64,000 bases of DNA. It comes from Ruditapes philippinarum (Eukaryota). Of the stretch, positions 1-64,000 are shown one piece after another. Below the pieces are notes generated by a model that made no database searches, had not been told where the DNA came from, and saw only the letters and a list, made by a program, of their open reading frames with translations. The stretch is from positions 62,001 through 126,000 of the forward strand of contig NW_026856503.1 of NCBI RefSeq assembly GCF_026571515.1. The letters are read 5' to 3'. Made by a program: the position numbers and the translations under genes. How positions within the stretch are numbered: position 1 is the stretch's first letter; each line of letters starts with the position of its first letter.

Positions 1-243
1 GTCTCACCGGTTGCATGTCCGTCGCATTCAGTGCTGCAGCACTTTGATTATATATTTGCGTTTCAATGACTTAGAAAACATGTACATTTGCCGAATATAA
101 CAAAAACAAAAATAGATTTTGAGATAATGAAATGTAGAAGGAAAAAATAGAAGAAGAAAGGAAAGAATCATGTCTGTTGTTTTGCAAAAATGAAAGAAAA
201 ATACATTAATATTTATTGGGATTGTGCTGGTTTGATTTCAAAA

Positions 244-477
244 TCAAAAGCGTTTGCTTACTTTTATGAAATGCTGAACAGTCAAAAATATTCTATTATT
301 TTTTTCTAAAGGCAACTCTTTGTTACCAACTAAAAGTAATTGCACATTTAAAGGGTGAAATTGCCTTAATTCGTTAAAAAGATCAATTCTCTCATTTCGA
401 TATTTCGGACAAGTAAACAAAAAATGGTTAACATCTTCTATCTCATAACCGCATGAACAATTTGCATCCTGTGACAC
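244..477 (-). mobile_element. 3' remnant of a non-LTR retrotransposon ORF2 (C-terminal Cys/His zinc-knuckle-like region)
   Basis: Translation CSCGYEIEDVNHFLFTCPKYRNER...LLLVG...IFLTVQHFIKVSKRF matches the CxC..E...H....C..Y C-terminal motif of invertebrate LINE ORF2; the rest of the RT is absent. Confidence 0.7.
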
Positions 478-1774
478 CTGTTCGTGAGGGGCAAGTGATT
501 TGAAGACAAAAGGGTATAGGCTGTCTATAAATTAACGCACTAGCATGTTAAATGTTTTACTTCGGGAAAACAATTCGTAAATAAACTGAAATCAGTATGA
601 AATAATCACACTGTTATCGATCTTGCCTTGCTGCTTTAAATTATTGGTATACATATTTTCATGGTTAGAGTTACTGTATGAGTACTGAGTCAAGAGGAAA
701 AAAGGGCCATTAAGTAGAACTAGTTGGTAAAAAAACCTTTCTACAACGGACGAAAATTATGTCAAAACCACGCTAGATTGTTTAATGTTGGATATATAAA
801 TTTCTGCAATGATCATATATCATTTCCAATAATTTTACATATTTTTTCTGAATGAACTTCTGCGAACATTGCAACACTTGTATCAGTTTCTGTGATTAAG
901 TTTTAATTATAATGTCGTTAATTGGCTTTTCAAAGTCTTAAAAAGATACTTTGTCCTAAACAGGAATTACAGTATCAAAATTAGGCTTTGTCTATTAAAA
1001 ACGTGTTTCCGTGCGAGTTCAACAAAATTTGAGTTCTACCGCTAACACATGTTCCTCAGCACGTGCGCTTCACGTTACGATTTTTTTGCCAAATGTTACA
1101 TAAAGTTTAAGAACAGAGACACACACCTGTGTATGCAGGATATACATATACTCGGTCACAATTTCCGTTTGTTTGTCGCCCATACATAACATGACTCCCT
1201 GCACATGATGTAACTTTTTGAACACGTGTTCTATCGTGCACACCACTAAATCACGTTTTCATGACGTTGAAAGGCCCCTGTTTAGTGCCAATTCCGTCTG
1301 AGAGACTACACTTGGAGGAACTTGAAAATACTAGCAAAATTGACAGTTATTCTAATGATATTGAACACGCCGTGTGAATAATGTAATAAAATTTGGTTGT
1401 GTAGGTTTATCAAGTTTTTAATTATAGCTCAATCAGTGTTTGTTGTACTGTCAAGGTCGGGTTGTGTTATATAAGCTGCTCACAACTATTACTGATAAAC
1501 TTAAATGTGCTTTTATAAAAAGAACGAAAGTCTTTTCCGTCCGTACTTTAGAAATATGAAAAATCACTTATTCGAAATTTTCATAACTGATACAGACAGA
1601 TCAAAGAAATCATACAGATCAATGTACATTTTTGTTTAGAAGATGATACAGTTTCCATAAATCTTGCTTTCTGTCAAATAACAACAGTTCAATCGGTAAA
1701 TTATTCGTAGGCCTACATTTTGTACCGAATAACTATACGATATCGTTACATGTTATAAACACGGACTGCCGAAA

Positions 1775-3679
1775 CAAGGCCGTCGTCGATGGTCCGGCCG
1801 GTCCGGCCCTGGCCGGACCAATATTTTGGCCAAAAATGAGTTTAAAAAAAAAACAAAACAAAAAACACGCATCGCTGATTAGCAATTAGACACTTTACTG
1901 GCCCCTTATGCAATGCGCGGTAACATACAAACATGACGCGAAGAAACAACTGGACACTGTTAAATGACCAGGTATATGTAAGGGTCCTACGAAGTCAAGA
2001 CGTGGCTTCGGACAGTTCACCGTATATAATAGGAGTAATCCTGAATACACACATATATATGTTTACAATTCTTTAAAATTAATAACATCTGTTCACATAC
2101 AAGTATCTTAATATGAATAGTTTAAGATAGTTAAAATACCATGATGTGTGACACAATTCTATCGAACCAAATCAACCAAAACGAACATTTGGTGAGTACA
2201 TTTTTTCGTCAATTTTATATATATTATGATATAAAAAACAAAACAAAAAACAGTGCATGAGATTTGCAATATGCATTATGAATATCTTTGACTAGTATGC
2301 CTGAATTCTCCGAGAACTTGATCTAACATTTCATTGATTGTACACGGCAACCGTTCAAAAGTCATATTTTTATCACAGTCATATTGATCAGTGCCGTTTT
2401 GCGACTCCGTGAAAATGGTATTGCACGGCCGTGCATATATTTTGACGTCATTTGCGTTATACACACTGAATGTTATCGTTTTTCTATGGTCAATGAAGAA
2501 TGGTTCTTTTTTCACTTTAAAAGGTCCTTAATTTTGGTATGTAATAAACAGAATATTAAATTCGTGTAAGTTCATACTGAATGTATTGAACTCTTTGAAT
2601 AAAATATTATACTCGCCAGAGGCTAGTGTAATATATTTTCATTCAGCTCTTGGAAATAAATTCAGTAGTAAACTCATTCAATTTACTCTATTACATAATT
2701 ACAGTGCATGACGTGTTCCGGCCTAAGTACTTTGAAGCACTTGATCTTGCAATGGCCAATGTAAAAAGCTTCAGCTGCTACGTTCAAATTTTGACAAAAA
2801 CAGGAAATAGTACTGTTACTCTACCTGACGCTTTGAAATTTGTTTCAGTACAGTCGGTGCTAGAACGAGCACTGTTCTCTGAGGTCGTTGTGTTGTTAAA
2901 GATTTTGTTAGTAATGCCTGCTACTAATGTTACCAGTGGTAGGACATTCTAGGAGCTCAGAAGAATAAAGACATACATGAGATCGACAATGTCTCAAGTA
3001 CGTTTGAACAATCTAATGGTGTTACATATTCATAAGTACAGGACAGATTCACTCAACTGGCGTGTAATTGCCGATGAGTTCATTACCACCAGAGAACGAC
3101 GGCGATGTGTGTTTGGAAAATTTACATAAAATGAGACTCTGATTTTTGCAAGATTATTGTGAGCAAAATACAAGTTACTGCTAAACAAAAAGCGGTTATT
3201 GTTGACTCGTAATGTACTATTCTTCCATCATGGCATCGATTGCTATTTAAGCTGATACCATTGTGTGATTTATGTTAAACAATAATCCACGTACTGTTAT
3301 ATTTCTTGTATTTGTTTATTTATAATTATCAGATAAAAATGCATCTAAAGAATTATAACAACATTAGTTATTGTTTATTTTTAATTTGCCAAATATCAAT
3401 TACATGTATTCATCTTTTAAGTACACCTGCCCTTCCGTTATGCAAACCTTACACCCTTAAAACATATGACGCACTAAAATCTGTAAAAAATCGTTGACAT
3501 ATTACTATAACTTGTACTAGCGACAGGCTGTAAACTGTGCCAAATATACGGGAAAACGCCCCTGAGAGCATCCTAGAATAAAAATTTTTCCGGGGGAGCA
3601 TGCCCCCGTACCTCCCTAGATTCTGCCTAAAACATACCAAATTGGCCGCACCAATCACAAAATCGTGACGACGGGCCTG
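1775..3679 (+). mobile_element. Internally deleted hAT-superfamily DNA transposon with 5-bp TSD
   Basis: Imperfect TIRs CAAGGCCGTCGTC / GACGACGGGCCTG; CGAAA on both sides (1770-1774, 3680-3684); empty site with a single CGAAA in unit 2 near 13095; internal hAT dimerization-domain remnant. Confidence 0.85.
2700..3129 (+). pseudogene. hAT transposase C-terminal dimerization domain remnant (ZMYM1-like)
   Basis: FSEVVVLLKILLVMPATNVTSGRTF*ELRRIKTYMRSTMSQVRLNNLMVLHIHK...IADEF...RRCVFGKF*; in-frame stop at 2950-2952. Confidence 0.85.
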
Positions 3680-3691
3680 CGAAAAGCATTT

Positions 3692-3926
3692 GTGCCTTGT
3701 CATGACAAAATTAACATAGTGCGTTTGCAACCAGCATGGATCCAGACCAGCCTGCGCATCTGCGCAGTCTGATCAGGATCCACGCTGTTCGCTATCAGTT
3801 TCTCTACTTGTTATAGGGTTTGTGAGCGAACAGCATGGATCCTGATCAGACTGCGCGGATGCGCAGGCTGGTTTGGATCCATGCTGGTCGCAAACGCATT
3901 ATGTTGGTTTTGTCGTGACGCGGCTC
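3692..3926. mobile_element. Palindromic ~235-bp MITE (family consensus GAGCCGCGTCACGAC...GTCGTGACGCGGCTC), ATTT TSD
   Basis: Long TIRs; ATTT on both sides; absent at the paralogous site in unit 2 (single ATTT near 13103). Confidence 0.9.
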
Positions 3927-5267
3927 ATTTGTGTTCACACATCACAATGTTTGATGATGTCGTGCAAATAGATCATCATTCTGGCAAGTAATAGAAGTGC
4001 ACTTATCACATAAGTGACATAACAATATTATAACGCTGATTACTAATTAATATGCTAATACAAAAAAGTAAAAGAAATCTACATGTTTTCCTTCTATCAC
4101 CTCCCGCATAATCATCGAATGAATGCAGTCACGTCACAATATTCGTGATACAGATTCACTTGTTTATTTTGCATTTAGCAATGTTTTGAGATAGCCCAAT
4201 CCCAACCTGAATGCAAATTGTACCGAACTCCTGTTTTAATCACAGGGAAATCTGTCATTATTTTATTAAATCTATATATATAATATTATATACATAGTGG
4301 GAAAGGAAAAAAAAAGACAGAATCCCCTGTGGTTTTAATGGTAATGTCTTTATGTCACGGTATAACAAATTTATGGTCATTCAAAGGTCAGACTTTTTAC
4401 ATTGGTTACTTTGACATGGCGGACGCTATAGGTACTGCAGTTGAGTGAAGCAGAGATAGGGAGGTTATGGTGGTGTCAACAAACACCGTGAGGCTGGTGT
4501 GGTGCTTGGTGAACACTTCGACATTATCATGAGAGCCTGGACAAGATACCAGCAGTGTGGACGGCATGGTGGAGGCAGACAAATTGCTACGACAGCAACA
4601 CAAGTTGCGTGACCAAAAAAAACTTAGACGTAGGGGTCTTCTTCTCTTACACATACCTAATGCAAAATCTGTAAAAACTGTTAAATCATCCTTTATTCAA
4701 ATTGACGAAACATGAAATTGATATCAAAAATCTTTTTGTACGACGATTATCAAATTATTGCCGAAAATATTCACACTAAAACAGTTGGTGCTTGGCAAAA
4801 GTTGAATAGTATACATGTATTTTGTTTTTAGTCTTTATAATTATAACAATGTGTTATGCAATGTAATTTACAAACAGTCATTATATTCCAAACGCATAGG
4901 TTCAGTGCGAATGACCGTATAGATGATTTCATGATCAATCACAGCGAAAGTGGTTGTTATTTCCACTTTATATTTACCCCCCCCCCTTGATCCCTCTTCC
5001 ATACTAACACGCAAGAACATGGAAATTACAATTTAAAATAAGTCCATAATTTCTATACATAAGCGTATAATCTATTTTAGCTAATATCAACCGGGAAGTG
5101 AAAGTACATTAATCCATTTAAACGATCAATTTACGGGTAAAAATTTTGGTTTAGACTAACCGAAAATATCTAATCTTAACAAACGCGTCTAATTGTTGTA
5201 TTGAAGAATAAAGAATCAGAGTAATGATACCGGTTTAAGATAGAGGCCCATTATGCCCAATAATAAG

Positions 5268-5433
5268 AGGATATTTTTTCGTTTTTTGTGAAATATGGAA
5301 TATATTTTCACGAAACATGATAAAATGCCAACATATTTTCACGAGCCGGAACGGCGAGTGAAAAATATGTGGCATTTTTATCATGTTGAGTGAAAATATA
5401 TACCATATTTCACGAAAAACGAAAAAATAACCT
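5268..5433. repeat. ~165-bp near-perfect palindrome at the start of a unit-1-specific segment
   Basis: Arms TTTTTCGTTTTTTGTGAAATATGG...CATGATAAAATGCC...TTTTCACGAGCCG / CGGCGAGTGAAAA...GGCATTTTTATCATG...CCATATTTCACGAAAAACGAAAAA. Confidence 0.75.
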
Positions 5434-7715
5434 TTTTATTTAATTTTATTATCAAAAAAAAATGTTACGAATCCCCTTTCTTGCTACGCAACTGCAATTG
5501 TAAAAAAAATAAAAAATGAAATCAATGATTTTGGCGTAGATCGATCAACATATTCGTAGCAGCATTCGTAGTTGATTCTACATGTATATGTATGCTTAGG
5601 ATGTTACCGAGTATGCGTTTAAACACAATCAAAAATTCAATTATGAGAAAAGGGAGTAAGCACATATATGAGCAAATTAAAATAAACAAGAAGTATCTTT
5701 AAAAAGATACTCGGCCGAAGTCAAACTTGTTAACTTGCATGGGATAAGCTACTACTTACCATGCTAACCGCAAACAAAACATTTTATTCGTCCTCAATAG
5801 TTTTATTTCAGTTCATTTTTACCGGCAATGTTTTCCCCCATTAATTGTCATCTTAGATTTCAACAATATAACTTACATTATTTTATTTAAATCAAAATGG
5901 AATTTGTTTTGAATAGGAATTTATAATAAAACAAAGATTTAGTAGATACTGTACACTAATTCCACGGAGAATTTTGCAACTGTAAATTAGTGGAAAGTTC
6001 GTTTCAATCGTCTTATGCCCGGTACGATAAGAGAATATAATGACTAGAACAGCTTAGAAAGAGAAACCCAATCGATCGCAAAGTATCAAAAAGGCGATCT
6101 GTCATATTTAATTTTATATATTTATTGAAAAGCTGTTAGAAACATCTAGAAAATATCATTATTGTGTTTTTATATTTATTCTGACTTATATCTTTTCCCA
6201 ACACTTCTTGACATCGCACAATCGAACAGACCTCTACCTATAACGGAAGCTCTTCTGAAGTATCAATCGAATTAGTGTTAAAATGACCAATGAAAATTCT
6301 GCCTACTGAGTATATTCATTTCTTTACTGTTAATTTTAGCGGAAGTCAAGGTGAAATCAGATGGTCTTCGGCCGAAAAATATTGCTTCGGTATATCACTG
6401 GAAAAGCCATTTATAAGAGAGTTCAAGTTGGCGAGTATGTTTATACATGTACCAACATCATGGACATGCTTAATGTGCGTGAGGCATTTAACTTAATAAT
6501 AAAATAACTTAAATATTTCGAATGGAAATTGAAAGAACAAAAATGTTAAAGACAATATTTATTGTCTACAACATTGACATAACACATATTTAAAAATACT
6601 TTAAGGAAGCAAAATGATCGTGCGGTACTACATTTTAGCTGAAAATACAATAACTTCTCAGTTCACTAAAACATTTAAGCTCTTGTGTTTGTATTTAAGT
6701 CATACAAGACATTTTAAAACATATTTTCCTTGATTATATCTCATGTTAAGTTATGGTGAAACAAAAGAAAATAACAAAGAAAAAACTAAACTTGTTACAA
6801 AAGGAATTAAATCCAAGCTTTATTACAAGAGAGACACCTGGCCATGATTTGTTTTTCTAATAGTAAATATTTTGAACTATTTAAAACAGTGTACACGTTA
6901 GACTTGATGCAATTTCTCTAACATTTTAAAAAAAAGTACCTGATGTTATATATAGCTATAGATAAAGTAAAAAGTAGTACAATAATCAGCTTAGATATCC
7001 CACAAATCCTTAGTTATAGCACAGAGCTATATTTCATAAATAAGTCTCTGGTAATCCTTCGGCTAAAGACCTGCACTCGGCGTACACTCAAAATAAGCCG
7101 AGGTACTCCCCTGTAAAGATATTGGTGCTCGGATTCATTTTCTTAGTTAAACCATTTTCTATCATACTTCAAGTTGATAGTTTCCAAAACAAAATTCAAC
7201 AAAAAATTGTTTTTTATTTATCAGATTTTTCAAACAAAATGGCGAAAGAAGTCCATAGAATAAATATGAGTTTTGACTCCGTCCAGTTTCATATTTATAT
7301 TTCAGATTTATTTTTTACAAATATGAAATATATGGACTGATATAGCATCATATTTCATGGGTAAAATTAAATAAAGGGAGATAATAAAAACTTTATTTTC
7401 TATCAAGTTTAAGTCAAATTTTACAATAAGAAATGAATGCATATATTTTAATGATTACATATAATATGCACAAATATTTGCAGTAGATCTACATATTTTA
7501 CACATTGTTCAATGTTTAAAAATTGTTTTATTTGCATAATAATGTGCACATATATAATTTCACTTAGTGTGGTTCACCACATTGATCACAACGTACAGGA
7601 TTTTTTTATACAAAAATGTCATAAGATATAGCGTTATACCATTTAACATAAATAAATTAACATGGTAAGAGAAATTCAATCAAAGCAATGTAAAATACTT
7701 CATAGTATATAGTCC

Positions 7716-9977
7716 TCACTTATTTTTGAATTCAATCAGGTCGAGAATAGACCTGCTCACATGCTCCCATGACGTTTTAAGAACTGGTTCCCCATTTTCT
7801 ACGCTCCAAAGAATTCTAGCGTTTCTCTTGAACAAAGTTTTCATAACCGGAACCTTTTCCATGTCCCCTTCTTCTACATTTTCTATAAACATAAGAACAA
7901 TTGGTATCCCATGCCTATAAGCTTGGTTGACCTCATTACAGCTGTAATTGCTATTGATGAAGTTGTTAGATACGACAACTGTCATCACCGAAGCTTCCTC
8001 AATCAGTTTGTCTATTTCGTCATGAAGATGGAACCCAGCACGGAAATTGATATCTCCTGTACATACCAACTGTCTATCTATCCCCGTCATTAACTTCAGG
8101 TTTTCATCCAGTTGTTGAAGAATATTTGTTTCAACAAATTCCTCATCGTCACTAGAATACGATAAAAACACAGCGAATTTAAACCGACCCTCCCCTTCCC
8201 GTAAATTATTTATCACTTTGGCTGTTTTTCTTTCCTTTTGGCTTCTTTTGTATCGTTTGTACATTACCGATACGATAACAAGACCAAAAAGAAGCAATGT
8301 GGCAGTCGCGGTGCAGGAAGAAATAATAATAGTTCTCCTTTTACATATATTTTGTACCATTTCCAAAGTATTTTTATTTATGTCGTATTGTTTGTCATTT
8401 TCACCTACACATTTCAGTTGTTGTAATGTTATATTGATCAGACTTGTTGTCAAAATCCATTGAAGGGAAGCTTTTGCGTTACAGACTGAGCAGGAAATTG
8501 GATTCGACTGCAAAAGTACGTTTGTTTTAGACCCGCGAACGTTTCTGCTCCATGATATTGTATTTAAAAGATTAATCGAATCAAAATTCAAAACATGAAT
8601 GTTGTTATTTTTCAGATTAAGGATTTTAAGTTGGTCGAGGCCTTTTAAATCAAACGTTATCTGTTCTAATATATTATAGGAAAGATCAATTTCTTCAATC
8701 AATGGATTGTCCTTGAAGACGTCACGAGGAATACTATGGAAACCGTTTTCTGAAATCTGAACTGTCCTAAGATATTCTAGTTGTGAAAACAGGTTTTGGA
8801 ACATAGTTTCATTTTCAGTTACCATTTTAAACAGCTGATTTTTTGACAAGTCTACACTAGTTATGTCTCCAAGACAAGATAAGAATGTTGGATGTAAAAA
8901 CTCAAGTCCATTGTCAGATAGGTCAATCGTCTGAACTGATGAAAAACAAAATTTTTCACAAAGTATTCGAAAATCAAGTCTCTTTATTTTATTTTGCCCA
9001 AATCTAATGTTTTTTACAGAGAACATAGGGTCTTCATCTACTATCAATGTAAAATTATAGAGCCACAAAGAACCTATATGGTGTAGGATATCGCTTAGGT
9101 TTACAGTTTCAATTGCTAAGAAACTCCTTACGTCTTTTAAAGCTCGAATGTTAGAGAAAAATAATTTCTGGTTTCTGCTAACGAATCTTCCTGGAACAAG
9201 TGGTACTGCTTTCAAAGGTAGAGTTGTATGTGATGCATCAAGAATCTTAACGAGCTTAGTGTCATCGCGTGTTAGACTGTAGTCAGCCCAATCACTTATT
9301 ATCGCATATGAGGCATTAAGTTCTCTCAAATGCTTGAGTTTTTTAAAAGCCGCATCATAGTCGATAAAGAATAACTGCGATTTACTTACATCTATGGAAC
9401 TGATATTCCTCGGAAGAAGAGTGTCTACGAAGTCGCTATCAAATGCGAAACCACCTTCATACAAATTCCAGTTCGAAAGAATAATATTCTCCAATTTTGG
9501 TAAAATATCTAGCCCTTTTAAAGCCAATTTTAAACTGTCTATGGTCAATTTGATGCAACCACTTAGATCAAGAGTTTTAACATTTTGTAATCCAAAAAAG
9601 GTTTGTGGGAATAATTCCGGATACCATATATGAACATGTAATGCAAGCAGGTTTTGAAGATTGGCAAAGGACTTGTCACTTAATACGACTGGAGTACGAT
9701 CATTAGGATGATTACATGTATCTGTCACCTTCAAACTGTTTAATCCTCTCCAGCTGTCCGCAGCAAAGGTTGATGAATTAAATATCCATGCGCCAGGTGT
9801 CTCTATTTCTAAACGAAATTCTAAAATTCCTGTCGGGATATCTTTCGGTATATGATTACATGTTAAGATTGCGTTTGTATTTCGTCTACATGACAAAGTA
9901 CTCAGAGCTCCGTTTATTACAGAAACGTACAAAATCACAGTGAAAAATAAAGTTAAAACCATTTTCCTGTTTTGCAT
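7716..9977 (-). CDS. Toll-like receptor, copy 1 (single exon, 753 aa, intact)
   Basis: Signal peptide, multiple LxxLxLxxN LRRs, LRRCT (NPISCSVC...LKC...C), TM helix (IIISSCTATATLLLFGLVIVSVM), TIR with FAVFLSYS box 1, NFRAG BB loop, VVVSNNFINSNYSCNE and IPIVLM. Confidence 0.95.
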   Translation of the reverse strand: MQNRKMVLTLFFTVILYVSVINGALSTLSCRRNTNAILTCNHIPKDIPTGILEFRLEIETPGAWIFNSSTFAADSWRGLNSLKVTDTCNHPNDRTPVVLSDKSFANLQNLLALHVHIWYPELFPQTFFGLQNVKTLDLSGCIKLTIDSLKLALKGLDILPKLENIILSNWNLYEGGFAFDSDFVDTLLPRNISSIDVSKSQLFFIDYDAAFKKLKHLRELNASYAIISDWADYSLTRDDTKLVKILDASHTTLPLKAVPLVPGRFVSRNQKLFFSNIRALKDVRSFLAIETVNLSDILHHIGSLWLYNFTLIVDEDPMFSVKNIRFGQNKIKRLDFRILCEKFCFSSVQTIDLSDNGLEFLHPTFLSCLGDITSVDLSKNQLFKMVTENETMFQNLFSQLEYLRTVQISENGFHSIPRDVFKDNPLIEEIDLSYNILEQITFDLKGLDQLKILNLKNNNIHVLNFDSINLLNTISWSRNVRGSKTNVLLQSNPISCSVCNAKASLQWILTTSLINITLQQLKCVGENDKQYDINKNTLEMVQNICKRRTIIISSCTATATLLLFGLVIVSVMYKRYKRSQKERKTAKVINNLREGEGRFKFAVFLSYSSDDEEFVETNILQQLDENLKLMTGIDRQLVCTGDINFRAGFHLHDEIDKLIEEASVMTVVVSNNFINSNYSCNEVNQAYRHGIPIVLMFIENVEEGDMEKVPVMKTLFKRNARILWSVENGEPVLKTSWEHVSRSILDLIEFKNK

Positions 9978-11190
9978 GTTTTCAAGAAATGCGAAATTTC
10001 ACGATTGAATAAAATGTGGCCTAGCTTACAAGTATTTCAATAGTTTAAGATTTCGGTTTTCAATTACGTTTATAAATAAAAGTATATAAACAAGTTTACT
10101 TCCTGTTATCGTAAGTAAGGTACAAGTTAAAATATATAGGCGCCCAACTAAGGTACAGTCATTGGAAGAAACATAGGATAAAAAACACGGTATATTAATT
10201 CTGTTTATACTGTGTAAATGGTATAAATTACCTTGATTATATAAACATTTCAATTGAAAAGTAATTTGATCACCTACGTCATTTTCGAATTTTTTGTTTT
10301 GTTTTTGAGTTGGTTTTTTTTTGTTTGAATTAATGTCATTTCAAGGGCAGATAACTTATATATCAGTCTGACAAACCTTACCTTTACTAATACTAAAGTC
10401 CACACATTTCCATAAAGGATTAGTGTTCGCTTTATTCAGTTTAAAGACAACAAATAACGAGAGAAATCCATATACATATAGATAGTAAGTGTGAAAGCGG
10501 CATAATATAATGTATATAATAATAGCAAATAATAAATTGTTCTAGAGCACATTATCATTATTTATCATGTAAACGTTTAAACTAAATCACATATACCTTT
10601 TTCCTAATGGTATATATTCTGTTGTTTTATCAATATTTTATCAATATTAAAAGGGTTTGAGGTTTTTTTGACATGATATGACTGAAAATATTTTTTTCCA
10701 GATAAATGTACCATTTGATGTAGGTTTAGACCACTAATCTTTGTGCAAAATTTCAGATCATTCGCGCACCTTGTTTTTTCCAGAAAAAAAAAATTCTTAT
10801 TGCAAAAAATGACCCAAAATGAAAAGCGTTTAAACACTTTTCACTCAAATCGGGCTAAGAAAAGCATAAAAATACGATTTTTAATTTATTTCAAAGTATA
10901 TTTCTTAACTATCTTTGCATGTATTTCTGTTTAACGTGTCCCAGCACATTTATGTTAGAAATTAAAATGTAATGTTTTTAGGCTTTAAAACCTCAGTGGA
11001 GTCCTAAGTACTTTGAAAATATATTCTTTATAGATGTATCCACGGAGACTGAAAATTCTAAAATAAAACTGGATTAACTTAAAGAAACATCTTCCATTTT
11101 ATTAATAAATAAATATGTGGTTTCGTGTATTTTTGTTTCAATTTTTACTCATTTCGCACTTGTTAATTTACATTTACCTTTATGCTACTA

Positions 11191-11995
11191 AGCTCCACTC
11201 AGGTGAAAAACTGAGTATGAAAAATAACAAAGGGCAATAACTCAAACATTATGAAAGGTAGAGTTATTATTCTTGTGCACTGCACACCTCCTGAGTGAGA
11301 TATATCCGCCAAGAAGTTTCATGTTGCTATCTCAAAGGCTTTTCGAGTTATGCTCTGGACAAAAATTAAGTTTGAAAAATAACAAAGGACAATAACTGAA
11401 AAATTATGCAGGGTAGAGTTATCATTCTTGTGCGCTGCACTCAGCCTCAATATGATTTATCCACCAATGAAGTTTCAAGTTGATACCTCAAACACTTTTT
11501 GAGATATGCTCCGGACAAAAAGTATGAAAAATAACAAAGGGAAATACTTCAAAAATTATAAAGGGTAGAGTTATTATTCTTGCACACGGCATTCCTTCTC
11601 AATAAGACTTACCCACCTATGAAGTTTCATGTTTCATGTTGACATCTCAAAGAGATTTTATTCTTATGCACTGCACACCTCCTGAGTGAGATCTATCCAC
11701 CTATGAAGTTTCATGTTGCTATCTCAAAGGCTTTTTGGGTTATGCTCTGGACAAAAAATAAGTTTGACAAATAACAAAGGGCAACAACTGAAAAATTATG
11801 CAGGATAGAGTCATTATTCTTGTGCACTGCACTCCTCCTCATTATGATCTATCCATCTATGAAGTTTCAAGTTGATACCTCAAATACTTTTTGAGATATG
11901 CTCCGGATGAAAATGTTGGACGGAAGGATTGACGTCCGTTCTGACGGACGGACGGAAGGATGGACGGACGGACGGACGGACGGAGACTATTACTA
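11191..11995 (+). mobile_element. Non-autonomous element with internal tandem repeats and (ACGG)n tract (Helentron/HINE-like), at the duplication junction
   Basis: Four repeats beginning AAATAACAAAGG..AATAACT..AAATTATG..GGTAGAGTTATTATTCTTG followed by GGACGGACGG microsatellite; this layout is common in mollusc non-autonomous elements. Confidence 0.6.
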
Positions 11996-12345
11996 TAAAA
12001 GGGCCATTAAGTAGAACTAGTTGGTTAAAAGCCTTTCTACAACGGACGAAAATTATGTCAAAACCACGCTAGATTGTTTAATGTTGGATATATAATTTTT
12101 TGTAATGATATATCATTTCCAATAATTATACATATTTTTTCTGTATGAGCTTCTGCGATTTATTTTATGCAATATTGCAAAACCTGTATCAGTTTCTGTG
12201 ATAATCTTTTATGATTTAGTTCTAATTATATTGTCGTAAATTGGCTTTTCAAAGTCTTAATAAGATACTTTGTCCTAAACAGGAATTACTGTATCAAAAT
12301 AAGGCTTTGTCTACTAAAAACGTGTTTCCGTGCGAATTCAACAAA

Positions 12346-12382
12346 AGAGAGAGAGAGAGAGAGAGAGAGGGGGGGAGAGGGA

Positions 12383-12413
<31 letters not shown>
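12346..12413 (+). repeat. (GA)n microsatellite
   Basis: Direct inspection. Confidence 0.95.
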
Positions 12414-12418
<5 letters not shown>

Positions 12419-14689
12419 GTATGCAGTCGGTCACAACTTCCGTTTGTTTGTCGCCCATACATAAAATGACTCCCTGCACATGATGTATCTTTTTGAACAC
12501 GTGTTTTATCGTGCTCACCACTTAATCACGTTTTCATGACGTTTTCATGACGTTGAAAGGCCCCTGTTTAGTGCCAATTCCGTCAGAGAGACTACTCTTG
12601 GAGGTACTTGAAAATACGAGCAAAATTGTCAGTACTTCTAATGATATTGAACACGCCGTGTGAATAATGTAATAACATTTGGTGGTGTAGGTTTATCAAG
12701 TTTTTAATTATAGCTCAATCAGTGTTTGTTGTACTGTCAAGGTCGGGTTGTGTTATATAAGCTGCTCACAACTATTACTGATAAACTTAAATGTGCTTTT
12801 ATAAAAAACCGAAAGTCTTGGAAATATGAAAAATCCCCTTATTCCCTTATTCGAAATTTCCATAACTGATACAGTTAACTGATACAAACAGATCAAAGAA
12901 ATCATACATATATAATGTACATTTGTGTTCAGAAGTTTCTATAAATCTTGCTTTCATTGCTTTCTGTCAAATAACAACAATTCAGTCGTCTTAATCGGTA
13001 AATTATTCGCAGGCCTACATTTTGTTCTTATGATATACCATATCATACATATGATAACTATACGATACCGTTACATGTTATAAACACGGACTTTCGAAAA
13101 GCATTTGTGTTCACACATCACAATGTCTGATAATTTCCTGCAAGTAGGTCATTATTCTGGCAAGTAATAGGAGAAGTGCACTTACTAGTATCACATAACG
13201 CTCATTCTCAATAAAACACAGCATTTGGTGTTCCACTGGGTAGCTCTTATACGACGGTTTTCCTGAGGTCAAAATGTCTTTAGAAGGGCGGCTACCACTT
13301 TGTCTAATAGGGACCTTCTCAGTTTTACACTTTTATCTGGCATTTTTCTTTTACAAGTGCCATTAATGCATACATTACTGTCGCCACCTAGAATTTTCAA
13401 CTTTGAAATTGTGTTTCAGAAAAATAAGTTCTAGTAAAAACGAAACATGTGTTATAAGTCATTGCTGCAGGAATATGCACTTTGATTATTAGTAAAATTA
13501 TATTTGACTGTTAAAACCTCATTAATATCATGGATGATCAAATGTCGCCAAATGCGTATAAATAAATAGTAACAAACTTCAAACAATTAGGAGCGAAACA
13601 GAAATTACACAATTTAGGTTGATGTACCAGCAGAAATGTTAAAATATATAACAAGATATTGAAGTTCTCAACAACAACTAATTCGTTTCTGCAAAGAGCT
13701 TACTCGCCGTATTTCATTCTATAGATAATTATGATAAAATAATATCCAAAAATATAAATTAATTTACAAAAACTAAATTGTTTTCTTAATATTTACTTGA
13801 ATTTGAATACAATGAAACATACGTGACATGTTACATGTGGATACATATAGAACTGCTTAGCAATAAATTTTCCGAATGTGAAGAAAGTGGAAAGTTGATT
13901 ATTTTGAAAAAAAGGTTGCTATATACAACATTTGTATATGCATTCGACATCTCATATATTATATATGATATATATCCTTTGAATGAAGACATAAAATAAT
14001 CATTTCCAAAATTGACTCCTTTTGCTTTACTGTGAAGAAATAAACAGAAAATTAGCGAGGTACCCAACTTTCTTGAATTTTCCTGGGTTAGAAAGTCACT
14101 CCAGATAGAGAATTTACAGATTTTGATATATTTTACAGACAGATGTTATTAATAGGCAGCCAATATGTTACATTATTAGATCTGAAATCTACGTTACCGA
14201 GGAAATACAGTTTCATTGCCGAAATAAATGTCATCCTGTTATATTATAGTTTCTTGTTGAAAATATTTCTGGCAAACTTGCAAAATACCCTCAACTTTTA
14301 CTTCAGTGACATAACAATATTTTAACGCTGATTACTCGTATGCTAAAACTAAAGAAGTGAAAGAAATTTACATGTTTTCCTTTCACCACCGTCTGCATAA
14401 TCATCGAGTGAATTCAATCACGTCACAATATCCGTTATGATACAGATTCACTTGTTTATTTTGCATTTCGTTTGATTCAGCAATGTTTTGAGAAAGCCCC
14501 CAACCTGAATGCAAATTGGGGAAGGAAAGCATGTACCCCTCCCCCTTCTATACCACGGTATAACAAATTTATGGTCATTCAAAGGTCAGACATTTTACAT
14601 TGGTCACTTTGACATGGCAGATGCTATAGGTACTGCATTTGAGTGAAGCAGAGATATGGAGGTTATGGTGGTGCAAAAGCGAGTGGTCA

Positions 14690-15170
14690 ACAAACACCGT
14701 GAGGTTGCTGTGGCGCTTGGTGTACACTTCGACATTATCATGAGAGCCTGGACAAGATACCAGCAGTGTGATACACCCGTCAGAAGGCATGGTGGAGGCA
14801 GACAAAGGGTGACGTTAGCTGCTTAAGACCAATTCTTGATTATCCAGACTCATCCAGATCAAGGACGATTTGCAACAGTAAAACATCATTGTAATGACCT
14901 TAATCCTTCTGGAGTCAATGTTTGTACATGTATTAAGATGTAGCGTAAAAGGTCATCTGCGTCAAGAAGACCCTGTATAAGAATTCCATTGACTCGTCGT
15001 CACTACAAGTCGCACTTGGAATGGGCAAGGGAACATGTTTGGTACACCAGAGAGGCCAGAAACTCGCTCTCTTCACTGAAAGTCAAGGTTTTGCATAGAA
15101 TTAACGGACAGACGTGCGAGAGTCTGGAAATACCTGCCAAGCGGTTGTCTTTAGCAATGTGTCACACACA
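14690..15170 (+). mobile_element. Degraded Tc1/mariner-like transposase remnant
   Basis: PLTRRHYKSHLEWAREHVW resembles the Tc1 LT..H...RL.WA..H..W segment; frameshifted; a shorter relative lies at ~4360-4600. Confidence 0.5.
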
Positions 15171-15175
15171 CGCTA

Positions 15176-16021
15176 CAGGTCCTGTGTTCACTAAGAAAAG
15201 ATCAGAATGAGGATGAAGTGATCCTGATTTTTTCCATTGTTTTATGTTACTAAAATTAATCGTGTTTTGCTAGAATTAAATGGTAAATATTCAAAATTAA
15301 AAAAAATTGCTGATTTGCAAAGAAACCATTTTGGGATAAAATCAACAAATAACAAAAGAGTGCCTTTAAGTGAATGCTTGCAGCTACTGATAAATTACAA
15401 AATATATTCATAGATATTTCCTTAGGTCATGTGAGTTATTAATTTATTTTTAGGTCATGCGAGTTATTAATTTATTTTTGCACAGGAAAACAATAACAAC
15501 AAAATGTTTAGCTCTATTAATTTTTATCTACAAACACTCAACAGGTACACTTATAATTTACACTTGGAAGGGCATAATATCACTTTAAAATGTTTGTTTA
15601 AGCCCAACTAAAGAAATTGCACCATAATTTGAAATGGATTGAAATTTATACAGGTTTAGATTTATTAACAAAGTTAAATTGGTCAGTCTAAATTTAATTT
15701 TGTAAATACATGTACATACTAATAAATTTTAACCACTTAAAAAAAACAAATAACAAAACAAATACAAAATAACCGGATCAAAATAAGGATTATTTTTAGA
15801 ATCAGGATCAATATTTGGTTCAACTGTAAAATGCCGGTATCTTGCAAATATAACAATAAATTTATTCTAAAATTTTATAAAATTGCTATTGGACAAGTCC
15901 AGTTTTATCAAATTAAGATTAGATATTTAATCTATGAGGATAAAAATGAAGAATATTAGAGTTTTTAAATTTTATCCTGATCTTGATCCTGATCCTTAAA
16001 TCTTTGTGAATATCGGGCCTG
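15176..16021. mobile_element. Possible TIR non-autonomous element specific to unit 2
   Basis: CAGGTCCTGTGTTCACTAAGA at left and TCTTTGTGAATATCGGGCCTG at right are imperfect inverted repeats with GATCAG/CTGATC subterminal motifs; TSD unclear. Confidence 0.4.
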
Positions 16022-18244
16022 AGTAACTTGTAAATCATGAATGAGCTTGTGAAACTTTGGAACACAAGTTGCGTGACCAAAAATCTTAGATGTAGAGGTC
16101 TTCTCTTACACATACCTAATGCAAATCTGTAAAAAAATGTTTAATTGTCCTTCATTTAAATTGATTAAACATGAAATTTATATCAAAAATCTTTTTGTAC
16201 GACGGTTATCAAATTATTGCCGTAAATATTCACACCAAAAACAGTTGGTGCGGTAAAGGTTGAATAGTATACATGTATTTTGTTATTATAACAATGTGTT
16301 ATACAATGTAATTTACAAACAGTCGCAGAGGTACAGTGCGAATGACCATAGAGAGGATTTCATGATCAATCACAACGAAAATTGTTGTTTTTCCACTTTA
16401 TATTTACCCCCCACCTTGACCCCTCTCCCATACAAACATGCAGGTACATGGAAATTACAATTTTAAAGTAAATCTATAATTTCTATACAATTTCAGCAAA
16501 TATCAACCAGGAAGTGAAAGTACATTAATCCATTTATATCTTAACGATCAAATTACGGATGAAAAGTTTGGTTAAGGCTAACGGAAAATATCTAATCCTA
16601 ACAAACGGGTATAATTGTTGTATTGAAGAAAAAAAATCAGAGTAATATGATACTAGTTTATGTTAAAGGCCCATTATGCACAATAAATGCTTTTATAATT
16701 ATTTCTAAAACCAACCTTAAAAGTAAAAAGCTTTTTATTTTTGGAGTACTTGTATAGTTTCCAAAAAGATACTCATTGGCCAATTACCTGACCTTACTTT
16801 ATCTTCTTTTGCTATTTGGCAATTGGTCTTGTTACAGTGATTTAGTATCTTGTATGGAAGTCAAAATACTACTTTGTTTACATTTTGCTACTTTTATGGC
16901 AAATAATTTTACATTTACTTCTACTTTCTTCAAGTACATGTATCAAGCATGTATAACAGCTCTAAATTCATTATATAAATGTTGAAACACTCATGTTTGC
17001 CCTTTCCAGGGAAGTAAAACTTTGTTTGTTTCTGAGGCATAATGTGCCTTTAAGGTATTTGAATGTTTTTTAAGTGCAAGATGAGCTCCTGTGATTGCAA
17101 TTCTTTCTGTATATATTGTCAATACTCTATGCGGCAAGAGATGTTTTAATCGCTATTAAATATCTTCATAAATTAATTTGATTTGATCTATCTTTGATAA
17201 TATAAAATCACATTTTCACATCCATTAAAAACTGAATTAGCTTTATAGTAAACATACTTTCTTTAATATATAATAAGAAATATTTCAATTATCTTCAAAG
17301 TAGATAAGAACATCATTTTAAATATAAATTACATGTACTAGTATATACAATTTTAATCTTTAGCCCCACTTGTCGAAGGCGTCGGGAATGGCGTCGGCGT
17401 CGGTTAACATTTTGATAAGGTCTAATTTCTCAGCAAATGTTAAAACTATTAACTTTAAACTAAGTATGCATTTTTATTGAAATTCATGTTAAGACACGTT
17501 TAAATAATTTAAACCGGCCCGTTTCATTATCATAATATATTTAGAAAGCTATACATCTATTGCAAAAATTATTGTTCGAATTATAAAGAAGAATACTATG
17601 AAAGAAATATGGTTGTAAAATGCCTTAAAATAACTAAATATTATTTCCGTGACGTTTTATTTCGTTTACGTACAATATACATGTGTGTTAAATGACGGAA
17701 ACATTCTTTCTTACTACACTTTCAAGAATCAACCATAAGATAATTGAAGTAAAATTGTTTTACTGTTGATATTTAAAGATCATGTAACACATATTTTATG
17801 GTTTTAAATCATAAATATGATGCTCAAATTTAGATTTATCAATATTGTAGGTTCCAAAAAGCATTATTTATAAAGATATTATCGAATTTAAAATTTCATG
17901 TAAATAAAGGGAGGTAATAAAAACTTTATTTTCTATCAAGTTTAAGTCAAATTTTACAATAAGAAATGAATGCGTATATTTCAATGTTTACATATAATAT
18001 GCACAAATATTTGCAGTAGTACATATTTTACACATTCTTCAATGTTTAAAAATTGTTTTATTTGCATAATTATGTGCACATATATAATTTCACTTAATGT
18101 GGTTTACCACATTGATCAAAACTTACAGGATTTTTTTTATACAAAAATGTAATAAGATATAGCGTTATACCCTTTAACATAAATAAATTAACATGGTAAG
18201 TGAAATTCAATCAAAGCAATGATAAATACTTCAGAGTATAGTCC

Positions 18245-20472
18245 TCACTTATTTTTGAATTCAATCAGGTCAAGTATAGACCTGCTCACATGCTCCCAAG
18301 ACGTTTTAAGAACTGGTTCCCCATTTTCTAAGCTCCAAAGAATTCTAGCGTTTCTCTTGAACAAAGTTTTCATAACCGGAACCTTTTCCATGTCCCCTTC
18401 TTCTACATCCCATGCCTATAAGCTTGGTTGACCTCACTACAACTGTAATTGCTATTGATGAAGTTGTTAGATACGACAACTGTCATCACCGAAGCTTCCT
18501 CTATCAGTTTGTCTATTTCGTCATGAAGATGGAACCCAGGACGAAAATTGAAATCTCCTGTACATACCAATTGTCTATCTATCCCCGTCATTAACTTCAA
18601 GTTTTCGTCCAGTTGTTGAAGAATATTTGTTTTAACAAATTCCTCGTCGTCACTAGAATACGATAAAAACAAAGCGAATTTAGACCGACCATCCCCTTCC
18701 CATAAATTATTTATCACTTTGGCTGTTTTTCTTTCCTTTTGGCTTCTTTTGTATCGTTTGTACATTACCGATACGATAACAAGACCCAAAAGAAGCAATG
18801 TGGCTGTCGCGGTGCAGGAAGAAATAATAATTGTTCTCCTTTTACATATATTTTGTACCATTTCCAAAGTATTTTTATTTATGTCGTATTGTTTGTCATT
18901 TTCACCTTCACATTTCAGTTGTTGTAATGTTATATTGATCAGACTTGTTGTCAAAATCCATTGAAGGGAAGCTTTTGCGTTACAGACTGAGCAGGAAATT
19001 GGATTCGACTGCAAAAGTACGTTTGTTTTAGACTCGCGAACGTTTCTGCTCCATGATATTGTATTTAAAAGATTAATCGAATCAAAATTCAAAACATGAA
19101 TGTTGTTATTTTTCAGATTAAGGATTTTAAGTTTATCGAGGCTTCTTAAATCAAAGTTTATCTGTTCTAATATATTATAGGAAAGATCAATTTCTTCAAT
19201 CAATGGATTGTCCTTGAAGACGTCACGAGGAATACTATGGAAACCGTTTTCTGAAATCCGAACTATCCTAAGATATTCTAGTTGTGAAAACAGGTTTTGG
19301 AACATAGATTCATTTTCAGTTACCATTTTAAACAGCTGATTTTTTGACAAGTCTACACTAGTTATGTTTCCAAGACAAGATAAGATTGTTGGATGTAAAA
19401 ACTCAAGTCCATTGCCAGATAGGTCAATCGTCTGAACTGATGAAAAACAAAATTGTTCACAAAATATTCGAACATCAAGTCTCTTTATTTTATTTTGCCC
19501 AAGTCTAATGTTTTTTACAGATAACATAGGGTCTTCATCTACTATCAATGTAGAATTATAGAGCCACAAAGAGCCTATATGGTGTAGGACATCGCTTAGG
19601 TTTACAGTTTCAATTGCTAAGAAACTCCTTAGGTCTTTCAAAGCTCGACTGTTAGAGAAAAATAATTTCTGGTTTCTGCTTACGAATCTTCCTGGAACAA
19701 ATGGTACTGCTTTCAAAGGTAAAGTTGTATGTGATACATCAAGAATCTTAACGAGCTTAGTGTCATCGCGTGTTAGACTGTAGTCAGCCCAATCACTTAT
19801 TATCGCATATGAGGCATTAACTTCTCTCAAATGCTTGAGTTTTTTAAAAACCTCATTCCAGTCGATAAAGTACAGCTGCGATTTACTTACATCTATGGAA
19901 CTGATCTTCCTCGGAAGAAGAGTGTCTACGAAGTCGCTATCAAATGCGAAACCACCTTCATACAAATTCCAGTTCGAAAGAATAATATTCTCCAATTTTG
20001 GTAAAATATCTAGCCCTTTTAAAGCCAATTTTAAACTGTCTATGTTCAATTTGATGCAACCACTTAGATCAAGGGTTTTAACATTTTGTAATCCAAAAAA
20101 AGTTTGTGGGAATAATTCCGGATACCATATATGAACATGTAATGCAAGCAGGTTTTGAAGATTGGCAAAGGACTTGTCACTTAATACGACAGGAGTACGA
20201 TCATTAGGATGATTATCTGTCACCTTCAAACTGTTTAATCCTCTCCAGCTGTCCGCAGCAAAGGCTGATGAATTAAATATCCATGCGCCAGGTGTCTCTA
20301 TTTCTAAACGAAATTCTAAAATTCCTGTCGGGATATCTTTCGGTATATGATTACATGTTATGATTGCGTTTGTATTTTGTCTACATGACAAAGTACTCAG
20401 AGCTCCGTTTATTACAGAAACGTACAAAATCACAGTGAAAAATAAAGTTAAAACCATTTTCCTGTTTTGCAT
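18245..20472 (-). pseudogene. Toll-like receptor, copy 2: intact ectodomain and TM, TIR truncated by a 28-bp deletion (689-aa ORF ends at 18403)
   Basis: Very similar to copy 1; lacks TTTCTATAAACATAAGAACAATTGGTAT at ~18408, giving a premature stop; the ancestral C-terminus and stop (18245-18247) are still recognisable. Confidence 0.85.
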
Positions 20473-21330
20473 GCTTTCAAGAAACGCGAAATTTCACGAT
20501 TGAATAAAATGTGACCGAGCTTACAAGTATTTCAATAGTTTAAGATTTCAGTTTTCAATGAAGTCTATAAAGCACAATATTTAAACAAGTTTACTTCCTG
20601 TTATGGTAAGTAAGGTACAAGTTAAAATATATAGACTCCCAAGTAAGGTACATGTACAGTCATTGGAAGAAATATAGGATCAAAAGACACGGTACTGTAT
20701 AAATGATATAAACCACCTGATTAATTGATCGAATGAATGGAGAGATATCTATTAGAAATCGACAAATTTAAATCTTATTAATTATACAACTAAACTGAAT
20801 TTTAACTACTGAATTTCAAAATGGATGGCAATGTAATAATCGATTTTGAATATTTAAAGGTACATAACTCATATGTAGTTTAAGGTGGACACTACAGTTG
20901 CATATAGCCATACGACAGATCAGAAGTTTATGTAAATTTTGTATGATAATAGATGAATATATAACTGATAATATGAACATTTTAATTGAAAAGTATTTTG
21001 ATCACCTACCTCATTTTCGAGTTTTTTTTTTTGTTTTTGAGGTTTTTTTTCGTGTGCATTCATGTCATTTTAAGGGCAATCTGACAAACCTTACCTTTAT
21101 TATTGGTTTTATTCGTGGCTATAACACTAAAGTCCACACATTTCCATAAAGGATTAGTGTTTGCTTTATTCTGTATAAAGACAACAAATAACAAGGGAAA
21201 TCCATGTACATATAGATAGTAAGCGTGAAAGCGGCATAATATTTTGTATATAATAATAGCAAATAATAAATTGTTCTAGAGCACATTATCATTATTTATC
21301 ATGTAAACGTTTAAACTAAATCACATATAC

Positions 21331-21373
21331 CTGGTCGCAAACGCACTATGTTGGTTTTTTCGTGACGCGGCTC
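21331..21373. mobile_element. Partial (one TIR end) copy of the GAGCC-MITE
   Basis: CTGGTCGCAAACGCACTATGTTGGTTTTTTCGTGACGCGGCTC. Confidence 0.8.
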
Positions 21374-22227
21374 ATATATTCTGTTGTTTTATCAATATTT
21401 TATCAATATTAAAAGGGTTTGAGGTTTTTTTAACATGATAGGACTGAAAATATTTTTTCCAGATAAATGTACCATTTGATGTAGGTTTAGACCACTAATC
21501 TTTGTGCAAAATTTCAGATCATTCGCGCACCTTGTTTTTCCAGAATAATTATTCTTATTGCAAAACAAAATTTTTCACTCAAATCGGGCTAAGAAAAGCA
21601 TAAAAATACGATTTTCAATTTATTTCAAAGTATATTTCTTAACTTTCTTTGCATATATTTCTGTATAAAGTGTCCCAGCTCATTTATGTTAGAAATTAAA
21701 ATGTAATGTTTATAGGCTTTTAAACCTCAGTGGAGTCCTAAGTACTTTGAAAATATATTCCTTATAGATCTATACACGGAGACTGAAAATTCTAAAATAA
21801 AATTGGATTAAACGTAAAGAAACATCTTCCATTTTCTTAAAATAAATAAATATGTGGTTTCGTGTATTTTTTTTCTTCCAATTTTACTCATTTCGCAGTT
21901 ATTAATTTACATGTACCTTTATGCTACCAAAATTATCAGTCACCTTGATGAATCATACGTATACAATACATACTAAGCCGTTTCAAGAGCATTTTTTGCT
22001 TAACTTTCTAAAAAAATCAGTGATGTTCTTCGTATTCAGAAGGGCCCGAGTTAACGTTGCATAATTATTTTTGTAACTTTTCTTTAATATTATTTTTAAC
22101 ATTTGGTTAAAAGACAAAACTTTTATCTAATTGAAACTGTATTTTTTTTATTAACTGCATAGTTTCTATAGTGTTTATAGTTTATCCCTGCTACGAGTAA
22201 AATGAATGGATATTCGTTTTTACATAT

Positions 22228-22452
22228 GTGCCGCGTCACGACAAAACCAACATTATGGGTTTGCGATCTAGATCAGCCTGCGCATCCGCGCAGTCTGATC
22301 AGGATCCGTGCTGTTCGCTTACAAACCCTATTACAAGTAGAGAAACTGATAGCGGAAAGTATGGATCCTGATCAGACTGCGCGGATGTGCAGGCTGGTCT
22401 GGATCCATGCTGGTCGCAAACCCATTATGTTGGTTTTGTCGTGACGCGGCTC
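22228..22452. mobile_element. GAGCC-MITE, ATAT TSD
   Basis: Same family; ATAT on both sides. Confidence 0.9.
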
Positions 22453-23419
22453 ATATATGAATTCAGATATATTTTGATTAATTCACTAATAATTTGCTCC
22501 TGAGATTTATAAAACCTTTACTTTTCAGTGTCATTTTCCGACAATTATATATACTAAAAATAATTATAGTAATTATATTGTCATATTTTCTTTCTCCCTT
22601 TGATATATCAATTTGAAACTAACACGCCTAATTGCTAATATTTACATGACTATTTATCTAAAATAAAGATATATATCTTGCGCAATATGTTTCTCTTTCA
22701 TATTTGAGTTTCTGATATAATAAAAATCAGGTATTTGTCCGATATCAAATAGTAGCATTAATTATATAGTCTCTATCAATAATCAAGGACAACGGGTGTT
22801 AGGAATCGGGTGAACTCTCAGTTAATATATTTAATCTCTTGGATCAACTTCTTACTCATTGATATTATTGTAACGAATGGCCAGGGTTAAGCCTCCTTGA
22901 ATAGCAAACAAAAGAATAGACGCTCGTTCAAGATAACGTACAAATAGTTCCGATTTCAGACCATGGAACTTGTAATTAATGAATTAGCCCAAAAACTAAT
23001 TGAGAATGTTGTAAAACTTCATCTTAAACATCTGTAATGGAAGCTAAAGAATCAAGTAGCTTTGAACAAATAAATTATATTGGTCAAGATCGGCACAGTT
23101 GAAAAAAAAAATCAAATGATAAAGAAAAATAAAATGGTGAATAAACTGACACAGAAAGTGACTATGACGTTCTACATAATTTGTAGCTCTACTGTTCTTA
23201 AAACAAGTTAAACCTTGTAATTAAAAGTTGCCATGTTGAGCCTCGTATGATTTTTTTCTTTTCTTTTTGTGGAACAAAAGGCAAACATTAAAATAAAATT
23301 CAATCAATTCAATTGAATTAAAATAAAAAGATGTCACTAAAAGCATCATTTCATTTTAATTTATACCTTGTTTTATAATCATAATAACTTTGTATCAAAC
23401 CTTCAGTATATCAGCAGGA

Positions 23420-23420
<1 letters not shown>

Positions 23421-23458
<38 letters not shown>

Positions 23459-23500
23459 ACAAACAACAACATCAAAATAACAAGAAAACAACAACAACAA
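23421..23500 (+). repeat. (CAA)n microsatellite
   Basis: Direct inspection. Confidence 0.9.
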
Positions 23501-24063
23501 AAGAAACAACATTAAAAAAGAAAGGAAAAAGAACTACATAATAAGTCAGTTTGTTGTACATGTTTTAACACTTTCAGCAGAACAGATCATAATTTATTAT
23601 TCAGTTAGACTTGAACATAACAGTTCCTCGTCATTACTCAAACGTACCAAATTAAACAAAAAAACTTAAAATTGATAACTGCTTTAGTTACAGAAAACAA
23701 ATTTTTTACCTAAACATAGTCCATTTTACATCTTTATAAAAGTTTACATGTCTTTAACACCCGCATGTTTTGAATTTCTTGCTACATAAGTTCAAAAAAC
23801 AACAACATCATCAAAAGAAAATACAACGTTACTGTCCGTATCGTAAATATTTATATCATAAAAGCATTTCTGTCTGTGCCTTTAAGTAGAGCGGTAATGG
23901 ACTATATGGTATATCTAGTAAAGAAACATAGAACTTTAACTTTCAAAGCCTAGCCTTGTCACAAAGAAATTTGACACTGTTTACAGGTCCAACAATGTTA
24001 GGCTGAAAATATTTTAATGCTTTGAATGTACACTTTATTTAAAAAAATCATTATTGTAACAAA

Positions 24064-27000
24064 ATGTTACAGGCACGCATGATTTTTGTTTGTTTCACTT
24101 TGTGCTTTTTGAACAGTGTAACATCGGAATATGCACCGACGGGATGTGACCTAACTGGCGGGGGAACTGGTAAAGCCACTTGTGACTTTGCCAGCTGGAG
24201 TCCGCCGCTTGACGAGGGAGACTTTGGACCGGGGGATGTTTATCAAATTATTGTTGAAAATGTGGACGGAACTATACCAAATCAGGTATGAAACCTTTTA
24301 TAATAATATATTCTCCGTTTTTATCAATTTGACTAAATGAATATTAATAATGTAATTGACCAACTAATTAATAAATCAATAAAGATTGATCAATTCAAAC
24401 ATACAAGTTAATAAATTGAGATTTATATTGTATAACAAACAAGCGTTCAGTGTTATAATGCACGTAACTAAAACAATATTTACACAGGACAAAACATACG
24501 TAATATATGCATGTAATCAAAAACACCTAACATTAATAATAATTGATATAAATAATAAAAAATGCACTTCGATTTGTTTTATAATTTCTTCAGGCGTTCA
24601 GTGGAATTGACGACAACAAAAATACAACAAAAGACACCGGGATAAAGTTTGAGTGTACTCTAGAAAATATCTTACTGTCACCGGAAGTATTTACCCCTAA
24701 TCTGAGCTGGATGAAGTATCTTACTTTTAAGAATTGTTACGTTCAAGATGGTAACTGTCTATAGATAATTAAATATTGCAAATTTTTTTTCAATTGGGCA
24801 TATAGTATGTTAAAGAATCGTACGTTGAATATTGCTTTAATTTATTCCTTTGTGCCTTTAGTATAATGAGAACCGTGTATTGAATAGTGCTAGAATTTTT
24901 TCCATTGCGCATGTAGTATTATTAAGACTCGTACATAAAATATTGCTGTAATTTAATAAATTAAGGTGCGAATTTAGTTTTATAAAGAACTGTACGTTGA
25001 ATATTGCTAGAATTTATTCCATTGCGCATTTACATGTGTAGTTTTATAAAGACTCGTACGTTGAACATTGCTGTAATTTAATAAATTAAAGTGCGTATTT
25101 AGTTTTATAAAGGAACGTACGTTGAATATTGCTAGAATTTATTCCATTGCGCATTTACATGTGTAGTTTTATAAAGACTCGTACATTGAATATTGCTGTA
25201 ATTTAATAAATTAAAGTGCGTATTTAGTTTTATAAAGAAATGTACGTTGAATATTGCTAGAATTTATTCCATTGCGCATTTACATGTGTAGTTTTATAAA
25301 GACTCGTACATTGAATATTGCTGTAATTAAATAAATTAAGGTGATAATTTAGTTCTATATAGAAACGTACGTTGAATATTGCTAGAATTTATTCCATTGC
25401 ACATTTTGTGAGAACCGTGCCTGGAATGTTGCTACAACTATTTCCATTTCACATTATGTATTATATGTAATTGTTTATTGAATATTGTTATAATTTATTA
25501 CATTGCGCATTATGTATAATATGTTTGAATGGTCATACATAGAATATTGTTATAATTTATTCCATTGCACATTTAGTACCATAAAGATTTGTACATTTTC
25601 TTTATAAAGGAGGCATTCCTATGTGCGTGCATTTCTAGTTTGAGAATCCTTAATCAGAGAATAAATTTTTTTCAACAGTCAGACTTGTTACAGAATACCG
25701 AAAAACTAATATAATTATTATAGAGAATGTCGTGACTGTGAGGCTATTAACTTCATAATTACTTAGGAACTGAAAACATTTCTTCGATTTCTTTTTTTTT
25801 AATTTCAAAAAAGTGTTCGAGCTATTTCCTTAATCCTTTACCGATTTTTAGTGAGTACATACATCAGAAACGTATTTATTCATTACATTTAAACATAAGC
25901 AAATTTTGAGTGATTGTTAGCGGATGAAGGTCTTTAAAACTAAGGCGGAAAGTTTTTTTCTTTATCACGCTCGTTGTATTATTATTATTTCACAGGTATT
26001 TCGAGTGGAATGCTTTCAAACATGACTGGTCTGGAAGAGTTTACAGTTGACGGAGGTATCATAGGTCCCCTCTCATCAGACGTGTTTTCTGGATTAACAA
26101 ATCTTGTAAAGATAATAATAAATGCTGACTTTCTAGATGCTGATATACCTGCTGGGCTTTTCACAAGCCTTAGTGCGCTACAAGAAATAGATTTGAGATC
26201 CTCAGGCATCTCAAGTATATCAGCAGACACTTTTACCAATTTGGCACTTCTTACAAAAATTGACCTCTCGGAAAACTCGCTTACAACATTACCGGAAGGA
26301 ATGTTTACGTCGCTTATATCATTGTCAACAGTGGAACTTGGCACAAACTCATGGGATTGTACATGTGATTTGGCTTGGCTATCTACGTGGTCACTTTATA
26401 CAGGTATGGTATATAATATCAATATAAAGAGAGATCATTACCAGAAAAATAATAAATTAATTTTTCGAATCCGATTCAGTATGTTTGACGATTTTTCCTT
26501 ATAAAATAAAAAATACGCTCATGACGTTGATTTTTTTTCAATAACATTAATTTAGAAGATCACGTAAAAGTTGCAATTTTGAAATCTCTCATTTTCGTAT
26601 GTTCATGTTCATATTAATCCATTTACTATAAAGAATATATATCCATTACCTGTAAGGCTTAAATACGGTGGCTGATTTGGAACACTTTTTTGTCGTGTTG
26701 TAGCTAGCGACAGCACGAAAAAGCGCAAAACGGCACGTTGTCCCATTGTCGTCTTGTCGACCTATCGCTAACGATGGAGGCCAAACGCCGCGTTGTCGTG
26801 CGTACTTTTAGTATATATATAAGCCAAGCGACAGGACGACAACGAGCCGCCAGATAACGCGCCGTTTGGCGTGTTTCGCTTGCGACAAGATGACAGTGCG
26901 ATAATGCGCCGTTTGACCCATTTCGCTAGCGACAAGACGAAGGGGATAACGATATAGGTTGTGTTGTCGCTATCGAAAAAGTAGAAATATTAATTTTCTC

Positions 27001-39400: not shown

Positions 39401-42074
39401 TTTGTCTATGGCTGCAGGTAAAACATTTACAGTTCCCATTTAAATAAATGATACATCAATTTTTAAAGAGAACTACTTAAGGTAGAACGCGACACTTTGC
39501 GAACTTTCGAGTAGCGCCTTGAAAATTGGCATGCAAAAAGTTGATTATATTTCCGATAAGGTTCCGTTGATTTTATTTCAATAGTTTTAGCCAATTTTTG
39601 TACACACGGCGTCAAAGTTGACCATCAAAGCCCGTTTTTTAACATGACGTTGTTGCGTATCCTTGGCAACTGTTACGGGTATTTCAACGCCATTTGCGGA
39701 CAAAATATCCTAAATTCTACAGCATTCGACGGAAATTATTTTTTCCTTTAAGCTGATATAAAATTTATCGTTTTACGCCAAAAAATGTTTGAAAAATGGA
39801 AAGAAAACTGTTAATTTTGTGTAAAATTTGACGTTCAGTTTTTTCGGCTTTAAAGCGGCTTATTAAAAAATTCCTGAAATAAATTTTTGATTTTTTTGCC
39901 ACCAAATGCTAAGGACCACAATGGAAATAAGAGCTTGCTTGCTCTTTTTTGTGAATGTTGATGGTCAACTTTGACGCCGTGTGTACAAAAATTGGCTTAA
40001 ACTATTGAAATAAAATCAACGGAATTTAATCAGAAATATGGTCAACTGTTTGCATGCCAATTTTCAAGACGCTGCTCGAAAGTTCCCAAAGTGTCGCGTT
40101 CTACCTTAATAATTTTTGTTACGAAACTATTCATATGACGGAAAAAACTGGCTCAGTGGGTATGTTCTGCTATGTTTTTCTAAGTGAAAGGTATGAAAAG
40201 TTACCAATATTTTAACATGCATCAATAGATAAAAGATTTACCTTTCAAATAGTATATAATATTAAAGGATCAAATGTACATCCATTAAGTTTTATTTGAT
40301 ACAAAATGCCTATTTTTTCACTTTTTGATAGGCATGATTGATATTTCAATAGAGTATATAAGAGCTGCTTATCTCTGTTATCTATGTCTCTGCTTTAACC
40401 AATTACTGCATGAGCATTTTGTGAAAATGGCTGTTTTCATTGAAAAATCTCCCGTTACAAGTTCAAATTGCTATAAAACTATAAAAAATGCTTCAATACT
40501 AATCAGACTAACAACATGCTCAGTCTTACATTTCCTGTTACATGGCAACGAGGGGACATCTCAAAATTGCCAAAAATCACTATTTTGCGTTGATTTTTTT
40601 ATATTGATTTTGATCCTTTTTATTCTTTTTATAATATAGTGAGAAAATTTTGTTGCTTAGTTCCTTAGTTAGAGATTAAGAAGAATGTATATACATGTTT
40701 GTACATTTTAACAAAGTGACGAATGTTATAAGCGAAACATCGAGATTTTATTCTATTTAAGCAAAGCGGCTCATGTCTCTGTGACTGCGTTAGAAAAATG
40801 ACTGGATAAGTCTTATAATCAGATGACCTGGCTAGCTGGCCAATATGTTGATGTATACCTAATCGCCCCCTCCTCCATTTTCGATTCGCTTACGGAGTAC
40901 TTATTAACATTAATAATCTCTAAGCATTTAAAAAACATCAGATAAACCTTTGTGTTAAATTTTTTAAGGTCAAGACATTTATTCCAGCACCAGTCTTTTT
41001 GTTACTTATTGGGGTTGCATCGAAGATGACACATTGATCACTCCTTCGTGTTTTCGTAGAACCAGTCTTCCTCCAAGACGTCAATACAGTGTCAGAACGG
41101 ATAAAGAAATGTTTTATGCACAAACGCAGATCTCATGTATTATATTTACACTAAATATCTCGCGAATTCACACTTAGTTCTGAAGAAAGTTATGTAGCCT
41201 CGAGGCCAATTCCCCCCACCCGAGAATCTCTAACCCGAACGCGTCGTTCATCATGCTTCATGTTAATTGATAGTATCGTCTATGAGTCGGCAACATTATG
41301 CATTTTCACAGTCAAATATATCTTACTTTACGAATCTAGACTAACTTAAAGATTACACAAGCTTGCAGGCGAGTTTTTACTTCCGCTTTGAACAACTCTG
41401 TTTCTCAAACAATTTTTTCTTGCAATCTTTGAATCGCTTCTCTGCCAGATTTTGTTTTTCATTGAAAGGCTAAATTTTACTTAAGATACTTCACTTTAGT
41501 TTCTGTAATTCACTTTACATTTGCGAGATTCTTATTTCGCATCATGTATGCAGACTTCATTTGTTCTGATCCCCTTTCAAAGTTCCATTTTGTTAAGTTA
41601 CGCCCATCGTTTTCTCTTTTAGGGCACAGATATTTTTTCACCTGGATACCACACGCCGCTTTTCATGAAATGACACTAAAGTGTCACATTCCATGATCAC
41701 CGCCGTATGAACACATCTGCTCAAAATTTTTACCATTGCACGTAAAAAAGTTGAATACTGCTTAAGCTGGTGCCAGGGGACATGGACAGTAGCTTGCACT
41801 TTCCAGTACTGTCCATGAACAGACTCAATCAAACCGAACATGCTCAATCAAACCGAGCCTGCAACACTTTCAGTTTTTTTACGTTTTTAACTTACTTTAG
41901 GGATTATTATTTCTTTCTTATACCTCGTGACACTTCTCAACTCAGTTTGAAAAAAAAATTAATGTCAGATCTATCCAAATTAAAAAAGTGTACATTAATG
42001 AATTTTAAAACTTTAAAAACTAACAACTTACCATAACAAGCCACCAAGATCACTAGACAAATTATTGTCTTCAT
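33489..42074 (-). CDS. Paralog A: secreted KR-repeat precursor fused to an aKG-HExxH-like domain. Exons 42032-42074, 34225-37508, 33489-33670; ~1167 aa if four clustered insertions at ~36455-36610 are removed
   Basis: Exon 1 plus exon 2 give MKTIICLVILVACYDALA (signal peptide); phase-1 GT-AG introns; 17 x 37-aa units ending KR; HEFIH at 34364-34378, SPIRHELRD, FHASYV; exon 3 LVLFHARAGNW...VLNDSGRAML...RLM*. Confidence 0.85.
35246..37188 (-). repeat. Coding tandem array in paralog A: 17 x 111-bp units (SPEVMMYNAKDPQSSTMLFSDIFDTNRHEPLSMVTKR), 18 KR sites
   Basis: First-to-last KR distance 1937 = 17x111 + one 45-bp in-frame insertion + 5 nt of small insertions. Confidence 0.95.
37632..37704 (+). 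repeat. (GT)n/(GCGT)n microsatellite
   Basis: Direct inspection. Confidence 0.95.
39256..40392. mobile_element. Non-autonomous TIR element, CAGAG...CTCTG ends, 7-bp TSD CTTTAAC (P-element-like)
   Basis: TIR CAGAGACATAGATAACAGAGATA; CTTTAAC at 39249-39255 and 40393-40399. Confidence 0.8.
39481..40105. mobile_element. Nested MITE with ~150-bp TIRs, GG...CC ends and TTAA TSD (Kolobok-like)
   Basis: TTAA-GGTAGAACGCGACACTTTG ... CAAAGTGTCGCGTTCTACC-TTAA. Confidence 0.85.
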
Positions 42075-42128
42075 TCCTCTTTAATACTGTAAAGGTCAGT
42101 GAATGAATAATGTGCTCATTGATGGTTC

Positions 42129-42135
42129 TTATATA
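42129..42135 (-). promoter_or_regulatory. TATA box of paralog A
   Basis: TATATAA ~55 nt upstream of the exon-1 ATG; same position in paralog B. Confidence 0.65.
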
Positions 42136-43429
42136 CGAGGTAGTGTCATATGTCATAGCAAATGTTATCATTGAAGCCGAAAATGATCCATCACTGCTGT
42201 TTACATTACATAGGTTCAAGTCACTATTTAGAAAAAAATGAAAAGTCCGTTTAATATCAAAGTTAATTTATTTGTAAAATTGCAAAACAAAAAACAATAA
42301 GCAAATAAAAAACAGAAAAGAAAACAAACATAATACAAAAAAAGAAAACAACAAAGCACAAAAGTTAAATGTTGCTACATGACGCATATATCTTTTGCTT
42401 CAACATCAAAAGCATGGGTATTATCCAAAATCGACAGCTTCTTTTAAAGCAGCACGCCTCCAGATTCATTCTAATTTTCATGAAATTTTTGAAAATGTAT
42501 CTAAATGTGTAATACTGTGAAGTAACCAAAAAGAAGGAATTTACACATTATCAGCGGCACTTTCAATATCCATGAAAATTACCAAAAGAAAGGTCAAAAT
42601 ATGGTTAAATAGCCTTTACTGCGTTAGTAGCGCAGTAGAAATATAGCTGTAAATACTGTAAAATTGGTCATTAATCGCATTTAATATGTAAAATACTACT
42701 TGAATCTTGAACTTACATCTTAGTACATTTCTCTCAAGTTTGATTTAATTGAAATGTTTTGACTCATCTGGAGACATGTAGCTTTAGATAGATAGATACA
42801 TAGATACATAGATAGATAGATTTCGGCATAAAGGTAAACATGTTACATGATAAACAAACACAATGTAGATTAAAACAATTACAAATAAATGAATAAATAA
42901 GTAAATAAATGAATAAATACTATATTATGTAAACTATGACATGTTCCCAAAACCAAGGATAGCACAAATAAGAGCAAGCTCTTATTTCCATTGTGGTCCT
43001 TACCATTTGGTGGCATGACAGAGAGGTATTTCATAAAGGAAAAAAAAATCTCACTAATTATAAGAAAAATCACATTAATGAAGTATATCATTTAAAATTA
43101 TCACATTTTAAAATGTAAGGTAATGTAAATAAAAAGTCAGTATCACTTTAAGAAATAATCATGTACATATTAAGAAAAGATTACATTAAAAACAATTATC
43201 ACAGTTGTTTTAAGTATGTAAGGAAAGGACATGCCATAGATTACGCTATTCAAAAAAAGGATAAAGTTTTTAAAGTCTTAATAAAAAATTTAAAACAAAT
43301 TTCAAAAAAAAAAAAATGAAACAGTAAACCTGAGCCGAAAAATATTTCAATAAAAAAAAAATGAAAACATATAAAATTTTCTTGCAAGAAATTTTAAGAA
43401 AAACACTTACATGCTACTTAAAAAGTGAC

Positions 43430-44290
43430 TTTTTAAGGCTTTAAACGATGAAATTTGTTAATTTCAGTTATACAAGTTGGAAAACTGTTCCATAGTTTAG
43501 CGCCAATAAAACTTAAAGACTTTGACCCGGAACCTTTAACCTTAGGAAGACAATACCCTCCATTTTTACTCAGTCTGGTGCAATAAGAATGCATAGATTC
43601 CTGAAAAACAAAACAATCACTTACGTACTCTGGGGCCATTTGGTTTTTAACTTTAAAAACATGACATAACATGATTTGTTCAACTCTTTCACAAACTGGT
43701 AACCAATGAGGGGTTTAAAATGGGAAGGGCCAATATGAACTCTGGAATCAAGGTTTAGAACAAATCTCATCATTTTATTTTGTATTGTCTGTAATTTATT
43801 TTTCAAGACCTGAGTTAAACCATTTTACCAGACACAGCAGGCATAGTCAAAGTGGCACTGAATTAAGGAATTGACAAGCAGTTTTTTTGGTATGCTGTGT
43901 AAGGAAAACTTTTCTTACGGTAAAAGGACTTTAACCAGGCGTTAGCCTTCTGAATTACTGAGTCTGCCGTGTAACCAAAGGACAGGTACTAATCAATAGT
44001 TACCCCAAGATATTTAATGGATGTGGATGCTTCTATTGCAGTGTCATTACAGTTTATGTTTAATTTGGAATGTGACCTAAGTTTTTGTTTAGACCCAAAC
44101 ACAATGGACTCAGTTTTACCTAAGTGCAACGATAACTTATTATCAATTTATTATTGACTTACTGAGGACAAATCTTCAGATACAGAAATTTCCACCTCAG
44201 GTAATTTTTTCCAGAAACAAGTATTCCAGAGTCATCAGCATATAGCAATAGTCTATTTTTCAATACCGCTGACATGTCATTGACGTAAAT
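43430..44290 (-). mobile_element. 5'-truncated L2/CR1-type LINE remnant (RT, frameshifted)
   Basis: Minus-strand fragments KNRLLLYADDSGI, KYLGV, HFDYAC, KLQTIQNKMMRFVL, GAKLWNSFP. Confidence 0.85.
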
Positions 44291-46181
44291 TAAATTTATT
44301 GAAATCACTGCCTAAATGTCGCCTAAAAACAGCAAATTGTTCAAAAGTGCACGTGTAACTTAAAAAGTACATAAGTTTTAAAGATTAGACTGTACAAAAT
44401 TACACGTTTATTTTAGTCTTAACATTTCTTGATGGGCAGTACTTTATGTATATTTATGGTTTTAGACAGACTTGACATTTTAAATTTTTCATCAGAATAT
44501 TTCATTGATAGGCGATAACCATTCATTTGTAGCAAAGATAAAACAGAAATATCGTACAATACAATAAATATAATACAATTTCGTGTGCTGATATGTTAGG
44601 AAATGCAGAGAATAAAAACAGTCTGCAAAGAAAAGTAAAGAGTAGAATTTAGTGAAGAAAAGGGTATAGAACAACAATGCAAAATAACGTTAAAAGAAAC
44701 TTCAAGAAGAAAATATCGTCAAAGAAAGATACGATTGAATTTTCTTTATTTTTTTGTCAAAACATGTATTTACATTTTTACATTTCTTGATTATAAGTTT
44801 GGATTTGACTTGAAATGTCGTTAAAATATATATTTTATATAATACATCTTAGCATACAATTCTAAGCTTATATTTACGTTAAAGATATGAAATTAAGTCT
44901 TTTTTAACGTGTGTATTATAACTTTTCTTTCTTTAGCAGCAACATATTTTTTATCGTTTTTCACGTTTTGAGTACATTGACCCTTTCGTTTTCTTACATG
45001 AAAATAATCTTAAAGCTTTTTTCACGTTGTTCTTCTTCAAAGGCATCCATCTCGTCGTTTTTAGCTTTTTTTTGCAATTTATAGATAAGTTCAATGATTG
45101 AAGAGCACTTGCCATCGGCATAATAATAGAAGTTGAATGGTTTATGACTGCAATTTTGGTATATATTTTTGTCTACAAACATTGAAATAATAACCGTGCA
45201 TTGATTTTTTTGTCATTTAGCTTCTGTTGAAATGTGTACACAATTGCATGATGGCTGATTGATGCCATGCCGTCGATGCATAACATGTGTCGCGTTTTCG
45301 CAAACTCCTGTCGTATCTATGCATCTTCGGGGCAAAATGCGAAACTACGGCAAAGTTAAACTTTTTTCGCTTCTTTGTGTTTTTTACATTTCCGCATCTC
45401 CATTTATTTGCGTTGTTGCGAATGAGGAAAGGCACAACAATGCGAAAAAGCAAAAATGCTGAGGCTAGACAAATAAGATGCAAAAACACGACACTTTCTA
45501 TATATTGTATTTATGCCTAAATTTGTCTTTCTCTTTGTTGTTCGCCGCGAAAACAAAGTAGGAATACACGATGCGACTTACGTCAAAATGATCATTATTT
45601 GTATTTATATCAAAATATCTTTATTAGTTTATCATGATTTTGCTGAACATTCAGTATTTGTTACCTTTACTTCAGTAACTAAGAGTTTGCCTTTTCAAAA
45701 CTAAAATGTTCTTTTGTATTGTGGTATGAATTAAATATAATTCCTTTTATTTCAAAAACTAGAATATTTTCTTGTTACCTTTCTTATTCCTTTTACAAAT
45801 TTATGAAAATGTAACAAATACATGTAGTCGAACATAAGATAACAAATGTTATTGTGTAAGCGTTACTTGAAAACTTATTTCTTTATCAGCGAGGGATATC
45901 CCTTTATCAAGATTTTTTAAAGTTCATTTATGACACACATTGTGTAGCAAGTACAACAAAATAGATTGTCAAATACTCGTATATCTACCCTTCTCAAAAT
46001 GACTGATGTTCTCATGTATTATTTTAATGCTCCATATGATCTCATTTGTATTTAGGATAAATCTCATAGATGGCTAATCGAAATTTTATTTCGATTCATA
46101 ATAGCAACAAAAGTTACACAATGTAAAAAATAAACCTTTTATTATATAAAACATTTAATTATAATATTTAACTCAAAACTT

Positions 46182-49100
46182 TCACATAAGACGAATAACA
46201 AATAAGAAATCTTCCATGGCTTGTAACATGGCTCTTCCCGAATCATTCAGTACGCCCACTTCATTATCTAACATAGTAAGACCTTCTACAGATGCTCTCA
46301 ATGGTTCAGCAAGTTTAACTGCTTTCTCCCAGTTACCAGCTCGTGCATGGAAAAGAGCAACCCCTAAAATATCAAGAAACATCCACTTAATTGAGACATT
46401 AAAAAAGAAAAAACAAATGAAATTGTTAGTGACAAAGATTCTCTTTGCCTTGTTCATTTCTTTTTAAATATGAAGTGAAAGTTTGCCTGTGAAAACTTTC
46501 TATTTTTCCTTAGATATTAACTGCATTTTTACATGTAACGACAATATGAGACTTCTTCTCAAAACTTGTGTTCGTTGTTATTTTGTTCTTGATATTACTA
46601 CAAATCCACGTGTATTATTGCAAAACATGCATGTTTTATAAAACTATTCGAAGTCTATTTTTTACGAAATTTTAACATATTGAAATGTCCATAAATAAGG
46701 CTGGACCATTTGTAATTTAGGGTCGAACGCTATTCGTATTTCATCAACATGTCGCATGTTACATACTTAACTTCCAAGGTATTATAATGATATACCTACC
46801 TGTCGAAACATAAGAGGCATGAAAGGTTTTGTCAAAATCACGAAGTTCATGACGTATTGGTGAATAGACTTTTGCCATGGAGAGCAATCTGTAGTCAGAA
46901 AATGTTCCATGTACAAGGTCGGCAAGGAATAAAGATGTATGTATAAATTCATGGACTATTTGTTCGGCATAATGCGCCACTGTCTGTTCCTTATATGAAT
47001 TAGGATCTTGCCAGATAAGCCCGAGAGCAGAACTTATACTTCCACCAGCAAAACCCGGATGCTCTGCCTTGTAAAACGCTATGCATGATACAATTTGATG
47101 AATAACTTTGTATAGTTCTGGCATTGTGTCATTTATAAGTGACATCGCTGCTTCAACTTTCCCTAGTATATAAGCTTGTTCTTCTAGTGTATACAAATGA
47201 AGTCCCGCATCTACATATTCTCTGCTCATTTCTTGAAGACCAGAACAATTTAATGCATCGATCACAAGGGAATCATTAAAACTGTATACTATCTTATTGC
47301 TCTGAACAGGAATTTTTAGAGTTTGGAACTTTTCAAGAATTTCATAAAACATAAGCTTCTGTTTTTCTGGTGTTGCGACCAATCCGGAGAAACCAAGAAG
47401 ACCAAGTTTTTGATTCATGAAACCAATGTCGTAAGCAAAAGGCCAGAAGAGTTTTTCAAAGACATTGGATTTTGAAATTTCATGTATTACTGTTTCTTGA
47501 CTCAAAGCTGGATATTTTAGTTTAAAGTATTGTCGAGTTAAATCATCATGCCCAAAAATAGAGATAGTCTGTTTCCATGTGCTAAAAAATTTGCTTTCTT
47601 CTAAAGGTGCCTCCTTGACAAGTGTATAAGTCATTTTGAACCACTGATTTATAAAACTTGAAAGCTCTATCACTTGATTGTTCTGGTTTGCCGATTCATT
47701 TCTCTCTATGGTAGTAACAGAGACATTGGTTCCAGCACAAATCATGATATGCCTAGGTTTTTTATCATTTAGCACGGCTTTGTATGCCATCACTTGTGGG
47801 GACCTTTTCTCGAACAACATTGACATTAGTTGATGATTAACTGTATCCAATGTGTTACTATATCGCATTACCGATGGCTGCATATCTTTTGCATTGTACA
47901 TCATCACTTGTGGTGACCTCTTTTTGTACATCATTGACATGGGTTGATGTTTATCTTCGTCCAGTGAATTACCGAACAGCATTCCCAAAGGCTGCATCTC
48001 TTTTGCATTATACATCATCACTTGTGGCGACCTTTTTCCGTACATCATTGACAAGGGTTGATGTTTATCTGAATCCAGTGAATTACTGTACAGCATTCCC
48101 AAAGGCTGCATCTCTTTTGCATTATACATCATCACTTGTGGCGACCTTTTTCCGTACATCATTGACAAGGGTTGATGTTTATCTGAATCCAGTGAATTAC
48201 TGTACAGCATTGCCGATGGCTGCATGTCTTTTGCATTATACATCATCACTTGTGGTGATCTTTTTCCGTACATCATTGACAATGGCTGAAGATTATCGAT
48301 ATCCAACGTGTTACTGTATAGCATTGATGATGGCTGCATATCTTTTGCATTGTACATCATCACTTGTGGTGACCTCTTTTTGTACATCATTGACATAGGT
48401 TGATGTTTCTCTGCATCAAATGAATTACTGTACAGCATTGCGGAAGGCTGCATATCTTTTGCATTGTACATCATCACTTGTGGCGACCTTTTTCCGTACA
48501 TCATTGACATGGGTTGATGTTTATCTGCATCCAATGAATTACTGTACAGCATTGCGGAAGGCTGCATATCTTTTGCATTATACATCATCACTTGTGGCGA
48601 CCTTTTTCCGTACATCATTGACAAGGGTTGATGTTTATCTGCATCCAATGAATTACTGTACAGCATTGCCGATGGCTGCATATCTTTTGCATTATACATC
48701 ATCACTTGTGGCGACCTTTTCCCGTACATCATTGACAATGGCTGAAGATTATCGATATCCAATTTGTTACTGTATAGCATTGATGATGGCTGCATATTTT
48801 TTGCATTATACATCATAACTTGTGGTGACCCTTTTCCATACATCATAGATAATGGCTGAAGATGATCGATATCCAATATGTTACTGTATAGCATTGCTGA
48901 TGGCTGCATATCTTTTGCATTATACATCATCACTTGTGGTGACCTCTTTCCGTACATCATTGATAAAGGCTGAAGGTTTTCAATATTTAATGTGTTACTA
49001 TATAGCATTGACGATGGCTGCATATCTTTTGCATTGTACATCATCACTTGTGGTGACCTTTTGCCAGTAATTTCTATTGGCAGAGTACCGGTGCCTAAAT

Positions 49101-51653
49101 TGTTCCTGTACATCATCGGTGACGGCTGCAGATCTTTTGCGTTGTACATCATTACTTGTGGTGGTTCTTTGCTGTACAACATTGACAGTGGCTCTAGATT
49201 TGTAGTTTCCAACTTGTTGCTGTACATCATGGTCATTGGTTCAACCTCTTTTAAAGTCATCATTACATTCCTTGGTGAATGTGAATTTGGACTCTTATTG
49301 TTTAATTTATTTCTGGCTTCATTCTGCTTTATTTTAAGATACTCAGTAAAGTCTCTGTCTTTTTTCTCCTCTAGTTTCCTCAACGATATGAAGCTGTCTT
49401 CGTCAAGATTTCGTACATTCCACCGGAAGTTGCTTTCTTTATACCTGTTCACATTTTCTATCAACTGCTTTTCTAATGGCACTGGTAACAAAGCCAAAGC
49501 ATCTGAAATATTTAAATAGATACAAGACATCATAAACATGTGTAGATGTTTTGAATTATTAAGTTAACTATTTCCTCTGCTAATATACAATGCAATCTTT
49601 TATTTTCAGTTAGTTTTATTTTATTTTCAATTGCCGGCATAAGAAAATTATTAGTTATTTCTAACGAATATTTAATAGTTACAACTGACAATTCACGGGT
49701 TTCTTAGATTTCCTATTTTATGTGTATTTAAGTAATTAGTACTGCTACTTTAATCATTTTCTGTAGTTATTTTCAGGAAATACAATTAAATGTTAAAAGA
49801 AAAGAATTGAATCGTAACCATACAAAAGCTTTGATTAGTAGGAAATTGTCTAAATTTATTTGCTATGCAACATGAGCTAGAGATAAAACTATTAACTTCC
49901 AACTAATTTCAAACACTAATAATTATATATATATATATTTTTTATTTCATGACTGTGAAGTTATGTATGGAATATTACTTTTCTCGCATTTAGATTGTTT
50001 TTTCCCCCATTGGTTATATGTTATTAATTTGTGTACACGCCATTATAGTTTTTAGCAATAGACATGTTTGTGCCTTAATAAAATTTTGAAATAAAAATAT
50101 TGAAGTGAAAAAGTGTAGTAAGAGGATTCGCTCAAAGAAACGTATTATTAAATTTTTGAGAGTATTAAAACAAAATTTATATATAGATCCTTATCACTTA
50201 TATAATGCGAAAACCGTTAAAGTGGATTGGTCTACAATGGAAATATTTTGAACAAATTTTTATGAAAAACAACAAAAGAAAATATTAAATTATTTTTGAA
50301 AAAAAAAATGTTGATATTATTTTAAGTGATGTAGTATGAACATTTGTATGAATAATATTTTGTTCTAGGATCAAGCCTAACGGAAAAGAATGTGCCTAGC
50401 CAGATGATGGAACTGGCAAATAAGAATTTAAATATACGACGCTCTCCCTACTAAGAGGAAGATATTTTACGAATGACAAGAACACTCTTCTAGAAATCCG
50501 TATAATTTATTTAGCAGAATAATATTCCAAAAATCTAAACAGTTGTTTGAACACTTTTAAAACATCTCATCGTATAACATTCTATGTTTTAAATACTAAA
50601 TTGAGCCGTGTCACGGCAAAACCAACATAATGCGTTTGCGACCAGCATGGATCCAGACCAGCCTGCGCATCCGCGCAGTCTGATCAGGATCCATTCTGTT
50701 CGCTATCAGTTTCTCTACTTGTAATAGAGTTGGTAAGCGAACACCATGGATCCTGATCAGACTGCGCGGATGCGCAGGCTGGTCTAGATCCATGCTGGTC
50801 GCAAACCCATTATGTTGGTTATGTCGTGACACGGCTCAATTGTTGGCGTTAGTTATAATTGACGTTTTAATTCCCAAAATGTTTGTCATAAGATAAAGTA
50901 TTTGATACTGAAGTATTTAAGTTTTCTTAATAAATGAATGTCAATGATAATAACTAAGCTAGTCGCTATTTAACTATTATTGTTGCTATTTGTAAGCGCA
51001 CAGTTATTTTTAACTAGGCACTTTTAAAGGGTAACGTAAATTATAGCATCGAAATAAATTTAAATATAGTCATACGTGTCCACTCATTACAAAAAACTAA
51101 ATGAGCCGCGTCACGACAAACCAACATAATGGGTTTGCGACCAGCATGGATCTAGACCAGCCTGCGCATCCGCGCAGTCTGATCAGGATCCATGATGTTC
51201 GCTATCAGTTTCTCTACTTGTAATAGAGTTGGTAAGCGAACAGCATGGATCCGCGGATGCGCAGGCTGGTCTGGATCCATGCTGGTCGCAAACGCATTAT
51301 GTTGGTTTTGTCGTGACACGGCTCAAATGATTCGTTTTCACCTTTAATTGAGAAGATGGCCGTCTTGTGATATTGAAATAACTGAATTCTTTATTGATTT
51401 TAAAAAGTAATGTCAGATTTGTTGTTTTTGCCGTTGTAACTTTTAACTTTGTGAATTAATGAAATGACTGTTTGGAAGAATTAAAAAAAAGGGAAAAAAG
51501 AAACCAGTAAATAAAAAATAAATCGATAAAAAACAACAAAAATTAAAAACACAAACAAAATTAAAATAAAAAATAAATCAATAAAAAAAAACAAGTAACA
51601 AACAACTTACCATTACATGCCACTACGATCACTATACAAACTATTGTCTTCAT
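46182..51653 (-). CDS. Paralog B: secreted GKR/KR-repeat precursor fused to an aKG-HExxH-like domain. Exons 51611-51653, 46800-49502, 46182-46363; 975 aa, intact
   Basis: MKTIVCIVIVVACNDALA signal peptide; phase-1 GT-AG introns at the same positions as paralog A; CDS 43+2703+182 = 2928 nt open; 11 x 38-aa units; HEFIH at 46939-46953. Confidence 0.92.
47803..49062 (-). repeat. Coding tandem array in paralog B: 11 x 114-bp units (SPQVMMYNAKDMQPSAMLYSNSLDADKHQPLSMMYGKR)
   Basis: First-to-last KR distance 1254 = 11x114; degenerate units flank the array. Confidence 0.95.
50603..50837. mobile_element. GAGCC-MITE, AATT TSD (intron 1 of paralog B)
   Basis: Same family. Confidence 0.9.
51103..51324. 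mobile_element. GAGCC-MITE, AAAT TSD (intron 1 of paralog B)
   Basis: Same family. Confidence 0.9.
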
Positions 51654-51706
51654 CTCTTACTATTGTTGTTTACTTCAGTTATGAAAATACCCTTAAAGGA
51701 TGCTTC

Positions 51707-51713
51707 TTATATA
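51707..51713 (-). promoter_or_regulatory. TATA box of paralog B
   Basis: TATATAA ~54 nt upstream of the ATG; position conserved with paralog A. Confidence 0.65.
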
Positions 51714-53757
51714 GTGTAATGTGTTGATGGTCTAGTAAATAGTCGAGATGTCATGGCAAAGGTGACCATGTACGTGAATAAAGGGCAAAGGTGACGGCAT
51801 TGCTGTTTCGCAATAGTATAAACACATCTATAGATCCAATGTGATGATCAGACAAAATGGAAGGTCCATCGACTATCAGATGTGTTTAAAAACAAAATGT
51901 TAATTTGTAACAATTCAAATGTAACAGTTGCTTAAAACACCAAAAGCATTTAGTACCCAAATTCGACTGCTTCTTATTTTCGAAGCTAAATCGTTTGGTA
52001 TTGGCCGCTGCCAAACTATCGCCTTAAGAAATACTGCACCGAATACATCAAGTACTTGTTTTTGTTTTCAATGATTTCAACGTCAAAATGGCATGTAGTG
52101 TTTACGTTTTTAATGATAATAGAGCATATTTGTCAAAGATAAGAAATGTTACTTTTACAAGACAAATGTCATAAAGTTTAAGACGTCTATGAATTAAGTA
52201 AAGTACACCAAAGACACAGATAACGTTATCTTTATCATCGTCCTGGTTACTATTTGAAACAGCCGCCAGCTTTTCTTTCTGCCTAGCAGAAATTTTGTGA
52301 GTTCAACAAAGATTTTTACGCGCTCCAAACGAGTGGAAACTACATTAAATTGTATTATTTACTAGCAGGTTTCAATTAAATATGTATTGTAATTATCTAA
52401 TCACTGGTCTTCGTTTTGTCACAATAATTTGTCCTGTGAAAGAACCTTAAAACAAAATAAGAGAAGGAAAGTATTGAACATCTAGGTGTGGTTATGTCTG
52501 TTCTGGATAAAAACATGTAACTTTTCTCGTGCATTCACAACTGTGGAGAAGCACGAGGACGCATTAAAAGGCCAAACCCACAGGGCGAGTGATTTTATAA
52601 ATCCGAGCACTTCTGCACAATACGAGTACAATACACGAATAAAATGCATTCGTTTTATTATTGCACAAAAATATACGTTTGATTCTTTTTTTTTTTCATA
52701 TAAAGAAACCGTCACGTGTGCTTAGGAAACCACTAGGCATCCATCGCAATTAGCTATTTTTGCATGACGCCCTAAATAAAGCATATTAAAAACGTGGAAA
52801 AAAAACACGACGCGCTCGCACGTGTGATTTTATCGTCTTCCTTGTTAATAGATACCTGCGCAGCAAGAATACACTATATTAAGCTTAAGCTATAAAATTA
52901 TGATTCGAGGGGTCAGTATAGTTCTAAATGATCAGCGAAAAGTTTATAACACATAAAATATGTTTAAGATACATTGTATTTTGTTGTTAAGGGCAATCAA
53001 AACAAATAAAGTGTTTAATGTTTAGATTGTGAACGTTTCTTTATATGTGTCGTGTTTAATGTGAAGACTACAGAATGTATTAGTCTCGAACAGTCATCAT
53101 GTTTTCTGTTTGCAGTCGAAAAGTTGCATCAATAGCAAGAAAGTGCATCTTCAAGTGTATTCTGTTGAAAACAATTCTGATTTGTATGCTCATTTTGTTT
53201 ATATCTGCAATTATTATTTACAAACGTAAAACTGCATATACTCTTTGCTCGTTGTTTTTGTTAAGTACGCCAAGCTGAAAATTGAAATTTTAATGTAAAA
53301 GATAACAATGTTTAATCGTACAGATGTAAATAAGTGCGATTGTGTAATATCTCCTACATACTCACCTCTTGATAGATCTGTTGTTTAAACAATGTCAAAG
53401 TTTAATAATCAAGTATAACAATGTACATTTTTATAAATTTTCAAATTAAATCAAGAATTCAAGTATGCAATCAGTTAAATTTTTTATTTTTATTCCCACC
53501 ATGAAGTTGAACATAAAATATAAATTGTTTAGAATGTGCCGTTATGACAAGGGTAAAAATTAGAACGATGATACCAAATAAAATGATGTAAATATACAAT
53601 CTAAATTGAAACAGTGTTGAATGGATTTGTTTACATATATGTAAAATATTAACCATCATTGTTCACGGAATATCCGTTATAAGGTGTTGTAGTTTTTTGT
53701 GTTATTACGATAAAATATATAAATGTCTTGATTAGAATTGCAAATACGATTTTCAAA

Positions 53758-56700
53758 ATGAAAGGAAATAGAATTGTTATAGATGAAAATGCACCTTTGA
53801 TAGAGCCAGAAGTTGATACAGCCGTGCCTCATGAAAACGAGAAGAAACCAATTGACGGTATTACTGGGAATAATTTGATGCTCCCGCCAAATCAAATTAT
53901 TACCAGACAGCATTTTCTCGTCTGGCCTGTAGCGTTTCTGTTTGTGACAGCGTATAATCTGACGTTTGCATCATTTGGACAATACGTATACATTAAACTA
54001 CAGAACGAAAACTTTCCTGGAATTCGTGTCAACAAAACTACAGCTTATTGTGAAGTTAATACATCATCAGACAATTTTAGGATTCAGGAGGACGTTCAAC
54101 AAAAAGCGGCAATATGGGGCATTTATTTCTACATGTCTGGAGGCTTCACGTCTATAATCGCTAACTTTATCCTAGGAGCTTACACAGACCGTTTTGGACG
54201 TAAGTTCTTGTTCATACTTCCATGTGTTGGAACAATAGTACGAACGTCTATGGCTATCGTAGGGATGCACTATGACCTCCCGCTGTATTATTACATTGCG
54301 GGCTATTTTCTTGAAGGATGTACTGGACAAATATTCAATATCTTTCAGATAACGTACCTTTATGCCGCCGACATAACAGAAAACGGTAAAGCACGATCTG
54401 TAGGAATTGTCATTGTGGAGTTGGCGTTTGGACTAGGCACTGTTGCCCCGACCTTGGCAGTCGGGTTTATCCTAGAAGAAACTGGTTCATTCCTCATACC
54501 ATTTTACATCTCTTTAGGAATACTAGTTTTTACATTATTTCTGATATTCCTTTTACCCGAGACTTACCCTAAAGCTATACGCAATCAAAGAAAGTATACC
54601 TCAAAGTTTGAAAATCTTAGAGACGCGTCCGATCTTTTCTTTAGCAAGAAAAACGCTGGTCGTAGATGGATGTACTTCACCACAATTCTTGTGTTTTCGT
54701 TTACCGTATATAACTTATTTGGTCGCACCGCTATGGAAGGACTTTATCTGTTGAATTATCCTCTGTGCTGGAACCCAACGAAAATTGGAGTATTCGGAGC
54801 GTTGAGGTTGGCTCTACAGCAAATAATTGGAATGATGAGCGTGAAATTGTTTCATATTTGTATGAATGACGAGATGATAGCGATTATAGGTTGCGTATCG
54901 TACGCAGCATCATTTTTCATAGAGGCTTACGCTACAAACGATTTAATGATGTATTTAGGTAAGCGTCTTTTAACAACATATCTTGCGTTTTATGATACTA
55001 TTAGATGTTAGCTCTACATATTTCAGTATGATCGCAAATAGTTTTGCAATTCTAGATTGAACTCATTAATTTTTAGTTCCCAAGTTCTAAATATAAATTG
55101 TAGTTACATATTCTCACATATATACTTATTATGATATCTTATCATGGAAGTTTTAAGCAGGAAACTTCAACGTCAGAGACTATATTGGCTGGAACTAGAC
55201 TCAAGGTTATATAACTTTTTTCTGAGTTCTGTCTCAAATCTCAGCATTTTCATTGGTCAGTGATTATTCTTTGACAGTTTCTTACGAATCAAATACCTGG
55301 GATCTGAGTTTTGTATTCGTTTTTGCTGTGAATCATTAAGTTAAGACTAAAACGACATGTGCATCTGATGAAGAATATTCTAACACTAGTTATTTTGCTA
55401 TATTTCCAGTTGCAATAGTTGGAACGTTTGGTTTATTGACTATACCAATGATTCGTTCTATATTATCTCAGATGACCTCTCCACAGAAACAAGGTGAGGA
55501 CAATTTATACACGAAATTCACGAGGGTTCCGCTACTGTATAATAAACATGTTTTGAATAGTATTTCATTTTCATCATTCTTTTGAGTTTTGATGGGGCTG
55601 GAACATTTTTGTTTCACACTTGAAATATCTTTTGATAAATGCTCTTTAAATATGAAATATTCAAAATGATGGGAGTTTAATTAAAGTTGTGATGTTTACA
55701 AACTAGGAATTATTTTTTTGTTTGTTAAATGTGTTGGTTGATAAATTCTAGTGAAGTATTTTGAAAAGTTACACAATTACAATGAATATACAAGAATTGA
55801 GCCGCGTCACGACAAAACCAACATAATGGCATTCGGCCAGTCGGATCAGGATCAACATAATGGCATCCGCGCAGTCTGATCAGGATCCATGCTGTTCGCT
55901 TACAAACACTATAGCAAGTAGAGAAACTGACAGCGAACAGCATTGACCCTGAGCAGACTGCGCGGATGCGCAAGGTGGTCTGGATCCATGCTGGTCGCAA
56001 ACCCATTATGTTGGTTATGTCATGACGCGGCTCAATTCATTTTTTTATTTGTCAAAACTGGTCTGACTAAACAGGTCTGGTGTGTTAATGATATTAACCT
56101 TATTTCTGAAGAGTTTAATTTTGTTCTGTTGTTAGCTGTACTTGGTAAAAGATCCATTTTCACCTTGATTCATCTATTTAATGATCTTTTTTTTTGTCTT
56201 CTGAAATTATTGTATGTGTAATGTGACTGATTTTATGAATTTGTTTGTTCTGTAACATATTGTTTATTTTTATGAACGTTTGTTCGAGCAGGAGCTGTGT
56301 TTGCCAGTGTTTCAGCTGTAGAGACTGCGGTTAATTGTATAGGGGCAGTGACCTCCAATTCTGTATATATAGCTACAGTAAAGATTCAGAGAGGTTTTAC
56401 GTTTCTTTTGTTTGCTGTCTTCAGTGTTTTTGGCATGATTCTTATGATGTAAGTAATCATCGATAATAAATATAAGTAATAGAAAGAGCATCGAAAGACG
56501 AGGCTATCAGATTTGCACGAGGGAACGTAGTAATTGTGTCATAGTTTGGAGACCTTTTTATTGAAAATATGTCAGAATACTCGTACACTAATGCATACAC
56601 TGTGTGTTAACTGGGGTGCAGGTATTAGTTACCCGTACTCCAGTTACCGCACTGTCTGTCAGGGATAAAAAAGAGCATGTTTGTTTGATTGGTTTATCCA

Positions 56701-59700
56701 AATTGGGGGTTACTTATTGTGACGACATGGAAAGGGTTAATGATTAAAAAATCACATTCAGATGCTCGTACATTGGTTATTTTTTCTAGGGTTTCATCTT
56801 GTGATGACAGAGAACCTGTCTATGATACAAAAGAAAAGAACATCAAGACACTCCGCAATCTGGTCTATACTCGGGGCCTACGCCATCTCGTACAAAGTAG
56901 ATAGTCTCGTGTTTCGATGCTCTTTCTATTACTGCTTAACTCTTAGCTTTAGCTTGTTGGCGGTTACAGAATTTACCCAAGACAACTTTCAGCCGGCATA
57001 GTCGTGCCGTTTAATCATGGCCCGCAGTGTTCGCTAAAAGATAGACAGGTCCATTTTAATATATATGTAATGAGATATATATGTAATGAAATATATATGT
57101 AATGAGATATATATGTAATGAGATATATATGTAATGAGATATATATGTAATGAGATTAAAAAAGTAAGACTAACTTGGGTAGATGAAATATCTCAATGCG
57201 TGTGTAATGATTCTAAGTATGTCTGAAATCTACATTTGTTATGATTTTATAACTAGCATTTATGATATTCTAATAATCGGTCGACAAACTGTATTTCTTC
57301 CTCTGAATTTTGTGATTTTTGTTCAGCTCGAAACAATTCGAGTGAGATACAGTCGGTTTATGATAAAGGTTATATGTAACTATTTTATTATTTATTTATA
57401 TGTAAATGAATTTAAAATTAAAGTACATGATGCAATTAGTAAATGATTATTATAATGTAAGGTAACTATATGAATAATTATTTATGAAAATTTAGGAAAT
57501 TTATCATATGCAAAAAAGAGCAAAATATTTTAGAAAATATAACGACCTGTAAGACTTTATCGCCCCTCTTGAAACTTGTTTTATCTAGATAAAGTTGCTG
57601 TTTAAGGCATATTTGGTATACTATAGCCTCCTATCCATTACAGTTGTAGTACGAACTTCAACATGATAAATGTGATTTACAATGCAACCAGAAGAAAATG
57701 AAAAAAGTCTTCTTTACTTATCCATGATAGCGACTCGCTTATTAAAACATTTCATGGGACTGTAATGTATGTGAGAAGTTAGCAGTGAACAGTGAGCTAA
57801 GCAAAAAGGCATTTCAATTTATATAGGGAAGGTAATGATCTGCTGTAATGCTCAGCTGTTTTGGGCATCTAGCAGGGCATTCCTAAATATAGTGTAAAAA
57901 TGCTCTGCTGCAATACTCAGCTGTCTTGGCAATCTAGCAGAGCATTCCTAGCTTTAGTGAAAAAAATGCTCTGCTGGAACGCTCAGCTGGCTAGGCAATC
58001 TAGCCGTGCATTACTAAATATAGTGTTAAAATGCTCTGCTGGAATGCTCAGCTGGCTAGCTAAGCTGGCTAGGCAATCTAGCAGGGCATTACTAAATATA
58101 GTGTAAAAAATGCTCTGCTGGAATGCTAAGCTGGCTAGGCAATCTAGCAGGACATTACTAAATATAGTGTTAAAATGCTCTGCTGGAATGCTCAGCTGGC
58201 TAGGCAATCTAGCAGGGCATTACTAAATACAGTGTAAAAATGCTCTGCTGGAATGCTAAGCTGGCTAGGCAATCTAGCAGGGCATTACTAAATATATTGA
58301 ACAAATGCTTTTCTGGAATGCTAAGCTGGCTAGGCAATCTAGCAGGACATTACTAAATATAGTGTAAAAATGCTCTGCTTGAATGCTAAGCTGGCTAGGC
58401 AATCTAGCAGGGCATTACTAAATATAGTGTAAAAATGCTCTGGTGGAATGCTAAGCTGCTAGGCAATCTAGCAGGGCATTACTAAATATAGTGTAAAAAT
58501 GCTCTGCTGGAATGCTAAGCTGGCTAGGCAATCGAGCAGGACATTACTAAATATAGTGTACAAATGCTATTCTGGAATGCTAAGCTGGCTAGGCAATCTA
58601 GCAGGGCATTACTAAATATAGTGTAAAAATGCTCTGCTGGAATGCTAAGCTGGCTAGGCAGTCGAGCAGGACATTACTAAATATAGTGTACAAATGCTAT
58701 TCTGGAATGCTAAGCTGGCTAGGCAATCTAGCAGGGCATTACTAAATATAGTGTAAAAATGCTCTGGTTGAATGCTAAGCTGCTAGGCAATCTAGCAGAG
58801 CATTAAGAAATATAGTGTAAAAATGCTCTGCTGAAATGCTAAGCTGGCTAGGCACTATAGCAGAGCATTCCTTAATATAGTGAAAAAATGCTCTGGTGGA
58901 ATGCTCAGCTGGCTAGGCAATCTAGCAGGGCATTACTAAATATGGTGTAAAAATGCTCTGGTGGAATGCTAAGCTGGCTAGGCAATCTAGCAAGGCATTC
59001 CGAAATATAGTTAAAAAATGCTCTGGTGGAATGCTCAGTTGGCAGACTGATTCTGAGTTCCAGGATTTATTGTTGCCAAAGTTTTATTGACATTTTCGAC
59101 TTCTAGGCAATTCTGAGGCACTCGCAGACTTTCAGGAATTTTTGGTGCAAATAGAAATAATGATATTTTTGACTTCTAAGGACCTTTAACAGACTATTTC
59201 ATTGTCCTGCGACTTTTTGAAGGACACTCGCAGACTTTCAGGAATTGTGGTGCCAATGCTGATATTGACAATTAAGACTTCTAAGGACCCTCAAGAGTCC
59301 ATTTTGGTCGTCTGCGACTGATTCTTGGACACTCGCAGACTTTCAGGAATGGTTGGTGCCAATGGAAATATTCATATTTTTGACTTCTAGGGACCTTTAA
59401 GAGTACATTTCATTGGCCTGCAGCGTATTGTTGGACACTCTCAGACTTTCAGGAAAGTTTGGTGCCAATAGAGATGATGGCAATTTTTACTTCTAGGGAC
59501 CCGCCAGAGTCCATTTTTATGGTCTGCGACTGAATCTGGGACATTCGCAGACTTTCAGGAATCTCTGGTGCCAATGGAGATAATGACATTTTTGACTTCT
59601 AACGACCCCCCAGAGTTCATTTCGCTGGTCTGCGACTGATTTTGGGACACTTGCAGACTTTCAGGTATTTTGATGCCAATGGAGATAATGACATTTCTGA

Positions 59701-61931
59701 CTTTTAGGGAACCGCCAAATTACATTTCTTGGGTCTGCGACTGATTCCTTGAGACTCGCAGACTTTCAGGATGTTTAGTGCCATTGCAGATCATGACTTT
59801 TTTACTTTTAAGGACCCTTAGTCATAAGCAGAGCATTTTTACCCTAAAATGTCATTATCTGCATTAGCACCAAAAATTCCTGAAAGTCTGCAAGTGCCCT
59901 ATAATCAGTCGCAGACCAACGAAAAAGACTCTGGGTGGTCAAAAATGTCATTAATTGTAATTATCTCTATTGGCACCAACAATTCCTGAAAGTCTGTGAC
60001 TGTCCAAGATTAAGTCGCAGACCAAAAAAATGGACCCTGGATGGTCCCTAGAAGTAAAAAATGTCATTATCTGCCTTGACATCAAAATTCCTGAAAGTCT
60101 GTGAGTGCCTCAGAATCAGTCGCAGACCAAAAAAATGGATTCAGAAAGGTCCAGTAAGTCAGAAATATCATTTTCTGCATTGACACCAAAATTCCTGAAA
60201 GTCTGCGAGTGACTCAGAATCAGTTCGCAGACCAACGAAATAGACTCAGGAGGGTCCTTTGAAGTAAAAATGTCATTATCTCCATTGGCATCGAACATTT
60301 CTGAAAGTCTGCGAGTGTTCCAGAAACATTCGCAGACCAACGAAATGGACTCTGGATGGTCCTAAAATTCACAAATGTCATTATCTGCATTAACACCAAA
60401 AATTCCTGAAAGTCTGCGATCGTCCCAGAATCAGTCAGAGACCAAAAGAAATAGACACTTGAGGGTCCCGTAGAAGTCAAAAATGTCATTATCTGCATTG
60501 GCACTAAAATATTTCAGAAAGTCTACGACAGCCAAATAATCTGTTTGCAGACCAACGAAATTATATACTTTATTTAAGAATGCCCTGCTAGTTTGCCTAG
60601 ACAGCTCAGCATTCCAGCAGAACATTTTTACACTAATTTTCAGAATGCCTTGCCGGATTGCCTAGCCAGCTGAGCATTTTTAACACTATATTTAGGAATG
60701 CCCTGCTAGATTGCTTAGCTAGCTGAGCATACCAGCACAGCATTTTTCGCACTATATTTTGGAACGCTCTGCTAGATTGCTTAGCCAGCTGAGCTTGCCA
60801 GCAGAGCATTTTTACACTATATTTAGGAATGCTCTGCTGGATTTTCTAGCCAGCTGAGCATTTTAAACACTATATTTAGGAATGCCCTTCTAGATTGCCT
60901 AGCCAGCTAAGCAACTCAGCAGAGCATTTTTACACTATTTTTGGAATGTCCCGTTAGATGCTTAGCCAGCTGAGCATAAACAGCTAAGCATTTTTACACT
61001 ATATTTAGGAATGCCCTGCTAGATTGCCTAGCCAGCTGAGCATACGAGCAGATCATGTTTACACTATATTTTGGAATGCCCCGCTAGATTGCTTACCAAG
61101 CTGAACATAACAGCAGAGCATTTTTACACTATATTTTGAAATGTCCCGATAGATTTCTTAGCCTGCTGAGCATAACAGCAGAGCATTTTTACACTATATT
61201 TTGGAATGCCCCGCTAGATTGCTTAGCCAGCTGAGCATAACAGCAGAGCATTTTTACACTATATTTTGGAATGCCCGCTAGATTGCTTAGCCAGCTGAGC
61301 ATAACAGCAGAGCATTTTACACTATTTTTTGGAATACCCCCGCTAGATTGCTTAGCCAGCTGAGCATAACAGCAGAGCTTTTTACACCCCTATTTTGGAA
61401 TGCCCGCTAGATTGCTTAGCCAGCTGAGTATAACAGCAGAGTTTTTTTTTACACTATATTTAGGAATGCCTGCTGGATTTCCTAGCAAGCTGAGCATACC
61501 AGCAGAGCATTTTTACGCTATATTTTGGAACGCCCCGCTAGATTGCCTAGCCAGCTGAGCATACCAGCAGAGCATTTTTTACACTATATTTAGTAAATGG
61601 CCTGCTAGATTGCTTACCCAGCTGAGCATACCAGCAAAGCATTTTCTACACTTTATTTTGGAATGCTCTGCTAGATTGCTTACCCAGCTGAGCATAACAG
61701 CAGATCATTGTTTTCCCTATATAAATCGTAATGCCTTTTTGCTTAGCTCACTGTTAACTGCTAACTTCTCACATACGACTGTAATTATGTTATGTTTTTG
61801 CCATTTACATAAGTTTGTACTTAGTGCAACTTTTATTTCTTACTGACACAATAACAAACATTTTTTTAATGTTTTTCAGTATCTTCACAATAGGCTCAAG
61901 AGGGTCAAAGAAAAAGGTGTTCACCGAGTAA
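53758..61931 (+). CDS. SLC46-family (PCFT/SLC46A3-like) MFS transporter, ~497 aa. Exons 53758-54958, 55410-55493, 56292-56448, 61880-61931 (last exon uncertain; alternative 56790-56904)
   Basis: MFS motif A GAYTDRFGRK, YAADIT...R, LPET, PLCW, PMIRSILSQM...QGAVFA; ~12 hydrophobic helices; N-terminal ENAPLI dileucine-type motif; GT-AG introns in phase. Confidence 0.85.
55799..56033. mobile_element. GAGCC-MITE, AATT TSD
   Basis: Same family. Confidence 0.9.
57059..57155 (+). repeat. 16-bp minisatellite (ATATATATGTAATGAG) x ~6
   Basis: Direct inspection. Confidence 0.9.
57767..61776. mobile_element. 4.0-kb Foldback-type element (MULE/FB-like) with satellite-built arms and 9-bp TSD
   Basis: GTATGTGAGAAGTTAGCAG... 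/ ...CTGCTAACTTCTCACATAC; GACTGTAAT at 57758-57766 and 61777-61785; each arm has a ~59-bp array then a ~60/120-bp array; centre ~59820-59850; no transposase. Confidence 0.92.
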
Positions 61932-62949
61932 AACACGTTTACACGAATATGCCCTACTTAGTTGTCTCCCTTGGACTAATAATAAGCGGCAAAACGTGAC
62001 GTCCGTAGTTATTTTGTACCAACGGTTTTGTTTTCTATAGGATTTTCTGAAGTTATCGTTATCTAGTGTACTTGTACTACATAGTGATATGGAGACTAGG
62101 GGAATATTCTTTTTTTTCTAAATGTTGCAGTTTTATTGTGAAAAAATAAAATAAATGAATTACATGTAAGCTTATGAATGTGGTGATAAATCATATGGAA
62201 ACTTTTGGTTTTACGACAGAAATACAAAATTGAAATCGTCAGTTACAGTTGTTGAATTAAGTTGGGCACTTTTATCAGCAACTCTCATATTTTTTATTAT
62301 TTTTTTATTAAAATACTTTTAAATAAATTTTAAAACATTCATAAACATCCCCAGTTGAATTCATAAATGGGGTTTTTTCATTTTCAAAACTATATTTTAA
62401 AAAATGAGAAATATATCATAAGGCCGCCAATATAACTTTAGATAACAAAAATAATTATGTCAGTTTAAAAAACCTAGTACATGCTTTGTAATAACGATTT
62501 TTTTTCCGATTAATATAAATTATTGTAAATTATATAAGCCTTATGCAAATATTATTTATTATTAAGTTTTATTTTATGCAAAAATTTTAATAATTATATG
62601 TTGTCATTTAATAAAAAGTCTTAAAGTATGTTATATTCTGTATAAAATCAAACACATGTCCGAATAATAAAAAGGTACATTATTCATCAGAAACAACTTT
62701 TTTTCCTTCTTTAGAAAGGACAAACATGTTTTTTTTAATTGTTTAAGAAATGGATTAAGAGCATAGTAGATGCTCGTTTCACAAGGAAAATAGCGCTAAA
62801 TTTGAAATTATTTGCCATAAAGGTAGCAACATGTAAACAAAGAAGTATTTTGACTTCCATACAAAATACTAAATCACTATAACTGTACTTAATGCCTAAT
62901 GCCAAAATGCAACAGAAGAAAAGCTCCTGCTTATTGTTCCACAATATAA

Positions 62950-63198
62950 ATTTACCAGAGCTCATTTAAGCCACCGCATGGTTCCTGGGCAGGCTCTCAA
63001 GCAGTTTACCAGTACCAGTTGCCTTCATTTTTGCAAGGAATTGATAACTTCTGTACATTTCTCAGAAGAGGTACAATTCGAATGGCCACATAAAGGATTT
63101 CATGGTCAATTACAACGAAAGTGATCTGCACCTTCCGGGAATCGAACCCGGATCGCCTAATTCACAGTCCAAGGCTCCACCTATCGACATAAATGGAC
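62950..63198 (-). mobile_element. tRNA-derived SINE (degraded)
   Basis: Minus strand has B box GGTTCGATTCCC and a CTGTGAA anticodon-like loop; body GATTTCATG.TCAAT.ACA.CGAAAG also seen degraded at ~4925 and ~16355. Confidence 0.6.
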
Positions 63199-64000
63199 TA
63201 AAAAGACAAATAGTGCAACTGTTATTATGATAATATGACCTGATTTGAATAAAATGAATGGTACAATAAACGCCACCAAAAAAAAAGACTGTTAGAATTT
63301 TTAAAATTAATTAAGCCATTATCATTGGATGAAAAAGTAGAGCAAAGACTAACGTTCATTATTCATACCCTTTACATGCTAAATTTGTTTTGTTTAAAAG
63401 GGAATTATTTTCTTCAAGCTTAAAAAGATTTTTTGGTTTCTTCGGGGCAACTAAGTAAAATGAGTGTGAATTCCCCCGAAAAAATTTTCAGCAAATTTCC
63501 TTAAAATTTTTTTATTTTTTAGTCATTTTAAAAGGTGCAATTTTTAAAAAGACAGTTTTGTTTTTTGTTGACAAAATTAAAGATATATAAATTGGGGATT
63601 TTTCCCCTTAGCACTTGGGGAATCAACTTTATTATAAGTACAAAAACAGGCGGGCTTTTCTTTATGACAATATCTACCTTATAAAAAAAAATAATATATA
63701 AAACACTACCCAGTATGTATCATCTTTAAATGGGAGGTTTAATCTAAAAAAACAGAAAACTCAATAAAGGGCAGGGAAAAAACGTGATGAAAGAAGATAG
63801 GTTACGACAGAACAGGCGCCCCTGGTTGCGGGGGTCTTGGGCTCTTTTTACTGGGGTGTCCCTGGGAAATTTTTTGGATTGGGAAAAACTTAAAAAATTT
63901 AAATAGACACAAACCAAGTAAATTCAAACAGGTAACGATGGTCAATTCAGAAAATGCTAGTCGCGAGGATTTTACGCGATTGACGCTCGTACAAGAGCTT

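Follow-up and report, generated by a model that had tools for sequence, protein, structure and literature searches.

A clam gene that may unite a bacterial-type aKG-HExxH oxygenase with its own repeated peptide substrate

Bacterial aKG-HExxH oxygenases work on ribosomal precursors that carry a leader, as described in three sources (PMC12636437; PMC13060819; PMC12707348). The characterised members of the family hydroxylate Asp, His, Gln or Pro residues of RiPP precursors (PMC12636437; PMC13060819), and in PflC oxidative cleavage of the backbone is reported as well (PMC12636437). For animals, a 2019 review takes cone-snail peptides as its RiPP example and describes the biosynthesis as very hard to study, the genes being unclustered (PMC6514808). 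In the literature searched, which lay largely outside subscription journals, neither an animal aKG-HExxH gene nor an account of the bacterial precursor family described below was found.

The locus presented here lies in a 64,000-nucleotide stretch of the Ruditapes philippinarum genome, hereafter the window. It comprises two paralogous genes on the minus strand, copy B and copy A, located about 9 kb apart and flanked by TLR, LRR and MFS genes according to Pfam, which bears out the TLR, LRR and SLC46 neighbours named in the initial annotation. Copy B consists of three exons that together yield an open frame of 975 aa (Table 1). Along this chain, a predicted signal peptide is followed by a 13-residue leader motif, eleven 38-aa Met/Tyr repeats bounded by KR, and the enzyme domain. 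In the independent record P0011, the repeats and the domain likewise lie within one ORF. The signal-peptide exon and the TATA box previously proposed for the gene are both found, and the paralog is built alike, with an 8-mer identical to the TATA-like box of copy B situated 54 nt 5' of copy A. The domain delimited at the outset is real; its coordinates had excluded the leader and repeats of the same ORF.

Copy A, as assembled, contains four small insertions near 36458-36611, distributed over two adjacent repeat units and producing a net frameshift, which may reflect an assembly error or a real breakage. RefSeq LOC132746778 corresponds to the 3' part of this copy. Two genome searches, one using the domain and the other the leader region, returned no copies beyond A and B. 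Several other elements are visible in the window. Two short palindromic MITE-like element copies lie inside intron 1 of copy B (50604-50840 and 51095-51328). Two close TLR paralogs are present as single ORFs (7716-9998 and 18403-20493), the second of which stops early inside its TIR domain. At 57834-61722, tandem arrays with units of 65 bp and 105-106 bp are nested in one another; they are apparently mirror-arranged around about 59830 and look foldback-element-like.

Table 1 Features of the two paralogous genes, in positions of the window.
Feature	Position	Strand	Remarks
TATA-like box TATATAAG, copy B	51706..51713	-	53 nt 5' of ATG; putative function
Copy B exon 1, hydrophobic, signal-peptide-like (predicted)	51611..51653	-	best 9-residue hydropathy 3.84; paralogous exon 42032-42074
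Copy B intron 1 (predicted), 2108 nt, GT-AG, phase 1	49503..51610	-	yields the open 975-aa frame
Copy B exon 2	46800..49502	-	leader, repeats and the bulk of the enzyme in a single frame
Leader motif N-V-x-x-Y-x-x-x-N-F, residues 28-40	49426..49464	-	resembles the leader of bacterial precursors
Eleven 38-aa repeat units, putative core peptides	47803..49056	-	repeat count in the copy B translation
aKG-HExxH oxygenase domain, exon 2 part	46801..47652	-	TIGR04267 above cutoff
HEFIH metal-binding motif, residues 865-869	46939..46953	-	H, E, H in 96/96 aligned rows
SPIRHELR..FHA segment, two Arg and third His	46801..46863	-	aligned to ChlH SPWREDLRP..LHA
Copy B intron 2, 436 nt, GT-AG	46364..46799	-	RNA contigs spliced across, 4/4 runs
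Copy B exon 3, final 59 residues of the enzyme and stop	46182..46363	-	frame, and contigs across intron 2
Copy A exon 1, signal-peptide-like (predicted)	42032..42074	-	TATA-like box at 42128-42135
Copy A exon 2: leader, 37-aa KR repeats, enzyme	34225..37508	-	repeat array about 35214-37199
Copy A exon 3	33489..33670	-	paralog codon alignment; copy A letters in contigs

The window segment 46801-47700 matches the aKG-HExxH profile TIGR04267 at 54.9 bits against a cutoff of 40 (E 1e-14), in line with the similarity to bacterial HExxH proteins claimed earlier. The copy A protein reaches 63.5 bits against the same cutoff, which is passed by all 11 animal proteins scanned. Pfam gives no match on the enzyme domain, and its matches on the repeats include no passing stretch. 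A PDB sequence search with the clam domain alone returned no match, and one with a 12-row animal profile a single weak, unrelated match. The 73-row family profile matches ChlH (8S5F) with E 2.7e-7, bringing the HExxH motif, the Arg segment and the third His into register; the clam HEFIH falls on HEHRH in ChlH, and FHA on LHA. The second Arg is as invariant as the metal-binding motif (96 of 96 aligned rows), and the third His occurs in 94 of the 96. HEFIH, SPIRHELR and the third His, the residues listed as retained in the initial annotation, are all present. The PWRxxxRP segment of ChlH has a role in 2-oxoglutarate binding. Both Arg of this segment are kept in the clam, and the P-W and the final P differ. 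This departure, recorded earlier as PIR..LRD in place of PWR..RP, is real but not animal-specific: in 76 non-animal rows, PW is not among the listed commonest residues, S-A-I is typical, and the first Arg is replaced by Leu in 36. Since the departure is common to the bacterial subfamily, it is no sign of decay.

The structural comparison points in the same direction. For P0002, the relative from Mya, a confident model with 334 residues at pLDDT >=90 retrieves 8S5F in Foldseek with E 3e-8 and superimposes on ChlH with Z 21.6 and rmsd 3.2 over 254 residues. The second-best fold match is SjiH (PDB 22OB) at Z 18.9, and the best zinc protease reaches Z 5.7. A clam model restricted to exon 2 is poor (pLDDT 54), and its top match is still 8S5F (E 0.04). 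In the AF2 model of P0002, the leader region has low confidence and most alignment rows lack it, making the model uninformative on docking; a complex prediction of the enzyme domain with Fe and a 60-residue leader segment, run without alignments, gave no answer either way (score 0.00). Judged from sequence, the domain is a member of the aKG-HExxH family, with predicted catalytic activity.

The intron reported to follow FHASYVST is joined across with GT-AG ends in contigs from four of four runs in four studies (one run recorded as RNA, three presumed RNA). Copy A's letter is carried by 12 of the 25 read differences checked, and both paralogs thus appear to be transcribed. The paralogous domains differ at 29 of 284 exon-2 residues, against an earlier count of ~28 of ~285, and at 33 of 343 when exon 3 is included. 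Across the enzyme (343 codons), dN and dS amount to 0.043 and 0.177, and the resulting dN/dS of 0.24 (bootstrap 0.15-0.37) supports the purifying selection proposed at first. The divergence of the introns is likewise seen, intron 2 measuring 436 nt in copy B and 554 nt in copy A with 71% identity over aligned columns, against 65% for shuffles. The gene has a GC of 0.37 and a GC3 of 0.28, and two neighbours have values of 0.35-0.39 and 0.33-0.38. Contamination, considered unlikely from the start, is ruled out by the host genes on the contig, the introns, the splicing and the GC, which is like that of the neighbours. The locus is, with near certainty, a real host-encoded aKG-HExxH gene.

Ten of the eleven copy B repeats end in KR and seven in Y-G-K-R. 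Most have three P-x-x-M-[ML]-Y motifs, which number 37 within the first 680 residues. Exact repeats ahead of the enzyme occur in 14 of 33 animal-type proteins (P0001-P0033), including those of Mya, Mercenaria and Haliotis. Their sequences vary widely; most are centred on Met with a hydrophobic residue two positions later, often with Asp, Asn or Glu four residues after the Met. The repeats of abalone P0022 mostly lack the Met motif, and KR sites are absent from those of P0024, P0026 and P0027. The other 19 proteins carry no exact array, some of them being fragments and six being complete; in the complete ones (P0002, P0015, P0016, P0020, P0021 and P0023) the leader is present. The repeat region lies nearest, though weakly (0.75-0.78), to Atlas clusters of arthropod neuropeptide precursors. 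Additional architectures are found among the relatives. In P0015, P0016 (Adineta), P0030 and P0161, an AlkB-like 2-oxoglutarate oxygenase stands between the leader and the HExxH domain, and P0030 also has ~36 Met-centred repeats, so that a single chain holds an array together with two oxygenases. Mya arenaria has five family proteins with different repeat units (P0001, P0002, P0008, P0009 and P0012), whose nearby locus tags suggest a tandem cluster; in P0008 the HExxH is altered to NExxH.

The leader connects the animal proteins with bacterial precursors. A leader profile built only from 16 bacterial precursors, after the motif was first spotted by eye, picks residues 16-68, behind the predicted signal peptide, in every one of the 14 complete N-termini from animals. 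Of 25 animal proteins, 11 had shown no leader match and were left out, as they were judged by eye to lack a true N-terminus. The match has p <0.05 in 11 of these 14 and p 0.008 against shuffles in copy B, and for two TLR controls the score is close to zero. The animal proteins are related and so not independent, which makes the combined p of 2e-16 too favourable. Scored with the profile of bacterial cores, animal repeats do no better than shuffled sequences (p 0.27 for the clam unit; for 13 units together, Fisher p 0.10), and a first test of bacterial cores against animal repeats was also not significant. The case for homologous cores therefore comes from their position and a loosely defined Met motif, and the similarity between animal and bacterial cores is only suggestive.

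A profile search gave 635 matches, 150 of them listed; among those listed, an animal block is followed by bacterial-type proteins, mostly of 270-420 aa. Against GTDB, the animal profile found no locus and the bacterial-relative profile found 25. Directly upstream of the bacterial enzymes lies a small ORF with a leader of the N-I-x-x-Y/F-x-x-x-H-F type followed by a core, such as QPLRMQIH, and an MFS exporter is often close to these precursor-enzyme loci. Some precursors are multi-core, with three cores in Ectobacillus and two in Cohnella. The leader pattern, tuned on the same loci, occurs <=700 nt upstream of the enzyme or fused to it at 22 of the 25 GTDB loci, one match being doubtful, versus 6 of 114 control stretches. 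In two distant loci that did not enter the leader profile, the cores read PLRMIAY and QPLNMIAY, whose closeness to the clam QPLSMMY is only suggestive at the level of sequence. In P0036 and P0037, the leader, repeated Met cores and the enzyme are already fused, P0037 having four Met cores. This precursor family is itself undescribed in the literature searched, and no characterised reaction was found in the accessible literature for the subfamily with an N-I-x-x-Y leader and a P-L-x-M core.

The bacterial cassette also occurs on mobile elements. Bacillus phage SPbetaL1 (L003:2783-3879) has a precursor-plus-HExxH pair with both members annotated as hypothetical, the one matching record among 50,697 phage records. 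Staphylococcus plasmids carry the cassette as well (L004:1859-3897 and L005:2821-3873), one of them with two tandem HExxH genes, and the S. warneri precursor is missing from the gene table of its record. Within the clade sister to the animal proteins, three proteobacterial loci encode, upstream of a leader-fused enzyme, a separate peptide containing AQYVWG motifs, an arrangement that makes a fused leader compatible with a substrate in trans. Small upstream ORFs with one to three such motifs are located at L028:3427-3693, L029:3128-3523 and L031:3410-3637. At L021 (4847-5902), a downstream gene matches VioB weakly (E 2e-7, well below the cutoff), and L028 and L029 have genes resembling it with no NCBIfam match. 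These loci possibly represent an undescribed Trp/Tyr peptide cluster.

In a FastTree phylogeny of 120 of 183 candidate rows, from which rows too short or without the motif were omitted, the animal rows form one clade (99). The same clade receives 100/100 in two IQ-TREE analyses of hand-picked subsets of 45 and 39 rows, with the long-branch row P0133 excluded. In all three trees, rooted on more distant bacterial rows or at the midpoint, the animal clade is nested among bacterial HExxH enzymes. Its sister group consists of leader-fused bacterial enzymes, with support of 99/97 in the 45-row tree and 93/94 in the 39-row tree, to which four more distant bacterial rows were added. This group contains Massilia, Pseudoduganella, Phenylobacterium, Azospirillum and P0037, each with the leader at the enzyme N-terminus, so the fusion of leader and enzyme probably predates the transfer. 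The named animal holders among the matches listed are six bivalves, two abalone and three bdelloid rotifers, that is, molluscs or bdelloids in 11 of 11 cases. Within animals, the tree roughly tracks host groups, the bivalve rows standing mostly together and separate from the abalone and rotifer rows in the 39-row tree. An intron at the intron-2 site is also present in metagenome contig L032 and, by read-through, in several other proteins, and is absent from the rotifer-like L033. The grouping of the rows is in line with a single old gain and later descent and loss, and a second transfer into bdelloids is possible. On the tree evidence, the transfer is old and not clam-specific.

The homolog search and maximum-likelihood tree called for by the initial annotation give molluscs and bdelloids as the animals among the named matches listed, in a clade nested within bacterial HExxH enzymes. 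The domesticated transfer that it suggested is upheld by the host-encoded, spliced gene under purifying selection, and a bacterial origin of the gene is very probable from these sequence comparisons. As an account of what moved, a transfer of the domain was incomplete: the precursor likely moved together with the enzyme.

Three other explanations bear on this reading. Early-eukaryote inheritance with losses, or a route via another eukaryote, would replace direct transfer from a bacterium to an animal, and we regard it as improbable. The long branch that leads to the animal clade (1.05-1.38 changes per column), the drop of sister-group support to 93/94 once distant rows are added, and a taxon survey based on the best 150 of 635 profile matches, a minority of them named, would accommodate it. 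Against it, the named animal-clade matches among those listed are all molluscs or bdelloid rotifers, the flanking clades contain named bacterial genomes from several phyla, and the rotifer-like and several other copies are continuous through the intron-2 site, which fits a later intron gain. A different doubt concerns the chemistry, in which the domain would be a zincin-type zinc protease hydrolysing its own polyprotein. The HExxH with its invariant Glu would suit a protease, and the family fold has been called zincin-reminiscent in a source that also reports backbone cleavage by PflC, though oxidatively (PMC12636437). The P0002 model, however, matches ChlH at Z 21.6 over 254 residues versus at most 5.7 for zinc proteases, the TIGR04267 cutoff is passed, the Arg and the third His are invariant, and host KR sites already offer a release route, which together make hydrolysis very improbable.

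The strongest competitor, itself unlikely, accepts the transferred oxygenase and gives it other secreted host proteins as substrates; the repeats would then be separate neuropeptide-like or structural cargo, and the leader a structural or activating helix. It draws on the non-significant bacterial core profile on animal repeats, the six complete animal members without arrays, the weak neuropeptide-precursor neighbours of the repeat region, and the sister-clade bacteria in which the enzyme bears the leader and another kind of peptide is encoded upstream. It is opposed by the very different repeats that stand between leader and enzyme in several lineages, mostly Met-x-hydrophobic like the bacterial cores, and by the preserved bacterial order of leader, core and enzyme. 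A self-contained RiPP unit, anciently acquired from bacteria and with an enzyme oxidising its own repeats, is the likely reading, and because predicted signal peptide, leader, repeats and oxygenase occur in one protein, molluscs likely took over a whole peptide-modifying system and likely produce chemically altered peptides with it. The fuller proposal, a spiralian single-gene RiPP system in which a bacterial precursor-oxygenase cassette was rebuilt as a self-modifying prohormone releasing a new family of oxidised peptides, is favoured by a narrower measure.

In this self-modifying scheme, the protein would enter the ER through its predicted signal peptide. The ER already hosts Fe/2-oxoglutarate enzymes such as prolyl hydroxylases. 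The leader, conserved across bacteria and animals, may bind and activate the enzyme domain, which, with Fe(II), 2-oxoglutarate and O2, would oxidise residues in or beside the P-x-x-M-x-hydrophobic cores in cis, by analogy with characterised family members. Should the enzyme act on the repeats, beta-hydroxylation would be the likeliest outcome, with about an even chance; Met-directed oxidation or a PflC-like oxidative backbone cleavage are the alternatives. The conserved core around Met may undergo a reaction that no HExxH enzyme has yet been seen to carry out. Prohormone convertases would then cut at KR and the Y-G-K-R units would be amidated, as in neuropeptide processing, releasing many modified peptides of ~35 residues. 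A role in secreted defence is a guess, prompted by RiPP precedent and the immune-gene neighbourhood.

Since substrate and enzyme are apparently encoded by one gene, the pathway is testable by expressing a single construct. If the proposal is true, a leader-enzyme recognition pair has outlived a cross-kingdom transfer whose age is at least that of the bivalve-gastropod split, and abundant modified peptides are predicted in farmed clams and abalone. The work also points to an uncharacterised bacterial precursor family, whose precursors of 30-90 residues are easy to assay.

Compared with known systems, the clam gene is closest to the bacterial aKG-HExxH RiPP oxygenases (ChlH, PflC/PosC, PesO, BpmH/BipH; TIGR04267/IPR026337) in profile, fold, three His and Arg segment. 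Unlike them, it is an animal, intron-bearing gene with a predicted signal peptide and substrate-like repeats in the same chain, and no rSAM or MNIO partner is found within the 64-kb window. Animal neuropeptide prohormones and conopeptides share with it the signal peptide, the dibasic sites and the Gly-Lys-Arg amidation signals; unlike the clam gene, they have neither a modifying enzyme of their own nor a bacterial leader. The fungal dikaritin precursors (UstA, PhomA, GigA) resemble it in their signal peptide and in KR-flanked core repeats cut by Kex2-type proteases, and the borosins (OphA/OphMA) in the fusion of a eukaryotic precursor to its modifying enzyme, both as described in PMC6514808. 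Dikaritin oxidases, in contrast, are separate genes of an unrelated family, and borosins have a SAM methyltransferase, a C-terminal core and no KR-bounded array. In the plant fused burpitide cyclases (SkrBURP), repeated cores are joined to their own oxidative, autocatalytic enzyme, according to PMC12871766. That enzyme is a copper BURP domain of plants, whereas the clam has a predicted non-haem iron HExxH domain of probable bacterial origin. If the proposal holds, fused self-modifying RiPPs would extend from plants and fungi to animals.

Follow-up and report, generated by a model that had tools for sequence, protein, structure and literature searches.

The minus strand of the window (the whole 64,000-nucleotide stretch of Ruditapes philippinarum DNA that was analysed) carries a spliced three-exon gene of the Manila clam, gene B, whose model is 975 amino acids long. 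Exon 1 (51611..51653) holds the start codon and the hydrophobic core of a predicted signal peptide and ends in a phase-1 GT donor; its counterpart in a second gene, paralog A, is 86% identical, and the contig of one RNA run has a 12-nt loose end at the exon-2 acceptor that equals the end of this exon. Exon 2 (46800..49502), an open frame with an AG acceptor and a GT donor as read from the sequence, encodes the end of the signal peptide, a pro-segment, repeats and most of an oxygenase domain, while exon 3 (46182..46363) supplies the C-terminal helices of that domain and the stop codon. The joint between exons 2 and 3, with GT-AG ends, is present in contigs of two of the four RNA runs. Bacterial contamination is ruled out by the GT-AG introns, the spliced joint in RNA-run contigs and the TLR-like neighbouring genes, and is also contradicted by named records in several mollusc genomes. 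Paralog A (33489..42074, minus strand; exons 42074-42032, 37508-34225 and 33670-33489) has the same three-exon layout; its frame is broken between 36636 and 36409 in the present assembly, and the frame downstream of the break is the same as the first 756 amino acids of LOC132746778 of the same species.

The exon-2 part of the oxygenase domain of gene B (46800..47658, minus strand) scores 55.9 bits against TIGR04267, the clam domains falling between 53.4 and 55.9 bits vs. a curated cut-off of 40. It contains an HEFIH metal-binding motif (46939..46953, minus strand, read from the sequence) and two further predicted ligands within 46819..46842 on that strand, an invariant Arg (46842-46840) and a near-invariant third His (46821-46819). 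Among the aligned rows, the H, E and H of HExxH are invariant (134/134), the Arg is kept in 24/24 rows of the animal clade described below and in 110/110 other rows, and the third His in 23/24 and 105/110, respectively. With all of these residues present, the gene B domain is, by its sequence, an aKG-HExxH oxygenase, in which we take the conserved Arg and third His to be co-substrate and metal ligands. Binding of aKG by basic residues is mentioned in the accessible part of PMC12614342. Sequence searches of the PDB returned no matches, and a first structure model, built on 9 sequences with a mean pLDDT of 61, is taken as a fold hint only; in a shallow-alignment model of the paralog A domain, ChlH (8s5f) ranks first (E 2e-3). 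A model of the Mya homolog P0004 matches ChlH 8s5f with Z 21.1 (rmsd 3.1, 253 aligned residues; Foldseek E 2.8e-8) and SjiH with Z 18.5, the next chain reaching only 5.0. An N-x-T sequon occurs in 12/24 animal-clade domains vs. 0/110 other domains. No radical-SAM or MNIO partner was found in the gene B chain or among the long ORFs of the window.

Between the signal peptide and this domain lie, all on the minus strand, a predicted enzyme-binding leader motif of the N-[IV]-x-x-Y-x-x-x-[HN]-F type (49423..49458), degenerate proto-repeats with four single PxxM motifs (49057..49239), the last segment of which is a 36-residue proto-unit ending in TGKR, 11 perfect units of 114 nt, i.e. 38 amino acids each (49056-47803), and a partial twelfth unit, SPQVMAYK (47779..47802), that precedes the linker. 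The first-pass annotation had described the units in detail, and the description stands: YGKR ends seven of the 11 (units 1, 3, 4, 5, 7, 8 and 9), YKKR two (6 and 10), YGKG one (unit 2) and FEKR one (unit 11), every unit begins with Ser-Pro, Met occurs six or seven times in each, and all 11 hold three related PxxM motifs. The extension has 37 P-x-x-M-[MLRA]-[YF] motifs in total, of which four precede the regular array, and shuffling the unit consensus 200,000 times never gave three such motifs in one 38-mer. Pfam matches on the repeats (DAO_C, Glrx-like and others) were set aside as repeat artefacts, since no stretch passed.

The array units evolve under purifying selection, with an overall pN/pS across units of 0.23 and values of 0.00, 0.28 and 0.11 in the three motifs and 0.06 at KR, figures that come from unit pairs that are not independent; the dibasic processing sites are thus conserved among units, as had been supposed. 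Within the unit, constraint is weakest at the Gly codon (pN/pS 0.88, a noisy estimate from a single codon and from similarly non-independent pairs). The earlier suggestion that the 38-mer grew out of a shorter motif is very likely right: over 24 nt, motifs 2 and 3 share 17 identities, 1 and 2 share 13, and 1 and 3 share 11, vs. a background mean of 6.9 over 437 codon-register pairs (11 of which reach at least 13), and Mya P0012 has an 8-residue monomer, PQMMVYNE, in tandem between RKR-type sites.

In a quick tree, effectively unrooted and with the characterised enzymes (ChlH, SjiH, PflC/PosC, PesO and BpmH) left out, all 33 rows labelled as animal form one clade (SH-aLRT 100) among bacterial-type sequences; 16 of the 33 come from named animals, 14 by the name of the source and two being the clam's own genes. 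The named members are found in bivalves, abalones and one rotifer, and signal-like N-termini occur across the family. The copy number of the repeats is highly variable between paralogs and species, and P0034, P0037 and P0041 have arrays with few or no KR sites. The Met core is repeated in 12 of 13 repeat-bearing animal-clade proteins whose units are otherwise unrelated (chance per unit about 0.08-0.18, for a pattern set post hoc and proteins that are related); Adineta P0015, Mactra P0031 and three abalone proteins lack a recognisable Met core, and one abalone repeat has Leu instead of Met. What the family conserves is Met, often with Pro three residues earlier, rather than the Tyr, Asn or Asp that had been proposed as modification targets.

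Bacillota relatives have, in 4/4 records examined, a separate ORF of 37-66 amino acids directly upstream of the enzyme, with the same leader and Met core. Two more distant bacterial precursors end in QPLNMIAY and IPLRMIAY, to which the clam motifs QPLSMMY and PQVMAY are close. Fused arrangements exist as well: P0045 and P0046 are leader-core-enzyme forms with neither signal nor KR, and in a partial record of B. thuringiensis the cores and the enzyme form one chain. The nine bacterial precursors in the set are biased to plasmid and phage records; the set stayed at this size because a genome-contig scan (two loci), a metagenome scan (four loci) and a phylum search of 401 genomes, which returned only the centre genome, added no more, and half of the six loci from the scans (L002, L005 and L006), being radical-SAM-associated enzymes with a different precursor, were excluded from the motifs. 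Among the nine upstream ORFs the core pattern is absent in three and the leader pattern in five. A leader profile built from four bacterial precursors only has its best gene B window at p=0.0005 and, across 19 animal-clade extensions, gives p<=0.0025 in 10 and p<0.05 in 12. With a core profile made from bacterial sequences only, the three PxxM motifs take ranks 1-3 among the 38 registers of a clam unit, but the profile does not exceed composition-matched shuffles in the clam (p=0.55) and reaches p<0.05 in only 4/25 animal-clade rows. None of the six precursors scanned matched an NCBIfam precursor family, so that this leader/Met-core type is newly defined here relative to that coverage.

Since the Met-centred motif recurs both in the 12 animal-clade proteins and in stand-alone bacterial precursors of the same family, the PxxM motifs, which the first-pass annotation took as the likely recognition or modification sites, look like the real cores and are likely to be such on the evidence of their sequence. 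One may also consider that the repeats form a secreted Met-rich tract (an oxidant sink, a soft-metal binder or a structural element), possibly hydroxylated, that releases no small peptides. The 16.5% Met content of the array, the fluctuating copy number and the KR-free arrays would fit such a tract; against it, each unit has kept one dibasic site under the constraint given above, and single-core members and the short bacterial precursors carry the motif once, so that an enzyme substrate fits better than a bulk property. We regard a Met-rich tract as rather improbable.

The amidation signal that had been read in the array is real in the sequence of gene B, where Gly precedes KR in seven of 11 units, but it is not a family trait. 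Paralog A, with units of 37 amino acids, has Thr before KR at 18/18 sites and Gly at none, and among the 68 KR sites of 26 other animal-clade proteins, the record of paralog A included, a single one has Gly in front of it. The position varies within the species too, the Gly of unit 1 being replaced by Arg in the contig of one RNA run and a near-identical protein having YGKR at only one of six unit ends. Conservation of Gly before the basic site across orthologs, which would be expected of an amidated neuropeptide precursor, is thus not observed, and amidation, plausible in gene B from its sequence, would be secondary. An ordinary neuropeptide-like prohormone, in which amidated ...SMMY-amide peptides are the purpose and the attached enzyme is a remnant or serves other substrates, could account for the signal peptide, the KR ends of 10 of the 11 units and their strong constraint, the seven G-K-R ends and the Ser-Pro starts. 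One would not expect it, however, to keep the catalytic residues intact throughout the clade, to retain a bacterial leader motif in the same chain, or to conserve an internal Met motif across species while the C-terminal ends of the units and their Gly change. We therefore consider it unlikely, and the neuropeptide framing of the first-pass annotation overlooks the leader and oxygenase of bacterial RiPP type to which the repeats are fused.

The product of gene B unites a leader, cores and a tailoring enzyme in a single chain, as judged from the gene model and leader homology, together with a signal peptide, judged from hydrophobicity and gene structure, and dibasic sites. We conclude that it is probably a fused precursor of RiPP type that is predicted to hydroxylate itself and to be cut at KR afterwards. 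Exon 1, the signal-like N-termini across the family and the sequons of the animal clade suggest that the signal peptide would take the polyprotein into the ER. There the leader helix is predicted to bind the enzyme domain: in a deep-alignment model of Mya P0004 the homologous helix has a pLDDT of 87-97, an indirect indication of docking, whereas the core region (42-59) is not predicted to dock. A complex prediction that combined the paralog A domain with Fe and with the leader and one unit of gene B, in which the alignment was not used, scored 0.06 and carries no weight for or against binding. For PflC, hydroxylation requires the leader (PMC12636437).

Bacterial members of the family beta-hydroxylate His, Asp, Phe, Gln and Pro (PMC13060819); by analogy with this chemistry, the enzyme would next use Fe and 2-oxoglutarate to hydroxylate a C-H bond within or next to each PxxM motif. 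We tentatively favour the Pro/Gln pair just before Met as its site, at somewhat less than an even chance, because bacterial members have been shown to act on Pro and Gln and because the Pseudomonas enzymes act at least two residues before a conserved Met; Met itself is a second and distinctly less likely choice. PosA, for its part, is still processed when its conserved Met is mutated (PMC12636437). Met sulfoxidation by analogy with CoiH was dropped, CoiH being described, in the accessible part of its source, as belonging to a different family free of a metal site. Convertases would then cut at KR, the basic residues would be trimmed, and PAM may amidate the seven Gly-ended units to give 35-mers of about 4.02-4.08 kDa (monoisotopic masses of 4020.8-4080.9 Da for the amidated, otherwise unmodified peptides). 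Provided that processing takes place at all, the chance that amidation occurs as a lineage-specific addition is slightly better than even.

Alternatively, the HExxH domain might cleave its own chain, by zincin-like hydrolysis or oxidative scission, and so release or amidate the cores, with or without convertases and PAM. PflC/PosC do cut the backbone two residues before the conserved Met and leave an amide, a Gly variant yields alpha-hydroxy-Gly and partial cleavage, and PflC without leader hydrolyses (all PMC12636437); moreover, several family members have long KR-free arrays, which would need another releaser if their cores are released. Scission by PflC/PosC, however, needs Ala or Gly at the site, a position (two residues ahead of Met) that is Gln, Ser or Leu in the clam, the KR sites of the clam are conserved, and the fold is far nearer to ChlH than to zincins (Z 21 vs. 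about 5). Self-cleavage thus appears improbable, and self-hydroxylation followed by cutting at KR remains the reading we prefer.

As to origin, enzyme, leader and core were likely acquired from bacteria as one cassette, which would then have been fused and gained a signal peptide and introns, with the cores re-amplified in each lineage. More broadly, we lean by a small margin towards the view that molluscs, rotifers and probably other invertebrates own self-modifying precursors of RiPP type, derived from a transferred bacterial cassette and fused, secreted and wired into the pathway of prohormones, with Met cores amplified by lineage, and that in the clam the GKR ends would give hydroxylated, amidated peptides, the fused enzyme itself possibly being alpha-hydroxylating. 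If the enzyme is active, autocatalytic RiPP biosynthesis, a design known in fungi and plants, extends to animals, where it would be new, and a bacterial RiPP cassette has become part of the secretory pathway while keeping its leader. Farmed shellfish (clams, abalone and pearl oyster) would then be predicted to make modified peptides of a class not yet explored. For peptide natural products of animals, the lack of gene clustering makes it difficult to assign tailoring enzymes, according to the accessible part of PMC6514808; here substrate and enzyme share one ORF, and expressing it once could therefore reveal both product and chemistry.

Animal prohormones and conopeptide precursors with G-K-R share the signal peptide and dibasic sites with the clam protein, seven of whose 11 unit ends are of that kind; in the clam oxygenase family the Gly is not conserved. 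To our knowledge, and as far as the accessible part of the literature goes, such precursors use general host enzymes, with no tailoring enzyme of their own fused to the chain. The bacterial aKG-HExxH peptide hydroxylases (TIGR04267/IPR026337: ChlH, SjiH, PflC/PosC, PesO and BpmH), otherwise the studied members of the family, have the same domain, fold and HExxH+His+Arg; in their relatives a short leader-core precursor gene immediately precedes that of the enzyme, whereas the clam enzyme, a fused animal version, lies in an intron-containing gene behind a signal peptide, leader and KR-sited cores. In borosins (OphMA) the precursor is likewise fused to its own modifying enzyme (PMC6514808, accessible part), but there the enzyme is a SAM methyltransferase and the core forms the C-terminal end, and no methyltransferase family of Pfam or NCBIfam matched the clam protein. 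The fungal dikaritin and other Kex2-processed precursors (UstA and GigA) share, as far as the accessible sources describe them, signal peptide, repeated cores and KR sites, while their oxidases (DUF3328, tyrosinase) are separate genes and the clam oxygenase is fused and of another family. In the fused, autocatalytic burpitides of plants (SkrBURP and AhyBURP), too, repeated cores precede a metal-dependent oxidative domain within one protein, in their case a copper BURP cyclase that makes side-chain cross-links, in contrast to the Fe/2-oxoglutarate HExxH domain of the clam, where Pfam and NCBIfam gave no BURP match; split and fused versions of one pathway occur among burpitides as well, according to the accessible part of PMC11253845.

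The repeats at 47803-49240 (-) lie inside a 934-codon open frame of gene B, for which a model built by a hydrophobic first-exon search and comparison with the paralog gives a protein of 975 aa in three exons (51653-51611, 49502-46800 and 46363-46182, all on the minus strand). The joint between exons 2 and 3, with GT-AG ends, is found in contigs of two of the four sequencing runs, X7 (RNA by record) and X1 (RNA by guess), and one X7 contig diverges from genomic sequence at the acceptor of exon 2, where its 12 extra letters match the end of exon 1. Contig depth in X7 is 444-5801 in the exon 2 and exon 3 bins versus 22 in intron 2; contig depth gauges expression poorly, though the direction is as expected. 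One X1 contig extends into intron 1. In the raw-read runs, depth over the exons is under about 6 per direction in X19 and 0 in X21, and expression of gene B is therefore sample-dependent.

The array itself, 11 units of exactly 114 nt from 49056 to 47803 (-), is just as the first-pass annotation described it: the units end in YGKR (seven), YKKR (two), YGKG (one) and FEKR (one), all 11 begin with Ser-Pro, and each contains 6 or 7 Met and three P-x-x-M-[ML]-Y motifs, spaced by 12, 16 and 10 residues. The whole extension has 37 motifs of PxxM form, four of them upstream in degenerate proto-repeats, and none of 200,000 shuffles of the 38-mer contained three. The same annotation held that the 38-mer probably arose from a shorter motif. 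Over 24 nt, motifs 2 and 3 share 17 identities, motifs 1 and 2 share 13 and motifs 1 and 3 share 11, against a background mean of 6.9 in 437 register pairs (11 pairs reach at least 13); judged by these identities, such growth is well supported for motifs 2 and 3 and moderately supported for motif 1. An 8-residue monomer stands in tandem in the Mya homolog P0012. Across the 11 units, whose pairs are not independent, pN/pS is 0.23 overall, 0.00, 0.28 and 0.11 in the three motifs and about 0.5 in the spacers, and 0.06 for KR versus 0.88 for the Gly codon.

If processed, the seven YGKR units would yield amidated 35-mers of 4020.8-4080.9 Da, G-K-R being the canonical signal for PAM. Counting the proto-unit, 8 of the 11 KR sites of gene B are preceded by Gly, as is one of 68 in 26 other animal-clade proteins, including the record of paralog A; some of the KR counted may not be cut sites, and the 68 omit KR-Pro sites (three SGKRP in P0013) and the near-duplicates P0014, P0019 and P0024 (one with TGKR). 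None of the 18 T-K-R sites of paralog A has Gly. Within unit 1 an X1 contig carries Arg for Gly (48951), possibly by mis-placement of the repeat, and in P0011, whose domain is 94% identical and which is chimeric at its end, YGKR closes one of six units. Because this Gly is rare in relatives and variable in X1 and P0011, amidation appears to be a recent and loosely held feature of gene B rather than the purpose of the system. The signal noted earlier is real in the sequence, but it is a lineage-specific extra and not a family trait; what matters most is the triplicated PxxM core, and the earlier interpretation is partly supported.

On TIGR04267 (aKG-HExxH peptide beta-hydroxylase; cut-off 40) the C-terminal third reaches 53-56 bits. 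For the Mya homolog P0004, a model built from 118 sequences, with a mean pLDDT of 84, matches ChlH (8s5f) with Z 21.1 and rmsd 3.1 over 253 residues and SjiH with Z 18.5, the next chain having 5.0. All 134 aligned rows share H-E-x-x-H and one Arg, while a third His is found in 23 of the 24 animal-clade rows and in 105 of the 110 others; these residues are predicted to serve as ligands. At one alignment position an N-x-T sequon occurs in 12 of 24 animal-clade rows versus 0 of 110 others, a pattern that fits a luminal location.

Relatives were gathered by three word-index searches and one profile search (best 150 of 725 representatives at E<=0.001), and named members among the matches listed come from Mya, Mercenaria, Mactra, Dreissena, Pinctada, three Haliotis species and the rotifer Adineta. 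A quick maximum-likelihood tree of 96 rows places the 33 animal-labelled rows (16 rows from named animals, and 17 given that label from their scores before tree building) in a single clade with SH-aLRT 100, whose sister (support 94) is a set of sequences, several of which carry a leader joined to the enzyme. The simplest reading is that the enzyme family reached animals by transfer from bacteria. The N-terminal extensions of the animal-clade proteins differ wholly from one another in unit length and sequence, and of 28 examined, 13 bear repeats; a Met-centred motif is repeated in 12 of these (among others PQMMVY, PRTMMY, PVRMKI, FSMKLS, PRSMKL, PYLMRV and WLMRVE), the sole exception being an abalone protein with Leu in place of Met. 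The chance of such a motif, 0.08-0.18 per unit, is only a guide, as the pattern was defined post hoc and the proteins are related.

Several other arrangements were seen. Rotifer P0015 and the group of P0041, P0169 and P0177 have an AlkB-like 2OG-Fe(II) oxygenase domain between leader and cores, hence two oxygenases per precursor, and P0041 has about 38 WLMRVED cores with hardly any KR. In the Ala-rich P0128 and P0154 the HExxH domain is N-terminal to a fused Asp/Asn beta-hydroxylase domain (Pfam: P0128). A clade of P0050, P0051, P0053, P0058, P0062 and P0095 has the leader fused to the enzyme and a linker without a Met core; these are possibly leader-activated enzymes acting in trans.

Close stand-alone enzymes are immediately preceded, in four of four cases (Bacillus phage SPbetaL1 and plasmids of Staphylococcus warneri, Cytobacillus and S. 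aureus), by an ORF of 37-66 aa that carries N-I-x-x-[YF]-x-x-x-[HY]-[FIL] towards its start and a single Met core towards its end. For the more distant enzymes of Ralstonia and Acinetobacter the preceding ORFs end in QPLNMIAY and IPLRMIAY, without that leader, and upstream ORFs in Acidimicrobiales, Nocardia and Streptomyces show neither pattern, all having Met near the end. A profile of the four bacterial leaders alone, with windows picked by eye, finds 49458-49423 in the clam pro-segment (p=0.0005) and, among 19 animal-clade extensions, 10 at p<=0.0025 and 12 at p<0.05; several misses appear N-terminally incomplete. In the P0004 model the leader segment is a helix (pLDDT 87-97), the linker is below 50 and the cores are at 42-59. 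With a profile of seven bacterial cores, the three PxxM motifs take the top three ranks among the 38 registers of a unit; its score in the Met-rich clam array is no higher than in shuffles (p=0.55), and it reaches p<0.05 in just 4 of 25 animal-clade rows. Homology of the clam leader to the bacterial ones is thus well supported, and that of the cores, with short motifs as its basis, is probable. The minimal bacterial cassettes, precursor plus enzyme (L007:2795-3879, L008:3821-4873, L009:3658-4745 and L010:2859-4897), are on an SPbeta-like phage and plasmids, with an MFS gene near three of the four; two enzymes stand in tandem at L010, and the precursor of S. warneri lacks annotation.

On the best reading, the triplicated PxxM is an amplified substrate of the RiPP oxygenase, bacterial in type, to which it is fused. 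Architecture, splicing, domain family, intact motifs and leader homology being demonstrated, the mechanism that we propose, and consider fairly likely overall, is that the protein would enter the ER, the leader would guide hydroxylation of the cores while they are attached to the chain, and KR cleavage would follow later in the secretory route. Other 2-oxoglutarate oxygenases, e.g. prolyl hydroxylase, are active in the ER. In each of the three clam motifs Pro stands at the third position before Met, with Gln adjacent, and on this ground we tentatively favour Pro/Gln as the target, the main weakness being cores without Pro (SPbetaL1, P0034, P0041 and P0045); Met, the second choice, seems rather unlikely. 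Characterised family members hydroxylate the beta-carbon of His, Asp, Phe, Gln and Pro (PMC13060819). PflC/PosC hydroxylates Gln, with a cut at Ala two residues before a conserved, dispensable Met, and a Gly variant gives alpha-hydroxy-Gly with partial amide formation (PMC12636437); "eukaryot" is absent from the main text of that paper, and its supplementary family networks may show eukaryotic nodes. Fused burpitides and borosins parallel gene B in design, and fungal dikaritin precursors share its signal-repeat-KR layout, but enzyme and kingdom differ in each case (PMC11253845, PMC6514808). A literature search covering titles and abstract starts, with few subscription papers, returned no animal aKG-HExxH protein, no fused animal RiPP precursor and nothing on HExxH, RiPP and molluscs together.

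The downstream frame of paralog A is identical to residues 1-756 of LOC132746778 (Ruditapes philippinarum). In this assembly the reading frame of paralog A breaks between 36636 and 36409, where two units measure 114 and 113 nt rather than 111, which may be either an assembly error or a broken gene. Near 35920-36076 is a single 156-nt unit with an internal partial duplication. An intron after the YVS[TI]G motif is apparently common to relatives, as several gene models read into it at the same point (L003:550-700; P0005, P0013, P0035 and P0036); the Adineta-like locus L004 is continuous there.

In the neighbourhood are two near-identical single-exon LRR-transmembrane-TIR (Toll-like receptor-type) genes at 7716-9998 and 18403-20493 (-), the second with an early stop inside the TIR region; they are not evidence for a peptide role in signalling or defence. 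An LRR-protein exon (25944-26504, +) and an MFS transporter exon (53683-55011, +) flank the precursor genes. A palindromic MITE-like element of roughly 240 bp, very abundant in all four runs, has many copies, at 50597-50844, 51092-51333, 30660-30910, 31740-31970, 32280-32490, 33140-33390 and 55780-56000. Finally, 57834-61722 is a block of 65-bp and 105/106-bp tandem arrays, and since the consensus units on its two sides look like reverse complements, it may be a long inverted-repeat (foldback-type) element.
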